Shown: piece after piece, positions 1 to 64,000 of the stretch
Position numbering within the stretch: the stretch's first letter is position 1
Layout of the letters: each line of letters begins with the position of its first letter
Source of the DNA: a virus
Strand: one strand, 5' to 3'
DNA length: 64,000 bases
IMG/VR virus record: IMGVR_UViG_3300019886_000067
Coordinates: 16,398-80,397 of that record
Notes under the pieces: generated by a model
Database searches by the model: none
Told to the model about the DNA's origin: nothing
The model's input: only the letters and a program-made list of their open reading frames with translations
Made by a program: the position numbers and the translations under genes

Positions 1-4
1 TGCT

Positions 5-655
5 GTGCGGGAAGGCGCAGACCTTCACGTCCAGACTGCCGAGTTCATCGGGATCAAGGACCGCAAGCGTGCCGGCGGCGCAGTCGAGAGCGCCCGTCAG
101 CGCGGAAAGACGTTCAACTTCTCCATTGTCTACGGCGGCGGCTTGCGTACGATCAAGCGTCAGCAGCGCGTAGACCAGGCAGAAGCGCGTCTCATGCGCC
201 GTCGCTACTACGATGCTTACCCCGAGGTTGAAAAGCTACAGCAGCGTGTAGAATTTCGACTGCAAGACCAGGGGTACATCAAGGATATGTGGGGTCGTCG
301 CTACCGCTGTGACAACCCACGCAAGGAAGCGTACAAGTTCGTCAACTATCTGATTCAGGGAACAGCCGCGCAGGTGCTAAAGGACGCGGTTGTAAGTCTA
401 CACAAGGACGGTGTTCCTGTGGTGGCTTTGGTTCACGATGAGGTCGTGGCCCATGTACCTGAGAAAGACGCTGAGGAAGTAAAGCAGCTAATCATCAAGC
501 GTCTGACTGAGCAAGCGCAACCAGGAGGGAAGCTATGGGTAGGGGACAAAGCAATAGTGCCGCTTGACGCCGAGGGTGACATCGTTGACCGTTGGTCTGA
601 CGCTAAGCCAATGAAAGACGGCAAACTGTTCGTCCCGAATTGGGCACAGGCATGA
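5..655 (+). CDS. polA: DNA polymerase family A, C-terminal part (gene begins before the window)
   Basis: Motif B RQRGKTFNFSIVYGGG, NYLIQGTAA, motif C VHDEVV. Confidence 0.95.
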   Translation: MREGADLHVQTAEFIGIKDRKRAGGAVESARQRGKTFNFSIVYGGGLRTIKRQQRVDQAEARLMRRRYYDAYPEVEKLQQRVEFRLQDQGYIKDMWGRRYRCDNPRKEAYKFVNYLIQGTAAQVLKDAVVSLHKDGVPVVALVHDEVVAHVPEKDAEEVKQLIIKRLTEQAQPGGKLWVGDKAIVPLDAEGDIVDRWSDAKPMKDGKLFVPNWAQA

Positions 656-960
656 CGGTAAACGGAGACACGATCAAGGCCCTTGAGAGCGTCTACGCTG
701 AGCGCCAGCGTCAAGACGCTAAGTGGGGCTCACAGCGGGAGTTGCCTGATCCTGTCTGGCTTGCGATCCTCACAGAGGAGGTAGGTGAGTCAGCGCAAGA
801 GGTACTGACTCGCATACCAGGCAACGAGGAGGCCGGCAAAGGCCACGGCGACTTGCGCGAAGAGCTTGTGCAAGTCGCCGCCGTGGCTGTTGCTTGGGTT
901 GAGGCTCTTGACATCAAAGACAGAGAAGATACGTTGGTGCTATGCGCGACATCCTCTTGA
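652..960 (+). CDS. MazG-like nucleotide pyrophosphohydrolase
   Basis: WLAILTEEVGE...LREELVQVAAVAVAW, all-alpha NTP-PPase pattern; ATGA overlap with pol. Confidence 0.8.
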   Translation: MTVNGDTIKALESVYAERQRQDAKWGSQRELPDPVWLAILTEEVGESAQEVLTRIPGNEEAGKGHGDLREELVQVAAVAVAWVEALDIKDREDTLVLCATSS

Positions 961-1358
961 GCAACGATGTACCTTTGACAGAGAAAGATGTTGAAGACAT
1001 CTTTGCTAAGTGGGTGAAGCGTCTACGCCTGCGGCATTGGCAGTTTGATCTTTGCTTTGACCAACAACCAAATAAAGAGAGCCAAGAGGCCGAAATAATC
1101 ATGCCGGCCGACTATGACTACGGCCAGGTGCTTTTTGCTTCTAACTGGCAGGATTGGTCTAACGAACTTGTCAATGAGGTTTTGGTGCATGAGTTGATCC
1201 ATGCTTGTCTGCATAAAATCCATGTTGCGGGGCTTGAAGGTAAGAACGGTTACAGTCCAGAAGCCGCTAAGCTGTATGTTCGGCGGTTCATTCACGAGAT
1301 AGAGCGCGCCACGGACGCATTGACAGTAACGTTGATTCACCATCTTGGTAACGTCTGA
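942..1358 (+). CDS. HEXXH metallopeptidase-like protein
   Basis: VLVHELIHA; resembles 30448..30858. Confidence 0.6.
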   Translation: MRDILLSNDVPLTEKDVEDIFAKWVKRLRLRHWQFDLCFDQQPNKESQEAEIIMPADYDYGQVLFASNWQDWSNELVNEVLVHELIHACLHKIHVAGLEGKNGYSPEAAKLYVRRFIHEIERATDALTVTLIHHLGNV

Positions 1359-1378
1359 TCTGGTACGATAGGGGTAAC

Positions 1379-1570
1379 GTGGGATATCTAGACAAACGCA
1401 GAGAGCTAAGAATTGAGCTTTATTCGCGCCGTATTGCTGAGCTTACCGAGGCAATAGAAGGCATTGATGAGGAGCTTTACGCCACAACCCTGTATGAACT
1501 TAAAGAGAGGCGCAAGCGTCTAGCTGTTAAGCGCTCAGACCTAATCAAGAAGAGAGGAACATCACTGTGA
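1379..1570 (+). CDS. hypothetical protein
   Basis: ORF in a tightly packed + strand run. Confidence 0.55.
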   Translation: MGYLDKRRELRIELYSRRIAELTEAIEGIDEELYATTLYELKERRKRLAVKRSDLIKKRGTSL

Positions 1571-1959
1571 GTTACCCAGCCGGCACCATCCTATCCCGTA
1601 AGGTTCCATTTGAGGAGCCAGAGAGTGGAGAGCCTGACCTTACTGCGTACAACGACATTCAGATCATCGGGCCGAGCCCGATTCAGACTAATGTTCGTAT
1701 GGGTGAGTGGGTAGGTCAGCAAGGAGACAAGCTTTCCTTCAAGCCACTTAGCTTTGGTGAGGTTCTTGATCGTCCGCAGGGCGAGCTTGAACAGGACTAC
1801 GAGGTAGTCTCCGAACCTGCAAAGGTCCGGCCGCTGACTCATACAATCGAGGTCATCGAGCCAGGTCCGAGCCCTGAGTCGATATTCCGCGCAGAGGACG
1901 CAGCCGCCGGCCTTGTCAAGTCGGAGACGCGCCAGGAGACTCCGCTTGAAGCCGTATAA
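1567..1959 (+). CDS. hypothetical protein
   Basis: GTGA overlap, RBS GAGGAA. Confidence 0.65.
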   Translation: MSYPAGTILSRKVPFEEPESGEPDLTAYNDIQIIGPSPIQTNVRMGEWVGQQGDKLSFKPLSFGEVLDRPQGELEQDYEVVSEPAKVRPLTHTIEVIEPGPSPESIFRAEDAAAGLVKSETRQETPLEAV

Positions 1960-2310
1960 GACACGCGCGCAGCGCATAGAGGCAAAGCGCAAGCGTCGTC
2001 TCTATCGTCAGCGCAACAGGACGCCAGAGCAAGAGGCAAAACGCCTCCTGCGCATGAAGAAGACGCTTGAGGCAGGCGTCGTTGCGTGTTACCCAAAGAA
2101 AGCTGAGCCAGATGCTTCGTAGCGCGGCTGTAGCCCAAATAGAAGAGTGGGCGGCCGAGGCTGAAAACGGCAACTACCATGATTTCTCTGCTGTGCTTAG
2201 TGCGCTAGCGGAATCTGTCAAGGAGTGCTATGGTCTCGAAGTTATGACGATCATCAAGTCTTATGATGCGTACCCTCCGAGGAACAACATAGTGGAGTTG
2301 GTGATAGAAG

Positions 2311-2601
2311 ATGAGTAAGCGCAATCGTCGTAACGCAAAGAAGCTTAAAAAGTTGCGGAAAGCGCTCCGCAAAGATACGCTGCCGGTCTACATTGACCTT
2401 GTAAGGTGGCTGATGGATCGTAAAGAGGCAAACACTGTTGGCGGCGCAAAGAAGATCATTGCCGCCGGTCGTGTGCGCTCTGAGTCTCACACGCTGGGGC
2501 TGACTACGATCCCACTTGAGGACGGCAAAGAGCTACAGGTGCCGGCGCGGTACATTTCCGCTCGTCATCGTCACTCTATTTCCGTCGTACCCGCAATCTA
2601 A
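2311..2601 (+). CDS. basic protein, possible S4-like RNA-binding domain
   Basis: LVRWL...ANTVGGAKKIIAAGRV resembles the S4 motif. Confidence 0.45.
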   Translation: MSKRNRRNAKKLKKLRKALRKDTLPVYIDLVRWLMDRKEANTVGGAKKIIAAGRVRSESHTLGLTTIPLEDGKELQVPARYISARHRHSISVVPAI

Positions 2602-2616
2602 AGGAGTTGTTCGTCT

Positions 2617-3045
2617 ATCAGACTTCGTAACGCCCTAGCGGCACTCAGTCTCACACTCGCTTTTTCCACAACCCCAGGGATCACAGGAACATCAGCAGCG
2701 GAAAAGATACACTGGCATGAGGCGGGCGCGAGCATTTACGGCGGCTTCTGTGACGAAAGCCAAACCAAAGGATATCGTGGTACTTACCTCCCTGGGAATC
2801 CTTGGGGCTTTGCTGAGCTTGGTATGGGAAGCGCGATGGGTGGCCTGCCAAATGGCACGCGCGTTCGTGTCCTCAGTCCGGTCACGCACAGGCGCAAGTG
2901 GATAACGAAGGATGACATCGGAGCCGGCGGTGATTCCGTTGAAGGGCTTCCGAGGGTGATTGATTTGTACGCTCCCGTGGCAGCATACTTGGCAGGCGCA
3001 AGTTGCTCGTGGACCGGCCGCATACTCTGGCGTCTCAAAGGCTAA
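2617..3045 (+). CDS. secreted RlpA-like (double-psi beta-barrel) lytic transglycosylase, probable ATC start
   Basis: Frame open from 2602; AAGGAG at 2601-2606; signal-like RLRNALAALSLTLAFS; ASIYGG, LPNGTRVRV, DDIG, RVIDL. Confidence 0.65.
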   Translation: MRLRNALAALSLTLAFSTTPGITGTSAAEKIHWHEAGASIYGGFCDESQTKGYRGTYLPGNPWGFAELGMGSAMGGLPNGTRVRVLSPVTHRRKWITKDDIGAGGDSVEGLPRVIDLYAPVAAYLAGASCSWTGRILWRLKG

Positions 3046-3062
3046 CCTGATAACCTTTAGGT

Positions 3063-3281
3063 ATGCAGACTAGCGCGAATCTACAACCTCCCGGTAAGTA
3101 TTTCACTCTACAGCTTACCATCACTGATGTATCAGAGGATGACATACGGGCGGCTGTAGCCGACGACGACTGCAACGCTATCCTCGTCAAACAGCTAGGC
3201 GTGCAAGCCGAACAAGCAATCAGACGCGCGCTAAGCGCGTCGAACATCCTTGAGACAGCGCTAGGTGACTTTGATGGGTAA
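3063..3281 (+). CDS. small hypothetical protein (tandem family, copy 1)
   Basis: TAACCT-N6-ATG leaderless start. Confidence 0.6.
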   Translation: MQTSANLQPPGKYFTLQLTITDVSEDDIRAAVADDDCNAILVKQLGVQAEQAIRRALSASNILETALGDFDG

Positions 3282-3471
3282 TCCTCCCGCAGCACTACTT
3301 ATAGCTCTGCCTTTGGACAAGCAGTTGGTAGAGGAAGCCGTCGTAGACCACCTTGGAGCCAAAGAGGACTTGATCCTCCAACTCATTGACTCCGCCGAGG
3401 AAGAAATTCGTCGTGCTTGTGCTGGGGACAGAATCCGCAACCTATTGGAGGACATTTCAAGTGGAGCCTAA
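3274..3471 (+). CDS. small hypothetical protein (tandem family, copy 2)
   Basis: Overlaps neighbours; AEEEIRRA matches AEQAIRRA of copy 1. Confidence 0.55.
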   Translation: MGNPPAALLIALPLDKQLVEEAVVDHLGAKEDLILQLIDSAEEEIRRACAGDRIRNLLEDISSGA

Positions 3472-3628
3472 TCCAGACAACACAGTCACTACAGTAGGGC
3501 TAGAAATCCCCGTTGCCTCAGCGATGCTGAAGGATGCACAATTTGATTTCAAATTCAGGGATGCTCTCATAGATTTGATGCTTGCTTCGTGCCGCCGTCA
3601 ACTAGAGGTCATTCTGAATGGACAATAA
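3461..3628 (+). CDS. small hypothetical protein
   Basis: GGAGG RBS before GTG 3461. Confidence 0.5.
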   Translation: MEPNPDNTVTTVGLEIPVASAMLKDAQFDFKFRDALIDLMLASCRRQLEVILNGQ

Positions 3629-4142
3629 CAGCCGTTGGCTTTGTGTTGATCCCGGTGAGACTACTGGTTGGTCACTCTGGAAGGGTGAGCGCCTACTTGG
3701 TGGCGGTCAGACACCGCTCTGGGCGTTTGCTCACGATGTCTACGACGCAATCAAAGACAACGTAGGTCCGCTCGCTACTGGCGAGACCGATCTGCTTGCG
3801 GCCGGTGTCAATGCTGAGGACAATGTAGGACAGATAGAGCTTGTCGTGTGTGAGAAGTTCGCTTTGTACCCGTGGGCCGCAAAAGACTTGGCGTTTGATG
3901 AATTCCGCACATCACAATTGATCGGGGCGCTCACTTTCACATGCGCGCTGCATCAAGTTGAGCTTCATAAGCAGCCTGCTTCGATCAAGGAGCGCGCTAT
4001 GGCTGGCGGAGCCAAGGAGTTGTTCGTCCGGCCGCTACACGAAAATCGGCATCAGAACGACAGCATCATGCACGGAGTTTTCTACTACCAAGTTGAGATA
4101 CGTGGCGTGAACCTTCAGATACCAGACGGGACAAAGAAGTGA
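3618..4142 (+). CDS. RuvC-like Holliday junction resolvase
   Basis: LCVDPGETTGW, VVCEKF, HQNDS acidic catalytic pattern. Confidence 0.8.
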   Translation: MDNNSRWLCVDPGETTGWSLWKGERLLGGGQTPLWAFAHDVYDAIKDNVGPLATGETDLLAAGVNAEDNVGQIELVVCEKFALYPWAAKDLAFDEFRTSQLIGALTFTCALHQVELHKQPASIKERAMAGGAKELFVRPLHENRHQNDSIMHGVFYYQVEIRGVNLQIPDGTKK

Positions 4143-4506
4143 TCGACCCCAGGGATCATGTGATGAAGAACGGCAAGAACATCGTGCTCAATCTAGGATG
4201 GTGTGGGCTGATATTTTCCTGGGGAACCTGGGGCGAATTTCTTGACAAATTCAAGCTGCAACAGCGCCGTGACTTCTATGACGCTTAAAGCCTGGTGGCA
4301 TGTGATTCTCTACACGATAGGATTTAGGAAACGCTGATGCCTCATAAGCTGTACTTTGGACAGTTCGCTCGCACTGATGAGGATGTCGTATTGCGCGCGT
4401 CGGTTGAACTGCGTGAAATGCTCATCAAAATGGTGCCCAACGAAACCTTGACGATTACTCGTAATGACTTGCAGGCAGGACCAACGGCGTTTACGGTGTC
4501 ATTTGC

Positions 4507-4941
4507 ATGATTGATCCGTGTATGTACCTCTTCGTAAACCGTGGCCTGTGGATGTCTCCTGGGAAGATTGCGGCGCAGGCTGCTCATGCAGCCGTCGAGG
4601 CGTACCGCATTTCTGACCAGGAAAGCAACATCTTCCGGCTGTGGTATCGAGGCGGTCACTACAAGAAGATTGTCCTGCTCGGGAGAGACGAGAACCATAT
4701 GCGCAACATCGAGGCATATCTTACCGCTCGGGACATTCCTTTGGTAACTATCATTGATGAGGGACATACAGAGATTGCGCCGCTAAGTATCACTGCTATC
4801 GGCTGCGCTGTGCTCGACAAGGCACACGCAAACAACGCGGCGATCTTCTCTACGTTTGAGCTTTACAAGGATGAGCCGCCGCCTAAGAAAGACAATCGCT
4901 CTCCTTGGCAGAAGTTCAAAGACTTTCTAAGCGAAAGCTGA
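4507..4941 (+). CDS. pth2: peptidyl-tRNA hydrolase, Pth2 family
   Basis: MSPGKIAAQAAHAA, W..G..KKIVL, IIDEGHTEIAP.SITAIG. Confidence 0.92.
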   Translation: MIDPCMYLFVNRGLWMSPGKIAAQAAHAAVEAYRISDQESNIFRLWYRGGHYKKIVLLGRDENHMRNIEAYLTARDIPLVTIIDEGHTEIAPLSITAIGCAVLDKAHANNAAIFSTFELYKDEPPPKKDNRSPWQKFKDFLSES

Positions 4942-5000
4942 TATAGTATTTCTTATGGTCATGGTTATGGTGACTAGAAAACCAAACCGACCAGAGAGCC

Positions 5001-5333
5001 GTGACCATGAGAGTACAACTACTAGGAGACTACGATCCTCAACCCGAGGAAAGCATCAATGGGCAGGGTGAGCCGCGCGTGCTTACTTGTGATGTGGCTG
5101 CTGTGCTACAGCCTGTCGTCCGGCCTGACGATGATGACTCAGGTTCTTCAGTCTCTTTGATAGCAGAGAAGGCAGAAACCAGCACACGCACAGTCTACCG
5201 GGTGCTCTCACTGCACACTGACACGATCAACCTAGACCTAGCAGACAGGCTATGCCTAGCGGCCGGCGACCACCTGGCAAGCTGCCGACTCAAGCACTCA
5301 GACGGCACGATTCGGGCGTACTTCAGTCTATAA
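5001..5333 (+). CDS. HTH DNA-binding protein
   Basis: SVSLIAEKAETSTRTVYRVL helix-turn-helix. Confidence 0.65.
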   Translation: MTMRVQLLGDYDPQPEESINGQGEPRVLTCDVAAVLQPVVRPDDDDSGSSVSLIAEKAETSTRTVYRVLSLHTDTINLDLADRLCLAAGDHLASCRLKHSDGTIRAYFSL

Positions 5334-5342
5334 TTAATACAC

Positions 5343-5828
5343 ATGGCTGACAACACTTCCAACTTGAAGCCTTTCACTGGTGGGCCTGACCCACGCCGAG
5401 GCGCTGCGCAAAGTCCAGTGCTAGATGACGAGGCCAAGTTTGATCTGTTCGTTATATCTCTCTGTGATGGTGCTACAAACGGAGAGCTTGCAGAGGTTTT
5501 CGGAGTTAGTACGCGGTCGATCACTAACTATAAGCGCGATCCTCGCGTCCGGGCTGCTTCCCTAAAGCTGATAGAAGATCGCGTTCTCCGTATTGCGCGC
5601 AGGACTGATTCCATCATCGAGCAGCGCCTACAAGACGCTGAGCAGCTTGACACCGACACGCTGTTGAAGATTCGTAAGGAGTTCCTTGGCGGAGCATTCA
5701 GACTGCAAACCCAGGGAGGCAAGACGGACGCCAAAACGATCAACGATGCAATGGATGAGATTGAGGAGAATCCTGAGTTTGCTAAGGAGCTACAGGAGCT
5801 TCTAGCGCGTCAGCCAGCCAAGGGGTAG
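5343..5828 (+). CDS. terminase small subunit
   Basis: NLKPF N-terminus, HTH ELAEVFGVSTRSI, directly upstream of TerL. Confidence 0.75.
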   Translation: MADNTSNLKPFTGGPDPRRGAAQSPVLDDEAKFDLFVISLCDGATNGELAEVFGVSTRSITNYKRDPRVRAASLKLIEDRVLRIARRTDSIIEQRLQDAEQLDTDTLLKIRKEFLGGAFRLQTQGGKTDAKTINDAMDEIEENPEFAKELQELLARQPAKG

Positions 5829-5831
5829 CCG

Positions 5832-7283
5832 GTGGCTTCTAACAAGCTACGCGCCTTGGCAGAGGCCGACCCAGAGGGCGCTAGGGCGCTCCTAGAAAAA
5901 CTGCAAGCCAAGGTAGTCATACCCCACGCGGGCGGTCAGCAGGAGATTATGGAAGACGAAACACGCTTTCAGATCGTGTGCTGCGGCCGTCGATTCGGAA
6001 AGACTGTGGTTGGCGCTAAGAAGGCGCTAAAGAAGTGTCGCTCACATAATCAGATGGTGTGGTGGGTTGCGCCCACATACAAGGTTGTCAAGCGTGGATA
6101 TAAAGAGGTTCTACGCCAGCTTCCAGACAACGTACTAACCCACGCTCCGCCGAACGATTCAGCGTTTGACGCCGGCCGCAGTGTCGTACTGAAGTTCCAA
6201 AACGGCAGTAAGATGGAGTTCTACTCCGCCGAGCGTCCAGAGGGAATGCTTGGAGAGGGCGTCGATTACGTGGTGCTGGACGAGGCGGCTACTATGCCTA
6301 AGCACGTCTGGGAGACGGTCGTGCGTCCTACGCTGATCGACCGTGAGGGCCAAGCCCTGATGATCTCTACGCCGCGTGGGCGCAACTGGTTCTACTACCT
6401 ATGGCTACGAGGCCAGAAGGACGGCACTGGCTACAAGTCATGGCGCTTCCCCACGGCCGCTAACCCACACTTGCCGCCATCTGAGATAGAGGATATGAAG
6501 GCGACGATGCCGCTTGTGACGTTCCAGCAGGAGGTTCTAGCTGAGTTCATCGCTTCCGCCGGCAGCGTGTTCAGGTTCAACGCCGATATCATCATAGAGC
6601 AAATGCGACCCCAGGGAAGAGTTGTCGTTGGGGTTGACTTGGCGAAGACAAATGATTTCACTGTGTTCAGTGCTGGCAACTCTAGCGATATGACGCCTTG
6701 CGGGTTTGATCGTTTCAACGAGGTCGCCTGGAAAGTCCAACGCGAGCGCCTAAAGCAATTTGTAAAGCAGTTGAAGAAAGAAGGAGCTACGCATGTGACG
6801 CTCTTGATGGATTCGACCGGCGTAGGCGACCCTATCGTAGAGGAAATGGAAGCAGACGGCTTCGATGTCGTCGGCATAAATTTCACCAAAACCAAGCAAC
6901 ACATGGTCACTCAGCTTTCAAAGGACTTGGAAGACGGGCAAGTGCGGCTATTTGAAGGCGAAGAAATTCACGAGTTCGAGAACTACACGTACAAAATCAC
7001 GGACGCCGGCCGCTGGACCTACTCTGCGCCAGAGGGTCAGCACGACGATTGTGTGGCCGCTAAGATGCTGCAACATTGGGGGATCGTGCAGGAGGGAGCC
7101 CCAGATGTCACGTCCATATCTGCGTCTGACGACGACCCAGAAGAGGAAGACGAGGAGGATGAGTACGACTACCTACTTGATGAGGAAGCGTCCGACACGG
7201 GCATTCCTGTCAGCGTAACGATAGAGGCAGACACCACGGCAATGCTGATGGGTCGAATGTCTGCGTGGACTGGCGAGCGCTAA
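5832..7283 (+). CDS. terL: terminase large subunit
   Basis: Walker A GRRFGKT, Walker B VVLDEAA, ISTPRG, nuclease GVDLAK and HDDCV. Confidence 0.95.
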   Translation: MASNKLRALAEADPEGARALLEKLQAKVVIPHAGGQQEIMEDETRFQIVCCGRRFGKTVVGAKKALKKCRSHNQMVWWVAPTYKVVKRGYKEVLRQLPDNVLTHAPPNDSAFDAGRSVVLKFQNGSKMEFYSAERPEGMLGEGVDYVVLDEAATMPKHVWETVVRPTLIDREGQALMISTPRGRNWFYYLWLRGQKDGTGYKSWRFPTAANPHLPPSEIEDMKATMPLVTFQQEVLAEFIASAGSVFRFNADIIIEQMRPQGRVVVGVDLAKTNDFTVFSAGNSSDMTPCGFDRFNEVAWKVQRERLKQFVKQLKKEGATHVTLLMDSTGVGDPIVEEMEADGFDVVGINFTKTKQHMVTQLSKDLEDGQVRLFEGEEIHEFENYTYKITDAGRWTYSAPEGQHDDCVAAKMLQHWGIVQEGAPDVTSISASDDDPEEEDEEDEYDYLLDEEASDTGIPVSVTIEADTTAMLMGRMSAWTGER

Positions 7284-7341
7284 TGCGTCTTATCTGATGC
7301 CTTACGGCCGTATACGGGCTTAAAGCGTCACTTTAGGCACA

Positions 7342-7370
7342 CAAAGGGCCGCTCAGTGAGCGGCCCTTTG
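7342..7370. terminator. bidirectional intrinsic terminator between convergent arms
   Basis: CAAAGGGCCGCTCA-G-TGAGCGGCCCTTTG inverted repeat. Confidence 0.8.
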
Positions 7371-7415
7371 GCTAGATGGATCGCCTCCTTTCCTTGCGGT
7401 TAGGAAGACTTCAAC

Positions 7416-7904
7416 CTACGGGGTAGTCGTTGTAGTGGTTACTCCTGTTGCGGCTTGATCCGCTGCTGGTGCAGCCGGATCAATGCCTGCCGGATTGGCT
7501 GGGTCTACTGGTGTCACGTCCGGCTGGGCCGGCGTGTCTGTGGTTGGCGCAGCATCGACAGGTGCATCAGCAGGAGACGTCTGGTCTGCCGGTGTCTCAG
7601 CGCCAGTCGTTGCAGCAGCAAGCGTGTTGCTTGCGGCCGTCAGATCAGCGGTCAAGCCGTCGATCTGGTCCTGCGTGACGTTGCCTGCCTCAAGCGCAGC
7701 AACCTTGTCCGCAAGAGAAGCAAGCTCCGTAGAAGCTGCTGCATCTGCGTCCTGTGCTGCCTTCACTGCCACCTGAAGCGCGGTTAGATCGGTCACTAGT
7801 TTGTTTACCTTTCGTACGAGTCGTTGAACTGTCTTGTATAGCTGGTGGTGAGAGAATTGCTCGAACGCGCCAAGCTCATCAATCTCATCCTCCTCAACCC
7901 ACAT
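7416..7904 (-). CDS. hypothetical coiled-coil protein with Pro/Thr/Ala-rich tail
   Basis: Last ORF of the lysis region; low-complexity C-terminus. Confidence 0.65.
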   Translation of the reverse strand: MWVEEDEIDELGAFEQFSHHQLYKTVQRLVRKVNKLVTDLTALQVAVKAAQDADAAASTELASLADKVAALEAGNVTQDQIDGLTADLTAASNTLAAATTGAETPADQTSPADAPVDAAPTTDTPAQPDVTPVDPANPAGIDPAAPAADQAATGVTTTTTTP

Positions 7905-7907
7905 GGG

Positions 7908-8312
7908 CTACTCCGGTGCGCCTGGCGAGGAGACGAACGGAATGCCGTTCTTCGCAATGCCACGCGCTACTGCGTAAACAGCCGCTAGGCCGGTTAGCGC
8001 AACCTTATCAGTTGGCGGCAGCGTAGAGATAACGTCGTTCAGTGCCGCAGCAATGCCGGCCCAAAACTCAGTTGTCTTCCATCCTGCCTTTGACTCCTTG
8101 ATGAGAGGCGGAAGATCCGTCTCAAGGGCATGGACAGTAGGGCTTGCGGCAACTGCCTCCGCTGCCTGCAATGCCTCTACTCCGCTAGCAACCCCAGGGG
8201 ACCTAACAACGTCCTCAACAGCGGCTACAGCGTTGTCCTGCACCGCCTGTGAAGTCTGCCCTGCTGGGGTATCTGGTGTAGCGGCCGACTCTGGGCCTAG
8301 TGTATCTGCCAT
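7908..8312 (-). CDS. holin-like membrane protein
   Basis: KAGWKTTEFW motif followed by hydrophobic helices; downstream of the lysins. Confidence 0.65.
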   Translation of the reverse strand: MADTLGPESAATPDTPAGQTSQAVQDNAVAAVEDVVRSPGVASGVEALQAAEAVAASPTVHALETDLPPLIKESKAGWKTTEFWAGIAAALNDVISTLPPTDKVALTGLAAVYAVARGIAKNGIPFVSSPGAPE

Positions 8313-8318
8313 AGTCTT

Positions 8319-8681
8319 TCAATTCTCCTTACGTGGATGATGACTAAGCTCCTGAGCCAAGCATTCTTCGATCTTAGCTTTACGCCTGTCTCCCATAAAT
8401 GGTAGCACACGGAGCATCAAAGTTTCTGCTTGTTGCGCCCCCCACTGGACTGCATAAACTGGCTTCTCTTTGGGCCTATTCTTACGCCCATCACAACAGA
8501 TTGTGCCTTTATAGTTGGTGTACTCTGCTGCTCGTTCCAATATATCTATGTCAGTCATTTGGAGGCTAACGCGTAGATTAGGACGCCAGCCATCCTTAGC
8601 CTTCATTGCGCGAAAACAACCCTCTCCATCCAAGAGGCCAGCAAGCCAAAGAGTCTTCTCCCTCTCTGTTAGGTCAAGAAT
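8319..8681 (-). mobile_element. free-standing LAGLIDADG homing endonuclease
   Basis: WLAGLLDGEGCF; the motif starts upstream of the TTG in the ORF track; likely ATT start at 8681 after GGAG. Confidence 0.8.
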
Positions 8682-9340
8682 AGGTTTCTCTCCGCCTCAC
8701 GACGATTCAATAGCCCTTGTAGCACTTTCCCGCCGGCCCTTGACCATTCTAGCAAAGAGTTAGCAGCAGCGCGGTAGTTTTTGTCCCGTAGGTTTTTGCC
8801 TACATGAGTGCTTGTGCTAACTCCACCAACGCCTACGTTGTAGACGAAGCTGGTTAGTGCATCAAACTCATTCTGATCTAGTTTGACGCCGATGGCACGC
8901 ACGGCTGGCGCGTAATGCTGGTTTAGATCGTTGTGAAGAAGAGTCGTTGCCTCCGGCTCTGTCAGACGGCCGGCACGACGTTGACCCTTGGCCCACACTG
9001 CGCCAGGATGGACATTCTCTGTGTGACCATAGCCAACTGTCGGCACGCCAACGCTGTCGTGATAGATCGTGCCGCTGAATCCCTCGAAGTGCTTGATGAA
9101 GTTGACACCATGATCGCTGACTTCTCTGGCGTTGGAGAACTTTGCTTTCTGTTGTGCAAGCTTGCGATCTAGGGCGACACGCTTCTGATGAGCTTCGGAG
9201 TAGAGCACCCACCACTTCGCACGCAGGGAGTGGATCGCTGGGGTTCCTGTCTGGTGGCGGTACTTGAACCACTGCCCATAACGATAGTTCTCGCGTGCGC
9301 GCCAAATTGCTCGGGATGCTACAAGTGTCGGCTTTGCCAT
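8669..9340 (-). CDS. endolysin, GH24 lysozyme
   Basis: FIKHFEGF...DSVGVPTVGYGHT, FDALTSFVYNVG, GLLNRREAE. Confidence 0.92.
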   Translation of the reverse strand: MAKPTLVASRAIWRARENYRYGQWFKYRHQTGTPAIHSLRAKWWVLYSEAHQKRVALDRKLAQQKAKFSNAREVSDHGVNFIKHFEGFSGTIYHDSVGVPTVGYGHTENVHPGAVWAKGQRRAGRLTEPEATTLLHNDLNQHYAPAVRAIGVKLDQNEFDALTSFVYNVGVGGVSTSTHVGKNLRDKNYRAAANSLLEWSRAGGKVLQGLLNRREAERNLFLT

Positions 9341-9343
9341 GCT

Positions 9344-9868
9344 TTACCTTTTAGTTCGGTAGTAGTTTGCAAGGCGCTTGCGGGCGTTAGCCACAGGCGA
9401 GCGACGGAAGCACATATGATGCGCCTCAGAGGTTGTCGGGTACGGACGGTACACGTCGTATCCACTACGGTTTAGCCAGTCCACAAGAGGACCGCAGTCG
9501 TTCGGACGGCCGGCGCTTTCTACGTCTATGCCAAGCTGGAACGGCTGTAGTTTCTCGTAAAGGCGGCCGACTACTCCATCCCCGATCAGCAAGTGAGTTC
9601 CACGATTAGGCGGATTTGCAGGCAAAAAGCCTGGTAGACCTTTGGCAAACCCTTCATAGAGATACTGCTGGTCGTGGAGATTAGTGCCGTACTTGCGGTT
9701 AAACGAAGAGATTGTAGAGCGCCTACGATCACCGCTGGACACTCTAAACTTTTGTCCGTGGTAACGGGCATCAAGTAGAGCCCAAGCCTGGGCACGGTAA
9801 ATCGGAACGTCGTAGTAATTGACGATGTGATAAGCCGGCGAGAGAATACTAAGAGGAGAGCGAGCCAT
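9344..9868 (-). CDS. M15-type (D-Ala-D-Ala peptidase-like) peptidoglycan hydrolase
   Basis: VSSGDR...QQYLY...ANPPNRGTH...IDV...EAHH. Confidence 0.65.
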   Translation of the reverse strand: MARSPLSILSPAYHIVNYYDVPIYRAQAWALLDARYHGQKFRVSSGDRRRSTISSFNRKYGTNLHDQQYLYEGFAKGLPGFLPANPPNRGTHLLIGDGVVGRLYEKLQPFQLGIDVESAGRPNDCGPLVDWLNRSGYDVYRPYPTTSEAHHMCFRRSPVANARKRLANYYRTKR

Positions 9869-9884
9869 ACAAGTAGTCTATCAC

Positions 9885-10346
9885 TTATCCCAGACTTGCG
9901 ACGAAAGATATGCTGTAAAGGGAAATCCAAGAGCCAGTAGCGCCAGTATTAGTCGTACCGCCAATTGAGCCTCCTATCAAGATAGTCCCATCGGACCTGA
10001 CAGGAACGTATGCACTACCAACATTCGTCCCATCAAAGTAGAAAGACGGGAAAAGGATGTTCAGTGCCGGACGATAGCCTTCCGGCAGCGTAGCGATAGT
10101 TGCCCCATATGAGTAAGGGCTAGTTGCTTTAACAAGTCCTTGTATCCGAACGATGCCATTAGAATCCTTCGAATACTTACAAGTGACGTTGCCCAATTCG
10201 TAGTTGGCAAAGCCAGCATTGAATGGAAGACCATTCCATGCTGTAGTGCGCGCCCCTTCAATCTGAGTCAAGCGCTGTTCAATTTCAGCTAGGCGTTGGG
10301 CCATAGCCTGTTCGCGGTTGATTGGCTGAGGATTTCTTAGGCCCAT
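9885..10346 (-). CDS. minor tail/fibre protein
   Basis: GIVRIQGLV...IATLPEGYRP fibre-tip motif; N-terminal coiled coil. Confidence 0.75.
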   Translation of the reverse strand: MGLRNPQPINREQAMAQRLAEIEQRLTQIEGARTTAWNGLPFNAGFANYELGNVTCKYSKDSNGIVRIQGLVKATSPYSYGATIATLPEGYRPALNILFPSFYFDGTNVGSAYVPVRSDGTILIGGSIGGTTNTGATGSWISLYSISFVASLG

Positions 10347-10347
10347 T

Positions 10348-11463
10348 TTAGCTTGTGTTAGACAACGTTAGTGTCTGTGTCTCCTTGAAGTTTTCATCGA
10401 GCGCGTATTCCGCTCCCCACACACGCACCATTGCATCGAAGTGTATCACTTCCTTCTGTACGATACGCACGCGCACACTGTCTCCGATTTTGTAATCAAC
10501 ACCGACACTAGGGACAGGAGAGACGCCAGTCAAAGCATTAGGTGCAACATTCGTGGACGGCTGAAAGACTATTGTCTGACGTGGATTCTTGCGGACTTCA
10601 ATATTCTCATTGACGAGAGCTTGCCGTAGAGTTGTGTTCAAGATGTTGGCCGTAACAAGAGCTTCCTGTAGACCATATGTCGAAATGCTTGAGGCATTTT
10701 CAGCACTCACAGTCGGAGCGCCGGCCGCTTCCGGGCCTGCGGCAGTAAAGTTGTAAGCACGGTTAGCCAAAGTCGTACGATCTACCGTGCGCGTAAACGA
10801 AGCAATGTTATTGCGGCCGACTCCCCACTCAAACACAGCGTTGGCCTGTTCGACGTTAATCTCATTGGCGATGATAATACGCCCGATCTTTTGGCTCACC
10901 ACTAGGCCATTGATGTAGTTCTCCTGCGGGATGATGTCCCAATCGAAGCCTTCAGCCGTGTTGGACATATCATCTAGCACTTCGGCTAGCGTTCTGTAAG
11001 GCGTGGATTCGTAGATGGCCGTACTGCCGCCGCTAATTGGTCCTGTCGTGTAGTCAATATGCGTCTCACCCTCAGCGTTGGCAGAAGCAAGATGTTCGAT
11101 GAACTTGGCAGACCTAGCATTGGCTCCCAGCGTTTTGATACCTGAAGCCTGACGACCGCGTAGACGTTGAGTAAATATCCACTCAGGACCAGAAGCATTG
11201 ACTTGAATGGTCGCATTGTCTCCTGCTCCTACTTCTGCCACGGTGATAAGCGGGCCGTAGAAGAGTAGTACCTTGTTCCGGTAAATCTTCAAATAGCCGA
11301 GGTCGCTAATCATGCTTACGGCTAGTGGATTGTCTAGCCTAATGTTAAAGCTAGCCGTGTTAACTTTGTTCAACGGTAGAGTTAGCTTAGCTTCACGGAA
11401 ATTAAGTATATCTCCAAGAGGCTTAAATGTTGAATCAGTTAGTTGCCAGGACCATTCAGTCAT
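10348..11463 (-). CDS. minor tail protein (hub/Tal-like)
   Basis: Position after the Dit-like gene; DYKIGDSVRV C-terminal motif. Confidence 0.75.
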   Translation of the reverse strand: MTEWSWQLTDSTFKPLGDILNFREAKLTLPLNKVNTASFNIRLDNPLAVSMISDLGYLKIYRNKVLLFYGPLITVAEVGAGDNATIQVNASGPEWIFTQRLRGRQASGIKTLGANARSAKFIEHLASANAEGETHIDYTTGPISGGSTAIYESTPYRTLAEVLDDMSNTAEGFDWDIIPQENYINGLVVSQKIGRIIIANEINVEQANAVFEWGVGRNNIASFTRTVDRTTLANRAYNFTAAGPEAAGAPTVSAENASSISTYGLQEALVTANILNTTLRQALVNENIEVRKNPRQTIVFQPSTNVAPNALTGVSPVPSVGVDYKIGDSVRVRIVQKEVIHFDAMVRVWGAEYALDENFKETQTLTLSNTS

Positions 11464-11464
11464 G

Positions 11465-14329
11465 CTAAATCCAGGCGTTGCGCCATTCCACAATAGCGCT
11501 CATACTTTCGGCTTTCAATTGTGCCACAATCTCAATCCTATTTTCCCCAGGCACTAGCCCAAACCATTCAGTAGCAGCAAAGTTGACCGAGCCATAGATA
11601 GAGCCGGTAGCCGTTGATACCGTCCGGTTTAGCGTGTCAATAACGCCGGTAAATGTAGGTTCTGTCAGACTAATTGTGTTCACTGTGCCTGTGAGAGCAT
11701 TAATCCATGTGGCGTTAGACGCGCTAACGAATATGCCTCGTGGTTCAGCTTGTCCAGCAACCCATTCATTTTCTACTTCCGTGCCAGTTATTGTAGAGCG
11801 GCCTATGGTGCCGCTGGCAGTATTAGTCCAGTAAATATGTCCAGCATCTACAGCTATACTAGTAGCTTTAGTCCCAGAAACGATTGTTTTAGGGCTGGCT
11901 CCGCTGAGAAGAGATTCCTTGATTTCTCCTGTAGTAGTAGCCCACCATAGTTTTGTGGCTGTTACAAGAATCCCTGAGCCTTTGAGCATATTAGCGCCGG
12001 CAATGATTGTTGTTTTTTCAGTTCCAGTTAGGGTCGTCCTGTTGATGTTGGTTCTGTCCCCATAGAATAGATTTGATTCATTCGCGGCTATGCCAAAGAT
12101 TTCTTCTGGCAAAGTTGCAGTAAACACAAATTCATCAGAGAAAAAGCCCTTTAGGGTTGAGTGAACACTGTAGTTGCCTCCCCCTGGGTTGTTGAAGCAG
12201 ACATACATCTTAGTCCCATTTGCTGCTAGACCTGACGGAACAGCAGGCGTGAGGCTATTCCATGTGTTATTTAGTCCTGTTCCATTTATGCCTATCTTAC
12301 CAAAAGCAATTGAGTTGTATGTGTACCAAAATGTGCTGCCGTCGTTTGCTACATAGGAGACGCCGCTGGACAAACCTCCCGCAAGCTGAATAGACAATGC
12401 TGGGTTGTAGTTGATAACAACCTGTTGTTTGGTTGTGGCATTGACTACTTCAAAGTTACGTGGTTTGCCTGTAAATATTATTAGCGGGTAAGTGATAACA
12501 CTACCTGTATTAGTAACTACCTTATACCCTGTGATTGGCACAGAGGAGATCGTACCTTCATTGAAGTTCGTAATAAAGAGGGTAGCTGTTTCGCCTGTTC
12601 CAGTGATCGCACTTCCATATGGGCCGGCCGCGCCAGAGTTGATGAAGTCTTCCATTATGTTTTCGCCATTAAGGTCAGCCCGTCTTACCTGACCACCTGC
12701 GTAGCAGCACCAATAGATATTTGTGGCACTAACGCAAGGATAAGCGGGTTCATTGCCTCCTTTAGAGATCCAAGAGTTTTCTATGCTTGCTCCGGCTATT
12801 GTGGCACGCCCAATCAAGCCATTTTTACGATCAGCCCAATATATATGCCCAGCATCAACACAAATACCGGATACATTGTTGAGCGGAAACAACCAGTTAG
12901 CTTCGATAGTGCCGCCGGCAACCGTCATGCGGCCGATAGCAAATTCCTTGGCCCAATAAATATGACCTGCGTCAACTGCAATACCTGCGCCGCCGGTAGT
13001 TACAGCCTGCCACACACTTTCGATTGTTCCTCCCGCAACTGTGCAGCGACCTATGCCTTTTGTGCTGTTCCAATAGACGTGACCAGCATCTACAGCAACC
13101 CCATTAGAGGATTCAGCTATAGTGACCCATTTAGGTTCAACGGAACCTCCTGAAATGGTAGCCCGACCAATGAAAGCTTCTCCCGAGCACCAATAAACAT
13201 GCACGCCATCTGTGGCAACTGCCTTGGGATGTATACCAGTGGAAAGTAGTTGCTGAACAATAGCCGGAAAAACATTTGCGCTCTGAGCGGTAGTGCCATA
13301 GAGACGAGGATCGGCCGCTACCATCAAAAGCTGAAAGCTCTTAGACCATCCACCTGTAATACGGCAAGCCTGTTGACGGCGTACTTTCACAAACTGTCGT
13401 TCTCCGCCGGCCGGTGTCCATTCCAGCGTGGCATCTTCGCGCATGGCATTTGAAGCCTGAAGCAGTTTGGTGATCTTGATGTTACGATCTTCATTGCTGG
13501 TGACGTTGTATATCGTGCCAGAAAGAGTAATCGGGCGACGACCGTGGAAGAAACTTCCATGAACACCACCGTCCATGCCTGTGATGTTCTCCGCGTTCTC
13601 GCGCACTTCCGGCGAATCAAGTCCAGTAGCTTCCGTGATAGAGCCAACGAAGTTAGGATCGAATGGGTCGTTGAACGTCGCAATAGTTCCGTCCGGGCCG
13701 GTGAGCGTGTACTTGGTCGAAAGCTGAGGACCGGACGGCAGAATAGCCCCAGGATGGTTAAGCCTGTTCCAGAAGTTTGTAGCAGACTTTCCAGCAGCGC
13801 CGGCCCATTCGTATCCCTCAACATCACCATCTACATAACTTTCAGTGGCGCTAACAGCAGTAAAGATTATTTTCAGTGCAGCAGGCGTAACAGGAGTACG
13901 AATTGTAAAAAAGGCTGTTCCTGTTTTAGTCGGTGTCAGCGTAACAAAGCGACGATTCCAACCTAGAGCAGTCTGCGTCCATGCAACAAGGTTATTGCCT
14001 ACAACGCTAGAACCAAGACCCGCTTCAAGTTTATGCCCGGCAATTTCTTCATACACCGAGAACCATACAGTGATCGGAATTCCTTCTACAACAGGAATTT
14101 CTTCGATCATTGTTCCTTCAAATGTAGCTGTGCCGGCAGTCGTTATGTTGCAATAGCTTGTTAGGCCAAAAATACTTGCAGACTGGCTATACCCAGGAAT
14201 TTGCTGCACCAAAGTGGTTGCTCCCAAGTTGACGAAGAAAGATGATGTGGTGCGCCAGCCAAACGCAGACGTAGCCCCATTGCCGTCATGCGAGAATCCT
14301 GGGTTTATGATTGGGTTTACAGCGGCCAT
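11465..14329 (-). CDS. distal-tail (Dit-like) protein with inserted beta-propeller repeats
   Basis: Follows TMP; DGGVHGSFFHGRRPITLSG, ADPRLYG, GLVPGENRI...WRNAWI; repeated GIAVDAGHIYW blades. Confidence 0.8.
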   Translation of the reverse strand: MAAVNPIINPGFSHDGNGATSAFGWRTTSSFFVNLGATTLVQQIPGYSQSASIFGLTSYCNITTAGTATFEGTMIEEIPVVEGIPITVWFSVYEEIAGHKLEAGLGSSVVGNNLVAWTQTALGWNRRFVTLTPTKTGTAFFTIRTPVTPAALKIIFTAVSATESYVDGDVEGYEWAGAAGKSATNFWNRLNHPGAILPSGPQLSTKYTLTGPDGTIATFNDPFDPNFVGSITEATGLDSPEVRENAENITGMDGGVHGSFFHGRRPITLSGTIYNVTSNEDRNIKITKLLQASNAMREDATLEWTPAGGERQFVKVRRQQACRITGGWSKSFQLLMVAADPRLYGTTAQSANVFPAIVQQLLSTGIHPKAVATDGVHVYWCSGEAFIGRATISGGSVEPKWVTIAESSNGVAVDAGHVYWNSTKGIGRCTVAGGTIESVWQAVTTGGAGIAVDAGHIYWAKEFAIGRMTVAGGTIEANWLFPLNNVSGICVDAGHIYWADRKNGLIGRATIAGASIENSWISKGGNEPAYPCVSATNIYWCCYAGGQVRRADLNGENIMEDFINSGAAGPYGSAITGTGETATLFITNFNEGTISSVPITGYKVVTNTGSVITYPLIIFTGKPRNFEVVNATTKQQVVINYNPALSIQLAGGLSSGVSYVANDGSTFWYTYNSIAFGKIGINGTGLNNTWNSLTPAVPSGLAANGTKMYVCFNNPGGGNYSVHSTLKGFFSDEFVFTATLPEEIFGIAANESNLFYGDRTNINRTTLTGTEKTTIIAGANMLKGSGILVTATKLWWATTTGEIKESLLSGASPKTIVSGTKATSIAVDAGHIYWTNTASGTIGRSTITGTEVENEWVAGQAEPRGIFVSASNATWINALTGTVNTISLTEPTFTGVIDTLNRTVSTATGSIYGSVNFAATEWFGLVPGENRIEIVAQLKAESMSAIVEWRNAWI

Positions 14330-17300
14330 TACAACGCAGCCCCAAGCTCCCAGGCAACGCCCTGAGACCAGGCGTGCGGCTCAGGTGGTGGCTGCTGGAA
14401 GTGGTTGTTTACGTGCATGTTCACTACGTTTGGCTGTGCTGTGGTTTGGGCTACGGCGTTTTGTCCGCCGCCGCCCGTGAAAGCTGGCTGTGCCGGCACT
14501 TGCGTAGGAGCCTGCGCCCAAATAGGCTTGAAGTTACCGCCGTAGTTGGTATAGAGTTCCTGACGAACTTGGCTAAAGTTTACCATATCGTTGTAAGCGT
14601 TGCTTTCAGCGACGCCCTTATCCTGGGCGACTTGTTCTGCAAGCCCCTGATACGTGCCACGGGCGGATGTCACATCGTTAGCAATTTCAGTGATTGTTTC
14701 GTCCGGTGCTCCGCCTGCCTCAGCCTTAGCAAGCACACCTTCCCAAAAGCTTTGTAGGTTCAAGGAGGACGCAAGGTCATCCTGAATCGTTGGAAGCTCC
14801 TCGTTCTGAGGCGTGTTCGGATTGTCTGGCATGTTGTTGGTTTGCGCAATAGCGTAAGCCTTGTTTAGGCTCGCTAGGGTGCCCTTCATCCCAAGCTCTT
14901 CAACATACTTGTCGGCGCTCGGGGGACCTTCAGCTTCGGCAGCAGACGATCCTTCTGGGCCGTAAGTTTCCATCGAAGTAGTTTCAACGCTCGCGCTTTC
15001 AGTTGCAGCTTCTTCTTTTTCAATGCTGTCTATTAGCGCCGTAAAGGCTGCGCTAGGGTACTTGGAAGCGATAGCCTGCGCCGTACGCTTAGCATTGCCA
15101 AGGATGCCCTGTAGCTTACCGATTGATCCACGACGGTCTCCCAGGATTGCATTCCAGCCATTTGCGCCTTCCTTGAGTTTATTGTCTCCTGTCCTGTTGT
15201 ATTCGGAAGCAATGTTCTGAAGTCGTGTTTGATCTGTACCGATCACATTGTTCAGATGTTCAATTTCTTTGTTGGCTGCCTCTAGCCTTCCCTTGTCGGC
15301 GTGCGCCGTCCTAGAGTCAGCTTCTAGTTGTGGAATGGACTTGTAGTTGACGTGACGATATACACCGCCGGTCTTCTCGACTACGCGAATGCCGCGCTCG
15401 TATTCCGCAAGAGTTTCTTCTGCGTGCTTAGTAGATTTCTTAGCGGATGCAAGGCTCTTGCCCTTCTTGCCGTGCTCTGATTCCTTCGCATGATGCAAAG
15501 ACTTCAGAGCAGAGTCCTTCTGATTCTTGAGCGTGACAAGCTTGTTTTTCTCAGAGCTTAGAGCCTGGTCGATCTTGCTGGTTATTTCTTCTACCTGGCC
15601 CATCGGCACGGCCGCAGCCGAGTACGGGTCTGGTATTTTCAGAGCGACGATTGCTTTAGCGGTCGTGCCTGTTCCTGGCGCAGAGTCTCCGGTGGCTGCT
15701 TTGCCTTTACCTTTTTTAGCCGGCGCTTTTTTAGCCGATTTCTTGCCCTTAGCGGCTTCGTCCACGTTGTAGCCGAGAGCGTCCGCAGCTTCCTTCAGGT
15801 AAACAACGTTGTCCCCACGGTAAGCAGGATTAGTAGCGATGACATACTCGTTGCGGTTCTCCTCACCTACAAGCAGCGTCGGACGATTGTACTTTCCGCC
15901 GGTTGTCTTTTCCCAAGGTTCGTGAACGCCGCCCTCTGCTTTGCCAAATACTTTGCTGACCGCATTAGTCACCGTGTTGACCGTATGAGTGGCGATTGTT
16001 ACTGTCTTGGAAGCAATGCCGGCGATTGCGTCTCCTAGAGACTGCACAGCCCCAAGGCCAGAAACATCGGCCGTAACTTTGGAGTTGTGCTGAGTCGGAA
16101 CGCCCAGGATTGCAGCAGCCGCGCGGCGGGCTATGGCAGAGACGCCATCGTGTCCAACAATGTTGCTGTTCTTGGTTGGGATTTTGATTCCAAGTATGTG
16201 ATCTAGCGTCGCCACGGCCGCAGGGCCACCGTGACTAATAATCGCTACCTGCTTAGCAGACAGTTTGATGCCATCAATGTGCTGTAGAAGTGCCACAACC
16301 TTCGGGCCGTCCGAGGCGCTGATGTGAACGTACTTAGCTGCAATCTGAGCATTCGATAGAGACTGAAGAGCCTGCTTAGCGCTAGACGCATCCGCCACAA
16401 CCTTCATAACGACCTTCTGGCTTAGGCCAGCGCCAAGTGCCGAGCTTGCAGCCTTGGAGACAGACGCCACGTCGTTGCTGCTTGTGAACTTGGTTGCGAT
16501 TTTCAGCGCGATTGGCTTGCTGCCGGTTCGCGCTAGGTTGCCAATGGCCTGTTCAGCCTGCTTGGAAAGTTCAGGCAAGCCACGGTACGAGCGTACGAGG
16601 TTAGAACTAACGGCAGCCTGGCGGTTCAATGCTTGCGTAAGCTGACCAGCCTGGTAGATACGCTGTTCTTCGATCTTGGCAAGTTCCTTGGCGTCAGAAA
16701 ACTCCTTGACTCCGCCGAGCTTAGTCTTGTCTTCCTTCATCTGCTGGTGCTTAGACGCAGAGAGCTTCTGCGTAGCAGCAACAGCCTTTTCAAGACCTTC
16801 AACGTCCTTACCTGATGCAGTTTCGGCGGCTTTAGATTGTGTCTGGTATTCGCTGCGCAGGCGGATGTTCTGACGCAGGGCTTCGTTGTAGGATAGTTCG
16901 GCGCGCTCGTGCTCTACTGTGCCCTTGTGTGTATGGTCAAGCTGCTCCTTGAGTTCCTTCAAGCCAATGTTGGAGGCGTGTAGCTGAGACCCAGATTCAG
17001 TCATCGCCGTCGTTAGGCCACCCCAGGAAGCCTTGAGACGCGCGTTAGCCGTGGCTCCCTGGTGTAGCTGACCTTCAAGTTCAGACGCGGCATCCTTGGT
17101 TTTGAGGAAGTGGAAGGCTAGTAGGCCGGCTCCTGCTACCAAAGCAGAGATTCCAAGGGTCTCAGGTGCCAGGACGGCTCCGAGGCCCGCTACGGACGCT
17201 GTAAGGCCCTCTGTGGCGACCTCAGCGGTGCCGATCTCGGACGCTGCCGCTGCTCCGCCGCCTGCACCGAAGATTCCCTTGACAAAGTTGAGGCCCTTGC

Positions 17301-19623
17301 CGAGCAAGCCGCCGCCTGCGGCTGCCCCAGCGGCACCCTCAGCCGCACTTGCAGCGCCGCCGGCCGCTCCACCTGCTGCCTCAGCGGTGCCAATCTCCGC
17401 CCCTGCTGCTGCGCCGCCGCTCATCAGCGCGGCGCGTATCTCAGCGGCTACGGCCGAGCCAGCCTCCGTCATCGACACAGCTATGGTTGCGCCGGCCGTG
17501 CGAGCCCCGCCGACTAGACCGCTTCCAATGTTGAACGCGCCAGTACCTAGAGCCTTGATTGTTCCTATTGCGCCAAGCTCACGCATCAAGGACACAGCCT
17601 TGACAAGCATCCCAATAAAGCTGCCAATCTTATTGACCGCAAAGATCGCACCGATGGTCGCTCCAAGAGCGCCTAGTGGGCCACCTAGACCCACTAGTTT
17701 TGTGATGCCCTCAATGAGCCTTGCCACAAAGCTAATTCCGTGTAGAAGTCCTGTAGTGAATGGGGCAAGTAGGTTGCTCCACTGCACAAACGAAGCGATA
17801 AGCGGGCCAAGCGCGCCGGCCAACGCCTTCACATCATCAGCCGAGCGGTTGAAGAAGCGCGTCATATCCTGCTGACCCTTACCAGTCTGCAAGAATTTGT
17901 TCCACGAATCAGTAGCGTGGCTCATGGAGCGCACGAGATTGTCGCCCGCATCCGCGCTGCCGTTTAGGACAGTGCCAAGTAGTTTACCGAGTGAGCCGAA
18001 TAGGTGTATCAAGTCGCCAGCGTGCGAGCCCAGGCGCGTAATCTCACCGTCGAGCTTAGCGCCAGGCTGAGTTGCCTTGTCAAGATCGGACGCCCATTTG
18101 CGGAATCCATCGCCGGCCGGACCAGCAAAGATACGTGCGCCCGCCTCGCCTACGTGGATGAAAGCCGCTCCAATGTGCTGAAGCCCAGACAGCGCCGGCA
18201 AAAGGAACTTGTTAGCGCTAGACCCCAGGGAATCAAACATTTTGATACCACTCGGGGAGCGCATCTTAGCCAGCACGTTATCCAAGCGCGAGGATACGAT
18301 GTTCATAGTTGTGTCTGTGTTGTGCGCAAGCCCTGGCATGAGCTTCGCGGCAGTTTCGATTCCGTGGGAGAGCACAGAACCGAAGTCACGCTTGGCCGTT
18401 GCACCTGTTAGGTGTGCCCACTCTGTGCTCATCAGGTGTAGCCCGATTGCAGCATCACGGGCTTGCGGGCTGACGCTCTTCAGCGTCGAATTCATCTGGT
18501 CCTGGGCTGTCTTGGCTTGCTTGGAATCCTTGCCGTACTTCTGAATGGCAGTAGCGTAAGCCTTAGTAGCCGCCTCAGCCGCAGAGAAATCAGCGATTGC
18601 CGGCTTGAGAGCAGCAAACATTCCACCAAAGTTGAGTGCAAGTCCGGTAACTACACCACTAGCCACACTAGCGGCTCCAACAAAGCCTGTCCCTAGTACC
18701 CCAATCAGGGACACGAGCCCTCCTCCAAGGCTCGTTAGGATCGGAGATAGGGCCGCCGCCGCAGCCGCAAGTGTTCGCGCCGTGCCGGAAATCGGTCCGG
18801 CGCTGATACGGATGTTGCCGATGTTGTCGGCCTTGTTGCCGATGTCATTCAGGAATCCAAGCAGTTTGATCTTCGTGCGCTGCAAGAATCCCTCATCGGT
18901 GTCAACCTTGACGTGTACCGGCGGGTGCCCACCAATAGCATTTAGCTCCGCCTTCACAGCCGCCATGCGCGAGCGTAGGAAGTCCTCATCAAGGCCAAGC
19001 TTGATCTTCGCCTCCTTACCAAACGGCGTACGCTGCTGCGCAACCTTCTCGATCTTGTCTGTAAGGCCGGCGTACTCCTTGCGAAGCTGAGCGATTCGCT
19101 GCTGTTGCTTGGCTGCCGCAAGCTCAGCGCGCGTGGCTGCTGTGCTCTCAAGATAAGCTGCCTTTTCAGCATCCTTAGAAGCACGAGCCTCCGCTGCCTG
19201 AACTTGCGCGCGGCGGCGAGAATAAGTGTCGTATGCTTTCTGACGGTCAGACTCAGCCTTGGCGATTGCAGCCTCGGCCGCAAGAGCCTTCTCGGCACCT
19301 TGTACCTCGATCTTGACCTCAGCCTTGCGGCCATTCAAGCGAGTGAGAGAAAGTTCAGCAGCCGCTATCTTGCGGTCAAGGTCATCCTTATTAGCCTTGA
19401 CGACTACCTCTGCACGCTCAGCCTTGAGCGAGTCGATCTTAGCTTTTACGCGATCAACAGCCTCATCGAAGCGTGCGGTCTCCGCGTCGATCTTAGCCTT
19501 AGCCTCCATGCGGCTGATAGCCGCCATTTTGGCCTGAAACTCTGCCTCTACACGATCTAGGCCAGCGCGAGCATCACCGTCGTTTAGGGTGATATTGATA
19601 TCGCCTTTTGCAACCTCTGTCAT
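14329..19623 (-). CDS. tape measure protein
   Basis: 1764 aa, Ala/Gly-rich helical, LVGEE..EYVI motif, downstream of the chaperones. Confidence 0.92.
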   Translation of the reverse strand: MTEVAKGDINITLNDGDARAGLDRVEAEFQAKMAAISRMEAKAKIDAETARFDEAVDRVKAKIDSLKAERAEVVVKANKDDLDRKIAAAELSLTRLNGRKAEVKIEVQGAEKALAAEAAIAKAESDRQKAYDTYSRRRAQVQAAEARASKDAEKAAYLESTAATRAELAAAKQQQRIAQLRKEYAGLTDKIEKVAQQRTPFGKEAKIKLGLDEDFLRSRMAAVKAELNAIGGHPPVHVKVDTDEGFLQRTKIKLLGFLNDIGNKADNIGNIRISAGPISGTARTLAAAAAALSPILTSLGGGLVSLIGVLGTGFVGAASVASGVVTGLALNFGGMFAALKPAIADFSAAEAATKAYATAIQKYGKDSKQAKTAQDQMNSTLKSVSPQARDAAIGLHLMSTEWAHLTGATAKRDFGSVLSHGIETAAKLMPGLAHNTDTTMNIVSSRLDNVLAKMRSPSGIKMFDSLGSSANKFLLPALSGLQHIGAAFIHVGEAGARIFAGPAGDGFRKWASDLDKATQPGAKLDGEITRLGSHAGDLIHLFGSLGKLLGTVLNGSADAGDNLVRSMSHATDSWNKFLQTGKGQQDMTRFFNRSADDVKALAGALGPLIASFVQWSNLLAPFTTGLLHGISFVARLIEGITKLVGLGGPLGALGATIGAIFAVNKIGSFIGMLVKAVSLMRELGAIGTIKALGTGAFNIGSGLVGGARTAGATIAVSMTEAGSAVAAEIRAALMSGGAAAGAEIGTAEAAGGAAGGAASAAEGAAGAAAGGGLLGKGLNFVKGIFGAGGGAAAASEIGTAEVATEGLTASVAGLGAVLAPETLGISALVAGAGLLAFHFLKTKDAASELEGQLHQGATANARLKASWGGLTTAMTESGSQLHASNIGLKELKEQLDHTHKGTVEHERAELSYNEALRQNIRLRSEYQTQSKAAETASGKDVEGLEKAVAATQKLSASKHQQMKEDKTKLGGVKEFSDAKELAKIEEQRIYQAGQLTQALNRQAAVSSNLVRSYRGLPELSKQAEQAIGNLARTGSKPIALKIATKFTSSNDVASVSKAASSALGAGLSQKVVMKVVADASSAKQALQSLSNAQIAAKYVHISASDGPKVVALLQHIDGIKLSAKQVAIISHGGPAAVATLDHILGIKIPTKNSNIVGHDGVSAIARRAAAAILGVPTQHNSKVTADVSGLGAVQSLGDAIAGIASKTVTIATHTVNTVTNAVSKVFGKAEGGVHEPWEKTTGGKYNRPTLLVGEENRNEYVIATNPAYRGDNVVYLKEAADALGYNVDEAAKGKKSAKKAPAKKGKGKAATGDSAPGTGTTAKAIVALKIPDPYSAAAVPMGQVEEITSKIDQALSSEKNKLVTLKNQKDSALKSLHHAKESEHGKKGKSLASAKKSTKHAEETLAEYERGIRVVEKTGGVYRHVNYKSIPQLEADSRTAHADKGRLEAANKEIEHLNNVIGTDQTRLQNIASEYNRTGDNKLKEGANGWNAILGDRRGSIGKLQGILGNAKRTAQAIASKYPSAAFTALIDSIEKEEAATESASVETTSMETYGPEGSSAAEAEGPPSADKYVEELGMKGTLASLNKAYAIAQTNNMPDNPNTPQNEELPTIQDDLASSLNLQSFWEGVLAKAEAGGAPDETITEIANDVTSARGTYQGLAEQVAQDKGVAESNAYNDMVNFSQVRQELYTNYGGNFKPIWAQAPTQVPAQPAFTGGGGQNAVAQTTAQPNVVNMHVNNHFQQPPPEPHAWSQGVAWELGAAL

Positions 19624-19648
19624 ATGATTTCACCCCCTAGATCACAAC

Positions 19649-19683
19649 GACCGCACGAAACGTATAGTACGTTTCGTGCGGTC
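19649..19683. repeat. perfect 16-bp inverted repeat
   Basis: GACCGCACGAAACGTA-TAG-TACGTTTCGTGCGGTC between TAC and TMP. Confidence 0.8.
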
Positions 19684-19705
19684 TCGATTGCTGTGAATGA
19701 GTACA

Positions 19706-19918
19706 TCATGCTCCTACGCGCTGCCTTAGATCGTCTGTATTTTTCTGCCAATCCTTCTTCTTTGCTTCCTCTTCGGCAGCTTTTCTTTCCTGCAAATACT
19801 TCAATGTGACTGCCTCAGTGACCATGTAGTCGATCACATCGTCATCTGAGAATTTTGGAAACGGCCGTCCAGCCTCCTTGCTAATCGCCAGAATCCTCGT
19901 AGCTATAGGGGAGGCCAC
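19706..19918 (-). CDS. tail assembly chaperone, frameshifted extension (GT-like)
   Basis: Overlaps the chaperone ORF in the +1 frame; no RBS. Confidence 0.7.
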   Translation of the reverse strand: MASPIATRILAISKEAGRPFPKFSDDDVIDYMVTEAVTLKYLQERKAAEEEAKKKDWQKNTDDLRQRVGA

Positions 19919-20336
19919 GAAAGGAGCGCCACTCTTTTACACTCTCCAATCCTGCCAAATGATGTCCAACGGCATCAAGATCGCGTTGCCTGGTAGCAAT
20001 CTCCACTATCATTTCCTTGTCCTCAAAAGGAATAGCGCCGCTGGAAAAGTCCTCTTCTGTGACGGTTGGTGCCTTCACAGTAAGCACGCAGAGCTTGTTG
20101 AAGAAGTCTGCTTGCTGAACGATGTCCTCGCGTGTAACATCACGCTTGCCGGCGGCTACCTTGATAGCCATATCAACAAGCTCGTTTGGAATCTGGCCTG
20201 TCTTTACAAGGCCAGGAAGGTCGGGAACCTCAATCTCAACGACCGTGCTAGAAGGCAATGTGATCGTGTGAGTTTTGTTCTTCTTCCACTGCGCTAGCGA
20301 AGTGGGCTTAGCTGGACTGTCTAGTGCTGTCGGCAT
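19881..20336 (-). CDS. tail assembly chaperone (G-like)
   Basis: Between tail tube and TMP; GAGGAGG RBS. Confidence 0.8.
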   Translation of the reverse strand: MPTALDSPAKPTSLAQWKKNKTHTITLPSSTVVEIEVPDLPGLVKTGQIPNELVDMAIKVAAGKRDVTREDIVQQADFFNKLCVLTVKAPTVTEEDFSSGAIPFEDKEMIVEIATRQRDLDAVGHHLAGLESVKEWRSFRGLPYSYEDSGD

Positions 20337-20507
20337 TCGTTGTGTCCTCCTCGGACTGTACGGTGTTTAGTGTGTCTCTGATACGCGCAAGGTCGCGTAC
20401 TACAATCCTACTCTCTTTAGAGACGCGCTTAGCGTTAGCGAGAGCTAGATCGACCTGTGCGTTAAGGCTGTGATCGGCCATACATCAATGCTAGGCCATG
20501 ACTAGCC

Positions 20508-20541
20508 AAAAAGAAGAGCCCCTAACGGGGCTCTTCTTATT
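20508..20541 (-). terminator. intrinsic terminator
   Basis: AAGAAGAGCCCC-TAAC-GGGGCTCTTCTT with U-tract on the - strand. Confidence 0.75.
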
Positions 20542-20650
20542 TCTTCTTGGAAGACTTCTTTCGAGTCTTCTTGGCTGGTTTTGCGGCCGTAGCCTTCTTT
20601 TTGTAGCCTGGAAGGAACTGAGGAGGGACTTTGCCCTTCTTAGCCGCCAT
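20537..20650 (-). CDS. 37-aa lysine-rich protein
   Basis: MAAKKGKVPPQFLPGYKKKATAAKPAKKTRKKSSKKK, translated by hand. Confidence 0.55.
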   Translation of the reverse strand: MAAKKGKVPPQFLPGYKKKATAAKPAKKTRKKSSKKK

Positions 20651-20651
20651 C

Positions 20652-20849
20652 TTAGATCGTGCCCGAATAACCTGGCGCGTTGGCCGGCTTAGGTGCTGGC
20701 TTCAGAGACCTTTTGAAGGTCGGACGAGCCGGGGGCACAGGCTTGGAAACTGTTCCCTGTCCTGTGACAGTCACAGAAGCAAGCGGGCTCTGTCCGAATC
20801 CTGGCTTTGTAAGACGTGGGTCTGGTTTAGTCTGGTATTTGTTCGCCAT
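20652..20849 (-). CDS. small basic Pro-rich protein
   Basis: GAGGAA RBS; follows the tail tube gene. Confidence 0.6.
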   Translation of the reverse strand: MANKYQTKPDPRLTKPGFGQSPLASVTVTGQGTVSKPVPPARPTFKRSLKPAPKPANAPGYSGTI

Positions 20850-20859
20850 TTCATTCCTC

Positions 20860-21834
20860 TTAGTAGCTAGCTACCTGATTCTTCACGACAGCCGTGATGA
20901 TGCTGCCGGATGTCGGACGCTGACCCACAGCACGGACGGAAGCTGTGATCGGGGCACCGGAAGCGTCTGGCGCTACCGGGAACTCCTCGTAAGCAATAGT
21001 CGGAAGCGTGAACTTGACCTGATTGTTTGCGCCGTTGTCAAACTGGAAGTCAGCAGACGTAGTGAAAATCTGGTTAGAGATTTCGGTTCCCGATTCCCCG
21101 CCGTAATGGAACTTGTTGTACTCAGCAAGAGTTTCGAAAATGATGTCGAACGAAAGGCTGATCTGGCGCTGCCCAACAACAACATCATACGGAAGGAAGT
21201 CATCCGTTTGCTGTACTGTGACGTTGTTGTCGATGGTCAAGTCCATGCTGGAAATCAGCGCAGTTGCTCCACCGCCAAGCGTGACAGTCGCGTTGTTGTA
21301 GTTGTATACATAGCCGTTTTGAAGGCTAATTACCGGAGAGGTAGACGGATCAGAAGTAAGACGCGTGCTCTTGAGCCCCATGATGTTAGCCTGCGCTGTG
21401 AGCGGCTGCCCTGCGCTAGTCTTGACCTCAAGGGACGAAAGGAAACAATCCTGATGACGCTCAAAGAGCGTGTCAGATAGATCATTCCAGAATGTGACAT
21501 AAGGAATCGACTGAGCGGCCGTGATCGTATGCGTGTAGTTAGCTGCACCCGTTACGGCATCAGCGCCTAGCACGTAGAAAAGGAAAGCCCCAATGCTAGC
21601 ATCACGAACATAGACTTCTGGGTTGCCAGAAACGCCGCCGGTCTTGACGAAGGATACTCCCTGGTCACGGTTGGAGTCGGTCTCTGCTAGCTGGTCAAAT
21701 TCACGGGTAGGTGCAATCGCGCCGCCAACATACGGAGACTTGAAAGCCTTGAGGGCTTCAACGGTAGCTGGTGTACCCTTGACTGTCTGCTTCTGGTACA
21801 TCAACCATGCTGTATTCCCGCGTAGACCGGCCAT
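20860..21834 (-). CDS. major tail tube protein
   Basis: 324 aa beta-rich; position; ends VKNQVASY. Confidence 0.85.
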   Translation of the reverse strand: MAGLRGNTAWLMYQKQTVKGTPATVEALKAFKSPYVGGAIAPTREFDQLAETDSNRDQGVSFVKTGGVSGNPEVYVRDASIGAFLFYVLGADAVTGAANYTHTITAAQSIPYVTFWNDLSDTLFERHQDCFLSSLEVKTSAGQPLTAQANIMGLKSTRLTSDPSTSPVISLQNGYVYNYNNATVTLGGGATALISSMDLTIDNNVTVQQTDDFLPYDVVVGQRQISLSFDIIFETLAEYNKFHYGGESGTEISNQIFTTSADFQFDNGANNQVKFTLPTIAYEEFPVAPDASGAPITASVRAVGQRPTSGSIITAVVKNQVASY

Positions 21835-22439
21835 TAGCTAGATGCTCCTGTCGTTGGTGTTGCAGAGCTAGACGACGAAGCGGCCGGCGTAGCTGCTGGT
21901 GAAGTTGTGTCTACCGTTGGAGCAGAGCTAGAGGAAGACGTGGAAGCTACTGCTGGGGAAGTATTTTCAGTTTTCGTGGAAACTGGCTCAACCGGAGGAG
22001 TTGCACCTGGCGCAGATGGGTCTTCCGCGAACGGAAGCTCTGGCTTGGCTGCAACGCCGATAATCGTGAGAGCGTCTGCAACTGCCTGTCCGACTGGCGG
22101 AGAGCCGGCGCTTACGCTTTGCTCACCTGTAACGACCTCTTCAATGGCAGCTTGGTTGGCTGCGGCTGCTGCCTTTGCCTCTGGCGAAGCCTGAGCGCTC
22201 AAATGGTCAGCTTCCGGGTTAGTGTGCGGGTCGTTCTTGTCAACCGGCGGAGCATCCGGGTCTACTGGCGGGGTGTCATACTCAACGTCAAGCCAAGCGT
22301 TTACGCGCGCATTACCGATAACAGCTTGGTCATCAGTGACAAACTTCGGAGTAGCGGAACTCAGCGTAAAGTCTACGTTGCCAACGGAAAAGTTTTCTAC
22401 GCCGCTTGGCGCGTCAGCAGACTTTGTGATTGTAGCCAT
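21834..22439 (-). CDS. hypothetical virion protein with Ser/Thr/Pro-rich tail
   Basis: Within the structural operon; TAATG-type coupling. Confidence 0.6.
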   Translation of the reverse strand: MATITKSADAPSGVENFSVGNVDFTLSSATPKFVTDDQAVIGNARVNAWLDVEYDTPPVDPDAPPVDKNDPHTNPEADHLSAQASPEAKAAAAANQAAIEEVVTGEQSVSAGSPPVGQAVADALTIIGVAAKPELPFAEDPSAPGATPPVEPVSTKTENTSPAVASTSSSSSAPTVDTTSPAATPAASSSSSATPTTGASS

Positions 22440-22474
22440 GAGATAAAGAATAGCTGGTGGGACGACAAAAACCG

Positions 22475-22930
22475 TTAGCCAGAAGTCTCGATCAAAGCCG
22501 AGTTATTTCCGCGAGCAACCACTGTTGCTTCAAAGCGTGTCTTGTTGCCAGTTGGGTCGTCTGGATAGACGATTCTCAGAAGGTCAAAGTACCACACAGC
22601 GCCCGTCCTGGGATCAGCCCCGGAGCGAATAGACTGCCTGAATCGCTCAGCCTGAGTCTCTATGACAGTAGGGGATACAGTCTGTTCGCGGTCAACCTCA
22701 AGCGTGTACTTACCAAAGAACTGTACCACTATCTCATACTCGTTCACAAACTTGTCACGAGCATTAGCCGTGGAGCGTTCTGGATACACACCAAGCATGG
22801 TACGAGAGTCGCCCAGAGACGGATGCAGCTTATCATCCTTTACAGGGAATTGGTCAGCCGCAAACTCTGTTTCAAGCGCTGTTATCAACGCTTTACGCGC
22901 TGTAGTCTCAGGTGCGATTACTTCAGTCAC
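22475..22930 (-). CDS. tail terminator/completion protein
   Basis: Size and position. Confidence 0.55.
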   Translation of the reverse strand: MTEVIAPETTARKALITALETEFAADQFPVKDDKLHPSLGDSRTMLGVYPERSTANARDKFVNEYEIVVQFFGKYTLEVDREQTVSPTVIETQAERFRQSIRSGADPRTGAVWYFDLLRIVYPDDPTGNKTRFEATVVARGNNSALIETSG

Positions 22931-22939
22931 TAGTCTATT

Positions 22940-23383
22940 CTACCCAGGATAGTAGCGCTTCGCGTAATCCATCCAAGTTGACATCATAATCAGATAAGCC
23001 GGCCGTAGATATGGGTGTGCTGGGTTTCCTGGGTGCTGAATCATATTACTGCCGGGACGCCACATTCGCCCCATCTTTTCCCAGAAGAACGACACAGCGC
23101 CAGTAATCTCGTGAGGACCAGCGCCTTTCTCTTGGTATAGAGCATGGCGAGCGTCCGCCTCCCAATGCGCAGTAGTGGCCGTAGAGGACGACCTAATAGA
23201 ATCCACAATGCGAGGCGTACGAGGATCAGGCTTGTGGCCCTTTGGCGCAAATTGGCGTGACAGATCAGCGCCTTTCTCAGCGATGTCTTTCATCGTCTCA
23301 GCGCCAGCCAGCTTGCATTCAGCAATGAAGCGGCCGAATCCATTACGCGCGATCACCTTATTCGAGACGGCGATGTCGCCCAT
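22940..23383 (-). CDS. HK97 gp10-like tail completion protein
   Basis: HALYQEKG, HPGNPAHPYLRPA. Confidence 0.75.
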   Translation of the reverse strand: MGDIAVSNKVIARNGFGRFIAECKLAGAETMKDIAEKGADLSRQFAPKGHKPDPRTPRIVDSIRSSSTATTAHWEADARHALYQEKGAGPHEITGAVSFFWEKMGRMWRPGSNMIQHPGNPAHPYLRPAYLIMMSTWMDYAKRYYPG

Positions 23384-23394
23384 TTTAGACTCCT

Positions 23395-24336
23395 TTAGAT
23401 TTGGAATCTAACGTAGGACGCTAGAATGTCTTGCGCCTGTGGTGGGATGGCCTGTGGAGCGCCGGAAGTGCGGTTAGACGTGGTGTAAGAGTACCCAGCG
23501 ATGCTCTCGGAGACATACTCCTCTGGCTTCTCAGACATCACAGCGGCCGTCCATATAGTTGCACGCTTGACATCGGCTGGCACAGTCGGCCAACCCCAGG
23601 CAGCCGTTACCTTCACGGTAGGAATCAACCCAGGCCAACCACGATCCCTAGAAACCACATCAAGATTGTAGTTAAAGCCCATCTGCGGGCTATAGATGCC
23701 GGCCCAATGAGGAATCGTGAGGTAGTTGTATGGTGGGCCTTCCTGGGGCTCAGGACGCCAGTAGAACGTATCAATCGGAGTTTCAAAGCCGCCGAAGATA
23801 AAGGCTACGGCCGTCACAGACATACAGTCGTCAATGTCTAGGAACCCAGAAGAGTCATACTCATATGTGCGGATTCCTGGGGTTTCTGGAAGCCCAAACG
23901 CGCGATCAGCAAACTTACGGATAGCGGCCGAAGCGCCTTCAATCGCTGATATTAGTTTTGCATCGCGTACTGTGTCAGGGTCGCCGGCTGCTATGTTCAT
24001 GGCAGCCTTTAGTTCGTCTAGGGTTATGAGATTAGGAGGTTCGGTAGTGCCTGGTGCAGGACCAGAAAACACTTCTAGGACGTCAGAGGCTACGTGCCCA
24101 CTGCCATCCTTCCATACAATCGCATAGGAACCAGCCGTAGCAGGAGCAGTAATCCTTGTGTAGTAGATGCCAGACCCGGCAGGGACCTCGCTGATCCCGG
24201 CTGTAGAAGGTGCAATTGCTACTGTGTCGTCAGATAGCTTGATTACTTCAACAGTAATCGTCCCTACAAGTCCAGTTTCAGCACCATCAACGGCGCTCTC
24301 TACATGCTGTCCTGGGTTTGCCGGAATGTAAGACAT
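23395..24336 (-). CDS. head-tail connector with extra N-terminal Ig-like domain
   Basis: LITLDELKAAM, WGWPTVPADVKRA, SESIAGYSY. Confidence 0.75.
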   Translation of the reverse strand: MSYIPANPGQHVESAVDGAETGLVGTITVEVIKLSDDTVAIAPSTAGISEVPAGSGIYYTRITAPATAGSYAIVWKDGSGHVASDVLEVFSGPAPGTTEPPNLITLDELKAAMNIAAGDPDTVRDAKLISAIEGASAAIRKFADRAFGLPETPGIRTYEYDSSGFLDIDDCMSVTAVAFIFGGFETPIDTFYWRPEPQEGPPYNYLTIPHWAGIYSPQMGFNYNLDVVSRDRGWPGLIPTVKVTAAWGWPTVPADVKRATIWTAAVMSEKPEEYVSESIAGYSYTTSNRTSGAPQAIPPQAQDILASYVRFQI

Positions 24337-24345
24337 ATCTATAGC

Positions 24346-24714
24346 TTACTGTGTGTCGAATACTTTGTCGTCAAACACAGGAATCCAAGAAACAATTTCT
24401 AGTGTTGCTGCTATTTTTCCGTCAGGAAGCACAGCCAACAAAGTAAACAAACCAGGAATATTTCCGTTGCCGCAGGTAATAAGCACCTTAGCTTTCGGCC
24501 ACATGGTGTTGCTAGCTATCTGAGCGACTGCCTGTCCGGCGGTATATGTTTTAGCTTCACCAAGACCTCGAAGACAAACTAGTCCTTGGTCTGTCAACGC
24601 TGCCGCTGGGGCTCTATATGGTTCCCCAAAGGCTGCTATACCAGTCAGAGAATGAAAAGAAAGAGGGGTAGCTTCGCCTTCTCCTGTTTTTTCTTTGCTG
24701 GGAAATTTAGCCAT
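24346..24714 (-). CDS. hypothetical virion protein
   Basis: ORF in the structural operon. Confidence 0.55.
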   Translation of the reverse strand: MAKFPSKEKTGEGEATPLSFHSLTGIAAFGEPYRAPAAALTDQGLVCLRGLGEAKTYTAGQAVAQIASNTMWPKAKVLITCGNGNIPGLFTLLAVLPDGKIAATLEIVSWIPVFDDKVFDTQ

Positions 24715-24789
24715 AGAACAAGTTTAGTCTTAGAAATGGCGAAACCGGCACAAGGCCGGCTTCGAGAGGGAGGAGAGTATGGCGGTTAC

Positions 24790-25182
24790 TTACTCAGCAG
24801 CGAAAACATCCTCTGGCGCACGGGCATCGGCGTAAGCAGCACCGATTGGCGTCAGAGCATCGCCCCGACCTTGCGGCGGGACCTGCACTGCAAGAGGGTC
24901 ACTGGTGTCTGTGATGACACGATCCGCTTTGACGTGCGTCTCATGTACCGGGACTACAGACTGCGGAGCAGCCGGCGTACCCTGAACCTGAGCCGTTGTC
25001 GTACCGGACGTAACCTGTACGCTAACCGGACCATCTGGGTCTGTTACGGCCGCAGAAGGCTCCGTAGCAGACGCACCATCTGGTAGCGGTGGCGTTACTG
25101 GTGTGACTGGCGCAGCGGGAGTCACTGCGCTAGTCGTGTCAGCAGCGGTTGTGTCAGTTGTAGTTGTTGTCTCGTCAGCCAT
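24790..25182 (-). CDS. hypothetical capsid-associated protein
   Basis: Directly after MCP; Thr/Pro-rich. Confidence 0.6.
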   Translation of the reverse strand: MADETTTTTDTTAADTTSAVTPAAPVTPVTPPLPDGASATEPSAAVTDPDGPVSVQVTSGTTTAQVQGTPAAPQSVVPVHETHVKADRVITDTSDPLAVQVPPQGRGDALTPIGAAYADARAPEDVFAAE

Positions 25183-25193
25183 GTTCTTTCCCC

Positions 25194-26582
25194 TTAGCCG
25201 TTTGCCAGTCCTGTGCCGCCAATTACGTTGAACGCCAGCGGGCTACGGGCTGCCGTGAAGCCTACGCGGCTCTCGGCACGGAATACGGTCTGGTTGGTCG
25301 TGAAGTAGACGTGCGGGCTCTCGTCAACTGTGATTCCCTGGCGGTCAAGGATCAAAGCCTCACGGAAGTCACCGATGATGACACGGGACTCGTTTGTGCC
25401 TGCTCCAAGGTTAGTCGGGACACGGTTGGACAGAATGACTTCTACTCCAAATAGTGTCTGCTGAGGACCGTTGACGAATGTGCGCGGAGTGCTTGGGTCG
25501 TAACCTGCACCGAAGTTGCTGCGCGGGGCAATCGTGTAGTGGCCTACCGAGTCACGGGACTTGAGGATACGAGTCCAGGTTCGCGGGTGCATGACAATTG
25601 CGGACGGCTGACCCCAAGAAGTCTGTACCGAAGCGATTGCGTCAAGGATTTTATCCAGTAGCGCGCCTTCAGCAGCAGGGTCTTTCGGAGAAGCTTCCGT
25701 GATCGTCGTAGTACCGATGCCCGGAGTGTTCAGGATGCCAAGTGGCTGTCCTGTGCCGGAACCGATCATAAACGCTGTCTCTTCAAGAGCAACAAGGCGC
25801 TTCGCAAGATCAGTTGTTACCAACTGGTCTACGGCCGGGTTGGAATCCTGAAGAAGCTGGTTAGAAATCGTAGCAAGACCGGCTGCTGTGAACACGGAAG
25901 CCGTGATCGTAGCCAGTGTCATCGCTGTGCTCTCAGGCTTCGTTGCAAGCTCGGCTACCCATCCGGCAGTCGTGCTGAGTCCTAGCTGGTCAAGCTGGAT
26001 TGCGTTAGTGTTGACATTCAGAGAAGAGCAAAGCCCACGAAGAACGTTGTCCTGCTCACGAGCGAGAACTAGCTGACGCTCAAGAAGCGGCTGAACAAGG
26101 TATCCACCCTGAGAGCCGGTGCCCTCAGTCATAGCCTTGCCCTCTGCTGTGGTGCTAAACCCAGCGTCAGAGTAAGACTTGGCACCTAGAGCAAGACGCT
26201 CCTGGGCTGCCGGATTACCTTTGTTGGCAAGATGAATGTCCACATACGGAGAGAACTCGCCCGTTGTGTATGGGTTGTCAGGATCGTCCGCAGCCTTACC
26301 CTCTGTGGTTGCTGCTACAACGAATCCCTCGCCTGGCTTACGGAGGTTAGCGATAATCTCCTGAAGCGTTCCAACCTCGGCAGTAAGAGACTTTACCTCT
26401 TCAGCGTTGAGAGCGGTGTCACGCTCCTTGAAAAGGAGGTCAAGCTGTGGCTTGATGTCTTTCTCAATCAGACCCTTGACCTCTGCTACCTGGCCGTTGT
26501 CTGCCTCTGCTGTAGCTAGGAGAGCAGTTGCCTTCTCCTGAAGCTCAGTAATCTTCGCTGTGATCTGCTCTGTGGTCTCCAT
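25194..26582 (-). CDS. HK97-fold major capsid protein
   Basis: Coiled-coil delta domain, GGYLVQP, GTGQPLGILN, MHPRTW, IIGDF, FRAESRVG. Confidence 0.95.
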   Translation of the reverse strand: METTEQITAKITELQEKATALLATAEADNGQVAEVKGLIEKDIKPQLDLLFKERDTALNAEEVKSLTAEVGTLQEIIANLRKPGEGFVVAATTEGKAADDPDNPYTTGEFSPYVDIHLANKGNPAAQERLALGAKSYSDAGFSTTAEGKAMTEGTGSQGGYLVQPLLERQLVLAREQDNVLRGLCSSLNVNTNAIQLDQLGLSTTAGWVAELATKPESTAMTLATITASVFTAAGLATISNQLLQDSNPAVDQLVTTDLAKRLVALEETAFMIGSGTGQPLGILNTPGIGTTTITEASPKDPAAEGALLDKILDAIASVQTSWGQPSAIVMHPRTWTRILKSRDSVGHYTIAPRSNFGAGYDPSTPRTFVNGPQQTLFGVEVILSNRVPTNLGAGTNESRVIIGDFREALILDRQGITVDESPHVYFTTNQTVFRAESRVGFTAARSPLAFNVIGGTGLANG

Positions 26583-26622
26583 GTCTATTCCTAAATTTAG
26601 TGGTCAGTGTGACAAATCGAAA

Positions 26623-27537
26623 CTAGCAGGTTTCAATTTGAGGAAGTGGTCCTAGTTCTGCGGCCAAAGCATGTGCTTCACGCGCGATTCCATCAAGGTA
26701 GTTCTTTACTCGTGCCACAAGAGCGTCGATACGCTCATCTTCAGCACCATGCCCATTATCCTTAGTCGTAGACAGGGAATTGGTCTGCTGCTCAAGCTTC
26801 AAAAGCAATGCTAGGAACCACAAATCTTCAGGGCTGCCCTTCACGGACTTTCCCTCTGGGTACCTAGTGCTTATTGTGTCCAACGTAGAATCAAGGCTGT
26901 TCAGCAAGTCAGAGATACCACTAAAGTCTCCGACCAACTCGGACTGAGTAGGCTCAGGCACGACAATATCTCCTAGCGCCTTTCCGGCGACAATAGAAAA
27001 GGCCGGCGCAGAATGCACGGGAACTGGCGTAACGCTAATCTCTGTGAAGTCCATATCAGAAATGCGGGTTCCCAGCTTTGTAAGCTTACGCTTGAAGAAG
27101 CCGCCGACGCTCAAAGCAGTGAGAGTGCCTTTCTTGATCTGGTTGTAGTACGTGCCAAGCTCAGGATGTGTGCGAATCGCACCATCTACTCGGGCGCGCA
27201 TACGAAGGCCCTTGCCCTCAACCTCTTCAAGGTCAAGTACCTTGCCGAGAATCTTTTCGTGTTTGTGGTGGAAACACAAAGCGGCCGGACCACTCAGGAA
27301 TGCCTTGATGCCACGCTGGAAAGCTCCGTCAGTGAAGTTCTCGCCTTGGCGGTCAACTCCATCAAACGTTGCAGCCCAACCCTCGATAATCAAGTCCCCG
27401 TCGTCAAGCTCTGTAACTACGTTTCCTGGTGTGCCGTCCTCTAGGGCCTTAGCCTCTAGTTGGAACGGGAAATTGAAGGCAACAATGTCGCTATCGCTGT
27501 CGAGCGTACGAACGAAAAGCTCTGTTGGCAAATCCAT
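26623..27537 (-). CDS. HK97-type prohead protease
   Basis: IEGWAATF..VDRQGE, FHH, LSVGG, EISVTPVP; start moved to ATG 27537 (TATTAT-N6-ATG). Confidence 0.9.
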   Translation of the reverse strand: MDLPTELFVRTLDSDSDIVAFNFPFQLEAKALEDGTPGNVVTELDDGDLIIEGWAATFDGVDRQGENFTDGAFQRGIKAFLSGPAALCFHHKHEKILGKVLDLEEVEGKGLRMRARVDGAIRTHPELGTYYNQIKKGTLTALSVGGFFKRKLTKLGTRISDMDFTEISVTPVPVHSAPAFSIVAGKALGDIVVPEPTQSELVGDFSGISDLLNSLDSTLDTISTRYPEGKSVKGSPEDLWFLALLLKLEQQTNSLSTTKDNGHGAEDERIDALVARVKNYLDGIAREAHALAAELGPLPQIETC

Positions 27538-27608
27538 ACACAAATAATACGTCCCACAACGACAACGAGCCGCCCGAAGGCGGCTCGAAGACAACTTACA
27601 AGTAGTGG

Positions 27609-28337
27609 CTATTTCTTCAGAACGCTAGATGTCTGCGTATAAACCGTGAATGTGCCTGCCACACCGCCGGCAGCTTCAGATTTCAGAGACAAGCGAAGTT
27701 GAGGCCCGAACTGTTTACCTTCAAAGTTTGCCGCCGTAAAGACAGGGGTTGCAGCGGCGATTGCAGCCGTTTCAGCAAACGACGCAGATGCCTCCCAAGT
27801 TTTGCCGCCATCAAAGGAATCTTCAAGGGCAACCTTGACTTTAGGAGTACCTTCAATTTCGCCAAAGTTTGTCTCTACAGTCACGTAGTCATACGGAGAA
27901 TAGTCTCCCTGCAACGCAACCTTTAGTGTTTCGGCCCCTGCAAACTTCAAATACGAAGCAGGAGATTTGATTTCTGCTACTTTTAGGGAACCTACAGGAA
28001 CAGACTCAAAGAGGCGACCGCTTGCCTTGGTGGCCGAAGAAACAGGCCAGAACACAAATGTTTCTGTTGTTTCGGACGTGCCGGCATTAGCGCCTGATGG
28101 CGTGCTAACAACAACCCCAACAGGACCAGTGATGTACTTAGTCCCGTTCGCATTAATGCTCTGAGGACTTACAGCTTTGATTTCAGTAGCAGATTCTACT
28201 TTGAACGACGCAGCCGCCAATTTACCGAAGGAAACAGACGTAGCGCCTGTGAATTCCGTGCCGGCAATAATGACTGTTGTTCCACCCGTAGGAGGACCAC
28301 CGTTGTTAGTTACTGAAGTTACTGTAGGAGCAGCCAT
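27609..28337 (-). CDS. IPT/TIG Ig-domain virion protein
   Basis: APTVTSV...GPPTGGTTVIIAGTEFTGATSVSFG. Confidence 0.8.
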   Translation of the reverse strand: MAAPTVTSVTNNGGPPTGGTTVIIAGTEFTGATSVSFGKLAAASFKVESATEIKAVSPQSINANGTKYITGPVGVVVSTPSGANAGTSETTETFVFWPVSSATKASGRLFESVPVGSLKVAEIKSPASYLKFAGAETLKVALQGDYSPYDYVTVETNFGEIEGTPKVKVALEDSFDGGKTWEASASFAETAAIAAATPVFTAANFEGKQFGPQLRLSLKSEAAGGVAGTFTVYTQTSSVLKK

Positions 28338-28368
28338 AAGAATAATCTACTTTGCTGAGTGCCAGAGC

Positions 28369-28593
28369 CTACTCTAGCTCGGATGGTTCGACAGAAGACA
28401 CCTTGCTTGCGTTGATCGCAATTTGCGTATTAGCCTTTGTGGCTCTGTCAAAGTAGACAAACGGAGTACGCCTTTGAGGAGTCTCTGCGTCCTCCAAAGC
28501 CCACGACAGTTGTTTCTCAACCTCTGAAACACTTCCAACTACATAATAGGAAGCGCGGTCACACCAAATACGTGAAGTAATTTGCTCAGACAT
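28369..28593 (-). CDS. hypothetical protein
   Basis: AGGAG RBS. Confidence 0.6.
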   Translation of the reverse strand: MSEQITSRIWCDRASYYVVGSVSEVEKQLSWALEDAETPQRRTPFVYFDRATKANTQIAINASKVSSVEPSELE

Positions 28594-28629
28594 TCAGTTT
28601 TCTCCTTTTGTGTGTGTAGGAGAGACTAA

Positions 28630-30339
28630 CTATACACCACAGACGCCACCGACGCAGGTTTCCTCATTGCCCTCAAACACGGTTCCCTCGTGCTCAAGCG
28701 CCCATGCAAGGTCAACTGGATTGCGTGGTTGGCCGGCACGCGCACCATCTGGATACACAGTAATGCCACGCAGATCAGGCAAGAAACGTAGCATTACATT
28801 GCTAAACGTACTACTTTCCTCCTCGTCAGTGATAGGTTTAGCAAGATTCACTGTAGAACTGATGGCATGATCGGTGTGTGCTTGCAAATACGCCTGTTGC
28901 GCCATGCGGCGCTCTGGCATGAGAGAGAGCGTGTGCGCGTCCTCTATTTGCTCTGGCTTGATTCCTTCTCGTACAAGGCGCGCGGCCGTAGGGTCAACGA
29001 CCACATGCTGAGTGTGGTAGTTGGCGTTTGGTTTAGCCACGACGACATTTCGCTTCTCAGCGGCAGAGAAGAGAGGATCAGCCGATGGTGTGGACTCGGC
29101 AATAATGCCGATTGTGCCGTTAGGAGCTATGGCAGTAGCAGCAATAGAGCGCGATAGACCAAGCTTGTCCTGCTGTTCGTTCGCATACTCAAGCGCACGG
29201 GAATATTGCTCCATGTAGGGAGACAATACGTCAAAAGCGTCGTCTGTGCCATATTTCACGCCCTTCTTGATTAGGAACTCATGGACGCCAATCAAGCCCA
29301 GGCCAAGCCGGCGATTCTTGTCACGCACTTCCTTGATCTTGTCGTAGGGCACATCTGAGTAGAGGCTGCCGGCTGTCAAGAACAGCACAGCATCGCGCAC
29401 TGCGCCGCCGAACTGTGCAGGCGACTCAAAGCGTGGCATCACCAGGCTACCCAAATTGCAGATGTCAGAATCGTCCGCAGAAGTTATCTCTGTGCAGGCG
29501 TTGCGCAGAACCTCGTCTTTGTATTGGCCTGTGTCAATCGTGAAACCAGGCTCGCCGTGCTTGAGCATGTGGCCGACCGCTGTCTTATACACGCGATTCG
29601 CCCAAGAATGCCAGTCTCCTCCGTCAGGAGCAATTGCATCACAGCGGTCGCGCAAAGCGTTCTCGTGCTCAAGGCAGTGAAAGAAGGCGTCATCTAGCGT
29701 AACACTAATGTTCGTCGTGTCCATCGGCGCAGGGAAATTCCAGTCCTTTTCCTTGAGCGCACGAATCTCATCAGACCAATCCTTGCAAGTAATAAATGCA
29801 AAGATATCGGGATGCCACCAAGGAAGCCCAGCCCATATAGCCGAGCGGCGATTCCCGCCCTGTAGATAGCAACGTCCCTGGTCGTTCACAAGCTGCATGA
29901 GCGCCTGTGGCCCGGAGGCTGTGCCCCCGGTACGACTGATCGGAGCCCCAGACTCACGGATATCTCCATACCAGACACCAATCCCAGCGCCGGTCATCAA
30001 CGCCATAGCGCTCTTGTAAGCCAAGTCAGCCCAACCCTCACGGGAATCCTCGGCGCGCAGTAGAACGCAGTTGCAGACTTGATGCAGGTCACGTCCGGCT
30101 GCGTATAGATAGCGCCCGCCAGCGATGAACTGCCGGCGGCTGTGGAGGCCATATAGCCGGTCTGCCACGTCTTGTATGAAGGATACGTTGCCTTGGGCGC
30201 TAGGAGCCCCGTAGAGAGCCCCTGTGACGGCTCCTACGACACGCTTGCTAGTCCCGTTCCAATCGCCATCCTGGGGATGCTTGTATCGTGCCTCGTAAAT
30301 GCTTTGCGCGAATGGCGAATCGAACGTCTGAGAGTGCAA
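28630..30339 (-). CDS. nrdJ: class II (B12-dependent) ribonucleotide reductase
   Basis: GGRYL, CNC, RRSA, NACTEI, CNLGS, RRLGLG, IAPNGTI, C-terminal CVGGVC; no beta subunit nearby. Confidence 0.88.
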   Translation of the reverse strand: MHSQTFDSPFAQSIYEARYKHPQDGDWNGTSKRVVGAVTGALYGAPSAQGNVSFIQDVADRLYGLHSRRQFIAGGRYLYAAGRDLHQVCNCVLLRAEDSREGWADLAYKSAMALMTGAGIGVWYGDIRESGAPISRTGGTASGPQALMQLVNDQGRCYLQGGNRRSAIWAGLPWWHPDIFAFITCKDWSDEIRALKEKDWNFPAPMDTTNISVTLDDAFFHCLEHENALRDRCDAIAPDGGDWHSWANRVYKTAVGHMLKHGEPGFTIDTGQYKDEVLRNACTEITSADDSDICNLGSLVMPRFESPAQFGGAVRDAVLFLTAGSLYSDVPYDKIKEVRDKNRRLGLGLIGVHEFLIKKGVKYGTDDAFDVLSPYMEQYSRALEYANEQQDKLGLSRSIAATAIAPNGTIGIIAESTPSADPLFSAAEKRNVVVAKPNANYHTQHVVVDPTAARLVREGIKPEQIEDAHTLSLMPERRMAQQAYLQAHTDHAISSTVNLAKPITDEEESSTFSNVMLRFLPDLRGITVYPDGARAGQPRNPVDLAWALEHEGTVFEGNEETCVGGVCGV

Positions 30340-30447
30340 CTGATCCTCCTGCTGAAGGTGTGTTTTGGTCTATGTGTCACCCTCAAAGCGGTGAAGAGCG
30401 ATTTAGGAATACTAGCAAGATTCGGAGCACATGGTACGAGCGCGTAA

Positions 30448-30858
30448 TCAATCGTTCCACGCACGTACCAGTGCTACCGCCAGCCTATCTACAAGCTGCT
30501 CCTCGGCGCGCACATATGACGCCTCTACTACCTCGTACACATCTTTATGTAGCTTCTCTTCAAAGGTGTCTTCAACTCTACGAATGTCTCGCGTGTGGCA
30601 ATGAAGAAGCTCGTGAACGATGCTCTTCTCAAGAAAGAAGTCATCTAGCTCAGGACCAAACCACTCTTCAGGCTTCGCCCAATCAACCAAGTCAGGCTTG
30701 ACAACTAGCGTGGCCTGCTCATACTGAGAAGACCGATGGCACTCCATCGCTGCTGTCTCTTCTTCAGGCTCCTCAAAGCGAACATCAATCATCCACTGGT
30801 CGAGCCCTAGCCGGGCCTGCCATTCAGACGTGAGAGCTATGATTTCTTCGCGGGTCAT
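30448..30858 (-). CDS. HEXXH metallopeptidase-like protein
   Basis: WQARLGLDQW...SIVHELLHCH. Confidence 0.6.
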   Translation of the reverse strand: MTREEIIALTSEWQARLGLDQWMIDVRFEEPEEETAAMECHRSSQYEQATLVVKPDLVDWAKPEEWFGPELDDFFLEKSIVHELLHCHTRDIRRVEDTFEEKLHKDVYEVVEASYVRAEEQLVDRLAVALVRAWND

Positions 30859-31112
30859 GCAGGATGCACGATTTCAATGCCGAGAGCCGCACAGTCCTCG
30901 TCAGTCAATGGAGTCAAATCAGGCTCATGCTGGGAAGCGTAATAGCTCTCAAATTCAGCATGGCGCTTTGTGCTAAGTGCGTCTTTCTTGTCCAAAGGTT
31001 TGACTCCTCGATATCGTTTTGTCTCTGTTCGACAAGTTGGGCAAATCTCGTACTCGTCGTCATCAGGCCACGTCTCACAGCCCATCGCACATCTGCGGCC
31101 GAACTGAATCAC
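30855..31112 (-). CDS. zinc-ribbon protein
   Basis: CxxxC and CPTC. Confidence 0.55.
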   Translation of the reverse strand: MIQFGRRCAMGCETWPDDDEYEICPTCRTETKRYRGVKPLDKKDALSTKRHAEFESYYASQHEPDLTPLTDEDCAALGIEIVHPA

Positions 31113-31239
31113 GCGGCTAGCGTCGGCAGAAAGAACTCAATAGCGCCGGCTACTAGCGCCAGGATCGCGCCCAAAATTGGATTGAACAGAGCAAGCAGCA
31201 CAGCCGCTACGAGAACGCATGTGACGGCAGGTGCAGGCA

Positions 31240-31431
31240 TTACTCCGCCACCTCCTCAATGATGAGAATGTTCGGGACGTTGACCATGACGTGACCGCCG
31301 TTCATATCATCCATCGACATAAACGTCTTCCCCTGCGCGGAAGCCATATTCAGTTGATTCATCGCCTGTGTGTAATCCTCGTCAAGTTCGCGCTGCGTGA
31401 GCACGTCCTTCATAGTCACGACTATAGCCAT
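31240..31431 (-). CDS. hypothetical protein
   Basis: GAGAGGA RBS. Confidence 0.6.
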   Translation of the reverse strand: MAIVVTMKDVLTQRELDEDYTQAMNQLNMASAQGKTFMSMDDMNGGHVMVNVPNILIIEEVAE

Positions 31432-31441
31432 TTCAATCCTC

Positions 31442-31804
31442 TCAAGGGTTCTGGTACGACCTACTAGATACTACTCCCTGAAAACGCGGCCAAAGCCCGA
31501 TTGCGTCGTCCACGGCGCACACGCGCACCATACCCTTGTCAAGTTTCTCACCAACATGCTCGACAATGCAAACGTCTGAGTCCTCATCATCCATCAGCCG
31601 GACGTGGAGTTTCGGGTCATACGGAACGTCGGCTAGCGCCGACTCGTCGCAATGGACAGTAGAGAAACACTTCCAGACCATTTTGCCAGATGGATCAGGC
31701 TGCTTGAGCCTAAACACATGGCCGGAGCATGGCTCTGGTGGAAGGTTTCCGCCTTCGGCTTCAATGGCGTTGCAGAGCGCCACGTAATCGTCAGGGTGAT
31801 AGTT
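31442..31804 (-). CDS. hypothetical protein
   Basis: ORF in operon; exact start uncertain (31807-31819 also possible). Confidence 0.5.
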   Translation of the reverse strand, partial: NYHPDDYVALCNAIEAEGGNLPPEPCSGHVFRLKQPDPSGKMVWKCFSTVHCDESALADVPYDPKLHVRLMDDEDSDVCIVEHVGEKLDKGMVRVCAVDDAIGLWPRFQGVVSSRSYQNP

Positions 31805-32021
31805 CATATTGGTCCTCAAGAAAGCGCGTGAATTTGGACGGCTTCAGGACTCGTCCTGTACTCGACCCAAAGACCGACTCTCCGTTGACTTTGAGAGCCC
31901 ACAGCCGCCAGACAGGATGCTCAGTAGTGGTGTCCACTCCACGCGAAAACTCAATCTTGACCGGCCCGCAGACCAGATCATAGTCGTCGTTTCCCTTGTC
32001 TAGGAACTGAAGCTCGCTCAC
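31791..32021 (-). CDS. hypothetical protein
   Basis: TACGCT-N6-GTG leaderless start. Confidence 0.55.
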   Translation of the reverse strand: MSELQFLDKGNDDYDLVCGPVKIEFSRGVDTTTEHPVWRLWALKVNGESVFGSSTGRVLKPSKFTRFLEDQYELSP

Positions 32022-32045
32022 CCGAGAAGCGTACCAGAAAACGAC

Positions 32046-32210
32046 TTAGTGCGCCGGCTTCTTACGTTTGTAGCCATCGACACGAACTACTGGCTTGCGC
32101 CTGCCTTTGGAATAGTTCGATCCACGGGGCGAACGAGTATGGCCCTTGACGCCAACTGCGTTTCCTGCACGCGGTGAGCGCTTACGTGGTGCGCGTCCCT
32201 TGGTAGCCAT
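32046..32210 (-). CDS. 54-aa Arg/Lys-rich protein
   Basis: MATKGRAPRKRSPRAG...VKGHTRSPR...VDGYKRKK, coupled to the portal stop. Confidence 0.6.
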   Translation of the reverse strand: MATKGRAPRKRSPRAGNAVGVKGHTRSPRGSNYSKGRRKPVVRVDGYKRKKPAH

Positions 32211-34516
32211 TAGGTCGCCACCGCTGGGACGAATGCTCTACGACAGCGCGGGTGCTCAAGCGGATTCTCGCGGGCCTGCTCAATCGTCCATAGCTGGCCG
32301 TCTGCCTCTGCGCAAGGCTCATCGCTGTCTGTACCGTCGCTCACCACCACATGAGTATAGCCAGAGCCCTCAGCAACCGCTAGCGTACCTTCGTTGTAGC
32401 CGCGCGTCGCCTCAGTCAGAGCTATGCCAGAAGCATCGCCCTCAACCCAATCGGCTACGGCCGCTTGGACCTCGGCCTGAATGTCCGCAAGCGTAGACTC
32501 GCTAGTGCGGTTGGCCTTCACAGCCTCGGCAATCTTCTTCTTGAATGTCGATGTGACCGCCTGGACGCCAGAGTCCTTGCGCGCCACAAGCTCATCTACG
32601 AGCGCTTCATAGTCGATTTCGCCGGCCGGCTTGAGGCCGATCTGAGCATGATGAATCGCTGCGGCCGACATCACGCGCAGCAGCGCTTTCTCGTAGGCTT
32701 CCGTGGCAAGTTCGTTGAAGCTCTTCCACGCCTCAGAGTTGCGCAGGCGAGAGACCACATCAGAAGCCTTGAATGCCTTGCCCTCCGCTGTATCTATAAG
32801 TCCACGCTCAAGCACGCGCGCAGCCTTACCCAGATCGCTTTCGAAGTCAGACACGATGGCATCAACCTCTTCGACTCGCTTTCCTGCTAGCGCGTCTTCT
32901 GGGCGTACCTCACTATCAAGCTTTGGCCCCACACTGACTTTTGCCGGCTGTGTCAATGCCTTATGCTCAATCTCCTGCAAACGGCCAAGCACTTCATCAA
33001 CACTGAACGACCTTTTCGCCTTGCGGCTATGAATGTTGCCGTTCTTGCGGTTACTCAAACGCAAACTCTCAACTAGATCGTCTAGTGCCTTTTTGCCGGC
33101 GATTGCCTTAGCGCCGGACGGAAGAGCCTTACCTGGCTTCGGAAAGGCTTTCGTGTTCGAGCGGTTAGGCGGACGCCCAGGCTCGCCCGGCAGGCCAGGA
33201 TCAGGGAAACCCTGGCCTTCTGCTAGTTCGCCGCCTTCAGCCTCTTCGCCAGGCAGATTGAGTGTGATTTCGCCTATCTCTTTGTCAGGGTGCGGGCCAA
33301 GTCCGGCGAGCTTGCGAAGCTCGTCTACAATGATGCCCGGTAGTTGCCCAAACGAACCCGCCATGTGTGCCTGCTCTTCTGGTGATAGTTGATATTCATA
33401 GTCAATCGCGTATACTAGTCCCCAAGCCGCAACTAGTTCGGCCGTGATCTTCTTCTGAAGCTTGTTCATCAGCGGCCGTGCTGTCTTTGCGTCGAAGTGC
33501 TGTTGGGCTTCATGGAGCGGTTCAGTAGTCGCCTCGTCAGAGATTCCCAGGAGCTTCGGGTTCATACGGAACCACGAGAAGATACGATCACGGCTCATTT
33601 TCGAAAGCTCAGCAAACCCAGCATCCCCAGCATTCGGAGCAAACGAGTTGAGCTTTAGCCCAGCCTCAAGCACGAGAAGTTCTCCCGCATTTTTAGGACC
33701 GGCCGCACGAGCGCGTAGCTGAGCGCGAATCTTCTTGAATACATCCCTGGGGACGCGGCGCTCGGATTCAATAGCGACAGACGGCATCGCTTTGTTCTCC
33801 ATAAACGAAGCCTGCGTATCTGTCAAAGCAATCTCAAGATCGGCTGCGCGGCCGGCACCTTGGATCAGGCCAACCCCGTAGTACGGATTCTCCGGGTCAG
33901 GGTTTCCCATTCGGAAATGAATGACATCCTTGGGTTCAATCGCCAACTTGTCAGCATTTGGAATTTGGTAGACGTATGCGGCTGGACCCCACGGCTTCGT
34001 GACGACTTCAACGTACGGCGGAGCTAGACGGTAGAGCGCCAGAGGACGGCCGGCATCGTTGTTGCGCCACTTGAACCAATACGAGTTGCCTACCAGCAGC
34101 AAGTCCATCACAAGCAGTTCCATCATTTCGATGTAATCCATATACGGATTTGGCTTCTCAAGAAGCTGTGCCAAGCCTTCCGGCGGAGCTACAGGATCGC
34201 CAGGGACGCGAACCGGCGATAGAGGCGCAGGCTTCTCAAAGTGGTATTCGGCGCTGGCGACCGTATCTGCCACGAAGCGCGTGCAGTCCATGACCCAATC
34301 CATCGCTTGGTTGCCGCCGTAGGCACTCAGGTAGCGGCCGGCTCCGCGCTGCGCGAGTCGTGGCCCTCCTGGGACCGCATCGTTCGGACTCTTGCCTGGG
34401 ACCTTGCCGAGATTCAGGTCTGTGAGCCCAACCGGCCTTCCTGGGTCCATGAACGCAGGATGAGGCCCAAGGGCCTTTCCTTCTACCTGAATGCGCGCAA
34501 GCTCCTTCAAATCCAC
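32210..34516 (-). CDS. portal protein fused to a MuF-like head morphogenesis domain
   Basis: LLEKPNPYM, LLLVGNSY, VIHFR..PYYG; C-terminal C..ADGQ...EHPRCRR. Confidence 0.9.
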   Translation of the reverse strand: MDLKELARIQVEGKALGPHPAFMDPGRPVGLTDLNLGKVPGKSPNDAVPGGPRLAQRGAGRYLSAYGGNQAMDWVMDCTRFVADTVASAEYHFEKPAPLSPVRVPGDPVAPPEGLAQLLEKPNPYMDYIEMMELLVMDLLLVGNSYWFKWRNNDAGRPLALYRLAPPYVEVVTKPWGPAAYVYQIPNADKLAIEPKDVIHFRMGNPDPENPYYGVGLIQGAGRAADLEIALTDTQASFMENKAMPSVAIESERRVPRDVFKKIRAQLRARAAGPKNAGELLVLEAGLKLNSFAPNAGDAGFAELSKMSRDRIFSWFRMNPKLLGISDEATTEPLHEAQQHFDAKTARPLMNKLQKKITAELVAAWGLVYAIDYEYQLSPEEQAHMAGSFGQLPGIIVDELRKLAGLGPHPDKEIGEITLNLPGEEAEGGELAEGQGFPDPGLPGEPGRPPNRSNTKAFPKPGKALPSGAKAIAGKKALDDLVESLRLSNRKNGNIHSRKAKRSFSVDEVLGRLQEIEHKALTQPAKVSVGPKLDSEVRPEDALAGKRVEEVDAIVSDFESDLGKAARVLERGLIDTAEGKAFKASDVVSRLRNSEAWKSFNELATEAYEKALLRVMSAAAIHHAQIGLKPAGEIDYEALVDELVARKDSGVQAVTSTFKKKIAEAVKANRTSESTLADIQAEVQAAVADWVEGDASGIALTEATRGYNEGTLAVAEGSGYTHVVVSDGTDSDEPCAEADGQLWTIEQARENPLEHPRCRRAFVPAVAT

Positions 34517-34749
34517 CAGTAGAAGTTTACGGCCGCCACTGGCTAAGTGGTACGAAGCCCAATTAGCACGAACACCGAACGGCGTGCCGCCACTAACCTG
34601 TAGACCCTCTAAGAGGGTCTACTACGGCTTCGTGGCCGCAAGCCGCATAACTAAGCCAATCTCAAAGAGTACATTCGTACCACTTGCACCCCAAACGTAC
34701 CACGTAAATAACGGCCGCAAAGAGTCGGCCGATGTGGTACGCTTCCGAT

Positions 34750-35058
34750 ATGAAGCTAAGGCAGACCCAAACTGAAATGCTTGAGGACGCGGATAAGGCG
34801 ATTGAGAACGCTCGCGCTGTGCGTGAGTTTCACGCCAAGCGCAACAAGCGCGGGAGCCGGCAGCGCGAGACCGATATCAGGCTGGCGCTAGAGCGCCTTA
34901 GAGACGCCATGAAGCCGATTCGGCGCGCGATAGCTAAATTCCCCTACGATCCTACTGGATTGGACGCAGAGAGCCTTAAAACCGCCTCTCAGGACATCCA
35001 AAAGGAGCGCCGCAAGCTCTGGAAGATGAAGGCCACAAAAAGGAAGAGGAAAAATTGA
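34750..35058 (+). CDS. hypothetical basic protein
   Basis: TACGCT-N6-ATG. Confidence 0.6.
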   Translation: MKLRQTQTEMLEDADKAIENARAVREFHAKRNKRGSRQRETDIRLALERLRDAMKPIRRAIAKFPYDPTGLDAESLKTASQDIQKERRKLWKMKATKRKRKN

Positions 35059-35711
35059 CTCAGGAAATAGCAAACGGCTGCCAAGTCCACAAGAACCTAG
35101 ACGGTGGCGTGACAATTGTCCAAAGAGACAACGGCACCATACACCTCAGCCGCAAAGAGCTTGTTGAGTTTGTGATCTTTGCCTCAAACCATATAAGGCA
35201 TACGAGAGCCGAACACTCTCAGTCAGTCCTTTTGATGGGAGGCCCGTATCACGGCGAATGGAGAGAGATTCCAGCGGCCGTACAGATTCTTACGTTCCCG
35301 CAGCTAGACAAGCCGTGTTATGTGGCTGATCTTGGAGTAACCCCAGGGACGATGGACTACACCAACCACGTCTATTCGAAAGCCAATGACATTGCCATCG
35401 GCGGGATTAGGTTTCCGTTCGAGATTTTCGAGCATTCGTCGTTGCGCGAGGCCAACATCGCTAGGGCTGCTCGTCTACTTGAGGAAGAGTTGAATGTTAA
35501 CGGTACTCGGCAGACGATCACCAAACAGGACTTGGATTTTCGTAGGCAAGATATGGCTAAGGTCCAAGTTGAGGTAGAGGAGGCTAACCGCAAACGAAAT
35601 TGCGCGGTCAATCAGCTAACTCAGTCCGAAAAGCGCTGCAAACAGACATACGAAGATGGATTGCGTTTGACTGCCAAGCGTCGCGCTCTTCAGTTCCATC
35701 ACGGCGTTTAA
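35055..35711 (+). CDS. hypothetical protein
   Basis: LMGGPYHGE motif; followed by a terminator. Confidence 0.6.
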   Translation: MTQEIANGCQVHKNLDGGVTIVQRDNGTIHLSRKELVEFVIFASNHIRHTRAEHSQSVLLMGGPYHGEWREIPAAVQILTFPQLDKPCYVADLGVTPGTMDYTNHVYSKANDIAIGGIRFPFEIFEHSSLREANIARAARLLEEELNVNGTRQTITKQDLDFRRQDMAKVQVEVEEANRKRNCAVNQLTQSEKRCKQTYEDGLRLTAKRRALQFHHGV

Positions 35712-35715
35712 CGCG

Positions 35716-35745
35716 GAAAGGCCCGCTGATATCAGCGGGCCTTTC
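35716..35745. terminator. bidirectional terminator (30-bp palindrome)
   Basis: GAAAGGCCCGCTGATATCAGCGGGCCTTTC at a convergence point. Confidence 0.75.
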
Positions 35746-35766
35746 AAGCGGGGTGATTCCTACAAG

Positions 35767-35842
35767 TACGGCGAACGAGAATCGAACTCGCATTATCCAC
35801 GCTGAGAACGTGGGGTCCTAGTCCTAGTTAGACGACCGCCGC
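35767..35842 (-). tRNA. tRNA-Glu(CTC)
   Basis: CCACG-TTCTCAG-CGTGG; T-loop TTCGATT. Confidence 0.9.
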
Positions 35843-35845
35843 GTA

Positions 35846-35917
35846 TAGCAGACCGAGGATTCGCGCCTCGCTCCCAGGCTTATGAGGCCCGGATGGTCAC
35901 TAGACCACCTGTCTGCA
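35846..35917 (-). tRNA. tRNA-Met(CAT), initiator-like, atypical
   Basis: Loop CTCATAA, unpaired 1:72, T-loop CGCGAAT. Confidence 0.7.
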
Positions 35918-35918
35918 A

Positions 35919-35990
35919 AGTCCCTGTCGGGATTCGAACCCGAACCATTCGCTTAGGAGGCAAACGCGCTATCCATTACGCCACAAGGAC
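35919..35990 (-). tRNA. tRNA-Arg(CCT)
   Basis: Loop CTCCTAA. Confidence 0.9.
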
Positions 35991-35993
35991 ATA

Positions 35994-36062
35994 TCTCCCT
36001 ACTGAGAATCGAACTCAGCCTAACAGATTAGAAGTCCGCCGTCCCGATCCACGGGCAAGGAG
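35994..36062 (-). tRNA. tRNA-Arg(TCT), short D-arm
   Basis: Loop CTTCTAA; 69 nt. Confidence 0.8.
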
Positions 36063-36066
36063 TAAG

Positions 36067-36135
36067 TCCCAAGAGCAGGATTCGAACCTGCACCGCGCGG
36101 CTTATGAGTCCGCCGTGTCACCTAGACATCCTGGG
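36067..36135 (-). tRNA. tRNA-Met/Ile2(CAT), short D-arm
   Basis: Loop CTCATAA; 69 nt. Confidence 0.75.
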
Positions 36136-36140
36136 TAGAG

Positions 36141-36209
36141 CGGGGAAGCAACGAATCGAACGCTGGCCTGCGGGTTTGGAATCCGCTTGGTCTCCATGAC
36201 CTCTTCCCC
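36141..36209 (-). tRNA. tRNA-Trp(CCA), short D-arm
   Basis: Loop TTCCAAA; G73. Confidence 0.8.
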
Positions 36210-36257
36210 TGGTTTCGTGTGCCCACCCACTATCGGGGGTAACACGACACACGAAAG

Positions 36258-36332
36258 GGTGTCTGACGGGATTCGAACCCGCATCGAACCGGATCACAAC
36301 CGGCGGACTTAACCACTTAGACCACAGACACC
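36258..36332 (-). tRNA. tRNA-His(GTG)
   Basis: Loop TTGTGAT; encoded G-1:C73. Confidence 0.9.
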
Positions 36333-36337
36333 GTGTA

Positions 36338-36406
36338 TCCCCTTACTGAGAGTCGAACTCAGCACTCAGGCTTCGGAGGCCCGAGACACGATCCGCGTGT
36401 AAGGAG
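36338..36406 (-). tRNA. tRNA-Arg(CCG), short D-arm
   Basis: Loop CTCCGAA; 69 nt. Confidence 0.8.
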
Positions 36407-36467
36407 TTGTCACTAGTGGGCTCGCGGGAAGCCCTTTATGAGGGACCTATCTCCCTCGCTAGTGTAG

Positions 36468-36542
36468 CGCTGATGATGGGACTCGAACCCACGACATTCC
36501 GCTCGACAGGCGGACGCTCTGACCAAACTGAGCTACATCAGC
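36468..36542 (-). tRNA. tRNA-Asp(GTC)
   Basis: Loop CTGTCGA; G73. Confidence 0.9.
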
Positions 36543-36548
36543 GTAAAG

Positions 36549-36622
36549 CCTCCCCGACAGGATTCGAACCTGTAACCTCTGGTTTCGTAGACCAGCGCGC
36601 TATCCAATTACGCTACGGAGAG
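36549..36622 (-). tRNA. tRNA-Arg(ACG)
   Basis: Loop CTACGAA. Confidence 0.9.
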
Positions 36623-36625
36623 TTA

Positions 36626-36709
36626 TGCGAGTGGTGGGAGTCGAACCCACATGGCCCTTCGGCCGGCGCGGTTTGAACGCACTGCGTATCCCAATTCCAC
36701 CACACTCGC
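36626..36709 (-). tRNA. tRNA-Leu(CAA)
   Basis: Loop TTCAAAC; long variable arm. Confidence 0.9.
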
Positions 36710-36712
36710 GTA

Positions 36713-36795
36713 TACGTTCGGAGGGAGTCGAACCCTCAATCCCGATGGGCACTGGCTTCTAAGACCAGCGTGTATACCAATTCCACCACGAACGC
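36713..36795 (-). tRNA. tRNA-Leu(TAG)
   Basis: Loop CTTAGAA; long variable arm. Confidence 0.9.
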
Positions 36796-36798
36796 TCA

Positions 36799-36881
36799 TG
36801 CGATTGACAAGAGTCGAACTTGCACATTCCGAAGAACACTGCCTCCTCAAGGCAGGGCGTCTACCATTCCGCCACAATCGC
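36799..36881 (-). tRNA. tRNA-Leu(GAG)
   Basis: Loop TTGAGGA; long variable arm. Confidence 0.9.
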
Positions 36882-36887
36882 TTAAAG

Positions 36888-36961
36888 TCAGGATGGCTGG
36901 ATTTGAACCAGCGGCTTCCTCCGTCCGAGGGAGGCACGCTACCAGGCTGCGTCACATCCTG
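36888..36961 (-). tRNA. tRNA-Pro(CGG)
   Basis: Loop CTCGGAC; C1-G72. Confidence 0.9.
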
Positions 36962-36966
36962 TTGAG

Positions 36967-37041
36967 TCGGGATAGAAGGATTTGAACCTTCGGCTTCACC
37001 GCCCCAAACGGCGCGCTCTGACCAGACTGAGCTATATCCCG
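36967..37041 (-). tRNA. tRNA-Pro(TGG)
   Basis: Loop TTTGGGG; C1-G72. Confidence 0.9.
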
Positions 37042-37047
37042 AAAAAG

Positions 37048-37120
37048 CTCTTGCGCTAGGATTCGAACCTAGACCTAACGGGTTAACAGCCCGTCGTGCT
37101 GCCGTTGACACCACGCAAGA
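37048..37120 (-). tRNA. tRNA-Asn(GTT)
   Basis: Loop CTGTTAA; U1-A72. Confidence 0.9.
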
Positions 37121-37126
37121 TCGAAG

Positions 37127-37198
37127 CTGGGGAGGTAGGATTCGAACCTACATCGGGCCGGGTCAGAGCCGTCCATCTTGCCATTAGACCACTCCCCA
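37127..37198 (-). tRNA. tRNA-Gln(CTG)
   Basis: Loop CTCTGAC; U1-A72. Confidence 0.88.
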
Positions 37199-37203
37199 GG
37201 GTA

Positions 37204-37275
37204 ATGCGGAGGCTGGATTCGAACCAGCATCGAATGGGTTCAAGGCCCACCATCATGCCGTTAGACCACTCCGCA
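37204..37275 (-). tRNA. tRNA-Gln(TTG)
   Basis: Loop CCTTGAA (C33); U1-A72. Confidence 0.85.
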
Positions 37276-37507
37276 GCAGAAAGAACAACATAGCACATCT
37301 TCGTGCCAAAGGTCGGGTCGTCCGGTCCCAATTCGGGATGGAACCGGACGACCGTCGCAAGAGTGCGCTCTCTGGGCTAGCTCTCCAACCCTACGCGCAC
37401 CAGGAACGCAACTAATGGGCTGTACGTGCTCTAGGCGTCTCTGCCGAAGACTGTAGCAGATTCTTTGCGGTGTTGCACGTCAAGCGAATCTGTGGTACGG
37501 TTCCCCC

Positions 37508-38950
37508 ATGAAGACAACTCCCGATCAGTTCATGGCGAGCCTTGGCTTGCCAGAGGTATATCGCGTTGGAGGTTCAGTCCGAGACGAAGTTCTCGGCCGG
37601 CGCTCCAAAGACTCCGACTATATGGTTCGGGGCTCCACGCTTAATGAGATTAGGTCGGCTGTCGGGCGCGCGGGTGCTAAGCCGAGCAAGCTCAAGCTAC
37701 GCACAGGTGTTGAGGTAGGTGTACGGGCCGCAGTCAAGGGGCTCGGCTTGCTTGAGATTGTTCTGCCGCGCACAGAGCGCTCAACTGGACCCGGCCGGCA
37801 CGATTTCGAGATTCATTGTTCGCCTGATATCCGACTTGAGGAAGATGCTCTTCGTCGTGACTTCAAAATGAATGCGATCTACCTCAACATCGCTTCTCAG
37901 CACTATGTTGATCCGCTTGGTGGGCTTGATGATATAAAACGTAAACTCATCAACACCACACATGCTGATTCCTTCAAGGAAGACCCGCTTCGCACGCTTC
38001 GAGCGCTGCGTTTCTGTTCTACGTTGCCAGGATTTTGTCTGTCAGGAACTACACACAACCAAATGTGCGACCATGCGCCGGCCGTAACTGGTCTGACGAC
38101 GAAAGGTGTCTCTGCTACCGCATTTGATGAGCTTTGCAAGCTGCTCATGGGCAGTCGGCCAAGCTTGGCGCTGGAATTGATGGCCGAAACAGGCGTTATG
38201 GCGGTTTTCCTGCCTGAGCTTGTGCCAATGCTTGACTTCGAGCAGCGTTCGCGCTACCACGAGAAGACAACAAGCAAGCACACGTTCGATGCTGTGCAGG
38301 CGGCGGCTAATATGCACCAACACGCGCCGCTTCGCGTACGTTTGGCACTACTTTTCCACGATTCCGGCAAGCCTTTGATGGCTTGGACAGGCGAGGACGG
38401 CCTTCAGCATTACTACGCGCTTGATCCAAAGCGAGCAGTAGAGCTAAATGCACCAATCGCCGCACTTGAATCACACGAGGCATGGGGCGTCAAGCAAGCG
38501 CACGCTGCTCTAACGCGCCTTGGCGCTCCAAAGAAGCTACGCCAAGACGTTGAAACACTGATTGCGCGCCATATGTTGCCGCTGCATGAGAACTTTAGGC
38601 CGATCAAGGTACGCAAGTTGCGTGCAGAGCTTGGCGACGAGCTTTTGCGTGACCTAATCACGCATCGGCTGGCTGATGTGCTCGGCAAGGGCGGTGACAC
38701 AACGGCCGCTGTAGAAGTTCTGACGTGGATTGCCAACGAGCAAGACAGGGCCATCGCCGGCCATGTGCCGCTAAGTCCGAAGGAACTTGATATAAGTGGC
38801 CGTGAACTTGTTGCGCTAGGTTTGAACGGCCGCGAAATCGGACGCGTGCAGAAGCAGCTACTACACGAGGTACTTGCTCAGCCTAAGCTCAACACAAACG
38901 AGTGGCTTGTCAATCGAGCCAAGGTCATACGCCACAAGGATATGAAATGA
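37508..38950 (+). CDS. cca: CCA-adding tRNA nucleotidyltransferase with HD domain
   Basis: YRVGGSVRD..LG..SKDSD, EDALRRDFKMNA, FKEDPLRTLRALRF, LALLFHDSGKP. Confidence 0.93.
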   Translation: MKTTPDQFMASLGLPEVYRVGGSVRDEVLGRRSKDSDYMVRGSTLNEIRSAVGRAGAKPSKLKLRTGVEVGVRAAVKGLGLLEIVLPRTERSTGPGRHDFEIHCSPDIRLEEDALRRDFKMNAIYLNIASQHYVDPLGGLDDIKRKLINTTHADSFKEDPLRTLRALRFCSTLPGFCLSGTTHNQMCDHAPAVTGLTTKGVSATAFDELCKLLMGSRPSLALELMAETGVMAVFLPELVPMLDFEQRSRYHEKTTSKHTFDAVQAAANMHQHAPLRVRLALLFHDSGKPLMAWTGEDGLQHYYALDPKRAVELNAPIAALESHEAWGVKQAHAALTRLGAPKKLRQDVETLIARHMLPLHENFRPIKVRKLRAELGDELLRDLITHRLADVLGKGGDTTAAVEVLTWIANEQDRAIAGHVPLSPKELDISGRELVALGLNGREIGRVQKQLLHEVLAQPKLNTNEWLVNRAKVIRHKDMK

Positions 38951-39150
38951 GCGCTCCGATTTATCCTCCGTGGACGAAGAAGTACAAGCTAAGCTACCTT
39001 GGCTTCAATAACTACGAGGTAATAGAGGAGTCATCAAAAGACATACTCGCGGTCGGTCCTTTGGAGTATGGCGAGGCACAAGACATTGCTGATCGCGCCA
39101 ATTCCGAACTCACAGCCGAACGTGTCAAGAACAGAAACAAGGCCAAATGA
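38947..39150 (+). CDS. hypothetical protein
   Basis: ATGA overlap with cca. Confidence 0.55.
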   Translation: MSAPIYPPWTKKYKLSYLGFNNYEVIEESSKDILAVGPLEYGEAQDIADRANSELTAERVKNRNKAK

Positions 39151-39322
39151 TAAATCTGGCCTTTGTCTGCGCCGGCCTGCTGGGTGTTTTGATGTTCATG
39201 TGTCTCGCGCACGAACGCGAGCTTGAGCGTGAAGAGTGCCCACATCTTAATTGCCGCGAATTTGGAAGCTCCTACAATATCACTATCTGTTTTTGCCCAG
39301 ATTGCGGAAAGGTAGACCTACT

Positions 39323-39766
39323 ATGATCCTGCGTAACCAAGCCATATGTACGCTGTGTGGCGACCACATCAAGTCGATACACAAACATGATTTCAAATCT
39401 TGTTTATGTGGAGCGCTATCAGTTGACGGCGGCACTGAGTATCTGCGCCGGCTCGGCAACCCAGGAGAGTACAGAGACACGTCTATTTGTATTCCCGAGC
39501 AGCTTCCGATCAAGGAGGCCGCAAAGTATCTCGGCGTCGTAGTGGCGCTGGGAGATACGGCCGTTGCAGGAACTTCGTGGCTAGAAGGCCAGTTGATAGG
39601 TCAGTTCAAGACTAAGCCTTGGTTCAAGCCGCCGAAGGACAAACGACAACTACTCAAGTGGTGTCGGAAGCTCGTGGAATGGGAGTTGGTTGATGAGCTT
39701 ACGACTAAGGGCGACGCTCAGTGCTATTGGAAATCCAAAGTCGAGCTAGCTACTTGGACTGATTAA
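39323..39766 (+). CDS. Cys-rich zinc-ribbon phage protein
   Basis: NQAICTLCGDHIKS.HKHDFKSCLCGALSVDGG. Confidence 0.7.
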   Translation: MILRNQAICTLCGDHIKSIHKHDFKSCLCGALSVDGGTEYLRRLGNPGEYRDTSICIPEQLPIKEAAKYLGVVVALGDTAVAGTSWLEGQLIGQFKTKPWFKPPKDKRQLLKWCRKLVEWELVDELTTKGDAQCYWKSKVELATWTD

Positions 39767-39767
39767 T

Positions 39768-39834
39768 TATGCACGATCACGCAGATTAGATGATGTTCTC
39801 TTCGCCTAGAAGTAAATCTGCGTGATCGTGCATA
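39768..39834. repeat. perfect 20-bp inverted repeat with 27-nt loop
   Basis: TATGCACGATCACGCAGATT...AATCTGCGTGATCGTGCATA between convergent genes. Confidence 0.85.
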
Positions 39835-39838
39835 CGAC

Positions 39839-40159
39839 TTAGTTAGTCTTGGTGACTACTCCGCCTGCCTGGGATTCCTGGGCAGCCAGCGGCAAAGGAG
39901 TGGCCTGCGCTGCTGCTGGTGCAGCCGGCGGAAAAGTAAGTTTCGCAAGCTCATTCTCAGACGTGTCGATACGGCTCTTGACCGTATCTAGGTAGCTCTC
40001 AAGCTGAGCGCTCTGAGAAGCAAGCGCGGAAAGCTGAGAAGTCGCACGAACGAACTCTGCCTTATGTGACTCAAGAAGTTGCTCGGCTGCTGCAATCTTG
40101 TGAGCTACAGTGCCCGGCACAAGCTTCTCGACAAAGTTCAATGCGTCAGAGATATTCAT
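39839..40159 (-). CDS. hypothetical coiled-coil protein
   Basis: Downstream of tRNA array 2. Confidence 0.6.
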   Translation of the reverse strand: MNISDALNFVEKLVPGTVAHKIAAAEQLLESHKAEFVRATSQLSALASQSAQLESYLDTVKSRIDTSENELAKLTFPPAAPAAAQATPLPLAAQESQAGGVVTKTN

Positions 40160-40213
40160 TGGTACAGTGCATCCTTCCCGTGGTTTTGTAGTAGGAGAAG
40201 GATACCATTAGAG

Positions 40214-40299
40214 CGGAAGGAGTGGGACTCGAACCCACACGCCGGCTCACGCCGACCTCAGCACTTTCCAGGCGCAGTACCGCTCCTTTGGGTCCTTCC
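40214..40299 (-). tRNA. tRNA-Ser(GGA), atypical D-arm
   Basis: Loop CTGGAAA; long variable arm; G73. Confidence 0.8.
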
Positions 40300-40307
40300 G
40301 AAAGAGA

Positions 40308-40378
40308 AGAGCACGGTTGGATTCGAACCAACGTGAGACGGGTTGCAACCGCCGGCTTCGCCCCTCAGCCACGCACTC
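40308..40378 (-). tRNA. tRNA-Cys(GCA)
   Basis: Loop TTGCAAC; U73. Confidence 0.88.
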
Positions 40379-40453
40379 ATAAGCGGGATGCACTTTGGCG
40401 CGCTCCCGAGTGCGCCTCGCTCTAGACGGCCGCAACCGACGAGCGATACTAAG

Positions 40454-40542
40454 CGGTAGGTCAGGGATTCGAACCCTGGGAACACCATTAGATGTTCGCT
40501 GGTTTAGCAAACCAGTCCATTCGGCCGCTCTGGCAACCTACC
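40454..40542 (-). tRNA. tRNA-Ser(GCT)
   Basis: Loop TTGCTAA; long variable arm. Confidence 0.9.
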
Positions 40543-40548
40543 GGAAAG

Positions 40549-40631
40549 CGGAGGGTAAGCGAATCGAACACTCACGCGGTTAGTCGTGCCCTGGGTTTCG
40601 AATCCAGTTTGCCGCCTTGGCGGTACCCTCC
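40549..40631 (-). tRNA. tRNA-Ser(CGA), atypical D-arm
   Basis: Loop TTCGAAA; long variable arm. Confidence 0.8.
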
Positions 40632-40635
40632 GAAA

Positions 40636-40715
40636 TGGAAACGTGAGGAATCGAACCTCATAGTACGAGACAGCGGGGTTACAGCCCACTTGGCGGTCCC
40701 AGCGCCAACGTTTCC
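40636..40715 (-). tRNA. tRNA-Tyr(GTA)
   Basis: Loop CTGTAAC; A73. Confidence 0.85.
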
Positions 40716-40777
40716 GAACGAAGAAGGACTATAGCATACGCTCGACACATTCGCGCCAGATGTGGTACAGTTCTTCC

Positions 40778-40987
40778 ATGAGCAACGTACAGGCCCTAGT
40801 AGGCAAGCCACTCACATTCTACGCCCGAGGCAAGAAGCGCAACATAGGCACGATCACGGATGTATCTGTCGTAGACAACGGCGTCCGATTCGCCGCAACC
40901 GTGACTGACAGCGAGGTAGCCAAGCTTCTAGGCGTTGATCCTCCTGTTGAGATAAGCGGTGGTGCTGGCGATGTCTCAAGCACCTAA
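40778..40987 (+). CDS. hypothetical protein
   Basis: TGGTACAGT-N6-ATG leaderless start. Confidence 0.55.
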   Translation: MSNVQALVGKPLTFYARGKKRNIGTITDVSVVDNGVRFAATVTDSEVAKLLGVDPPVEISGGAGDVSST

Positions 40988-41582
40988 ACTTGATCCTGCA
41001 AGTACGTGGCTTGTATCTGACACGCACTTTGGGCACGAAAACATCGTCGGCTTCGCCCGCCGCCCGCACGACCATGAGCAAGTCATTATGGAGGAATGGG
41101 CACAAACTGTTCCCGACGACGGAACGGTACTGCATCTAGGCGACTTGTCTTATAGAAATAACTCGTTCTTCAAGAACATGATCGCCAAGCACTTGACTGG
41201 CGCTCAGAAGCTCTTGATCCAAGGCAACCATGATCGTCAGCGGCCGAACTTCTATCGTGATAGCGGCTTCAAGATCGTTAAGCCTTTTGAGATTCGCTAT
41301 GTCACGCCGAAGGCTGGTGTCTGGACAGTCTCGTTCTCTCACTATCCCCTAAAGAAGTCAGCACATCCGCTTGCATCAGCAGGCGGCCTAAGACGCGTTC
41401 ATATACACGGCCACATTCACAATAACGGGTATGGCGGCAAGAATTCTCCGTTTGTTCCGTTCAGCGCAGGGCAAATCAACATCAGCGTTGAGCAGATGCA
41501 CTATCGCCCCTGCAAACTAGACGACCTTCTCAACGGCTACATAGAAGGTTGCTACGAGCCTCCGAAGGTCGAGGACAAGTGA
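40971..41582 (+). CDS. calcineurin-like metallophosphoesterase
   Basis: SDTHFGH, HLGD, GNHD, SHYP, HGHIH. Confidence 0.9.
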   Translation: MSQAPKLDPASTWLVSDTHFGHENIVGFARRPHDHEQVIMEEWAQTVPDDGTVLHLGDLSYRNNSFFKNMIAKHLTGAQKLLIQGNHDRQRPNFYRDSGFKIVKPFEIRYVTPKAGVWTVSFSHYPLKKSAHPLASAGGLRRVHIHGHIHNNGYGGKNSPFVPFSAGQINISVEQMHYRPCKLDDLLNGYIEGCYEPPKVEDK

Positions 41583-41929
41583 ACCTGCCGCCGCTCTATC
41601 ATTGGTCGCCCAGCGAGCGCCGCGTCGAAATACTGCAAGATGGGCTCAAGGTGTTCTCTGAGCCAGTCGTTCATGGAGCCGGCCGCGCTCCGTATCTGTG
41701 CTTTGGAACGTGCCCGCGCCAAGCATGGAGTCTATCTGGCGATTTGGATTGGGTGTCAGAAAAAGAGGAATGGGACCTCTGGCAAATCATCCTCTCAAAA
41801 GACGATGATGTGCATATCAGGATGGAGAGTGGCACATATATTTACGAGGTACGAACGTTCAACTCAATTCCGGCTGATCGTGTGTGGCTTGTTGCGCAAC
41901 GTGAGCCGGCGGTCTTCATCGAGCGGTAG
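41579..41929 (+). CDS. possible ADP-ribosyltransferase/Tpt1-like fold protein
   Basis: LYHWSP....EILQDGL...YLCF resembles the NAD-binding LYHGT...I...GL motif. Confidence 0.4.
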   Translation: MNLPPLYHWSPSERRVEILQDGLKVFSEPVVHGAGRAPYLCFGTCPRQAWSLSGDLDWVSEKEEWDLWQIILSKDDDVHIRMESGTYIYEVRTFNSIPADRVWLVAQREPAVFIER

Positions 41930-42007
41930 AATGGACAGAATACTTGCGTTTGCGCTACCTTTTTGCCCATACTGCAACTACATCCCGAGCTTCAAGTAAC
42001 CGCTGCT

Positions 42008-42337
42008 ATGCCCCGCGAAAAAGTTCTGACTGTTCGTATTTCTGATTGTGAGATTCAGACGTTCAAAGCCACCGGCAAAGGTGGGCAGAACCGAGACAAA
42101 CGCGATACGGCCGTTCGTATAATCCACCATCAGTCCGGGGCGCGTGGTGAATCACGTGAAGAGCGTGACCAGCTTTCCAACAAGCGCAAAGCCTTTGTCC
42201 GCATGGCGAACTCAAAGGCATTCAAGGACTGGCTTACAAGAGAGCATAGCCGTCGTATAGCCGACGTAGATGCCTGGCTTGATGAGCAGATGAAGCCAGA
42301 GAACCTTGATGTTGAGTATGGCTCGGATACCAACTAG
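42008..42337 (+). CDS. GGQ-domain peptidyl-tRNA hydrolase (release factor-like, no codon-recognition domain)
   Basis: TFKATGKGGQNRDKRDTAVRIIH..SG...REERDQLSNKRKA; 109 aa. Confidence 0.9.
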   Translation: MPREKVLTVRISDCEIQTFKATGKGGQNRDKRDTAVRIIHHQSGARGESREERDQLSNKRKAFVRMANSKAFKDWLTREHSRRIADVDAWLDEQMKPENLDVEYGSDTN

Positions 42338-42578
42338 CTCAAACAACATGCGTGTGTTTAGCGAAGCGCACAAACACAATAACCACTGGCTAGTTGAAGC
42401 TGAATGGCACGGCAAAATGCGGATTGTCCACAGTGGCCTTGACATCTACGCTGTACTTCGCTGGGCGACCCAGCATGGCTACCACGAGAAAAGCCCTGCC
42501 TAAAAGAGCAATTCTGCAACATAGTTGCAACAAAGCTAAATTAGACAGGACCGCAATGGACACCCGTCTTTCCAACGA

Positions 42579-42651
42579 TGCAACCTGTAGGAATCGAACC
42601 TACGACGCCCGGCTTTTCAGGCCGGCGCTCTACCGTCTGAGCTAAGGTTGC
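42579..42651 (-). tRNA. tRNA-Phe(GAA)
   Basis: Loop CTGAAAA. Confidence 0.92.
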
Positions 42652-42656
42652 TTGTA

Positions 42657-42728
42657 AGCGCGTGACGAGATTCGAACTCGTTCTTCTTGGTTGGAAGCCA
42701 AGTGTGCCGCCATGAACACTTCACACGC
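42657..42728 (-). tRNA. tRNA-Gly(TCC)
   Basis: Loop CTTCCAA; U73. Confidence 0.9.
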
Positions 42729-42803
42729 GAAAGGCCGGGCTCTCACCGGACTACAAGCGACCACGCTTGCCTTATGGGTCGGTACTTCCCGACAGTAACT
42801 TAA

Positions 42804-42875
42804 AGCTCTCACCGAGAATCGAACTCGATACTGACGATTACGAAACGTCCGTGTCACCAACAACACCTTGAGAGC
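42804..42875 (-). tRNA. tRNA-Thr(CGT)
   Basis: Loop TTCGTAA. Confidence 0.88.
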
Positions 42876-42878
42876 ACA

Positions 42879-42945
42879 AGCCCCATATCGGAATCGAACC
42901 GATTCTAGCTGATTACAAAACAGCCGCCAGACCATCAGATAGGGC
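42879..42945 (-). tRNA. tRNA-Thr(TGT), degenerate D-arm (67 nt)
   Basis: Loop TTTGTAA. Confidence 0.7.
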
Positions 42946-43034
42946 GTATCCACAGGCTGCCTACTTCTCCTGCTAAGAGGGTCGGCATTTAAAAGGATGT
43001 CCAAAGCAATAAGGACAAGCATTCACCTGTTAGA

Positions 43035-43106
43035 AGCTGATGACGAGAGTCGAACTCGTAACCCCTCCCATACCAAGGGAGTGCTATACCGTTAAGCCAC
43101 ACCAGC
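43035..43106 (-). tRNA. tRNA-Thr(GGT)
   Basis: Loop TTGGTAT. Confidence 0.9.
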
Positions 43107-43187
43107 GGGCGTGGCGCTCTAACCAGATTTGAGCTACACCCGAGCAAAGCTCGCGCGGTGGGCTTCGATCCCACAACCTCCACTAAG
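43107..43187 (-). ncRNA. circularly permuted tRNA-like RNA (T-arm, closed acceptor, D-arm)
   Basis: GTGG-AGGTT-GTGGG ATCGAAG CCCAC-CGCGCGAGC TTT GCTCGGGTG-TA-GCTC AAATCTGGTTA GAGC-G-CCAC. Confidence 0.8.
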
Positions 43188-43260
43188 TACCCCCGCAAGG
43201 AATCGAACCTTGTTCGCTGGCTTAAGAGGCCAGTGCTCATCCTGTTAAAGCTTCGGAGGC
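43188..43260 (-). tRNA. tRNA-Lys(CTT)
   Basis: Loop CTCTTAA. Confidence 0.9.
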
Positions 43261-43266
43261 TTGTAG

Positions 43267-43358
43267 TGCGCCTGATGGGACTCGAACCCACATCCGTTGG
43301 TGTGAAAAACCAATGCTGGGGACAACTCAGTTGCCTCTACCATTTCAGCTACAGACGC
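43267..43358 (-). tRNA. tRNA-Glu(TTC) with a hairpin inserted in the D-loop
   Basis: D-stem GCTG/CAGC encloses GGCAAC-TGA-GTTGTC; anticodon arm TTGGT-TTTTCAC-ACCAA. Confidence 0.7.
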
Positions 43359-43364
43359 TTAAAG

Positions 43365-43438
43365 TGCCCCCTCTGGGATTCGAACCCAGTTCTCACCGCT
43401 TAAAAGGCGGGGTTCTAACACACATGAACTAAGGAGGC
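43365..43438 (-). tRNA. tRNA-Lys(TTT)
   Basis: Loop CTTTTAA. Confidence 0.88.
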
Positions 43439-43443
43439 GTGCA

Positions 43444-43516
43444 AGCAACAGACGGGATTCGAACCCGCAACCTTCGACATGGCAAGCCGACGCACTACCG
43501 AACGTGCTCCTGTTGC
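43444..43516 (-). tRNA. tRNA-Gly(GCC)
   Basis: Loop TTGCCAT; U73. Confidence 0.88.
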
Positions 43517-43521
43517 GTAAG

Positions 43522-43595
43522 TACGCCCCCAAGGATTTGAACCTTGAACCAACACCTTATAAGGATGCTGCTCTAACCAATTGAGCTAGAGGCGC
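43522..43595 (-). tRNA. tRNA-Ile(TAT)
   Basis: Loop CTTATAA; canonical cloverleaf. Confidence 0.88.
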
Positions 43596-43600
43596 GAGAG

Positions 43601-43675
43601 TGGATCGAGAAGGATTTGAACCTTCGACAGTTCGCGTATCAGACGAATGCTCTAACCTGACTGAGCTACCGATCC
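43601..43675 (-). tRNA. tRNA-Ile(GAT)
   Basis: Loop CTGATAC. Confidence 0.9.
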
Positions 43676-43680
43676 ATGAG

Positions 43681-43754
43681 TGGACAATCTCGGACTCGAA
43701 CCGAGGACTTCCGCCTTGTAAAAGCGGCGCTCTAACCAACTGAGCTAATCGTCC
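43681..43754 (-). tRNA. tRNA-Val(TAC)
   Basis: Loop TTTACAA. Confidence 0.9.
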
Positions 43755-43758
43755 ATAA

Positions 43759-43827
43759 ACGGGAAGGCTGGACTCGGACCAGCATCTACCGGCCCCACGC
43801 CGGCCGCTCTAATTGAGCTACCTCCCT
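43759..43827 (-). tRNA. atypical tRNA-like gene (Pro-like loop CGTGGGG), possibly a pseudo-tRNA
   Basis: Cloverleaf with A1:G72 mismatch, G33, short D-loop without GG, T-loop TCCGAGT. Confidence 0.55.
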
Positions 43828-43829
43828 AG

Positions 43830-43902
43830 TGGTCAATGCTGGACTCGAACCAGCGACTTCGGCGATGTCACCGCCGCGCTCTCCCAACTGAGCTAATCGA
43901 CC
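43830..43902 (-). tRNA. tRNA-Val(GAC)
   Basis: Loop GTGACAT. Confidence 0.88.
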
Positions 43903-43908
43903 AAGAAG

Positions 43909-43981
43909 TGGAGAAGATGGGATTCGAACCCACGACATCCTGCTTGCAAAACAGGCGCTCTACCAACTGAGCTACATCCCC
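43909..43981 (-). tRNA. tRNA-Ala(TGC)
   Basis: Loop TTTGCAA; G3:U70. Confidence 0.92.
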
Positions 43982-44108
43982 TTGGAGCGCCAGGCATTAC
44001 CCGTGGCGCGTGGTACGGTCAGAGTAGAGGCTGGGACTGGACCGATAGGGCCAGGAGCGTTCTCAAACCGTGAGTAGAACTCTAGCACATCTACGCGACA
44101 CATGCTGA

Positions 44109-44324
44109 CTAGCGCACGCGAGTGATCCTGTTCTTGAATGGTTCGTATGAATTGAGTATCTTGGACTCTTCAGGATCGGATGTTTCGTAGGCATGGCCGG
44201 GGCTCATTTTAGCCGCCATGACTTTGCCGTTTGGCTCTGCGGCCATCAACAGCGTTTCGCCGCCGGCCAACGGCAGATAGGCCGGCGGTTCATGTTTGAG
44301 GTTGGCGAACAACAGCGCTAGCAT
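44109..44324 (-). CDS. small putative virion protein
   Basis: GHAYETSDP motif shared with the C-terminus of 45204..46220. Confidence 0.6.
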   Translation of the reverse strand: MLALLFANLKHEPPAYLPLAGGETLLMAAEPNGKVMAAKMSPGHAYETSDPEESKILNSYEPFKNRITRVR

Positions 44325-45184
44325 TAGTCGCCTAGTCTAATGGCCTGCAAGCTAAAGAACGCCTGTGCTCCCGCTCCGTTGACGTATTCTACGCGAACCC
44401 AGCGGGTACTTGGGCGATGAATTATCTCGCCGTAGAATTCACATCCAGTAGCTTTCGCAAGTTCGACTGTCTTTACCTTCTTGAAGGTTATGTTGTCACG
44501 GCTGACTTCTAGAAAGATAGTTCCGATAACATCGGCTGTTGCGCTGACACGGAACTCGTATTGCCCGAGGCTTCCGTTTGAGAAGCCCGTCGCTGTGGCA
44601 GTTGTGGTCAAATCAATAGAGGCTGACTGAACTTTGGCGGCAGAGCCGAGTGTAGTAGAGGAAAGATCGGTCCACTGACCCGGAGCAAATGTGCCACCGA
44701 CGATAGTTCCAGAAGCAGCGAACACCACTCCGACAACTGTCTCATAATTGGACGCACCCTGCGCCACCGATACTTCTACTGTGCCAGATGTGTAAGCCGT
44801 GCAGTGAACGCGAATGTGCGTGGAACCTGCCGGAATCGCTGCCTCCCATGCCACAGTGCTGTTCGTGGCTGCGGAAAGCGGAGTCGTGGTCGGAGAACCA
44901 GAAGCTACGTTAGCGCCTTGAAATCCCATCCATGTTGTGCCGCCGTCATGGCTTGCTTCGCAAATAGCCGTAACACCAGCGTATACACCTTTGAAGTAGA
45001 AGACACACATAGTTTGTCCTGCTTCTACAGGCGCTATGACTTCTGCGCCGGCACCTGCTGTGCCGGTCAGCGTGCCGTTTACTACGCTATCAGCCTGCTT
45101 AGATGTCTGCTGTATAAGCTGATTCGAGGCGTTTTCGTTGAAGAGAACGAGTTGCCCCGAGGGCAGTAGGACTGTTGCAGACAT
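44324..45184 (-). CDS. beta-rich putative virion decoration protein
   Basis: EASHDGGTTW, EVSRDNITF, RWVRVEYVNG jelly-roll-like motifs; similar to the C-terminal half of 27609..28337. Confidence 0.6.
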   Translation of the reverse strand: MSATVLLPSGQLVLFNENASNQLIQQTSKQADSVVNGTLTGTAGAGAEVIAPVEAGQTMCVFYFKGVYAGVTAICEASHDGGTTWMGFQGANVASGSPTTTPLSAATNSTVAWEAAIPAGSTHIRVHCTAYTSGTVEVSVAQGASNYETVVGVVFAASGTIVGGTFAPGQWTDLSSTTLGSAAKVQSASIDLTTTATATGFSNGSLGQYEFRVSATADVIGTIFLEVSRDNITFKKVKTVELAKATGCEFYGEIIHRPSTRWVRVEYVNGAGAQAFFSLQAIRLGD

Positions 45185-45203
45185 TGTAACCTACTATACC
45201 TGG

Positions 45204-46220
45204 CTATTCGACTTTCACAACAACCCCAGGAAAGTCGTTTTCCAGTACCTTGATTGTCTGTGGGTCTTCCGTTTCATACGGGGTTCCAGAGTTTAGAACT
45301 GCTGTCACTAGTTGACCGTTTGCAGCCTTGACTTTCTCAATCGTCAGTTTCGTGCCGCTTTTGGTCGGTTCAAACAGCGCTGCGGCTACGGTGTAGGAGA
45401 ATGTAGCCGTTGTGGTGCCGCCAGAGTTGTTTTCGGCCGTGACTTTGATGCTGTAGCTTCCAGTCGTTGTAAGCGAGCCCGTGATAAGGCCAGTAATGTT
45501 GTTGATGGTGAGACCAGGAGGCAAGCCACTCGCGCTGTAAAATACAGCGCGAGTGGCAATAATCTGGATTGAAACTTTGCTCCCGGTGGCTTTTTTCTGC
45601 GTCCCTGGGTTCGTAACTTCTGGTGCAGCTTCTTCAGCTTGTTCAGCGGCCATGAAGTTCGTAAATAGCGGGTAGGAGCCTTGGCCGTCAGAGCCAACGA
45701 ATCCGGCAGTGAATGGCGTGTTCGGGTCTTTCGCGTTCAAAACGAGAACCCACGAGCCGGAACCTTCAGGCCGGCGGTAAGCTTCTAGTTTGTTGCCCTG
45801 CTTCCAAAGTGCGAATTCATCACCAGCGGCCGGACTTATAGAGCCAGAAAGGCCAATGCTTGATTCAACGCCGCTTTCAACACGGAATATACCAATTAGG
45901 AGAGTAGATGACGTGTTGTGGTAAAACTGGACTCGATAGCCTGAGTGCGTCGTGTTGTTGTAGCAAAGCCACAAGCATCCGAATCGTTCGGCAATATCCG
46001 AGCCGAGTGACCGCTTGATCGTCACAGCATGGTTGTTTTTGAATTCTTTAGCGTTCCAGTAAGACCCAGAAGACAACCCAAAACCCGAGTATGACATTCC
46101 GCCGGCCGCACTTTTCAGAGCACCCGTAGCCCATGTCATCTTACTCCAATTTGCTTTTTCATACCAAGTAGTTTCGGCATGTTGAAGGTTGTCTTGGAGC
46201 GTAAGTTCTTCTAGGAACAC
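45204..46220 (-). CDS. putative virion protein with He_PIG-type Ig domain
   Basis: YSASGLPPGLTINNITGLITGS...GSYSIKVTA. Confidence 0.75.
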   Translation of the reverse strand: MFLEELTLQDNLQHAETTWYEKANWSKMTWATGALKSAAGGMSYSGFGLSSGSYWNAKEFKNNHAVTIKRSLGSDIAERFGCLWLCYNNTTHSGYRVQFYHNTSSTLLIGIFRVESGVESSIGLSGSISPAAGDEFALWKQGNKLEAYRRPEGSGSWVLVLNAKDPNTPFTAGFVGSDGQGSYPLFTNFMAAEQAEEAAPEVTNPGTQKKATGSKVSIQIIATRAVFYSASGLPPGLTINNITGLITGSLTTTGSYSIKVTAENNSGGTTTATFSYTVAAALFEPTKSGTKLTIEKVKAANGQLVTAVLNSGTPYETEDPQTIKVLENDFPGVVVKVE

Positions 46221-46258
46221 TCACCAATTCTGCCACAGCAACCGGCTTTCAGCCGTGC

Positions 46259-46307
46259 GACAATATCGTCACATACGCCCGATTCGAACGAATGTGACGA
46301 TATTGTC
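46259..46307. repeat. 16-bp inverted repeat directly 3' of the RNase P RNA
   Basis: GACAATATCGTCACAT...ATGTGACGATATTGTC; loop contains CG-TTCGAAT-CG on the - strand. Confidence 0.8.
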
Positions 46308-46311
46308 ACAA

Positions 46312-46667
46312 ATGGGGTCCAGCCTGTAGCCGGGGTTCTGTTCCCAGGACGACAAACCCCTGGGCGACCACGATCTTTCTTACCGGGCTGACTAATTCCC
46401 GGCAGCCGTCCTATGACGTGCCGCTCCAAACCTTGATCGCCCCCGCTATGCTTCGGGCGTCTGTTCTTGGATCGCACCCAGCCTTGGCAACTCGCGCGTG
46501 CGCGCGTCTCGCGGTTCAAGCGTCCCGTGCTACTGTCCGCATCGCTCTCGCAACTTGGCCCCAACAAGGACTCCCGCCGGCCGGTGACGACGAGGTTAGC
46601 CCTCGTCGGGGTGCCCCGAACTTCCTCTCGCGTCCTTCAACCGCGAGCCGCAGTCCGGCTGGCCCAC
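46312..46667 (-). ncRNA. rnpB: RNase P RNA
   Basis: GAGGAAGTTCGGGGCACC (46627-46610) and AACAGAACCCCGGCTAC (46342-46326) form P4; P1, P2, P3, P5 and P19 can all be paired; about 355 nt. Confidence 0.88.
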
Positions 46668-46670
46668 TAA

Positions 46671-46732
46671 AACGAAGAGAGGGATTCGAGCCCTCTACTG
46701 CCAACATCGCAGCCACCATACCTTGCTCCGCT
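46671..46732 (-). ncRNA. D-armless tRNA-like element
   Basis: AGCGGAG/CTTCGTT acceptor, GCTGC-GATGTTG-GCAGT arm, AGAGGG-CTCGAAT-CCCTCT T-arm. Confidence 0.55.
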
Positions 46733-46790
46733 CCGAAGGTTTCTGTACTTGGAGTCGTTAGACGATAATCCGTGTTGAAACCTACAAACA

Positions 46791-46870
46791 TGGAGAAGGA
46801 GGGATTCGAACCCTCGTCTTACCGCTGCGCCATTAGCGCGTTACACGGCAATCGACACCAAGCCTTCCCC
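46791..46870 (-). ncRNA. mini-tmRNA: tRNA-like domain only, no mRNA-like domain
   Basis: GGGGAAG/CTTCTCC-A with G3:U70, stemless D-loop ending GGTGTCGA, helix TTGCCG/CGGTAA, GAC linker, T-arm GAGGG-TTCGAAT-CCCTC. Confidence 0.8.
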
Positions 46871-46884
46871 GTCTTCAAACCATA

Positions 46885-47058
46885 TCACGTATAGCGCTCC
46901 GGCGTCTTGGTCGGCCCAAGCAGCCATATCAAGAACTTGTAAAGCAGGTAGAGCCCAATCGCAACACCCAGCACTTCGCCTAGCGCCACGGCCGTTCCTT
47001 CGCCGCCGCCGGACGCGAATCCAACAACTATCAGTAGCAATGCGATAAGAAGTATCAT
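46885..47058 (-). CDS. small two-helix membrane protein
   Basis: MILLIALLLIVVGFASGGGEGTAVALGEVLGVAIGLYLLYKFLIWLLG; TTGACA-N17-TAGGGT-N6-ATG. Confidence 0.65.
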   Translation of the reverse strand: MILLIALLLIVVGFASGGGEGTAVALGEVLGVAIGLYLLYKFLIWLLGPTKTPERYT

Positions 47059-47119
47059 GCAAGCACCCTAGCAAACCCAGGGAAGCTTGTCAAGCGCTAC
47101 GGACCAACTTCCTCGCCAC

Positions 47120-47329
47120 TCATTTCTTCAGGACGTTCAGGTAGAAGCGAGCACGGGCGGCGTTCTTGCCTTTGCCTTTAGCGATGGCACGGACTTTGGC
47201 TTGATTGACCTTGCCGTTCTTGTTGACGCCGGCCGCTTTGCGAAGCGCACCATTCGATTTGACCTTGAGTGGCTTGCGCTTCTTGGCTGCCGAGCGCTTC
47301 CGGGTCGTTTTCCTCCGGGCCTTAGCCAT
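47120..47329 (-). CDS. highly basic small protein
   Basis: Lys/Arg-rich, no acidic residues. Confidence 0.7.
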   Translation of the reverse strand: MAKARRKTTRKRSAAKKRKPLKVKSNGALRKAAGVNKNGKVNQAKVRAIAKGKGKNAARARFYLNVLKK

Positions 47330-47438
47330 CAGGACACTAGTCCGATCACAAGGCCAATCACGAATCCCACAAAGCCACTCAGGCCGATCAGTTCAAGGTC
47401 GTAGCGTCTCCGTGCTCGTTGGATTGCGGGTATCTGAA

Positions 47439-47615
47439 TCATCCGTTCATCCCGTAACGCGCTTGTTCTGCTCCGCCGAGGTCTGGGCGATTGGCTCCCT
47501 GCGCCGGCCGTTTCTGCTCTTGGGACTTGAGGCCGTCTAGGACTTTGCGGCTGATAGGACGACTTGCCCCGCTGGCCTTTACCTTCTTAGAGACCGGACG
47601 GTTTATCGCTGGCAT
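47439..47615 (-). CDS. small basic protein
   Basis: Translated by hand; shares RPAQG with 47619..47810. Confidence 0.5.
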   Translation of the reverse strand: MPAINRPVSKKVKASGASRPISRKVLDGLKSQEQKRPAQGANRPDLGGAEQARYGMNG

Positions 47616-47618
47616 CCG

Positions 47619-47810
47619 CTATACCGAAGACAGAGAGTTTTTGCCCTGAGCCGGCCGCGCAACAGATTTGGACTTCAGTGGATCGTGGACTGTGCGCTTG
47701 GTTGGCACGCGGTTGTTGGTTGCAGCCGGCAGAATGCCTACCGCTTTAGGGCCAGTTGGCTTGAGGTACTTACGGTGGCGCTGGATTGTTACCTGTTTGA
47801 GGACAGCCAT
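47619..47810 (-). CDS. small basic protein
   Basis: GGAGG RBS; TAATG coupling. Confidence 0.6.
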   Translation of the reverse strand: MAVLKQVTIQRHRKYLKPTGPKAVGILPAATNNRVPTKRTVHDPLKSKSVARPAQGKNSLSSV

Positions 47811-48010
47811 TACGCCTCCGTGAGAGTCTTGAATCCGGCCTTTTCATGCTTGCGCACCTGCGCGGCGTCGGTTTCTTCGCCTTCCGTAAGTGTTACAACA
47901 CCAGCGGCTTCGCGTGCCTTGTGGTCGTAGACCTTGCCGGAGGGCACAGCAACTAGCACCTGTGAAAGACCTGCTATCTGGGCAGTGTTGAGAGAGAATT
48001 TACGAGCCAT
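47810..48010 (-). CDS. hypothetical protein
   Basis: First gene of the leftward operon. Confidence 0.6.
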   Translation of the reverse strand: MARKFSLNTAQIAGLSQVLVAVPSGKVYDHKAREAAGVVTLTEGEETDAAQVRKHEKAGFKTLTEA

Positions 48011-48432
48011 GTGTTCTTAGAACTTTACCGCTTGACGTGCCCTGCGTCCGGTTCCTTCAAATTGAGGCGCTTGGTGCCACAAATTGCAGGGGTATGTACC
48101 ACTTACAAGGCGTTTTCCACCCCCATGCTACGTCGAAGTGGTACTTGCGGCCCATCTTTCACTCCTAATTTACTCAATTTATATAGGGAAGTGTACCACT
48201 TGTATTTTCACTATTCGTATGTGGGACTACCACCGCGTACCCAGGAAACCCAGGGACACTTTCTGTTTCTCGTTGTCAACATATCATACGATCCTACTAT
48301 GTTTCATGCTGTCAATAGGTAATGTTTACATCCCTGGGGTTGCTGGTATGGTAAGTCGCGCAGCGAGTGAGCGAGGTACATGGTAGCTAGCGCTGCGTGA
48401 CATCCAGAACACGCAGCGCTGCTCACCATCGC

Positions 48433-48957
48433 TCAATTGTGCTTGCAAATAACCTCCCCTTCGACACGTCGATTAGATATGTTTGCGATCAATGCAGCGG
48501 GCTTGTGATCGGTCTGTCGTGTCAGTACGACAGTGGCGAGCGTGCGGCCGTGGTCATTGCTATATCGGTCGCGCGCTGTGCGAAAGACTGTTACGTGACC
48601 CGCGCTTGACTGCTCAGTCAAGGCGAACGGTGCAACGGCCGCAACATCGTAGCCGATGCTATGTTCGGTGGGCGCACAGCGCAGCCAACCAGACGTATGT
48701 GGCGCTATAGCAAAGCCGCGCGTAGATATATCGCCATTGCTTGATGTAAGCGGCGGCACTGGTGCCGGTGGTTCATACGGCCAACCATTGATGCACGCGG
48801 GCTGTTGATGGCCTTCCACGGTAATGAATCCGCCGCACTTGACGGTCGCACCTTCAGCGATCCACGCTGCTAGCGTGGCACTACCGAACGTCAGCACAAG
48901 GGCCAGCGTGATAATCATGGTGGCTGTACGTGCGTTGTGGTGTTGAATGGTTCGCAT
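48433..48957 (-). CDS. secreted/membrane-anchored hypothetical protein
   Basis: TAGGAG RBS; hydrophobic N-terminal segment. Confidence 0.6.
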   Translation of the reverse strand: MRTIQHHNARTATMIITLALVLTFGSATLAAWIAEGATVKCGGFITVEGHQQPACINGWPYEPPAPVPPLTSSNGDISTRGFAIAPHTSGWLRCAPTEHSIGYDVAAVAPFALTEQSSAGHVTVFRTARDRYSNDHGRTLATVVLTRQTDHKPAALIANISNRRVEGEVICKHN

Positions 48958-48988
48958 GTGATTTGCTCCTATCTTGTTTGATCGTTGC

Positions 48989-49017
48989 ATCATAGTGTAT
49001 CGACGGGTGCTTGTCAA
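48989..49017 (-). promoter_or_regulatory. sigma70/SigA-type promoter
   Basis: TTGACA-N17-TATGAT. Confidence 0.7.
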
Positions 49018-49562
49018 GGCTTTAGGTAGATGTTGTCACCGAAGACGCTTAGCATCGCTGGGTGCGTATCATGGTAGTGGGCGTCCGCACGGTATAGAGT
49101 GCATCCGTGGACGCCTCCTAGTGGCTCCGGCTTAGTGCCGGGCGGATGGCGCAGGTAGTAATCAAACTCCAAACGGTCGCACTCCGCCTTTCGTAGCTCG
49201 CGCTCTTTTGCTTTATCGCCCTCGATACGCTTGCGCTCAGACTCTTTATGGTTGTCGTGCAATAGACCGTCAGCACGCATAGCATCATGCACAAGAGAAG
49301 CCGTCTCACGGTCTGCCTTGTCCGCATCATGGGCCACATGATCCGTAGCCATAATGTCGTGCTCTAGCGCCTTAGCATCTTTGCTGAGACGGCGCTCGTC
49401 ACGGTGGGCGGTCTGTAGATCGTGGATGCCTGCACTAGCGTCGTGCAGTAGCCCATCATGGGCACTGGCCGGCGTTGTGAGCGATACAGACGCAAACAAC
49501 GCAAGGATGAGATATCGTCTCAATTCTTCGCCTCCCCTAATAGATCGGTTCGCAAGCGCCAC
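49014..49562 (-). CDS. secreted His/Asp-rich protein (start probably about 49523)
   Basis: Signal-like RRYLILALFASVSLTTPASA; repeated HD dipeptides. Confidence 0.55.
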   Translation of the reverse strand: MALANRSIRGGEELRRYLILALFASVSLTTPASAHDGLLHDASAGIHDLQTAHRDERRLSKDAKALEHDIMATDHVAHDADKADRETASLVHDAMRADGLLHDNHKESERKRIEGDKAKERELRKAECDRLEFDYYLRHPPGTKPEPLGGVHGCTLYRADAHYHDTHPAMLSVFGDNIYLKP

Positions 49563-50259
49563 GGACGATAACAGAACGGCTGGACGGATTCAAGAGGCCG
49601 TCTGTGTTCGGCGTAAACCGCTTGACGTGGACAGAGCCGCTAAGCAACCATAGTTTCGGCTGCAAGCGTTCGCCATACTTGCAGACTAGAAAGCGATGGC
49701 TATGCGCCGGCATCGTCACAGTGCGCCACGTAACAAGCTCGTCCACCACATTAGCGACACGGGATGGCGTTAGGCTCGTGTATGCCCAATACAATTCGCG
49801 GGCATAACAGGACTGCGGTATGTTGTCCTCTGTGCCGCTCGGGTACATTACGTTATGCTCGTCCGTCGAATGATCTGGGTTGCTAGGATTAGACGCAGCG
49901 AAGTAGCCGGGGCGCAGGATCAAATGCCCAAGCTCATGCGTGATAGTCGTGCAGAAAGCTAGATAGTTTGAGATCCCGTCATACAATGTTTTCCAATAGT
50001 CAGCACGCACATAAACAACGCATGTTCCGTGTGACGCCCAACCGATTACATCGCCTGGCATATCGGCTGGGACAGGCGCGAAAACTACGCTAGGAACTGC
50101 GCAAGGCAACGCGAAACTACCCTCGGGAGAATGCGCCCAATACGCGCTAGCGGCTGCTAGGGCGTCGCTGATAGGTGTTCGTGCTTGCGCTGTGTGCGTG
50201 TAGATGCTGCAAAGTGTGGTAACTAGTGCTGCTATTAGGAATGCTCTATATCTAATCAT
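49537..50259 (-). CDS. secreted matrixin/M10-like metallopeptidase
   Basis: Signal peptide; THELGHLI...HSTDEHNVMYP Met-turn. Confidence 0.7.
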   Translation of the reverse strand: MIRYRAFLIAALVTTLCSIYTHTAQARTPISDALAAASAYWAHSPEGSFALPCAVPSVVFAPVPADMPGDVIGWASHGTCVVYVRADYWKTLYDGISNYLAFCTTITHELGHLILRPGYFAASNPSNPDHSTDEHNVMYPSGTEDNIPQSCYARELYWAYTSLTPSRVANVVDELVTWRTVTMPAHSHRFLVCKYGERLQPKLWLLSGSVHVKRFTPNTDGLLNPSSRSVIVRGACEPIY

Positions 50260-50322
50260 GCAAGCAGCATAAACAGCGAACCTAAAGATAACCTAAAGAT
50301 TTGATAAATTACTCAAGAGGGC

Positions 50323-50351
50323 TTGACAATCGGCCGACACGTCCATATGAT
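50323..50351 (+). promoter_or_regulatory. sigma70/SigA-type promoter
   Basis: TTGACA-N17-TATGAT with AT-rich upstream region. Confidence 0.75.
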
Positions 50352-50385
50352 GCAAAACATAAGCGATCAAATAGGAGTCGATCAC

Positions 50386-50586
50386 ATGCACACCCCGCAG
50401 ACCATCGCCAAGCAAAACGAGTTGATAGCCAAAGCAGACAGAGAACTTGCCACGGCGAGGCAACTGCGCGCCATTCGTAATGCAGAGGAGCGCGTGCAGG
50501 TCGGCTATATAACAGACGACATCGGAAGGCGCACAGTCGCACAATTCGACTTTATGGACGCCGCGCTAGGGCAAGAAAGGCGATAA
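50386..50586 (+). CDS. hypothetical early protein
   Basis: TAGGAG RBS. Confidence 0.6.
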   Translation: MHTPQTIAKQNELIAKADRELATARQLRAIRNAEERVQVGYITDDIGRRTVAQFDFMDAALGQERR

Positions 50587-50588
50587 AC

Positions 50589-51413
50589 ATGGACCCGTAC
50601 GACACATATGAGTACGCCGGATTGACCATTCAGCTTCACTACGACGACAGAATATTTAACCCGCGCTCAGACTTCGACCACGCCGGAAAGCTGCTTTCGT
50701 TTACACACGAGTTTGACGGCGACGAATATCTAAGCGTGGATGAGGATTTGCAAATTACCTGCCCGCAGTGCCACGGATCAGGCGAGCGTGAGGGCCGCTA
50801 TAGGCTAGAACGTCTGAAAGGCTACGGTTGGACAACGATAGGGTGTGGCTCGCTAGAGGCGATGAAGGGGGAGCTAGAACGGCTTGAATTGTCGGGCAAT
50901 ACATATGTGACGGGCATCTTGAATCTAGAGATAGCGCCATGCCATGTATGCGAGCGTGAGGGCACCGTAAAAACCACTATTGCCGAGTACCTGCGCGAAT
51001 GGGCAAACGCGGATGTAGTTATTCCATTGCGCTATTCGGATTATGGCTCCGACAGTGACCTTTACGAATGCGAGGACGACGCCAACGCCGCCATATACTG
51101 TACGGCCGATACCGTGCAAAAAGAATGGGAAGGTGACAGAGACAAGGCGCGTAAATATTTGGAAGGTGAGGTGAGCGAGGTTAGCGCATGGCTTAAAGGT
51201 GACGTCTACGGATTTATTATCAAGGACGCTAACGGCGATGATCTGCCGATGCCCTTTGCGATGGATGATTCATGCTGGGGATTCATCGGCCCAGACAAGT
51301 ACGTGCGCGAAGACGCAGAGAGAATGGCCGCTAGCATCGCTGATGCTATCGCCCGAGAGGCAAAAGAGGCAGCCGCAATGGCAGCACGCGGCATAGAAAC
51401 GGTAGCTGCGTAA
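50589..51413 (+). CDS. acidic early protein with inserted CxxCxGxG zinc finger
   Basis: CPQCHGSG...CHVCEREG; WLKGDVYGF, DSCWGF. Confidence 0.7.
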   Translation: MDPYDTYEYAGLTIQLHYDDRIFNPRSDFDHAGKLLSFTHEFDGDEYLSVDEDLQITCPQCHGSGEREGRYRLERLKGYGWTTIGCGSLEAMKGELERLELSGNTYVTGILNLEIAPCHVCEREGTVKTTIAEYLREWANADVVIPLRYSDYGSDSDLYECEDDANAAIYCTADTVQKEWEGDRDKARKYLEGEVSEVSAWLKGDVYGFIIKDANGDDLPMPFAMDDSCWGFIGPDKYVREDAERMAASIADAIAREAKEAAAMAARGIETVAA

Positions 51414-51814
51414 TGTTCAACAGCAAAGACATCATAGAGGTATTCAACGGATATTCTACGTGCGCGCTATGGTCGAGCACAGACCAAAGCGACGAATCGG
51501 GAGGCGAGTATCTAGATAGTAATTACACACTAGCCGACATAGCCTCCGATACGCTCCACCTAATGACGCTTGACTGCATCGCATTTGTAACAGAGAACGA
51601 AAACGACGTATTGCTTTATTGTAGTATGTTGCCTTATAATGGCTGGACGCCGCTAGAACAGGTCGGGCATGATTTTTGGCTTTCGCGTAACGGCCACGGT
51701 GCAGGATTTTTTGATAGGGACACTGGCGATGTAGGCGACCGCCTACAGGTAGCGGCTAGGCAAATAGGAGAAACGTATATATATTCAGGTGACGACGGCA
51801 AGCTTTACATCTAG
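51413..51814 (+). CDS. acidic early protein
   Basis: GHDFWLSRNGHGAGFFDR. Confidence 0.7.
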   Translation: MFNSKDIIEVFNGYSTCALWSSTDQSDESGGEYLDSNYTLADIASDTLHLMTLDCIAFVTENENDVLLYCSMLPYNGWTPLEQVGHDFWLSRNGHGAGFFDRDTGDVGDRLQVAARQIGETYIYSGDDGKLYI

Positions 51815-51831
51815 AAAGGATAAGTGATTAC

Positions 51832-52092
51832 ATGGCCGAACCCACACACTGCGGCTCTGACGATATAGACGATGAGGGATTCTGTGAAGACTGCGGAGAG
51901 GAAGTGCAGAAAGTATTTTCAGAACATAAGGCAGAATCACAGTTTGACGACTTCCTACAAGAGGCTTACGGGACAATAGAGGTCTGCGGTATGACAATGG
52001 ACGCCGGAATAGTGCTCAAGGAATGTGACAACACGGCGTATCGTGAGGCATTCAACAATTGGACAGACGCAGAAAAAATCGAGGTTAACTAA
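51832..52092 (+). CDS. very acidic early protein
   Basis: Asp/Glu-rich; FDDFLQE.YG.IEVCG. Confidence 0.65.
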   Translation: MAEPTHCGSDDIDDEGFCEDCGEEVQKVFSEHKAESQFDDFLQEAYGTIEVCGMTMDAGIVLKECDNTAYREAFNNWTDAEKIEVN

Positions 52093-52164
52093 AGGACACC
52101 TAAGCGGGCGTTCAGGGATCGGCACTTAGCAGACTAATCAAATAACGATAAAAGGCATAAAACA

Positions 52165-52548
52165 ATGAACCTAGCTCAATTCATACAAGGTAGTTCGATG
52201 TCGCTCACGCACCTTACAGGGCCACTACTCAACAAGGACGCGGACGGATGGGAACACAACGCATTCGACGTGGGTCTAAACGGCCCGCGAGGCGCAATGA
52301 CCGTTAAATGGAGGCAAGGAATAGGGATCAAGACACGGCCGCGCCTGATAGACGTGCTGAACGCTCTGCGCTCCGACGCCATGAACACAGAGGAGACATT
52401 CGAGAATTGGTGCGCCGAATACGGATACGACAGCGATTCACGCAAAGCTGAGGCGACCTATAACGCCTGCAAGTCCCAAACAGCCGAGCTACAGCGGATC
52501 ATGGGCGCGACGTTTAACGTCCTAATGGAGGATGTTGAAGGGCTCTAA
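52165..52548 (+). CDS. early hypothetical protein
   Basis: TFENWCAEYGYDSDSRKA. Confidence 0.7.
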   Translation: MNLAQFIQGSSMSLTHLTGPLLNKDADGWEHNAFDVGLNGPRGAMTVKWRQGIGIKTRPRLIDVLNALRSDAMNTEETFENWCAEYGYDSDSRKAEATYNACKSQTAELQRIMGATFNVLMEDVEGL

Positions 52549-52814
52549 TGCTCCTATATATAGCCATAGGCTGCGCAGTGGTCGGAGCGACCGTCACAGC
52601 TTGCAGCCGCTCCATTCGTGCCCACCTGCGCAGCGCATGGCACACGCTCAGGGATGACGAGACGCGCCACACAGAGCGAGTGCTAATCGTGGCGGGCGTA
52701 CTGCTCATTGCGTCTGGGGCATTGATCCCCGGCCCGCTAGACGAGATTCTAGGTGCGCTGCTCATAGCCCGCATTGTGCGGCGCGTGACTCAACGAAAGG
52801 ACAACCAATGCTGA
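52548..52814 (+). CDS. membrane protein
   Basis: Hydrophobic helices; IPGPLDE motif. Confidence 0.6.
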   Translation: MLLYIAIGCAVVGATVTACSRSIRAHLRSAWHTLRDDETRHTERVLIVAGVLLIASGALIPGPLDEILGALLIARIVRRVTQRKDNQC

Positions 52815-53146
52815 GCACCTGCACTAAATGTCAAGAGCCTATCCATTTGGAGGACTTCGGATCGCACGGCGGATGGTTCATTCACTCCCACACGGGCCGA
52901 TTCTTTTGTGCAACCGCTAACAAACTCTGTGCTAGGCACGCCAACCTTAACCCTACCTACGGCAGTTGTGCGCCACTGCACTGGCCCGCGCCAGGGCCAA
53001 GCCGCTACCGTAGTGCTAGGCACTCACGCAAACTCGCGGAGATAGACAGCTTGCGGCAGGTTGCCCGCAAGGCGCGTATGTACGGCGAACACCGCTCCGC
53101 AGACCGTTGTGAGGCCGAAGCACGAGCCATAGAAAGCTGCCTATGA
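52808..53146 (+). CDS. Cys/His-rich hypothetical protein
   Basis: AAGGA RBS; CTKC. Confidence 0.5.
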   Translation: MLSTCTKCQEPIHLEDFGSHGGWFIHSHTGRFFCATANKLCARHANLNPTYGSCAPLHWPAPGPSRYRSARHSRKLAEIDSLRQVARKARMYGEHRSADRCEAEARAIESCL

Positions 53147-53484
53147 CACCCTGTAAGCGAATCGAGGCCGGCGCGCTGCTGATACCAGTTGGGGCCATCT
53201 TCAAGGGCCAAATCGTGGTTGTGTGCGCACATCGCCGCTACAGGCAGGCGCGCATTATCCAGCATGGCGACCGCTTTGTGCGCGTGGCCTTCAAGATCAC
53301 GCCGACAGCGGTGGATGTAGAACGCTGTTATGCACGGCACAACATATACAAAGAAGCGCCCGCGCTATCATTGCGCGAGCTTGCACGACTTGATGGCGTC
53401 CGTGTCTACGAGACGGTCACGAATCTAGCCTACGACAAAACAAGAAAGGGACCGCACCGCGTTGTGAAGCTGCAATCCATATGA
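53143..53484 (+). CDS. hypothetical protein
   Basis: ATGA overlap. Confidence 0.5.
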   Translation: MTPCKRIEAGALLIPVGAIFKGQIVVVCAHRRYRQARIIQHGDRFVRVAFKITPTAVDVERCYARHNIYKEAPALSLRELARLDGVRVYETVTNLAYDKTRKGPHRVVKLQSI

Positions 53485-53521
53485 TGCCCGAGCTATCCAT
53501 ACCTACAAGGAGGAATGCACC

Positions 53522-53737
53522 GTGAGCAAGTATCGACAGTTTGAGGTTACGTCCTGTGGCGAGCTATCCACTGTAGTAGACGTGACGACCGGACGCCCGG
53601 TCTCAAATCCACAACCCGAAGTCATGGCAACGGACTACGCCGACACGCTAAACATAGCCGCTGGTAAGGGAGTCAAGGCGCTTGCGAAAGCGCTGGGCTG
53701 TGATGACGTACCCGAGGATGAGGACGATGGAGTCTGA
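53522..53737 (+). CDS. hypothetical protein
   Basis: AAGGAGG RBS. Confidence 0.65.
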   Translation: MSKYRQFEVTSCGELSTVVDVTTGRPVSNPQPEVMATDYADTLNIAAGKGVKALAKALGCDDVPEDEDDGV

Positions 53738-53830
53738 GCTATCCACGCCTTGCGGCCGTCCCTTACTCGGCTGTATGAGTCCGCCAGCCCGGCTAGGGAA
53801 GATGTGCCCACCTGCGCGCGTAGCAACCCC

Positions 53831-53965
53831 AGGGAACCCAGGAACGAGAGGAGGCGCAGGGAACCCAGGAACGAGAGGAGGCGCAGGGAACCCAGGAACG
53901 AGAGGAGGCGCAGGGAACCCAGGAACGAGAGGAGGCGCAGGGAACCCAGGAACGAGAGGAGGCGC
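53831..53965 (+). repeat. five exact tandem copies of a 27-bp purine-rich unit
   Basis: AGGGAACCCAGGAACGAGAGGAGGCGC x5. Confidence 0.95.
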
Positions 53966-54374
53966 AGGAGCATCCGAACTATCCAGAACGCACGACGGGC
54001 AGATCATCCCCGAGTTTGGCTTTCCGTTTGGTTTTCCACCAACGGCGCGGGTGAGCAGTTGAACCACCTGATTCCGAGCTATCCAACGTTCTCTTCGGCC
54101 GTCTTTCCGTGGGTTGGTAGGTCTACCCAGGGAAGACGGTATGAGGGCGGTTTTCAACCCTACCCGGCTGCGGACTAGCCTCGCTAGAGGCTTCGGCGTA
54201 GCCCGCATCGGGGCTCTGCCACGCTATGCGGGCGAAGCTTGAGCGTAACAGGCCATGTGCCAAGCTAGGCAGGCATTGGAGATTTAGATTAGTTGACACA
54301 AAAAACACGTTGATTAATAACATCAAGGGGGGTACATTCGTACCACCAACATAGGCTCTGTACCACTTGGGGCC

Positions 54375-54403
54375 TTGACAAGCGACTAGAAAGCTGGTAG
54401 ATT
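54375..54403 (+). promoter_or_regulatory. SigA-type promoter, leaderless start at 54410
   Basis: TTGACA-N17-TAGATT-N6-ATG. Confidence 0.75.
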
Positions 54404-54409
54404 CGAGGA

Positions 54410-54736
54410 ATGGACAGACCAAATGACGACATAATCAACTTCCTGCTAAAGCATTGGGAAGGAATGCGGACTATCCGATTGGTCGTCGCGCGATGTGCTG
54501 AGGAGGGTTATCCACGGCCGCTCACGCGACACATAGCCGAATGGAAGTCTGAGCTATCCAAGCCCGACTACAAAGTCCGCTACCGACAGACCACGAAAAA
54601 GTGGCAAGTCTACGACGGCATGGGGCTAAGCTCTGAGTCGGCCGTGGGATCGTATAGCGCCGGCTCTGAGATTTCAGAACACGACTCTACAGAGGACGCG
54701 TTCGAGGCCATCAACGAGTTGATAAGGAACGCATGA
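54410..54736 (+). CDS. hypothetical protein
   Basis: Leaderless start. Confidence 0.65.
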   Translation: MDRPNDDIINFLLKHWEGMRTIRLVVARCAEEGYPRPLTRHIAEWKSELSKPDYKVRYRQTTKKWQVYDGMGLSSESAVGSYSAGSEISEHDSTEDAFEAINELIRNA

Positions 54737-54942
54737 ACGTACAGAGCTTTATCACAGGAGCGGAGGCTATCGCTGAGATTCAAGATGTGTCTCTTAGCGA
54801 GCTATCCATCCAAGCAGAACACGATCAAGTCTGGGTTGGTGCTTGCGTCGAAGACATCCCCTCAGCAGTAGAGCAAGCCAAGCTAGAGGAGCTTGGGTTC
54901 TTCTTTGACGAAGACTGTCAATGTTGGTCGTGTTATGTCTGA
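54733..54942 (+). CDS. acidic hypothetical protein
   Basis: AEHDQVW...LEELGFFFDE. Confidence 0.65.
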   Translation: MNVQSFITGAEAIAEIQDVSLSELSIQAEHDQVWVGACVEDIPSAVEQAKLEELGFFFDEDCQCWSCYV

Positions 54943-55645
54943 CACGCACGAAGAGTTCGATGTCATATGGCGCGACAGTAAATACTTCGTCTCGACGCCA
55001 GAACTAGACACGATTCGCGTAGTCCCGCTTTTGCGCTACAACGCCATGAAGCTTGAGCGTGACAAGGCGCTGAAGCAATTGGAGGCGGCATATAACGCCG
55101 GCTACGAGGAGGGCGAGTACCGCACAGGTAGCTTTGAGAACTTCTTGAGGAGGATGAAATGAAGGTCTACAGACAGCCACCGCACGATCATTTGCTTTGG
55201 CTCGGGATTGCTGTGCTGTTGATCTTCTGGATTCTATGGGCATCGGACGTGCTGCACCCATGATGTCCAAAGCTGAGGAGGAAGCACGCTTCGCATTTTG
55301 CGAGGCCGGCGACAAGACACTGACAGCCAACCGCTATCTAGCGTGGAAAGAAGCCAAAGACTTCCTATCTGATAAAGATAAACAGGCACGGGAACTACTG
55401 TTTGAGTCCGAGGCTGAACGTATCGTAGAGCGTTCCCGCTATGAAATAGAGCACGCCGAGGAGCGTGAGCGGCTTATGCGCGCTATCACTTTTGAGGCAA
55501 TTCAGCGCATGAGCACAGTGGCCGGACGTATGCGAATGTTGAATCGTGATGAGGCGAACGAAGAAATCAAGGCGCTGGCAGATAACCTGGCTGAGCCTTT
55601 GACTCTTATGCGGGAGCTTGAGGCAGCCTCACGAGCGAGAAACGT

Positions 55646-55858
55646 ATGAAGCGGCTAGTTCTCTTGTTTGTGATGTGCCTAACGCTGAGCGGCTGTGGTG
55701 GCATCTACGAGCCTAAATCCCATGACATCAACTCGGCCTGCAACAGCCACGGCGGAATCGCTAAGTCAATCAGACACGCAGAAACACATGAGTCTACTGT
55801 GATCTACTACGAACTACTCTGCAAGGATGGCACAGCGAAAGTGGTACTGGACGAATGA
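55646..55858 (+). CDS. putative lipoprotein
   Basis: MKRLVLLFVMCLTLSGC lipobox. Confidence 0.7.
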   Translation: MKRLVLLFVMCLTLSGCGGIYEPKSHDINSACNSHGGIAKSIRHAETHESTVIYYELLCKDGTAKVVLDE

Positions 55859-56032
55859 TTCGACCGTGCGCTAAATGTGGCTCGATGGAGCCGTTTCATA
55901 TTCACAATGGTGAGCAAATCATCAAGGACTACTTCTTGATTGGCCGAGTCGAACCTGATATGGAGGCTGCACGTATCTGGCAAGCTCGCGCACTCAAAGC
56001 TGAGAAAGAACGCGACGATTTGAAATTCAGGC

Positions 56033-56061
56033 TTGACAGCCTAGATAAGTAGTGCTAGGCT
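56033..56061 (+). promoter_or_regulatory. SigA-type promoter, leaderless start at 56068
   Basis: TTGACA-N17-TAGGCT-N6-ATG. Confidence 0.7.
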
Positions 56062-56255
56062 TCGCACATGATGATATTTGACTATGAAGAAGAGCTTTGT
56101 GATGAAGCTGAGCGGATATGTAACGCAACCCCGCGAGCCGATTGGGACAAGGACCGGACGTGGCTCTTCGATCAAGCACGTATCAACTTGGAACGACGAG
56201 GCATTTTAGGGGGCGTATGCCCTACTGAAGATCATATCGAGAGAGGATATAACTG

Positions 56256-56570
56256 ATGAGTCTTGAGAATGAGCTACGAATAATGGGCCAGATCATCCAA
56301 TTGGACGCGGCCATTGCGCGAATCAAGCGTGAACGCGATGAAGCAATAGCTGCCTTTGGGATTGTCGAGAAGGCTTTTTACGAGGTTGACGACGAATCGA
56401 AGCGCTTTGCTGAGGCGTTGACTTTTTACGCTGACGAGAAAAACTATGGTGAAGGGGGCTATGCCGGCGGCTTGGTAACACATGCTCCGGGGCTGGATTG
56501 CCCGTGCCCCGAGGCAGAATGGGAGCCCGATCTGGGCTACGTTGCACGCGAGGCGTTGAAGAAGCCATGA
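56256..56570 (+). CDS. hypothetical protein
   Basis: ALTFYADEKNY...G.VAREAL motif. Confidence 0.6.
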   Translation: MSLENELRIMGQIIQLDAAIARIKRERDEAIAAFGIVEKAFYEVDDESKRFAEALTFYADEKNYGEGGYAGGLVTHAPGLDCPCPEAEWEPDLGYVAREALKKP

Positions 56571-57052
56571 CACAGATACTCGTGAAACTCAAGCAGCGCC
56601 GCAATCCCAGGAAACCTGACTACGCTAAGATCGCGTCGTTGGAGAGAAGCTTGGGCCTGCCATCTACGGTCTCAGAGCGAGACAAATTGCGCGCCGAATG
56701 GAATGATATCTACCGGGAAAACAGCTACATCACCAAACAGCGGGAAAAACGCAAAGACAAAATCCTCGTAGGAGTGGCAACTCTGTTCATTATTGGCTGT
56801 GCTTTGTTTCTTGCGTGGGTTGTTGCTTTCCGAACAGATATTTTTACTGAAACACCACAACCGCTACCGGCCGGCGTGCTTGTCGGGCCAAACGCCTCTT
56901 TCGTGGTTGCGCATGGACAAGATGGCATGGGTGCTCTACTATGTAGTGGGTCATCTTTTGATACTGTACCGCTTGGTCATCGTGTGCTCATCAACTGCAC
57001 TAACGGCGCACCTAAATTCAGCTATCCGAAGTCAAAGGTGTGGAGACCATGA
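56567..57052 (+). CDS. membrane protein with RKPDYAKIAS motif
   Basis: One TM helix; ATGA overlap. Confidence 0.6.
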   Translation: MTQILVKLKQRRNPRKPDYAKIASLERSLGLPSTVSERDKLRAEWNDIYRENSYITKQREKRKDKILVGVATLFIIGCALFLAWVVAFRTDIFTETPQPLPAGVLVGPNASFVVAHGQDGMGALLCSGSSFDTVPLGHRVLINCTNGAPKFSYPKSKVWRP

Positions 57053-57188
57053 CATATATAGAAGAACTGCTAATTGTACTAAAGATTATCGTGCCCTTTA
57101 TGCTAACAATGCTTGCCCTTGTGTGGATTGCCTTCTGTTTGGTTCTGGGCACTTTTCTTTTTACCTACGTGATCGTGGAAGCGTTGCT

Positions 57189-57446
57189 ATGAGGCGTAAA
57201 CCAGACTACGCCAAGATTGCGTCTATGGAGATAGAACTTGGCCTTGTGCCGGCAGCCGACGTAGCTGAGTGTATGCGGCCACAAACTAAGCCAAAGAAGC
57301 CTATACCAAAGTCGTCTCTAGGACTGCTGTTGCATCTTGAGTCCACAATGTTGCCTGGCTTGGTGTGCGTTTTGGCTCTTATGGCTTGGGCTGTCATCGT
57401 CGGAGGAGCCGTGTGGCTAGTGGCGGCGGCTAGTGGCGGCGGCTAG
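57189..57446 (+). CDS. membrane protein with RKPDYAKIAS motif
   Basis: Start moved to ATG 57189; C-terminal TM helix. Confidence 0.6.
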   Translation: MRRKPDYAKIASMEIELGLVPAADVAECMRPQTKPKKPIPKSSLGLLLHLESTMLPGLVCVLALMAWAVIVGGAVWLVAAASGGG

Positions 57447-58357
57447 TGGCGGCGGCTATATGAGCTTTGAACTTATACTCAACGTCGGTTTTGCGGCTTT
57501 CGCGTTGATTATCCTAGCCGTATTCTGGATTGCATTTGATGAGAGAGAAGACGACAGATGAAACTAGAGCGCCTAGCATCAACAATTGCGTCCTTTGATA
57601 TTTGCAAGCATCGCTGTCTCTTGTTTTATCGAAGGTCATCCTGCGTACGGTGCCTTGTGTGCCGTGCTCGTCATTACTATCATTGCGAGTTGGGTCATAT
57701 GAAAAGACGAACCGTGCTGTTCCTAATTGCTCTGTATATTTTTTGTGCCGGTTTCGGCGTAGGTCTAGTTTTGGCTGTGGAGGCGTTGACAAAATGAGCG
57801 GTCCTGATTTTGTGGTTGTCAGTCTTGATGACTGGCAGGCTCTATATGTCAACGGAGAAGTAGTCACTCAAGGCCATACGTTGAACCTTGAGCACACCAT
57901 CAACTACGTCCTTGAACAGCACGGCATGAAGCCTGTCCTATTCAAGGAGGGCACCCCAGAGTTCGAGGAAGAGTGCCACGAAAGCGGCCGGCTCCCCGAC
58001 GTGATGCCGCAAGACGATCAACTGTGTTGACATCACACGACTATCGGCCAACCACGCTAGGCCGTATTGCTCCGCGTCTAGGTGCTGCTCTTGATGCCAT
58101 CGAGAAATACCACATGCGCGGCCTGCATCGCTGCTCGTGTGTACAAGGCTGGCGCATTGACGACTACGAGTATGGCGATTTCGGCTGCATCGACATCTTG
58201 AGTATCGCGCGCAACCTGCGTGACAGTATAGAACGTAATCGTATGTGGGAGGTCAACTCACGCACATATCCTAAGCCTCGATGGATGGAGGAGAACCCAT
58301 GCTCACCTCTTTCATAGGAGGCGTCATCGCTGCTCTGATTGTGCTAGGGTTGCAGAA

Positions 58358-58723
58358 ATGAAGCTATGGCTCGATGATGTACGTCCGGCACCCCAGGGAT
58401 GGATGTGGGCCAAGGACAACGCGACCGCGAAGAGCATCCTTGAAGCCTGTGGAGTCACGGGACACGTCGCAATCCATGAGTGCTCGCTAGACCACGATCT
58501 AGGCGCTTTGCCAACTGGCGACACTGATCCGCGTGAGGTCATGTTCTTGCAGGGCGATAGCCCAGACGGCAGCGGGTATGACTTGGCCGTGTGGATGTGT
58601 GAAAATGGGCTTGTACCTGACATCGTAACCATCCATTCGTGGAACCCTGCCGGCGCGAGACGTATGCGGGCCACCTTCTACGACCACGGCTACGAGACTA
58701 CACTGAGGCCCTTTCAGCTATGA
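58358..58723 (+). CDS. cyclic-phosphate-processing receiver-domain protein
   Basis: KLWLDDVRPAP, SLDHDLG, GYD..W, IHSWNPAG. Confidence 0.75.
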   Translation: MKLWLDDVRPAPQGWMWAKDNATAKSILEACGVTGHVAIHECSLDHDLGALPTGDTDPREVMFLQGDSPDGSGYDLAVWMCENGLVPDIVTIHSWNPAGARRMRATFYDHGYETTLRPFQL

Positions 58724-59136
58724 CATCAATCAACGATGTGGTATACAGCAGACCCGAAGCACCTTGTCACGGCTGTGCTCATTCGGCTGCCGGTGCTCCG
58801 TTCCCCGGCTTTCCTTCAGGAGAGCGGCCGTGCTGTTTCTGCAAGCGCCACCCGGACGGCATAAACGTAGACGCCCTGGGAGGGTCGGCCGTCTGGTACG
58901 ACGGAGAGACGCCCGCGTTCAAGACTCCGATGGACTGCTACATCGCTACAGACCGATCAATCCAAGGACAGATTTTCAAAGTCCTTGAGCGTGTAGAGAA
59001 AATGGAAGAGCCGGTGACTCCGCGCACGAAGAGCGTCTTTGGAATTCCTTCTGACCACTACTGCTGCGAGGGCGGAGACGCGCCTGGCGGCCACACTTGG
59101 ACGTGCATCATGTTCCTGGGAGTGAGCTACGGATGA
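58720..59136 (+). CDS. Cys-rich hypothetical protein
   Basis: ATGA overlap; several Cys clusters. Confidence 0.55.
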   Translation: MTSINDVVYSRPEAPCHGCAHSAAGAPFPGFPSGERPCCFCKRHPDGINVDALGGSAVWYDGETPAFKTPMDCYIATDRSIQGQIFKVLERVEKMEEPVTPRTKSVFGIPSDHYCCEGGDAPGGHTWTCIMFLGVSYG

Positions 59137-59335
59137 CTAAGAAGCAGTGGAAGAAAGCCTACAAAAAATCTCAACGCGAAGCAGATGAACTAGCGACGTT
59201 GCTGGTTGAGATTGCGCGCGGCGCTGACATCATGCGCGACCGCAGTTTGCATTTCTCAAGCGAACTTTCGCTGGCCGGCATCAAGCACTACGACGAGCAA
59301 CGAGAGCTAATGGCAGACCGTGGATTGTATGTCGT

Positions 59336-59364
59336 TTGACATTCCCCGAATGATCTGCTACGGT
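59336..59364 (+). promoter_or_regulatory. SigA-type promoter
   Basis: TTGACA-N17-TACGGT-N8-ATG. Confidence 0.7.
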
Positions 59365-59372
59365 ATCCGACC

Positions 59373-59807
59373 ATGACAAAGATTAGCTCTATATCAATCA
59401 AGCGTGACCTTGAGTTGCTGCTTTACACAGCATGGACACGCATTATTGTTTCTCGGCATCCTGAGAAAACTGCTTTCTATGATCGTGAGAAGAAAAACTA
59501 CTGCGCAGTAGGTGCATGTGTTTCTGCTGTCATGGGCGAAGAGAATATATTCGAGGCGCTGAAAAACGGTGCGCTTGACGACGAGAGTGTTGCAGCTTGT
59601 GTGCAAGCTCTTTTCTTTGCCATCCCGCGCCGCATAAGGGATGCTGAAATGGCGCGCGGAAAAGACTACCTCTTTGGACATGCCCAAGCACAGTCACGCA
59701 GACGGACAATTGTCTACGCCTATAATGACCAAAATAATAAGCAAGTAATTTTGGAGTGGATACTAGATGCCCTCGTTCAAGTAGGAAGGTACCCAGATGC
59801 GCAGTAA
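59373..59807 (+). CDS. hypothetical protein
   Basis: YCAVGA...YND motif. Confidence 0.65.
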   Translation: MTKISSISIKRDLELLLYTAWTRIIVSRHPEKTAFYDREKKNYCAVGACVSAVMGEENIFEALKNGALDDESVAACVQALFFAIPRRIRDAEMARGKDYLFGHAQAQSRRRTIVYAYNDQNNKQVILEWILDALVQVGRYPDAQ

Positions 59808-60333
59808 CGAAATCGAAGACGGCAACGATTATGCCGTTGGTGATCTGCCGGGCCATCGACTTCGCTGGCGAGTAACTGGCCGCGAGCAAATTGGTAACTC
59901 ATCGCGTATCGTCGCATTTCCGGTTGACTTGAATGGTGCGGTCACGGGACAGGCTCAATCGCTTACAGCCCGGTCTTTTACGGCCCCGTGGGTAGATGAG
60001 GAAACCGCCCGTAATGAGCAGGAGCGCGCAGCACAGAAGCGCCGCGAAGAGCTTACGCGAGAACGCGCTGAAAAGCAGGCTCGATTGACAGCAGCATTGC
60101 CGGCGTTTCGTGGGATCAAGGTATCTCCGCGTATGTTGGGCCGCTACGGTGGTGCGGATGCTGACGAGCCAGTTCTTGATCTTGCTGACGGGCTAGAGGA
60201 AAACTACAACAAGCATGATTCCAACACTTGCTCTGTGACTGCTGAAGTATTTGAGTTGATATCAGCGCGAATCAAGCAGCTTTCACAGGAGCTACAAGGC
60301 TCGACTTGGGTGACGGTGCCAGATGCCTCCTGA
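59797..60333 (+). CDS. hypothetical protein
   Basis: Overlapping operon ORF. Confidence 0.6.
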   Translation: MRSNEIEDGNDYAVGDLPGHRLRWRVTGREQIGNSSRIVAFPVDLNGAVTGQAQSLTARSFTAPWVDEETARNEQERAAQKRREELTRERAEKQARLTAALPAFRGIKVSPRMLGRYGGADADEPVLDLADGLEENYNKHDSNTCSVTAEVFELISARIKQLSQELQGSTWVTVPDAS

Positions 60334-61054
60334 GTATCAGGACTTCATGCTTCAGTGGAAGTGTTTGACCGATTTCTCACTAAAGTTTGATAATAACATA
60401 CAGCCATTCTTTACTTCACAACTAAGGAGCATTAAATTGTCGGTACCAGTTCTGATTGACCAGCTTGGAAAACTGTTTGACGAGCTACAGAAAAAGCTTG
60501 ACGCCCAAGAGCAAGAGACAAAGAGCATTTATGAGAAAGCCCGCGCTGCCATTGGCCGTAGGGTTGACGAAGGCGTTGATCCTCTTACAGTTGTCTTCGA
60601 GGAGTATGAGCGTTTCAAGCAAAACTTCCCGAAGATGTGTGACGAGAATGAGGAATTGCGTTCTTCGGTTAGGTGGTTTGAGTCAACGTTGCGCTCTGAA
60701 ACTGATAAGCGCGTAAACACTGAAGAGCGTGAGGATGAGCTTAATAGCGTCATTCGTGGCCTTGAACGAGCACTCAACGTTGTGCGCGAGAACGTTTCTT
60801 TCTGGCAACGTAAGACTAAAGAGGATCAAAAAGCCCGCGCAAAGGCTGAATTGCAGGCCCAGAAAGCGGAAAGTGAACGCGACAATCGCTCTGTCTGCAC
60901 CAGAGGCGAAATTGAGTCAATCATTCAGCACGGAGTAGTGAATGAGAAGCGCTACAAGCTACTCAAGGGTTGGATGGAGACTCTTAGCGCGTCGGGCTAT
61001 CTTCGAGGACCAATCTTTGAATGCCTGAAAGACGCAGAGAAAATTGTCAACTGA
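60323..61054 (+). CDS. coiled-coil hypothetical protein
   Basis: Heptad-rich ORF. Confidence 0.6.
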   Translation: MPPEYQDFMLQWKCLTDFSLKFDNNIQPFFTSQLRSIKLSVPVLIDQLGKLFDELQKKLDAQEQETKSIYEKARAAIGRRVDEGVDPLTVVFEEYERFKQNFPKMCDENEELRSSVRWFESTLRSETDKRVNTEEREDELNSVIRGLERALNVVRENVSFWQRKTKEDQKARAKAELQAQKAESERDNRSVCTRGEIESIIQHGVVNEKRYKLLKGWMETLSASGYLRGPIFECLKDAEKIVN

Positions 61055-61418
61055 GCGCGTAAAGCTGTTCGAGGTACAAGAGGCCCACATAACGCTGCTC
61101 AAAGCAGCGTATGTGGGATGGGATGATGGCGAGTTTGGAGCGCCGGCTATTGACTGTAAGAGACCGTACGGCAACTCATCTGTCCTTAAAGATATGAGAG
61201 AGATACTTGGCTGGCCGATTGACGACGAAGAGGGTAAAGACGGCGACCAGACTGATATCGGATGGTCTGATGACAAAGCCATAGAAGACGACGATCTTGA
61301 AAAACTGCACAAGGAGACTAAGGTGGCGCTACAGATAGCATTGTCCGTGGGCTACTTCAAGCCTGGTCTCTACACGGCAAAAGAATACAGCAAGGATTGG
61401 GAACCCGTCAAAAAATGA
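61044..61418 (+). CDS. hypothetical protein
   Basis: GAPAIDCKRPYGNS motif. Confidence 0.65.
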   Translation: MSTERVKLFEVQEAHITLLKAAYVGWDDGEFGAPAIDCKRPYGNSSVLKDMREILGWPIDDEEGKDGDQTDIGWSDDKAIEDDDLEKLHKETKVALQIALSVGYFKPGLYTAKEYSKDWEPVKK

Positions 61419-61750
61419 GCCAACGTAAGACGCCTATACTGCTTCGACAAGGCCCACTATCCGGCCGCATACATGCTATATTTCGCTACACGCGATCCAA
61501 GGCAGCTAACGGCTGTGACATCATCAATGCGTCCCTAGACGGTAAGGAAGATGTCACAGCCGACTTCGACGCGCTCGTGTGTGAATTGCTATTTGATCCA
61601 GACTCGCCAAAGATCATCGAGCAACTTGATGGTGCCTCGCGTAGTGGTGTTAGCTTGACCGAAGCTGAGCGCGAAGAAATCAAGAAATTTCGTGAGCGGC
61701 TGATCGTCCTTGTTGAACGACACAACAATGAAGGTCATGGTCGAGGATAG
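61415..61750 (+). CDS. hypothetical protein
   Basis: ATGA overlap; GPLSGRI...KEDVT. Confidence 0.6.
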   Translation: MSQRKTPILLRQGPLSGRIHAIFRYTRSKAANGCDIINASLDGKEDVTADFDALVCELLFDPDSPKIIEQLDGASRSGVSLTEAEREEIKKFRERLIVLVERHNNEGHGRG

Positions 61751-61937
61751 CCGTGCAGTTCGACAGATCAAGGCCGCGCTGTCGTTCAACAAAGTTCCGT
61801 GGGATTCAATCTTATGGGAGCCTTTTGATCTAGGGTCCAAGCGCGGGCAATGGATCATCAAGTGTTACGGCCGGCCGGATATCGTCGGAGCAACTACTAA
61901 GAAGCTATGCAGTGAAGACATCCCGCGAGCGGCGGCC

Positions 61938-61966
61938 TTGACAAACTCTGCCTGACGCGCTATGCT
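61938..61966 (+). promoter_or_regulatory. SigA-type promoter
   Basis: TTGACA-N17-TATGCT. Confidence 0.7.
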
Positions 61967-61998
61967 GCCGGAAACGACACATCATCATAGGAGGCATC

Positions 61999-62601
61999 AT
62001 GCGCCGTAAACGGTTCAGCGTGACCGTGCAGTATGGACAGAACGAGCCGGCCAAGAAGATCATCCTGGGATACTCGGCTGAGAGCGTGACCAGATGGATC
62101 GAAGCTCGTGGAGCGCGCGTGCTGCGTGTTAGCACGGTCAAGCGCAAACGAGCCCGCAACGCTTCAGCGCCGGCCGCGTGGCAGATAGATGAGCGCGCGC
62201 TTCGGAGCGCCTGTAAAACGCTTGACATTCGCTGGCCCGTGCGCGTAACACGCACGGCTTCGATGGAGAAGTTAGGGCGTCATGCCTTCCGGCATAACAA
62301 AGCATGGGCGACGCCGCGCCACTACATTACCGTAGATAAGCGTGTGTCCGTTGCTGAGTCTACGCGAGTGCTTTGGCATGAGTTGGCTCATGCAGCCCAG
62401 GCAGAGCGGGCCGCAGAGGCATATGCGCGCGAGGCTGGCGTAGCGTCTAGAATGGTCCTGCTCCCGCGTGAGGCTGTAGATGCGTGGCGCAAAGCTGAGC
62501 TACGCAGCCGCAAGTACAAGTATGAGAAGCGGCCGTGTGAGATTGAAGCAACCTACGTGTCTGAAATCAAGAAGCACTACATCTTGACAAAGCCCGCCTG
62601 A
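61999..62601 (+). CDS. HEXXH (SprT-like) metallopeptidase domain protein
   Basis: VLWHELAHAAQ...PCEIEA; AGGAGG RBS. Confidence 0.65.
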   Translation: MRRKRFSVTVQYGQNEPAKKIILGYSAESVTRWIEARGARVLRVSTVKRKRARNASAPAAWQIDERALRSACKTLDIRWPVRVTRTASMEKLGRHAFRHNKAWATPRHYITVDKRVSVAESTRVLWHELAHAAQAERAAEAYAREAGVASRMVLLPREAVDAWRKAELRSRKYKYEKRPCEIEATYVSEIKKHYILTKPA

Positions 62602-62612
62602 TCGGCTAAGGT
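62584..62612 (+). promoter_or_regulatory. SigA-type promoter
   Basis: TTGACA-N17-TAAGGT. Confidence 0.7.
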
Positions 62613-62966
62613 TGCCGAAACGAATCAAGGAGGAAGTCATGGCAGAGGACATCATTAAGTACATCAAGAACCTTGTCTTTCAAGGCAAGACGCAAGACGA
62701 AGCCATTGACCACGCCGCTCAATATTTCGGAAAGCAGCGTGCGGACATCGTGCAAATCATCGAAAAACAGTCAGCATCGTAATGCTTCAAGAACGCTCAC
62801 ATAGAAAGCACGTCAGTCGAACGGATGGTATGCAGCGTGGTCCAACTGGCAAGGGCCGCCGGCTTGTAGGTATTGGCGACGCGGGCGCTAACACGAAGAT
62901 TCGCGTAGGCAAGTCTGCCAAGCAGTTGCGGCCAAATGAACGAATCCAACTTAGGAAGGGTGCTGC

Positions 62967-63332
62967 TTGATGCCGTGGGAGAACGCCGTCGAAGACTACA
63001 TCGTCAATTCTTCTGTGCCCGCTGAGAAGGCCGGCAATGCCGTCGTATACGTCGGAGCGCTTGTGCGCAACTCCTTCAACATGATCGAAAGCGCCCCCGA
63101 CTGCACAGCCGTGCAGCTTGCCAGGAACATCAAGACTATAAGTGCCTACATTGAAGAATCCAACACGATCAGAAACGTGATGAACCATTTTGGCTTCGAG
63201 GATGTCAATGTAGCCAACAGCACAAACGCTGTTTTGGTTTCTCTCGCTTGTGCTATGGTTGACGCACAGAGCACCTTGAAGATCGCGTGGACGAAGCGGG
63301 CAGAAATAGAGGCAGGCTTTGGAAAAAACTGA
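62967..63332 (+). CDS. hypothetical protein
   Basis: ORF in operon. Confidence 0.55.
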   Translation: MMPWENAVEDYIVNSSVPAEKAGNAVVYVGALVRNSFNMIESAPDCTAVQLARNIKTISAYIEESNTIRNVMNHFGFEDVNVANSTNAVLVSLACAMVDAQSTLKIAWTKRAEIEAGFGKN

Positions 63333-63333
63333 G

Positions 63334-63362
63334 TTGACATTCAGTTGGAAGTTTGGTAGGAT
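63334..63362 (+). promoter_or_regulatory. SigA-type promoter
   Basis: TTGACA-N17-TAGGAT. Confidence 0.7.
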
Positions 63363-63424
63363 CAATCGCATACTAATCGGAAGGCCACTAATGTGGTGGC
63401 TCAAACGCAAACAATGGATATAAC

Positions 63425-63679
63425 ATGAACACACAAGATGCGCGCAAGCTCTCAACACGAGTTGCCAAGGAATCCAGCAATGTAGTCGTGAGGTTCGGCC
63501 GCACTAATGGTCGTGACTGTCTGCACCTTCGCCAGATGGGGAAAGAGCTGGCGTCTGAGACGATCTACTCCGAGGAGGAGTGGAATCTTCATCCGTGGAA
63601 CTTCGCCAATCGTCCCAAAAAGAAGAAACAAGTCTATCCCGACATTCTCAACGCCGTAGCCAACAAGGAGGCTGCATAA
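63425..63679 (+). CDS. hypothetical protein
   Basis: ORF after promoter. Confidence 0.55.
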   Translation: MNTQDARKLSTRVAKESSNVVVRFGRTNGRDCLHLRQMGKELASETIYSEEEWNLHPWNFANRPKKKKQVYPDILNAVANKEAA

Positions 63680-63682
63680 CCG

Positions 63683-64000
63683 ATGCGCGACTATATCAAT
63701 GTAAACACGCAGGCCGAGCTTGAGGCTGCGCTAGCGGCCGGCAATATCCCTATCTGCCGTGGCCCCAATCTTTTCATCGTGCGACCCCAGGCATCCGGCA
63801 ATGCCACAGTGGAGGCATCCGGCAATGCCACAGTGGAGGCATCCGGCAATGCCACAGTGAGGGCATCCGGCAATGCCACAGTGAGGGCATCCGGCAATGC
63901 CACAGTGGAGGCATCCGGCAATGCCACAGTGGAGGCATCCGGCAATGCCACAGTGGAGGCATCCGGCAATGCCACAGTGAGGGCATCCGGCAATGCCACA
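63683..64000 (+). CDS. octapeptide-repeat (ASGNATV[E/R]) beta-solenoid-like protein, runs off the window
   Basis: AAGGAGG RBS, ATG 63683, 24-bp tandem unit GCATCCGGCAATGCCACAGTG(GAG/AGG) from 63792. Confidence 0.8.
   Translation, partial: MRDYINVNTQAELEAALAAGNIPICRGPNLFIVRPQASGNATVEASGNATVEASGNATVRASGNATVRASGNATVEASGNATVEASGNATVEASGNATVRASGNAT

Follow-up and report, generated by a model that had tools for sequence, protein, structure and literature searches.

A conserved tRNA island with an RNase P RNA, a CCA-adding enzyme and a mini-tmRNA in a lineage of soil phages

The 64,000-nt stretch analysed here (the window; positions 16,398 to 80,397 of IMG/VR record IMGVR_UViG_3300019886_000067) comes from an uncultured soil phage contig with about 38 tRNA and tRNA-like genes, headed by an RNase P RNA and a mini-tmRNA. 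A single strand, the minus strand, carries a polycistronic RNA operon comprising the mini-tmRNA, the RNase P RNA and three tRNA blocks, followed by the portal and structural genes. Genes for a CCA-adding enzyme and a metallophosphoesterase lie between the blocks on the plus strand, variably accompanied by genes for peptidyl-tRNA-hydrolase-type proteins. This is the arrangement originally predicted, with all RNAs on the minus strand (33 of 33 tRNAs found by ARAGORN) and the enzymes (CCA-adding enzyme, phosphoesterase and GGQ protein) on the plus strand between arrays. Ahead of the operon, a promoter-like TTGACA-N17-TAGGGT can be read from the sequence (47065..47093, minus strand), and 7 nt past its -10 box is the A (47058) of an ATG. 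In relatives, similar TAnnnT boxes immediately precede the RNase P RNA or the mini-tmRNA, and the motif is a candidate promoter of the RNA operon.

The 33 canonical tRNAs cover all 20 amino acids and fall into three blocks (ARAGORN limits 35766-37275, 40308-40715 and 42579-43981); Rfam recovers 28 at its gathering score and others below it. Relaxed ARAGORN searches and folding of tRNA-sized gaps add at least five non-canonical tRNA-like genes on the same strand, namely Arg-CCG-like (36337-36405), Ser-CGA-like (40548-40631; kept in G001 and G010), a type-II element with a 10-nt anticodon loop (40213-40299), Thr-like (42879-42945; Rfam 27.8 bits), Pro-UGG-like (43759-43828) and a permuted, YrlA-like element (43107-43186). 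Taking canonical and non-canonical genes together, the predicted count of 38 spanning all 20 amino acids is therefore fair. Block 1 (42579..43981) holds Ala, Val x2, Ile x2, Gly x2, Lys x2, Thr x3 and Phe along with tRNA-like fillers. Block 2 (40213..40715) holds Tyr, the Ser-CGA-like gene, Ser-GCU, Cys and the type-II element. Block 3 (35766..37275) holds Gln x2, Asn, Pro x2, Leu x3, Arg x3, Asp, His, Trp, Met x2, Glu and the Arg-CCG-like gene; immediately downstream of this block, in the same orientation, comes the portal gene. Spacers between tRNAs are 3-6 nt. As had been claimed, none of the 33 tRNAs has an encoded CCA after the discriminator. CT, said to be the usual sequence there, was counted by script in 10 of 33 tRNAs; with mis-registered acceptor stems corrected by hand, the estimate is about 60%.

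Under strict wobble, these tRNAs read about 85% of phage codon usage; the codons left unread, about 15% of usage, are GAA, UCU/UCC/UCA and UUA, plus GCY and CCY under strict wobble. It is possible, though we doubt it, that the island serves codon supply or host range, the tRNAs offsetting the difference between phage codon usage and that of a probably GC-rich host, with the RNase P RNA and CCA-adding enzyme merely raising maturation capacity for the extra load. The phage is 54% GC with a GC3 of 0.55, its proteins have their homologues in phages of high-GC actinobacteria, and many anticodons are rare or have U34 (Ile-UAU, Lys-UUU, Gln-UUG, Arg-UCU, Leu-UAG). Counter to this, the island recurs, with tRNA sets just as large, in relatives of 61-66% GC, and tRNAs for G/C-ending codons, which a GC-rich host would supply, are also present. 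The origins of the homologues and the promoter style are what suggest an actinobacterial host.

The class II CCA-adding enzyme (37508..38950, plus strand) was identified by Pfam and NCBIfam (PolyA_pol head 67 bits, RNA-binding domain 36 bits) and occurs in all relatives whose sequence includes the tRNA region. Ahead of its gene stands TGGTACGGT, with 6 nt between this box and the ATG; the leaderless promoter motif TGGTACGNT is conserved, and the enzyme is probably translated from a leaderless mRNA. The calcineurin-type metallophosphoesterase (40959..41582, plus strand; Pfam Metallophos_2, PDB 1xm7 at E 2.5e-10) is found at the position following tRNA block 1 in G001, G002, G010, G008, L192, L193, L196, L199 and L224. 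It is this position that suggests a possible role in tRNA work.

The GGQ protein (41963..42337, plus strand; Pfam RF-1, 52 bits) consists of release-factor domain 3 and one long C-terminal helix. It probably starts at 42008, giving 109 aa. Its AF2 model (pLDDT 87.7) has RF1/RF2 as top PDB matches, and the protein shares 47-52% identity with the 'RF-1 domain' proteins that cluster C mycobacteriophages encode. A Pth2-type peptidyl-tRNA hydrolase (4507..4941, plus strand; Pfam PTH2, 78.5 bits) is separated from the island by 31 kb in this phage; it is conserved in G001, G002, G003 and G005. Nearly all components named in the original prediction are present, among them the CCA-adding enzyme, phosphoesterase and GGQ protein in the island and Pth2 outside it.

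About a dozen related soil phage contigs, with portal identities of 40-63%, keep the core order: mini-tmRNA, RNase P RNA, tRNA block 1, phosphoesterase, block 2, CCA-adding enzyme, block 3, portal. The conserved core comprises the tRNA blocks, RNase P RNA, CCA-adding enzyme and phosphoesterase, often with the mini-tmRNA. The positions of the GGQ and Pth2 genes vary: the slot after block 1 holds GGQ in the window and G001, Pth2 directly after the block in G003/G005, and only the phosphoesterase in the remaining lineages. The module is real and inherited across the whole phage lineage, and its gene content and conservation are established. Two minus-strand ORFs between the RNase P RNA and tRNA block 1, 44324-45184 (286 aa) and 45204-46220 (338 aa; Ig-like He_PIG domain, Pfam E 2.8e-12), are not found at the matching position in relatives, where tRNA-Ala lies within about 100 nt of the RNase P RNA; they look unrelated to the tRNA system.

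The RNase P RNA (46311..46666, minus strand, 356 nt) is of a reduced type A and aligns with RF00010 over its full length at 19.1 bits, far below the gathering score of 100. It comprises P1, P2, P3, P4 (CR-I and CR-V, both intact, with the bulged U), P5, a P15 arm beside GGU, J18/2 AGAAAGAU, a P19-like hairpin and a small rebuilt specificity domain that is not alignable to the family. The RNAs of relatives score 27-57 bits against RF00010 (best E 8e-19); six of 10 related records give a match, among them both records with a completeness of 99% or more, and nhmmer adds homologues in G008, L193, L196, L199 and L224. Because none of 50 unrelated CCA-encoding phage records matches RF00010 at E<=1e-3, these matches are not composition artefacts. 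Helix P2 is paired at 7 of 7 positions in seven lineages, with covariation in six of seven columns; strands paired across lineages give a mean of 4.8 of 7. P1-P5 are paired in every lineage with many compensatory changes, RNAalifold identifies double changes in 13 of 32 pairs, and a specificity-domain helix, GnGGGAG...GAACCnC, is conserved with covarying U-A, C-G and A-U pairs. The RNase P RNA predicted for 5'-end processing is divergent, yet supported by its full-length alignment and covariation, and its structure is established. Immediately 3' of it, a long near-perfect hairpin (46255..46311, minus strand) is a possible processing or termination signal. This hairpin also gives a chance match to a miRNA family.

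We consider it very improbable that the RNA is no working ribozyme, whether a captured host gene in decay or a titrator of host RnpA or pre-tRNAs. Such a reading would suit the low Rfam score, the rebuilt specificity domain and the fact that RnpA was not found in the contig. Decay, however, is contradicted by the retention of all catalytic-domain helices through compensatory changes across lineages at about 42% portal identity, and retention of CR-I, CR-V and the bulged U, like the covarying specificity-domain helix, argues against this reading.

The mini-tmRNA (46791..46870, minus strand, 80 nt; RF00023 match at 46788-46870, 44.6 bits, E 3.5e-16) is present as predicted. It keeps the tRNA-like domain only (acceptor GGGGAAG/CUUCUCC, G3:U70, discriminator A73, T-arm, 7-bp P2 stem), and the 19-nt loop on its P2 stem stands in place of the 310-nt mRNA-like part; it has no encoded CCA. 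In homologues from G002 (51 bits), G008 (61.5 bits), G010, L196 and L199, the acceptor, T and P2 stems carry compensatory changes; this structure, too, is established. In the window, G002, G008, G010 and L196, the RNase P RNA follows the mini-tmRNA either at once or after one further tRNA-like element. The spacer between the two in the window (46667..46787, minus strand) abuts the RNase P RNA and contains a hairpin and a second tRNA-like fold with the T-arm AGAGGG-CUCGAAU-CCCUCU; a corresponding second element, of Ala type, occupies the same place in L196, and in G002 and G010 a tRNA-like element precedes the mini-tmRNA.

With no coding part, the mini-tmRNA cannot tag. Its proposed role in rescuing ribosomes was not upheld: there is no reading frame, and the sole published comparable molecule, an RNA of phage DS6A, has been discussed as an inhibitor of tmRNA-SmpB (PMC4131195). 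That literature also counts against a tag-less form of rescue, in which the RNA, charged with alanine and delivered by SmpB/EF-Tu, would accept the nascent chain on a non-stop ribosome for hydrolysis by the GGQ protein or Pth2, freeing ribosomes without marking phage proteins for degradation. We regard this as unlikely, despite the alanine identity elements G3:U70 and A73 kept in six lineages, two peptidyl-tRNA-hydrolase-type genes in the same genome and a CCA-adding enzyme at hand to make the RNA chargeable. The components do not co-vary: G001 and G003/G005 have GGQ with no mini-tmRNA detected, and G002, G008 and G010 have a mini-tmRNA but no GGQ in the sequence available. Moreover, ArfB senses the empty mRNA channel with a basic tail, which the phage GGQ protein lacks. 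The mini-tmRNA most likely occupies host SmpB, which would reduce tagging of phage proteins, and probably performs no rescue of its own.

Three further genes are private to this phage, being absent from all relatives examined. One encodes a 126-aa protein (41549..41929, plus strand) whose AlphaFold model (pLDDT 89.5) resembles the NAD lobe of Tpt1/KptA (Foldseek E 2e-4; VIA Z 10-11 to Tpt1 residues ~87-186), in keeping with the suggested Tpt1/ART-like fold. Its family of 281 representatives (E<=0.001) has invariant H18, G32 and D76 and near-invariant E100 and R118. The second is a DUF7695 zinc-ribbon-like protein (39251..39766, plus strand; Pfam 67.8 bits), for which tblastn matched only the window's own genome. 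The third is a cyclic-phosphate-processing receiver, cREC_REC (58358..58723, plus strand; Pfam 78.2 bits), which lies 12 kb from the island amid unrelated genes, with neighbours of no informative family. The cREC gene is real as predicted, but has no demonstrable link to the island, and the ART-like and DUF7695 proteins do not hold as parts of the system.

These genes bear on a counter-defence role, to which we give rather little credence, in which anticodon nucleases or defence RNases destroy host tRNAs or their processing and the phage restocks the tRNA pool, mends 3' ends and frees stalled ribosomes. The tRNA set spans all amino acids, the CCA-adding enzyme and phosphoesterase could restore 3' ends that have been trimmed or bear a cyclic phosphate, and Iyer et al. 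(2021) place the families of Pth2, GGQ, the ART/Tpt1-lobe protein and cREC in phage RNA-repair and ribosome-rescue conflicts (PMC7824862). On the other hand, cREC and the ART-like protein are not kept in relatives, a search that covered RtcB alone among RNA-ligase and kinase families did not find it in the contig, and the sequence gives no sign of a damage response as opposed to constitutive supply. Decoding is also incomplete, so the phage would still be halted if host tRNA-Glu(UUC) or tRNA-Ser were lost.

We favour, with moderate confidence, a lineage-conserved phage module for producing tRNAs. We infer its catalysis, partner proteins and biological trigger; no RNA run contains the sequence. 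The phage ribozyme, probably with host RnpA, would cut the 5' ends of the tRNAs and mini-tmRNA, host nucleases and possibly the phosphoesterase would clear the short 3' trailers, and the phage CCA-adding enzyme would complete the 3' ends. Late protein synthesis would thereby draw on a large tRNA supply under phage control, with Pth2 and the GGQ protein recycling peptidyl-tRNA or stalled ribosomes. Neither RnpA nor SmpB was found in the contig, and function therefore depends on host proteins. The low RF00010 score and unalignable specificity domain of the window's RNase P RNA weigh against this reading, as do the shifting positions of GGQ and Pth2. The parts named in the original prediction stand, then, and the core keeps its order in relatives, whereas mini-tmRNA rescue, cREC and ART-like membership and the term 'self-contained' do not, the last given the absence of RnpA, SmpB and RtcB from the contig and the unread codons.

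Translation-support kits of large phages have been published already. Our literature search turned up no report of a phage RNase P RNA. In cluster C mycobacteriophages the GGQ homologue lies among replication genes; here it lies within the tRNA island.

Among the tRNA genes of this soil phage lies an RNase P RNA that is conserved across its viral lineage. The Rfam model of class A RNase P RNA (RF00010) matches 46311-46666 on the minus strand over its full length, but weakly (19.1 bits against a gathering threshold of 100). Full-length matches occur in six of ten related records, including both that are at least 99% complete, with E values down to 8e-19; the relatives score 27-57 bits, all below the 100-bit threshold. 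An HMM of the lineage sequences located more copies in the related soil phage contig G008 and in the further related loci L193, L196, L199 and L224. None of 50 unrelated CCA-encoding phage records used as a control, 16 of which are at least 90% complete, matches RF00010 at E<=1e-3.

The CR-I/CR-V P4 helix with its bulged U is present (GAGGAAGUUCGGGGC / AACAGAACCCCGGCUA, aligned to the RF00010 model). It is paired at 5/5 or 6/6 positions in six lineages and at 5/6 in the contig G002. The arrangement of three pairs, the bulged U and then five pairs is kept, and in G002 and G008 some G-C pairs have changed to A-U in a compensatory manner. Covariation was counted on hand-parsed helices P1-P5 from seven lineages, with pairing checked by script. 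P2, P3 and P5 are fully paired in all seven and P1 in five; the exceptions for P1 are G002, which has one mismatch, and the window, which has a bulge. P2 is the clearest example of sequence change under constant pairing. Its strands read GACUGCG/CGUGGUC in the window, GACGAUG/CAUCGUC in G001, GACGGCC/GGUCGUC in G002, GGUUGUC/GGCAACC in G010, GCUGGCC/GGUCAGC in G003, GACUACG/CGUAGUC in G008 and GGCUGAC/GUCAGUC in L199; every lineage pairs at 7/7, six of the seven columns covary, and strands taken from different lineages pair on average at 4.8/7. When RNAalifold was run on an ordinary MAFFT alignment, its 32 pairs, 13 of them with double changes, included P4, P5, a hairpin, P15 and a GnGG/CCnC helix that covaries. 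The phage RNase P RNA is real.

The specificity domain of this RNA is small, and the P7-P14 (CR-II/CR-III) part of the RF00010 model is unaligned. Within it a GnGGGAG-hairpin-GAACCnC module is conserved and its helix covaries; this module may be a reduced P10/11/12. Because no rnpA gene is found in the contig, which is 66% complete, we assume that the protein partner is the host's. Directly 3' of the ribozyme, at 46255-46311 (minus strand), is a near-perfect long hairpin that gave a chance microRNA-family match; it may be a processing or termination signal.

Upstream of the ribozyme lies a second structured RNA, the mini-tmRNA (46791-46870, minus strand). At permissive thresholds the Rfam model RF00023 matches 46788-46870 with 44.6 bits (E 3.5e-16). 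The RNA consists of a tRNA-like domain with G3:U70, A73 and a T-arm but no anticodon arm, and the mRNA-like domain (resume codon, tag frame and pseudoknots) is absent, 19 nt replacing 310 model positions. Homologues of 59-80 nt, again the tRNA-like domain only, are found in G002 (51 bits), G008 (61.5 bits), G010, L196 and L199. All five keep G3:U70, A73, the T-arm and the lack of an anticodon arm. Their T stem, P2 and positions 5-7 of the acceptor vary in a compensatory way, and GGGG...CUCC-A is invariant. The mini-tmRNA is real and is linked to the ribozyme. It stands directly 5' of the RNase P RNA in G002, G008 and G010, is separated from it by one further tRNA-like element in the window and in L196, and lies 1.7 kb upstream of it in L199. 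In G001 and in the contigs G003/G005, a TAnnnT promoter box occupies the position upstream of the RNase P RNA in place of the mini-tmRNA.

Standard ARAGORN calls no tmRNA in the window, and a relaxed call is spurious, being permuted and running into the RNase P RNA. We also discarded a mini reading frame in the 19-nt loop, which is too short and has no pseudoknots, and a two-piece tmRNA made from both tRNA-like elements by the RNase P RNA, for which the permuted and long ARAGORN calls just span the RNase P RNA.

Without a tag frame, trans-translation is beyond the ability of the mini-tmRNA, and the role in ribosome rescue first proposed for it is not supported. No match to SmpB (PF01668) is found in the 80-kb contig (66% complete). 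The only published parallel is the 'TLD only' tmRNA of mycobacteriophage DS6A (tmRNA Website tmID 11587; Hudson, Lau and Williams 2014, PMC4131195), likewise a phage tmRNA that is little besides an alanine-type tRNA-like domain with no tag frame, for which a likely role as an inhibitor, by titration of SmpB, has been discussed. By analogy, an inhibitor role is favoured over rescue. Unlike the DS6A RNA, the mini-tmRNA (59-80 nt) is conserved across a lineage and linked to an RNase P RNA gene heading a tRNA operon.

L196 (19549-19688, minus strand), G002 (1229-1389) and G010 (about 1787-1883) each have, beside the mini-tmRNA and upstream of the RNase P RNA, another tRNA-like element, which in L196 has alanine-type identity (G3:U70). 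The pair may serve as processing punctuation for the 5' end of the ribozyme. On the same strand, a very hydrophobic ORF of 57 aa (46885-47058) starts 7 nt after a promoter-like TTGACA-N17-TAGGGT site and ends 14 nt before the mini-tmRNA; given this position, the RNA operon may open with a leaderless gene for a small membrane peptide.

The genome that carries these RNAs is that of a tailed phage encoding a large terminase, a portal, a major capsid protein (MCP) and a ribonucleotide reductase. Its genome size is about 120 kb, and it is not a jumbo phage; the linear IMG/VR contig is 80,397 bp long (bases 16398-80397 in the window; CheckV completeness 66%). Soil metagenomes (DNA) are the sole sequencing runs containing the window, and for the stretch with the RNase P RNA, mini-tmRNA and tRNAs only soil DNA runs, and no RNA run, are listed. 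There is no cultured relative: the MCP is at most 30% identical to that of any deposited phage, and megablast against cultured phages gave a tRNA-Pro as the sole nucleotide match. A portal search returned hundreds of related portal proteins, and in the closest relatives the portal and CCA proteins are 79-81% identical. Related contigs were collected by an alignment-based scan of IMG/VR, nine of them taken in full, and L113/L193, L196, L199, L192 and L224 were added by CCA-based scans of IMG/VR and metagenomes. Alignments were needed; IMG/VR scans with the CCA protein alone or with the exact CR-V motif found no close relatives.

These relatives share a fixed order of genes. From the promoter it runs through (tRNA-like element), mini-tmRNA, RNase P RNA, tRNA block 1 (Ala to Phe), a gap that we call slot A, block 2 (Tyr, Ser, Cys), the CCA enzyme on the opposite strand and block 3 (Gln to Glu) to the portal gene. 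All relatives that include the region have about 26-36 tRNAs in the same block order. In most of them tRNA-Ala follows within about 100 nt of the ribozyme, and protein genes are inserted after the ribozyme in the window and G001. Slot A contains a calcineurin-type metallophosphoesterase (40959-41582, plus strand, in the window) in 10 of about 12 lineages. It contains the GGQ gene in the window and G001, and Pth2 in G003/G005; elsewhere in the genome, GGQ is found in G003/G005 and Pth2 in the window, G001 and G002. The tRNA blocks, the RNase P RNA and the CCA and phosphoesterase slots are fixed in place, and the placement of GGQ and Pth2 varies. Among the relatives examined, five genes are confined to the window: those for an ART-like protein, a DUF7695 protein (39251-39766, plus strand) and a cREC protein, and two minus-strand ORFs inside the island, one with an Ig-like domain, which appear unrelated to tRNA.

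A TGGTACGNT box lies 6 nt before the ATG of the CCA gene in the window, G001, G002, G003 and G005. The window has six copies (37493-37501, 1361, 34735 and 44011 on the plus strand; 32036 and 34702 on the minus strand) against 1.15 expected, and none of 100 shuffles reaches six. The motif resembles an extended -10 box of the kind that serves leaderless mRNAs. Its placement and excess suggest leaderless, actinobacterial-style expression, which hints at an actinobacterial host. Scanning genome contigs with the CCA alignment gave no host clue: all matches were to distant bacterial CCA enzymes, none above 33% identity. The soil metagenome loci L203-L223 carry CCA-enzyme homologues 32-41% identical, on contigs that have no tRNA genes; these homologues look like genes of bacterial chromosomes and might point to a donor or host clade.

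The tRNA arrays comprise 33 tRNAs for all 20 amino acids (ARAGORN, with Rfam in agreement), all on the minus strand in three blocks, with spacers mostly of 3-6 nt. As originally noted, none of the 33 has CCA after the discriminator. The CT said usually to follow it was found by script in only 10 of 33, and in about 60% once mis-registered acceptor stems were corrected by hand. The larger gaps between tRNAs are tRNA-sized, and folding together with a search at relaxed settings placed non-canonical tRNA-like genes in them: an Arg-CCG-like gene, a Ser-CGA-like gene conserved in G001 and G010, a Thr-like gene, a Pro-UGG-like gene without U33, and a type-II tRNA-like gene (40213-40307, minus strand). 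The acceptor stem and T-arm of the last are well formed and its variable arm is long, but its 7-bp anticodon stem is closed by a 10-nt loop containing CU-GGA-A; it occupies the place of tRNA-Ser(GGA) in relatives. Because the gaps hold such genes, the earlier count of 38 tRNA and tRNA-like genes is reasonable. In relatives, the non-canonical fillers have only weak blastn matches, the Ser-CGA-like gene excepted.

One further element, at 43107-43186 (minus strand; Rfam YrlA, 22.5 bits), has the order T-arm, closed acceptor-like stem, D-arm, and its ends pair at the would-be anticodon stem. Such a permuted layout is that of bacterial YrlA (Y RNA-like) tRNA mimics. No Ro/TROVE gene is present in the 80-kb contig. 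The nearby tRNA-Thr(UGU) (43266-43358, minus strand) was called at 93 nt, about 20 nt over a normal Thr tRNA, and scores 57.7 bits in Rfam over its whole length.

Completion of these tRNAs at the 3' end would fall to a class II CCA-adding enzyme (37508-38950, plus strand) with a Pol-beta head and tRNA-binding neck (PF01743, 67 bits; PF12627, 36 bits). Its best NCBIfam models are CCA enzymes, with scores below their equivalog cut-offs that do not separate addition of CCA from addition of poly(A) or A only. We infer CCA addition because the phage tRNAs wholly lack an encoded CCA. Domain searches also bore out the Pth2 at 4507 (PTH2, 78.5 bits against a Pfam cut-off of 23) and the cREC_REC domain at 58358; the genes around the latter, at 50-63 kb, include no informative families.

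The RF-1/GGQ domain protein (41963-42337, plus strand; Pfam and NCBIfam), probably of 109 aa, is modelled as release-factor domain 3 plus one long helix, and in 37 homologues G25 and G26 of the motif are invariant and Q27 nearly so. Like ArfB/ICT1, it combines a small GGQ peptidyl-hydrolase domain with a C-terminal helix and has no codon-reading domain. Unlike them, it has no basic tail, the part that binds the empty mRNA channel: its C-terminal 37 residues are net acidic (about -5), and the family consensus ends MKPENLxxE. In sequence and model it is closer to RF1/RF2 domain 3 (E 5e-6) than to ArfB/ICT1 (E 0.02), and its NCBIfam ArfB score is 23 bits against a cut-off of 100. Because of the acidic tail and the closeness to RF1/RF2, we do not regard it as ArfB. 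Its identity to the protein that cluster C mycobacteriophages carry under the name 'RF-1 domain peptide chain release factor' is 47-52%; in one of these phages, ScottMcG, the RF-1 gene lies among replication genes.

The 126-aa ART-fold protein (41549-41929, plus strand) has no Pfam family; the family to which it does belong has 281 representative sequences at E<=0.001. The best structural match of its model (pLDDT 89.5) is the ART lobe of Tpt1/KptA that binds NAD (Foldseek E 2e-4; VIA Z 10-11, with an rmsd of 2-3 A over 85-95 residues). ART toxins and DarT come a little behind, at Z 7-8. The family shares with Tpt1/KptA this fold, an invariant His (His18, with Gly32 and Asp76 also invariant) and a near-invariant Glu (Glu100, with Arg118). 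The match covers only residues ~87-186 of the Tpt1 chain, the NAD lobe; unlike the two-lobed Tpt1/KptA, the phage protein wholly lacks the N-terminal RNA-binding lobe. In Tpt1 that lobe carries most of the catalytic Arg-His-Arg-Arg tetrad. The description of this protein as possibly Tpt1/ART-like is therefore valid at the level of the fold, and the protein is not a Tpt1. Family members are small (~110-130 aa), stand-alone ART folds, with tblastn matches annotated as hypothetical proteins in Microbacterium, Curtobacterium and Mycobacterium phages.

How far could such an island free the phage from its host? With standard wobble and the two best non-canonical tRNAs counted, 52 of 61 sense codons are read; by the usage of 14 confident genes this amounts to 85%. 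Allowing U34 to read entire four-codon boxes still leaves GAA, UCU/UCC/UCA and UUA unread. The contig (66% complete) contains no RnpA, SmpB, RtcB or Ro. For both reasons, incomplete decoding and these absences, 'self-contained' is too strong a description. The parts named in the original prediction were confirmed, and its interpretation is supported in part. The selective pressure behind the island may be defence nucleases, host shut-off or codon mismatch. A reading of the island as RNA repair is weakened. Healing and sealing need an RNA ligase of the T4 Pnkp/Rnl or RtcB type, and RtcB, the one ligase family searched, is not in the contig (66% complete); moreover, cREC and the ART-like protein are not conserved in relatives.

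The best-supported reading is a phage-controlled tRNA production line. The ribozyme would make tRNA 5' ends and the CCA enzyme 3' ends, the phosphoesterase would have a role to which its position links it, and peptidyl-tRNA-hydrolase-type proteins would be variable accessories. The mini-tmRNA, in turn, would titrate SmpB and so inhibit tagging. In its fullest form, this would mean that a family of ordinary-sized soil phages encodes a slim RNase P ribozyme that works and that shares a transcript with a tag-less mimic of tmRNA at the head of the tRNA operon, and that the phage thereby controls its own tRNA 5' maturation and disarms host tagging. We consider this whole proposal a serious possibility, if somewhat short of probable. 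If true, a ribozyme from the core of cellular RNA metabolism would be virus-encoded and adapted to densely packed precursors that lack CCA, and phage takeover of tRNA 5' maturation would be added to that of supply and 3' completion.

RNase P RNA counts as a housekeeping ribozyme of cells. A viral version of it, conserved and only 270-356 nt long with a minimal specificity domain, would be a natural experiment in how little RNA suffices. The fixed linkage of tmRNA mimic and ribozyme and the CCA and phosphoesterase slots offer concrete, testable units where large phages are usually credited only with a loose 'translation gene set'. Both RNAs escape standard annotation: ARAGORN calls no mini-tmRNA, and at the Rfam gathering score neither the mini-tmRNA nor the RNase P RNA is reported. 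CCA enzymes, PTH2, cRec, release factors and tmRNA have been described in large phages (Iyer et al. 2021, PMC7824862; Al-Shayeb et al. 2020, PMC7162821). The words 'RNase P' are absent from both of these surveys of phage translation genes, and literature searches found no example of a phage RNase P RNA; a viral RNase P RNA is apparently unpublished.

With bacterial type-A RNase P RNA (RF00010; E. coli M1 RNA, rnpB), the phage RNA shares P1-P5, P15, J18/2 and the CR-I/CR-V P4 with its bulged U, and it sits with tRNA genes, whose transcripts would be its substrates. It differs in being virus-encoded, in its length of 270-356 nt, in a specificity domain that is small and rebuilt, in the lack of an alignable P13/P14-like region, and in its place in an operon behind a mini-tmRNA with no accompanying rnpA. 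Like the large-phage sets (PMC7824862, PMC7162821) and cluster C mycobacteriophages (Bxz1, Catera, ScottMcG), this phage has many tRNAs, an RF-like protein and a tmRNA, and with the large-phage sets it also shares a CCA-adding enzyme, PTH2 and cRec. Unlike the large and cluster C phages, to which it is not capsid-related (MCP at most 30% identical), it is of ~120 kb, its tmRNA is tag-less, and its genes stand between the tRNA arrays in a constant order, which includes an RNase P RNA. To those known systems the locus adds a clean, lineage-wide fixed architecture and a conserved mini-tmRNA/RNase P RNA dicistron.

What the first reader, a model, noticed from the sequence alone, without database searches (positions are those of the whole stretch)
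43107..43187. Circularly permuted tRNA-like RNA inside the tRNA operon
Seen: the 3' half of a tRNA (GTGG, variable AGGTT, T-arm GTGGG-ATCGAAG-CCCAC, acceptor strand CGCGCGAGC) comes before the 5' half (GCTCGGGTG, TA, D-arm GCTC-AAATCTGGTTA-GAGC, G, CCAC). The acceptor is closed by a TTT loop and the open ends sit where the anticodon loop would be, flanked directly by tRNA-Lys and tRNA-Thr. Established: T-acceptor-D order is the topology of bacterial YrlA Y RNAs and of permuted tRNA genes. No long Ro-binding stem or Ro gene is visible here. Inference: an anticodon-less tRNA mimic or decoy, or a precursor that needs end ligation and RNase P opening.
Basis: partly seen in the sequence, partly recalled or inferred. 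Interest (0 to 1): 0.8.

Follow-up and report, generated by a model that had tools for sequence, protein, structure and literature searches.

The report
Sealed anticodon-less tRNA mimic, phage array
A soil phage carries, in one slot of its tRNA operon, a 73-base gene for a tRNA body whose amino-acid end is sealed by a loop and whose anticodon is missing; the layout recurs in many other phages, but a close relative lacks this copy and its job is untested.

Summary
Window 43111-43183 (minus strand, 73 nt, 4-nt spacers each side) reads closing stem GUGG/CCAC, variable AGGUU, 5-bp T arm, 9-position acceptor helix closed by UUU (8 paired), UA, GCUC/GAGC D arm, G26. It lies between tRNA-Lys(CUU) and tRNA-Thr(GGU). 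It is not a YrlA family member. It scores 22.5 bits against a gathering score of 69, no better than ordinary tRNA-tRNA junctions in the same array. It has no Ro60 gene, no handle and no GNCGAA motif. It does share YrlA's permuted topology. My own IMG/VR scan found at least 14 distinct modules of this architecture in other phage tRNA arrays. They show compensatory changes and perfect 15:48 tertiary-pair covariation, which ours matches, and 19 of 20 records lack Ro60. A related soil phage (about 85-95% identical in the aligned tRNA-array segments) has Lys(CUU) followed directly by Thr(GGU), so this unit plus one spacer (77 nt) is missing there and is accessory. I found no RNA ligase, RtcB or Ro60, so the "permuted precursor" reading is unsupported. 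Best reading (0.55): a stand-alone tRNA-body mimic released by tRNA processing and acting by binding a tRNA-recognising protein. Main rival (0.25): a dispensable relic. This scan has already noted the same kind of module on other DNA (82 unchecked notes, at least 76 genomes).

The parts
43111..43183 (-). The module proper: a 73-nt permuted, anticodon-less, acceptor-sealed tRNA-like unit
   Evidence: Sequence reading; MFE fold; best hit of model R1, 40.4 bits; weak YrlA module-only hit, 22.5 bits
43180..43183 (-). Closing-stem 5' strand GUGG (equivalent to tRNA positions 40-43)
   Evidence: Pairs 4 of 4 with CCAC at 43111-43114
43175..43179 (-). Variable region AGGUU (positions 44-48); U48 partners A15
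   Evidence: 15:48 Levitt pair consistent, as in all 14 IMG/VR modules
43158..43174 (-). T arm GUGGG-AUCGAAG-CCCAC (5 bp, 7-nt loop with A at position 54)
43137..43157 (-). Sealed acceptor helix CGCGCGAGC-UUU-GCUCGGGUG (9 positions, 8 paired, one G.G mismatch)
   Evidence: pair counts
43116..43136 (-). U8 A9 and the D arm GCUC-AAAUCUGGUUA-GAGC, with A14, A15, GG and A21
43111..43115 (-). G26 and the closing-stem 3' strand CCAC (positions 27-30)
43184..43187 (-). 4-nt spacer CUUA after the tRNA-Lys discriminator; expected 5' end of the released RNA
   Evidence: the processing step is inferred
43107..43110 (-). 4-nt spacer GCCC before tRNA-Thr; an RNase P cut at 43106/43107 would set the 3' end
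   Evidence: the processing step is inferred
43188..43260 (-). Upstream tRNA-Lys(CUU), no encoded CCA
43035..43106 (-). Downstream tRNA-Thr(GGU)
43107..43184 (-). Segment absent from the related phage in runs X4 and X5, where one C stands in its place (net 77 nt = unit plus one spacer)
   Evidence: Joint 43085->43185 with 24 letters between, in contigs of two runs; reading of those letters

Best explanation
The element is a small RNA gene that fills one slot of the phage's minus-strand tRNA operon. It encodes a tRNA body in circularly permuted order. The acceptor helix is sealed by a UUU loop, so it cannot be charged. The two ends meet in a 4-bp stem where the anticodon arm would be, so it cannot decode. 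Shown: the four helices; a full set of tRNA tertiary-contact nucleotides (U8, A14, A15-U48, G18 G19, A21, G26, A44, G46, C56, A58); its position 4 nt from a tRNA on each side; and the recurrence of the same architecture, with compensatory and tertiary covariation, in tRNA arrays of many unrelated phages that mostly lack Ro60. Inferred: it is co-transcribed with the array. It is then freed by the enzymes that mature its neighbours, with an RNase Z-type cut after the tRNA-Lys discriminator and an RNase P cut at the 5' end of tRNA-Thr. It folds into an L-shaped body and acts by binding a protein that recognises the tRNA elbow or body, as a decoy, competitor or adaptor. It is an accessory unit that is gained or lost whole, because a related phage lacks exactly this unit plus one spacer.
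For: Anatomy and flanks. The two halves are a matched pair (0.3% of unrelated half-combinations do as well) and are not a recent copy of any tRNA in the window. Class evidence, gathered independently of the scan's notes, starts from an IMG/VR pattern that does not require any stem complementarity; it gave 41 loci. Of 31 distinct hits, 15 form both a closed acceptor and a closing stem, against a shuffle mean of 0.18 and maximum of 2. Most stem positions show 3-6 pair types. The orthologous units L013 and L014 (Lys(CTT)-module-module-Trp) differ by four double-sided compensatory changes in module 1 with no broken pair. L025 and L039 share closing stem and T arm (D arm differs at one loop base) but have entirely different, still paired, acceptor stems. 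The 15:48 tertiary pair is consistent in 15 of 15 modules including ours (about 5e-5 if the positions were independent). The same match holds for 34% of cross-tRNA junctions and 18 of 23 true tRNAs in this phage. The modules sit 1-3 nt behind a tRNA. TROVE is absent from 19 of 20 module-bearing records, including 6 of the 7 that are at least 90% complete, and from our record. The phage encodes a CCA-adding enzyme between its arrays, and terminator-like hairpins follow the last tRNA of the array. Literature: YrlA's tRNA-like domain folds as an L and is a substrate of TruB and DusA (PMC4201824; bioRxiv 10.1101/312249).
Against: There are no expression, end-mapping or binding data. The only reachable relative of this phage lacks the unit, so this copy is dispensable in that lineage and no covariation could be measured for it. 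The T loop has A at position 54 instead of U, and the acceptor has a G.G mismatch. The acceptor 'loop' reads like an ordinary tRNA junction, which is compatible with a relic origin. Models R1 and RF02553 score true tRNA junctions almost as high, so model scores do not help. The class set was drawn with a pattern that fixes GTTCGA and GTAGCTCA and was then filtered on pairing. Homology of our unit to that set, as opposed to convergence, is not shown. The decoy function is pure inference.
Confidence: 0.55

Rival explanations
1. Dispensable relic or hitch-hiker: the middle part (3' half, junction, 5' half) of two former tandem tRNA copies, or a unit carried in by recombination between arrays. It is transcribed and cut out but has no function of its own.
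For: A related phage lacks it cleanly. The sealed end reads as a 7-nt acceptor strand, discriminator G, then CUUUGC and the next acceptor strand, like other junctions of this array. The T loop has A54 and the acceptor has one mismatch. The fold energy is not unusual. Other slots of the array are also swapped between the two phages.
Against: 21 of 22 stem pairs and all the tertiary-contact nucleotides are intact, although no close paralogue survives in the window. A relic origin needs two exact half-tRNA deletions that also restore 4-nt spacers. The relative shows no remnant at the site. The same architecture is maintained by compensatory change in many other phages.
Confidence: 0.25
2. RNase P-opened two-piece mimic, as in M. 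smegmatis YrlA. RNase P cuts 5' of the U that begins the 7-bp acceptor core, the CUUUGC tail is trimmed, and the phage CCA-adding enzyme tails the 3' strand. The result is an anticodon-less molecule with a free CCA end.
For: M. smegmatis YrlA, which has a 7-bp acceptor, is cut by RNase P and receives CCA in vivo (PMC4201824). Our helix contains a 7-position core plus a G73-like base. The phage has its own CCA-adding enzyme.
Against: Positions -1 and -2 are base-paired with positions 73 and 74 and are capped by a 3-nt loop, which makes a poor RNase P substrate. Acceptor helices in the class range from 5 to 9 bp, so opening is not a shared feature. There are no data.
Confidence: 0.1
3. A genuine YrlA-type Y RNA that works with a Ro60/Rsr protein supplied by the host or by the missing third of the phage genome.
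For: The topology and the D and T arm sequences align to YrlA model positions 23-85. The record is only 66% complete. One module-bearing phage (G020) does encode a TROVE protein.
Against: There is no handle: only 4 bp close the molecule, and tRNAs begin 4 nt away on each side. There is no GNCGAA motif (motif definition). The score of 22.5 bits is far below the gathering score of 69 and no higher than junction artefacts. 19 of 20 module-bearing records lack TROVE.
Confidence: 0.05
4. A true circularly permuted tRNA gene whose transcript is circularised and then opened in the acceptor to give a working tRNA.
For: The 3'-half-before-5'-half order resembles the permuted tRNA genes of red algae (background knowledge; reviews found).
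Against: Joining the processed ends gives CCAC-GCCCCUUA-GUGG, a 4-bp stem with an 8-nt loop instead of a 5-bp stem with a 7-nt U33/R37 loop. The record has no RtcB, Rnl1, Rnl2 or Tpt1. A related phage does without the unit. The array already decodes broadly.
Confidence: 0.03

Closest known systems
YrlA Y RNAs (Rfam RF02553; Chen et al. 2014, PMC4201824; Wang et al. 2018, bioRxiv 10.1101/312249; phage examples in mycobacteriophages, CcrColossus, Bacillus phage G and Thermus phiLo, PMC12135203)
   Same: Permuted T arm, closed acceptor and D arm order. tRNA tertiary-contact nucleotides are present. There is no free CCA end and no anticodon loop. The D-arm and T-arm sequences align to the model's tRNA-like module.
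   Different: No Ro60-binding handle, no GNCGAAN0-1G motif and no Ro60 gene in the record. It sits inside a tRNA operon, 4 nt from a tRNA on each side. The Rfam score is far below the gathering score. Chen et al. discarded hits that overlapped tandem tRNA genes and required Ro60 within 4 kb, so their survey could not have reported units like this one.
Stand-alone permuted tRNA-body modules in phage tRNA arrays
   Same: Slot position behind a tRNA, 5-bp T arm, closed acceptor of 5-9 bp, GCUC/GAGC D arm, closing stem of 4-6 bp, 15:48 covariation, and no Ro60.
   Different: Our T loop is AUCGAAG rather than UUCGANN, and our D loop is longer (11 nt). Ours is a single unit, while several others come in tandem. 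No sequence-level relative of our unit was found.
Circularly permuted tRNA genes of Cyanidioschyzon merolae and other algae (background knowledge; reviews PMC3400036 and PMC4090602 listed)
   Same: The 3' half is encoded before the 5' half.
   Different: Those genes yield complete tRNAs with an anticodon after circularisation and re-opening. Here no anticodon loop can be formed and no ligase is encoded.
Dimeric-tRNA junction artefact (the false positive described by Chen et al. 2014)
   Same: The T arm of one unit followed by the D arm of the next scores with YrlA-type models.
   Different: Here there is no 5' half upstream and no 3' half downstream to complete two tRNAs, and the two acceptor strands and the two closing strands pair with each other.

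Membership tests
YrlA (RF02553) | Reaches the Rfam gathering score (69 bits) | tested here: not met
   22.5 bits, model positions 23-85 only. True tRNA junctions in the same array score 26.1, 21.5 and 19.2 bits.
YrlA (RF02553) | Encoded within about 4 kb of a Ro60/TROVE gene on the same strand (criterion of Chen et al. 2014) | tested here: not met
   No PF05731 match in the 80,397-nt record. The record is 66% complete, so a distant gene cannot be excluded.
YrlA (RF02553) | GNCGAAN0-1G motif near the 5' end (proposed Ro60 contact) | tested here: not met
   The only CGAA lies in the T loop and is preceded by AU. Only 4 nt lie 5' of the closing stem (motif definition).
YrlA (RF02553) | Long terminal stem (handle) joining the 5' and 3' ends | tested here: not met
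   Only a 4-bp stem, GUGG/CCAC. The flanking tRNAs start 4 nt away.
YrlA (RF02553) | T stem-loop, closed acceptor-like stem-loop and D stem-loop, in that order | tested here: met
Stand-alone permuted tRNA-body module of phage tRNA arrays | Occupies a slot in a tRNA array, a few nt behind a tRNA | tested here: met
   4-nt spacers on both sides. The IMG/VR modules lie 1-3 nt behind a tRNA.
Stand-alone permuted tRNA-body module of phage tRNA arrays | Closing stem of 4-6 bp, 5-bp T arm, closed acceptor of 5-9 bp, and a 4-bp D arm with GG | tested here: met
   4 bp, 5 bp, 8 of 9 and 4 bp respectively, against the class values.
Stand-alone permuted tRNA-body module of phage tRNA arrays | Tertiary 15:48 pair kept (G15-C48 or A15-U48) | tested here: met
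   A15-U48. 15 of 15 modules including ours are consistent. Controls.
Stand-alone permuted tRNA-body module of phage tRNA arrays | Picked out by a covariance model built from other members | tested here: inconclusive
   It is the best hit in the window (40.4 bits), but a Val-Ile tRNA junction scores 38.4 bits.
Stand-alone permuted tRNA-body module of phage tRNA arrays | Conserved with compensatory changes in relatives of the same phage | tested here: not met
   The one reachable relative lacks the unit. Compensation is seen only in other members, L013/L014 and L025/L039.
Circularly permuted tRNA gene | Joined ends restore a 5-bp anticodon stem and a 7-nt loop | tested here: not met
   Joining would give a 4-bp stem and the 8-nt loop GCCCCUUA.
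Circularly permuted tRNA gene | An RNA ligase is available for circularisation | tested here: not met
   No RtcB, Rnl1, Rnl2 or Tpt1 in the record. The one weak Rnl1 hit is the large terminase. Host enzymes were not testable.
Dimeric-tRNA junction artefact | The missing halves lie directly upstream and downstream | tested here: not met
   The flanks are complete tRNA-Lys and tRNA-Thr genes.

The most novel reading that the evidence does not exclude
Sealed, anticodon-less tRNA bodies are a widespread and so far undescribed class of phage small RNAs. They travel as single-slot cassettes between tRNA arrays. They act without Ro60 as decoys that tie up a host tRNA-directed nuclease, sensor or modification enzyme. 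This copy, directly behind tRNA-Lys(CUU) as in three other arrays, would be one such counter-defence unit.
Probability: 0.25. Interest if true: 0.8.

Novelty: new variant of a known kind. Interest (0 to 1): 0.55.

Why it matters
Phage tRNA arrays are usually read as codon-supply or anti-defence sets made only of decoding tRNAs. This unit and its look-alikes show that the arrays also carry non-decoding, non-chargeable tRNA-shaped RNAs. The tRNA-like head of Y RNAs therefore appears to exist and be selected on its own, without Ro60. That makes the open question of what the YrlA tRNA-like domain binds testable in a simpler molecule. The presence/absence difference between two related soil phages gives a natural comparison for such a test.

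Tried and rejected
- The contigs of the 83% and 74% identical homologues of the neighbouring 286-aa protein (P0002, P0003) therefore could not be fetched.
- **GenBank phages:** no blastn match to the region. The best protein matches are 25-30% identical.
- **IMG/VR:** the CCA-adding enzyme found no relative. Two element-specific patterns found nothing.
- **Distant relatives:** the protein alignment A1 found only relatives 41-49% identical, and their whole records contain no tRNA at all.
- **Metagenome collection:** the element pattern gave 0 hits. A1 gave only the same two contigs plus a fragment.
- **Rfam YrlA score and my model R1:** rejected as discriminators, because tRNA junctions score alike.
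- **MFE z-score:** uninformative.
- **Acceptor complementarity alone:** not rare.
- **Weak Rnl1 hit:** it is the large terminase.
- **Breakpoint inside tRNA-Thr:** I first read the 99-nt/24-nt joint as a recombination breakpoint inside tRNA-Thr. The 24 letters are better read as one spacer base plus a divergent 5' part of the orthologous tRNA-Thr, so I claim only a clean 77-nt indel.
- **Sequencing runs:** no RNA holder listed. Parts of the stretch without contig cover in X2 and X3 are not used as evidence.
- **Papers:** I found none that describes stand-alone permuted modules in phage tRNA arrays. Two Wolin-lab reviews were not held.
- **MAFFT alignments A2 and A3:** they were out of structural register and were not used for counts.

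Full report
**What is there.** All tRNA genes of the window lie on the minus strand (33 by ARAGORN; 28 above the Rfam gathering score). Read on that strand, 43187-43107 is CUUA GUGG AGGUU GUGGG AUCGAAG CCCAC CGCGCGAGC UUU GCUCGGGUG UA GCUC AAAUCUGGUUA GAGC G CCAC GCCC. tRNA-Lys(CUU) ends at 43188 and tRNA-Thr(GGU) begins at 43106. The unit proper is therefore 43111-43183, 73 nt, with 4-nt spacers like those elsewhere in the array. Its energy is not unusual for the composition (z = -0.59). No tRNA is called on the interval.

**Tertiary contacts and the acceptor.** By standard tRNA numbering the unit keeps U8, A9, A14, A15, G18 G19, A21, G26, A44, G45, G46, U48, G53-C61, U55, C56 and A58. These are the contacts known from tRNA crystal structures (background knowledge). 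The one deviation is A instead of U at position 54. The acceptor helix has 8 pairs in 9 positions, with one G.G mismatch.

**Is it more than chance?** The 7-position acceptor core (6 of 7 paired) is not rare alone: 5-7% of unrelated tRNA-half combinations in this phage do as well. Together with the 4 of 4 closing stem the figure falls to 3 of 992. Neither half has a close paralogue among the window's tRNAs. The halves are therefore a matched pair and not a recent duplicate.

**Is it YrlA?** Rfam's YrlA model aligns only its tRNA-like module (positions 23-85 of 114) at 22.5 bits, against a gathering score of 69. In a control over the whole array, the same model scores ordinary tRNA-tRNA junctions at 26.1, 21.5 and 19.2 bits. 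Chen et al. 2014 warned about exactly this dimeric-tRNA false positive. The phage record (80,397 nt, 66% complete) has no TROVE/Ro60 gene. There is no room for a handle, and the GNCGAAN0-1G motif is absent (definition). Membership of YrlA fails on four of the five features tested, while the topology is the same. Wang et al. 2018 describe most YrlAs as resembling circularly permuted tRNAs with closed acceptor stems.

**Does this architecture recur?** The scan's notebook lists many 'handle-less' modules in other phages. I treated these as leads and tested the idea myself. A module behind a tRNA puts two T loops about 30 nt apart, followed by a D arm, which tandem tRNAs never do. The pattern GGTTCGA-N27-38-GTTCGA-N19-33-GTAGCTCA requires no complementarity and gave 41 IMG/VR loci. 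Of 31 distinct hits with a GCUC/GAGC D arm, 15 form both a closed acceptor (at least 5 pairs) and a closing stem (at least 4 pairs). The shuffle mean was 0.18 and the maximum 2. Fourteen distinct clean modules were kept. They lie 1-3 nt behind a tRNA inside arrays of up to 37 tRNAs.

**Covariation within that set.**
- L013 and L014 are orthologous units (Lys(CUU)-module-module-Trp). Module 1 differs between them by four double-sided compensatory changes and breaks no pair.
- L025 and L039 share their closing stem and T arm (the D arm differs at one loop base) but carry unrelated acceptor stems that are still fully paired.
- Most stem positions show 3-6 pair types.
- The tertiary 15:48 pair, which neither my pattern nor my filter constrained, is G-C or A-U in all 14 modules and in ours (A15-U48). 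That is 15 of 15, about 5e-5 if the two positions were independent. The same match holds for 34% of cross-tRNA junctions and 18 of 23 true tRNAs of this phage.
- TROVE is absent from 19 of the 20 module-bearing records, including 6 of the 7 that are at least 90% complete.

The class is therefore real, selected for a tRNA-like three-dimensional fold, and mostly independent of Ro60.

**Limits of the class evidence.** My pattern fixed the T-loop and D-arm sequences. The set was filtered on pairing. A model built from three members (R1) ranks our unit first in the window at 40.4 bits, but a Val-Ile junction scores 38.4. Homology of our unit to the set is not shown.

**Relatives of this phage.** Public runs helped instead. 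X1 is probably the source sample. X2 and X3, from another study, hold short pieces identical to our sequence. X4 and X5, from a third study in 2025, hold a relative.

**What the relative shows.**
- A 17.9 kb contig in X5 and matching X4 contigs (e.g. a 1,958-nt one over 42578-42729) align to our array with 5-16% differences and the same gene order.
- There is a joint at 43085->43185 where 99 of our bases are replaced by 24.
- Read on the minus strand, those 24 bases are one C followed by a normal tRNA 5' part (acceptor strand, UA, GCUC D stem). That part completes a canonical tRNA-Thr(GGU).
- The relative therefore reads Lys(CUU)-CUUC-Thr(GGU) and lacks exactly our unit plus one spacer, 77 nt.
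- Other slots also differ. 42949-43033 is replaced by 29 nt, 42730-42801 by 70 other nt, 43757-43833 by 75 other nt, and 43679-43886 by 211 other nt.

The array evolves slot by slot, and this unit is accessory. The relative shows no remnant of two tandem tRNAs at the site, so decay in place is not supported. The direction of change, gain or loss, is unknown.

**Permuted-precursor idea.** The record has no RtcB, T4 Rnl1-type or Rnl2-type ligase and no Tpt1. The single weak Rnl1 hit is the large terminase. RNase P and RNase Z leave a 3'-OH and a 5'-phosphate, which RtcB does not join (background knowledge). Joining the ends would give a 4-bp stem with the 8-nt loop GCCCCUUA. I rate this reading at 0.03.

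**How it most likely works.** The phage has a CCA-adding enzyme, an RF-1-domain protein and a phosphoesterase between its arrays. A near-threshold tag-less tmRNA lies at 46788-46870. Terminator-like hairpins follow the last tRNA of array 3. I infer the following steps:
1. The unit is co-transcribed with its neighbours.
2. It is released by the cuts that mature them.
3. It folds as an L-shaped tRNA body that can neither be charged nor decode.
4. It works by occupying a protein that recognises the tRNA body, as a decoy, competitor or adaptor.

Only the anatomy and the class-level selection are shown. Release, folding and binding are inferred. An RNase P-opened, CCA-tailed two-piece form, as in M. 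smegmatis YrlA, is possible for this 7+2-bp helix. It is disfavoured because positions -1 and -2 are paired, and because acceptor lengths in the class range from 5 to 9 bp.

**Verdict.**
- It is not a YrlA family member, not a permuted tRNA precursor and not a junction artefact.
- It is one more member of a stand-alone, Ro60-independent tRNA-body class that I did not find described in the papers I could search.
- This scan has already noted the class on other DNA.
- The new information here is the clean presence/absence difference between two related phages, and the 15:48 covariation across independently collected members.
- Confidence that it is a working RNA of this class is 0.55; that it is a dispensable relic, 0.25.

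Noticed in passing
window 43759-43827 (-): A tRNA-sized slot that ARAGORN does not call is a tRNA by Rfam (39.9 bits). Its anticodon loop looks non-standard. In the relative from X4 this slot is replaced by 75 other bases.
   Followed up: partly
window 42879-42945 (-): A 67-nt tRNA-like gene just below the Rfam gathering score (27.8 against 29 bits), with a very short D arm and UGU at the anticodon position.
   Followed up: no
window 42949-43033 (-): An 85-nt non-tRNA spacer inside array 3, which folds as a long imperfect hairpin. The related phage has only 29 nt here, forming a short hairpin-like palindrome.
   Followed up: partly
window 46788-46870 (-) and 46311-46666 (-): A tag-less mini-tmRNA just under the Rfam threshold (44.6 against 47 bits). 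Next to it is a very weak but full-length match to bacterial RNase P class A (19.1 against 100 bits, E 0.0014). A phage-encoded RNase P RNA is unverified.
   Followed up: partly
window 37508-38950 (+), 40959-41582 (+), 41963-42337 (+): A CCA-adding enzyme, a Metallophos_2 phosphoesterase and a 124-aa RF-1 (GGQ) domain protein lie between the tRNA arrays.
   Followed up: partly
L013:2740-3023 (-), L014:1954-2242 (+), L040:9106-9252 (-), and window 43111-43260 (-): In three independent IMG/VR arrays (L013 and L014 count as one) and in ours, the module directly follows tRNA-Lys(CUU). My pattern required GGTTCGA in the upstream T loop, so this may be a search bias.
   Followed up: partly
L013 and L014, just downstream of the first module: A second permuted module follows 2 nt after the first, forming a tandem pair. 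It also shows compensatory changes between the two phages (closing stem GCGAG/CUCGU against GCAGG/CCUGU).
   Followed up: partly
record of L009 and L023 (G020, 103 kb, complete), 88158-88397: The only module-bearing record that also has a TROVE/Ro60 gene (595-aa frame, 67 bits). It could show whether stand-alone modules and Ro60 systems coexist or interact.
   Followed up: no
window 43035-43106 (-): Our tRNA-Thr(GGU) has a weakened 3-bp D stem (GCUU...AGC) and a G5.U68 wobble. The relative's orthologue has a canonical GCUC/GAGC D stem and an A5-U68 pair.
   Followed up: partly

Follow-up and report, generated by a model that had tools for sequence, protein, structure and literature searches.

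A divergent RNase P RNA gene with a rebuilt specificity domain in an uncultivated soil phage

An uncultivated soil phage carries a 356-nt RNase P RNA gene at positions 46666–46311 (minus strand) of the window, by which we mean the whole 64,000-nt stretch analysed here (positions 16,398–80,397 of IMG/VR record IMGVR_UViG_3300019886_000067). The ribozyme RNase P RNA, which trims new tRNAs, is generally seen as a housekeeping component of all cells. Full-text literature searches turned up no account of an RNase P RNA encoded by a virus, and in the phage papers found rnpB appears only as a host reference gene. A sequence-only reading of this DNA had proposed a divergent, phage-encoded RNase P RNA, and that observation is confirmed by (i) an end-to-end alignment to the bacterial type A family RF00010, (ii) a graded set of viral relatives, (iii) covariation in the core helices and (iv) conservation of CR-I, CR-IV, CR-V and the L15 GGU. 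We directly observe the homology, architecture, covariation and genomic context of the RNA. We infer, with a probability of roughly 0.7, that it is a functional phage RNase P ribozyme that is co-transcribed with tRNA-like RNAs, uses host RnpA and cuts phage tRNA precursors; its transcription, protein partner, cleavage activity and substrates are all matters of inference.

RESULTS

Identification of the gene

46311..46666, minus strand: whole RNase P RNA gene, as delimited by the RF00010 alignment; P1 closes the gene at 46665/46315

Positions 1–367 of the RF00010 model align exactly to 46311–46666 (minus strand), end to end, with a score of 19.1 bits and an E-value of 0.0013 over 1.4 kb, or 1.8e-5 over the whole 80,397-bp record, where this is the only candidate. 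The aligned 356 nt agree with a length that had been estimated at about 355 nt. The alignment spans P1, P2, P3, both P4 strands, P15, J18/2 and the 3′ strands, and leaves the specificity domain unaligned. The RF00010 gathering cut-off is 100 bits, 81 bits above the window RNA, and permissive thresholds were used; at gathering thresholds Rfam reports tRNAs only in the window, and no RNase P RNA. With a score so far under the cut-off, the gene is missed by routine phage annotation. Neither RF00011 (type B) nor RF00373 (archaeal, with four candidates scored) has a match at E ≤ 10 anywhere in the record. Of the three RNase P models suggested earlier as a check, only RF00010 thus gives a match, at an E-value of 1.8e-5 and below its cut-off. 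BLASTN in distant mode found no match among GenBank phages for the window region or for the RNA of L002, one of the related loci described below.

Catalytic core

The helices and conserved motifs of the catalytic domain, in 5′ to 3′ order along the RNA, are as follows:

46657..46665, minus strand: P1 5′ strand GGGCCAGCC, pairing with 46315–46324 (GGCTGG-A-CCC) with one bulged A
46649..46655, minus strand: P2 5′ strand GACTGCG, pairing with 46366–46372 (CGTGGTC), directly 3′ of CR-IV
46628..46647, minus strand: P3 hairpin (CTCGCG/CGCGAG); a hairpin of differing sequence lies here in every relative
46614..46627, minus strand: CR-I (J3-4) and P4 5′ strand GAGGAAGTTCGGGG, with one bulged U
46609..46613, minus strand: P5 5′ strand CACCC, pairing with 46475–46479 (GGGTG)
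46425..46474, minus strand: J5/15 CGA, P15 (TCCAA/TTGGA), P16 hairpin (46459–46438) and the L15 loop ending in GGT (46432–46430)
46383..46422, minus strand: extra hairpin A (46422–46401), in a P15.1-like position, and P18 (46402–46383)
46373..46380, minus strand: CR-IV (J18-2) AGAAAGAT (AG-NNNN-AU)
46343..46364, minus strand: P19 hairpin (CCCAGGG/TCCTGGG), also in L018, L004 and L274 and absent in L003
46326..46342, minus strand: CR-V, comprising J2-4 AACAGAA and P4 3′ strand CCCCGGCT
46255..46311, minus strand: near-perfect 19-bp hairpin directly after P1, with arms TGTGACAATATCGTCACAT and ATGTGACGATATTGTCGCA

The 5′ P4 block GAGGAAGTTCGGGGCACC (46627–46610) and the 3′ block AACAGAACCCCGGCTAC (46342–46326), both on the minus strand, form a helix of eight pairs with one bulged U. 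Compared with the E. coli register, two P4 pairs have changed on both sides without loss of pairing and one has become a wobble; in what we take to be E. coli numbering, the double changes are 71–356 C-G to G-C and 67–359 A-U to G-C. The bulged U and the matching changes on both strands that the sequence-only reading had described in P4 are thus present, and every sequence it quoted (the P4 blocks, P1, P2, P3, P5, P19 and the hairpin after P5) is found on the minus strand at the place it gave.

P1 in the relatives is 7–15 bp long and built from unrelated sequences. The single-stranded motifs kept in the window RNA are GAGGAA, AGNNNGAU, ACAGAA and the L15 GGU. Of these, AGNNNGAU of CR-IV occurs in all 12 reduced sequences described below, and every sequence has GG(U) ahead of the P15 3′ strand. 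The GGU of L15 normally pairs with the tRNA 3′-CCA. The position that we take to be E. coli A248, the first J5/15 adenine, is a G in the window RNA, and the P18 loop is 10 nt long, with a GNRA tetraloop at this place in L225, L268, L018 and L004.

Set against criteria for RF00010, the window RNA has a P4 helix in which CR-I pairs with CR-V between flanking GAGGAA and ACAGAA, a nested P1–P2–P3 in which CR-IV runs straight into the P2 3′ strand, and the P15 internal loop with GGU. It does not meet the criterion of P7–P14 with conserved J11/12 and J12/13 (CR-II/CR-III), that of a P6 pseudoknot (L17 with J5/7) and a GNRA P18 loop (no P17 is present in the window RNA), or that of membership by the gathering cut-off.

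The 19-bp inverted repeat is found in the window only at 46311–46255, where 0.02 would be expected by chance. We infer that this hairpin could be a 3′ processing or termination signal, an RNase III site or an operator. A small hairpin without a T run, CGGCTGAAAGCCG, follows it.

Relatives and the P4-signature lineage

We defined a clade by the exact P4 motifs GUUCGGGG/CCCCGGCU, with the bulged U kept, at a spacing of 170–580 nt and in a viral or tRNA-array context. The window RNA meets this definition, as do 13 viral and 18 metagenome loci. An exact-motif scan of viral contigs gives 14 loci, the window included, with both motifs 172–414 nt apart, and a metagenome scan gives the 18 loci, with spacings of 197–576 nt; the two exact motifs occur together in 30 or more independent contigs. 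Cellular genomes contain at least 120 matches to the 15-nt 5′ motif, none with the 3′ motif nearby among the matches listed. The listed cellular matches fit what chance would predict, and absence of the pair from cellular genomes is not proven. An earlier metagenome scan with a two-part, subfamily-specific pattern returned nothing, and a metallophosphoesterase-based search gave 80 distant phage loci, none with the P4 motif pair.

RF00010 scores computed on whole records form a graded series:

L002: 191.1 bits, in a complete 168-kb phage with terminal repeats
L014: 66.7 bits
L017: 63.5 bits
L007: 63.1 bits
L003: 54.0 bits, the closest viral-contig relative
L004: 28.4 bits
L018: 27.1 bits, in a complete 140-kb phage
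Window: 19.1 bits

L010, L005 and L011 have no RF00010 match on whole records. The P4 signature is combined with a canonical type A specificity domain (GGAAAGUGGCACAGAGA, GGGUGAAA) in L002, L227, L230, L248, L260, L278 and L281, and with a reduced design like that of the window in L225, L268, L261, L243, L254, L244, L253, L274 and L251. Between the L003 and window phages, the shared CCA enzyme, GGQ protein and phosphoesterase have amino acid identities of 59–71%. A profile of the relatives' interiors, L003 among them, that was built without the P4 retrieval motifs and without the window matches window positions 46604–46367 at an E-value of 4.3e-9; the corresponding nhmmer profile without L003 has no match to the window. 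Outside P4, the similarity of the window to its relatives at the level of sequence alone therefore rests on L003 only.

Several relatives have features of their own. The L002 RNA sits among tRNAs and a tmRNA, and standard Rfam annotation would find it. The L010 RNase P-like RNA (6578–6966, minus strand; 198 nt between the P4 motifs) belongs to a complete 167-kb phage and lies near a tmRNA that ARAGORN calls as permuted (tag ANDDTFEVRLAA). Two metagenome relatives, L251 (1143–1472, minus strand) and L269, have an insert of about 350 nt within the P18 part of their RNase P RNA gene. The L251 insert holds a 109-aa ORF with a CxxC…DH…CxxCH pattern and a weak Endonuclease_7 Pfam match (E 0.02, below cut-off), which points to an insertion of the homing-endonuclease type, or an intron, within the ribozyme gene.

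Specificity domain

Between the two P5 strands lie a hairpin (H1), a module closed by a 4-bp helix and a small hairpin with a GCAC loop:

46588..46608, minus strand: hairpin H1, 8 bp, CGACGAGG-GCTAA-CCTCGTCG, loop GCUAA
46511..46577, minus strand: reduced core, with P10-like helix GCGG/CCGC (46577–46574/46514–46511), GAG on the 5′ side and loop GCTTGAA on the 3′ side
46571–46522, minus strand: 50-nt hairpin enclosed in the P10-like module
46493..46506, minus strand: small hairpin CGCGC-GCAC-GCGCG, common only to L003 (GCGCC-GCAC-GGCGC)

The H1 stem differs in L003, L225, L018 and others, and the loops are GCUAA, GAAA or GCCAA. The position of H1 resembles that of P5.1, and it had at first been likened to the type B P5.1. 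Its GCUAA(C) loop, however, is that of P8 in canonical members of the clade (for example L002 and L248), and RF00011 has no match; from this loop identity we infer that H1 is probably P8 rather than P5.1. The archaeal look once ascribed to GCACC/GGTGC finds no support, RF00373 having no match in the record. A 4-bp P7-like pairing, GGCC/GGCU, is possible between the P5 strands.

The helix–loop–hairpin module, with its conserved GAG/GYUUGAA loop, is found in 12 of 13 sequences. Its P10-like helix is built from six combinations (GCGG/CCGC, GUGG/CCAC, GUAG/CUAC, GAGG/CCUC, UAGG/CCUG and GAGA/UCUC), and the enclosed hairpin varies from a 3-bp GNRA hairpin up to 63 nt. By position, we take the module to correspond approximately to the P10/11, CR-II, P12 and CR-III core of reduced RNase P RNAs; this assignment is an inference, as is the possibility that the GAG/GCUUGAA loop may be a remnant of CR-II/III. 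A K-turn or loop-E reading of the loop was dropped because the registers do not fit. P9, P13, P14, P17/P6 and the canonical J11/12 and J12/13 motifs are not recognisable in the window RNA. With the S-domain cut to one hairpin and the P10–loop–hairpin module, recognition of the tRNA elbow is inferred to be probably simplified.

Shared fold and covariation

Segment-wise folding of the 12 reduced sequences gives one common layout. It begins with P1, P2, P3, P4, P5, H1, the P10-like helix enclosing its hairpin and the P5 3′ strand; continues through J5/15, P15 with its internal loop, P16, GGU, the P15 3′ strand, the extra hairpin and P18; and ends with AGNNNGAU, the P2 3′ strand, sometimes P19, the P4 3′ strand and the P1 3′ strand. 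About a dozen RNAs have in common P1–P5, P15 with the GGU loop, P16, P18 and CR-I/IV/V, with many compensatory changes.

Because alignment from sequence alone (MAFFT with RNAalifold) put the variable helices out of register, we used anchored analyses and a small covariance model. Related phages show the covariation by which the proposal could be checked, in P2, P5, P15/P16 and the P10-like helix. For P2, 9 of 11 cognate sequences have a perfect 7/7 complement, as against 12% of non-cognate combinations. The anchored pairs of P5 covary at three positions, including C-G/U-A (i = 2) and C-G/A-U/G-C (i = 4). P15 is paired 5/5 in every sequence, with variants including TCCAA/TTGGA, TCCCA/TGGGA, TCTCA/TGAGA and CCTCA/TGAGG, and all five of its pairs covary.

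The small P15/P16 covariance model, R1, was made from the window, L003 and L225. Run with filters off, it has its best match at the predicted coordinates in L227, L018, L268, L261, L254 and L243 (E 2e-4 to 0.05). With default filters R1 gives a single match, in L232, 3 kb from the motif, which is probably a chance match. In the R1 alignment 94.8% of P15/P16 cells are paired, against 77% in shuffles, and 9 of the 12 pairs change on both sides (0 of 500 shuffles). An alignment fitted to R1 leans toward structure, but slid-partner controls, only 32–56% paired, speak against an artefact.

Genomic context

The carrier, an IMG/VR record, is 66% complete by CheckV. Its portal protein (Pfam E 3e-51) has no more than 27% identity to the portal of any cultured phage, and the host could therefore not be inferred. 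The DNA comes from soil metagenomes; three soil DNA runs contain the stretch, and no RNA sequencing run does among the runs listed. The neighbourhood includes:

35766–43981, minus strand: tRNA arrays, with spacers mostly of 3–8 nt
37508–38950, plus strand: CCA-adding enzyme (PolyA_pol and RNA-binding domain), interleaved with the tRNA arrays
39251–39766, opposite to the tRNA genes: DUF7695 protein
40959–41582, opposite to the tRNA genes: metallophosphoesterase
41930–42337, opposite to the tRNA genes: RF-1/GGQ domain protein
44324–46220, minus strand: two ORFs, of 338 aa (He_PIG Ig-like domain) and 286 aa (no family)
46672–46783, minus strand: second tRNA-like element with T-arm GAGGGCTCGAATCCCTC, between the mini-tmRNA-like gene and P1
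46788–46870, minus strand: tmRNA-like tRNA domain of 83 nt without a tag region (RF00023 44.6 bits, cut-off 47)
46885–47058, minus strand: small hydrophobic ORF of 57 aa, ending 14 nt before the mini-tmRNA-like gene

The order on the minus strand is thus 57-aa ORF, mini-tmRNA-like RNA, tRNA-like element, RNase P RNA, 19-bp hairpin, two ORFs and tRNA array. RF00023 aligns to both ends of the tRNA-like domain of the mini-tmRNA-like RNA, in which 19 nt replace the mRNA-like part of about 310 nt; ARAGORN makes no call at 46788–46870. The second tRNA-like element may be a processing signal for the ribozyme 5′ end. In L225, a tmRNA-like 3′ end (…CCACCTTCTCCA) lies directly before the RNase P RNA. 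A promoter scan found no sigma-70-like promoter, and the matches of a terminator scan are all inside structured RNAs. A weak promoter-like pair, TTGACA…TAGGGT, lies near 47090–47060, just upstream of the 57-aa ORF.

The strand that carries the RNase P RNA also holds 33 tRNA genes in the window, none of which encodes CCA; the discriminator is usually followed by CU (CT). The array starts with tRNA-Ala at 43981, and the RNase P RNA lies 2.3 kb upstream. In L225, L243 and L261 the RNase P RNA is 250–830 nt upstream of tRNA-Ala, and the tRNA order (Ala, Val, Val or Ile, Gly, Lys) is close to that of the window array. From these short gaps we conclude that the gene heads the tRNA operon in relatives, and the two ORFs of the window seem to have been inserted into the RNA operon. 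Of 26 checked loci with such RNAs, 18 contain tRNA genes, as many as 29 in one locus.

DISCUSSION

Comparison with known RNase P RNAs

Type A is the best and only Rfam match of the window RNA. Like bacterial type A (E. coli M1 RNA/rnpB, RF00010), it has the order P1–P5, P15–P16, P18 and then the P2, P4 and P1 3′ strands, together with the CR-I GAGGAA…, CR-IV AG-NNNN-AU and CR-V ACAGAA…GGCU sequences, the P4 bulged U and the L15 GGU. Unlike type A, it has two double substitutions in P4, lacks P9, P13, P14, P17/P6 and the J11/12 and J12/13 motifs, and has an extra hairpin between P15 and P18 as well as P19; it is also phage-encoded, with no RnpA gene nearby. It resembles the type B layout in its hairpins at the P5.1 and P15.1 positions, in P19 and in the lack of P13/P14/P17. 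The absence of an RF00011 match, the P8-like loop of H1 and the lack of an evident P10.1 set it apart from type B (Bacillus).

Naturally reduced RNase P RNAs include archaeal type T (Pyrobaculum) and organellar forms. In CPR bacteria, diverged RNase P RNAs without P12/P13/P14/P18 were found with RF00010 at a reduced cut-off, and these forms are the nearest published analogy to the window RNA (PMC8172020). Like other reduced RNase P RNAs, the window RNA keeps the catalytic domain, shortens the specificity domain and requires lowered Rfam thresholds. It differs from them in that the S-domain is rebuilt around a conserved helix–loop–hairpin module, not simply deleted, and in that it is carried by a virus instead of a cell or an organelle. 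The window RNA combines full size (356 nt), a rebuilt and conserved specificity module and a diagnostic P4 signature.

Proposed function and alternatives

RnpA (PF00825) is absent from the window record and from the records of five relatives, three of the six being 100% complete. Without an RnpA gene, the RNA must use host RnpA, employ an unrecognised protein or act alone. A partnership with host RnpA or an unknown protein had been guessed beforehand; the absence of PF00825 fits that guess, and the identity of the partner is still inferred.

In the mechanism that we favor, the RNA would descend from bacterial type A and belong to a phage lineage whose P4 helix has changed yet keeps its pairing. 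It would be transcribed together with the upstream tRNA-like RNAs, which may help to define its 5′ end, and would fold into a complete catalytic domain (P1–P5, P15/L15, P18 and CR-I/IV/V). It would most likely bind host RnpA and cut the 5′ leaders and 3–8-nt spacers of the approximately 33 phage tRNA precursors; following 3′ trimming, the phage CCA-adding enzyme would finish the tRNA 3′ ends. Against a working ribozyme we count the low RF00010 score, the unrecognisable S-domain motifs, the altered J5/15 adenine, the lack of a GNRA P18 loop, the lack of RnpA and the lack of expression or activity data, and also the retention of the L15 GGU although no tRNA gene encodes CCA.

Some of the same observations would suit an RNase P-derived RNA with a changed job, either a decoy for RnpA that throttles host tRNA maturation or a specialised nuclease acting on the mini-tmRNA-like RNA, tRNA-like RNAs or odd phage tRNAs. 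The rebuilt specificity domain, the missing phage RnpA, the location of the gene directly after two tRNA-like RNAs and the L15 GGU kept alongside CCA-less tRNAs all leave room for such a role. A protein sponge would not need structural selection on all of the catalytic-core motifs and helices, however, and the clade includes near-canonical type A RNAs (191 bits) and has the gene heading ordinary tRNA arrays in relatives; we consider a changed job unlikely.

It is less probable still that the gene is a decaying, non-functional relic of a captured rnpB. In favor of a relic are the very low Rfam score, the loss of canonical specificity-domain elements and the lineage-specific insertions in the window copy (the 50-nt enclosed hairpin and the 10-nt P18 loop). 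Random loss of pairing and motifs would be expected of a relic, however, whereas some dozen diverged sequences have this same reduced architecture, all the core helices show compensatory changes among them, and CR-I/IV/V are invariant. A chance resemblance in a coding or otherwise unrelated region, to which the several overlapping ORFs of 67–118 aa and the sub-threshold Rfam score might point, is effectively refuted by the end-to-end RF00010 alignment, the exact P4 motif pair in 30 or more independent contigs and the P15/P16 pair statistics. In addition, comparison with relatives at the protein level finds no counterpart of the overlapping ORFs, and the indels between the window RNA and L003 break the reading frame.

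Implications

We tentatively suggest, at somewhat less than even odds, that the clade is an old phage-specific RNase P lineage with its own P4 signature, ranging from near-canonical type A RNAs to rebuilt S-domains, in which the rebuilt domain would be a working alternative for holding tRNA, tuned to CCA-less phage tRNAs that often have odd D-arms. If this is true, these RNAs would be the first RNase P enzymes of viral origin and would form a natural series of minimised ribozymes. The clade is a graded series, from canonical to heavily rebuilt S-domains on a constant catalytic core, and this makes testable both the need for the S-domain in substrate recognition and the ability of bacterial RnpA to serve a foreign RNA. 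A phage with an RNase P RNA, about 33 tRNAs, a CCA-adding enzyme and parts of ribosome rescue would take over the maturation of tRNAs in addition to their supply.
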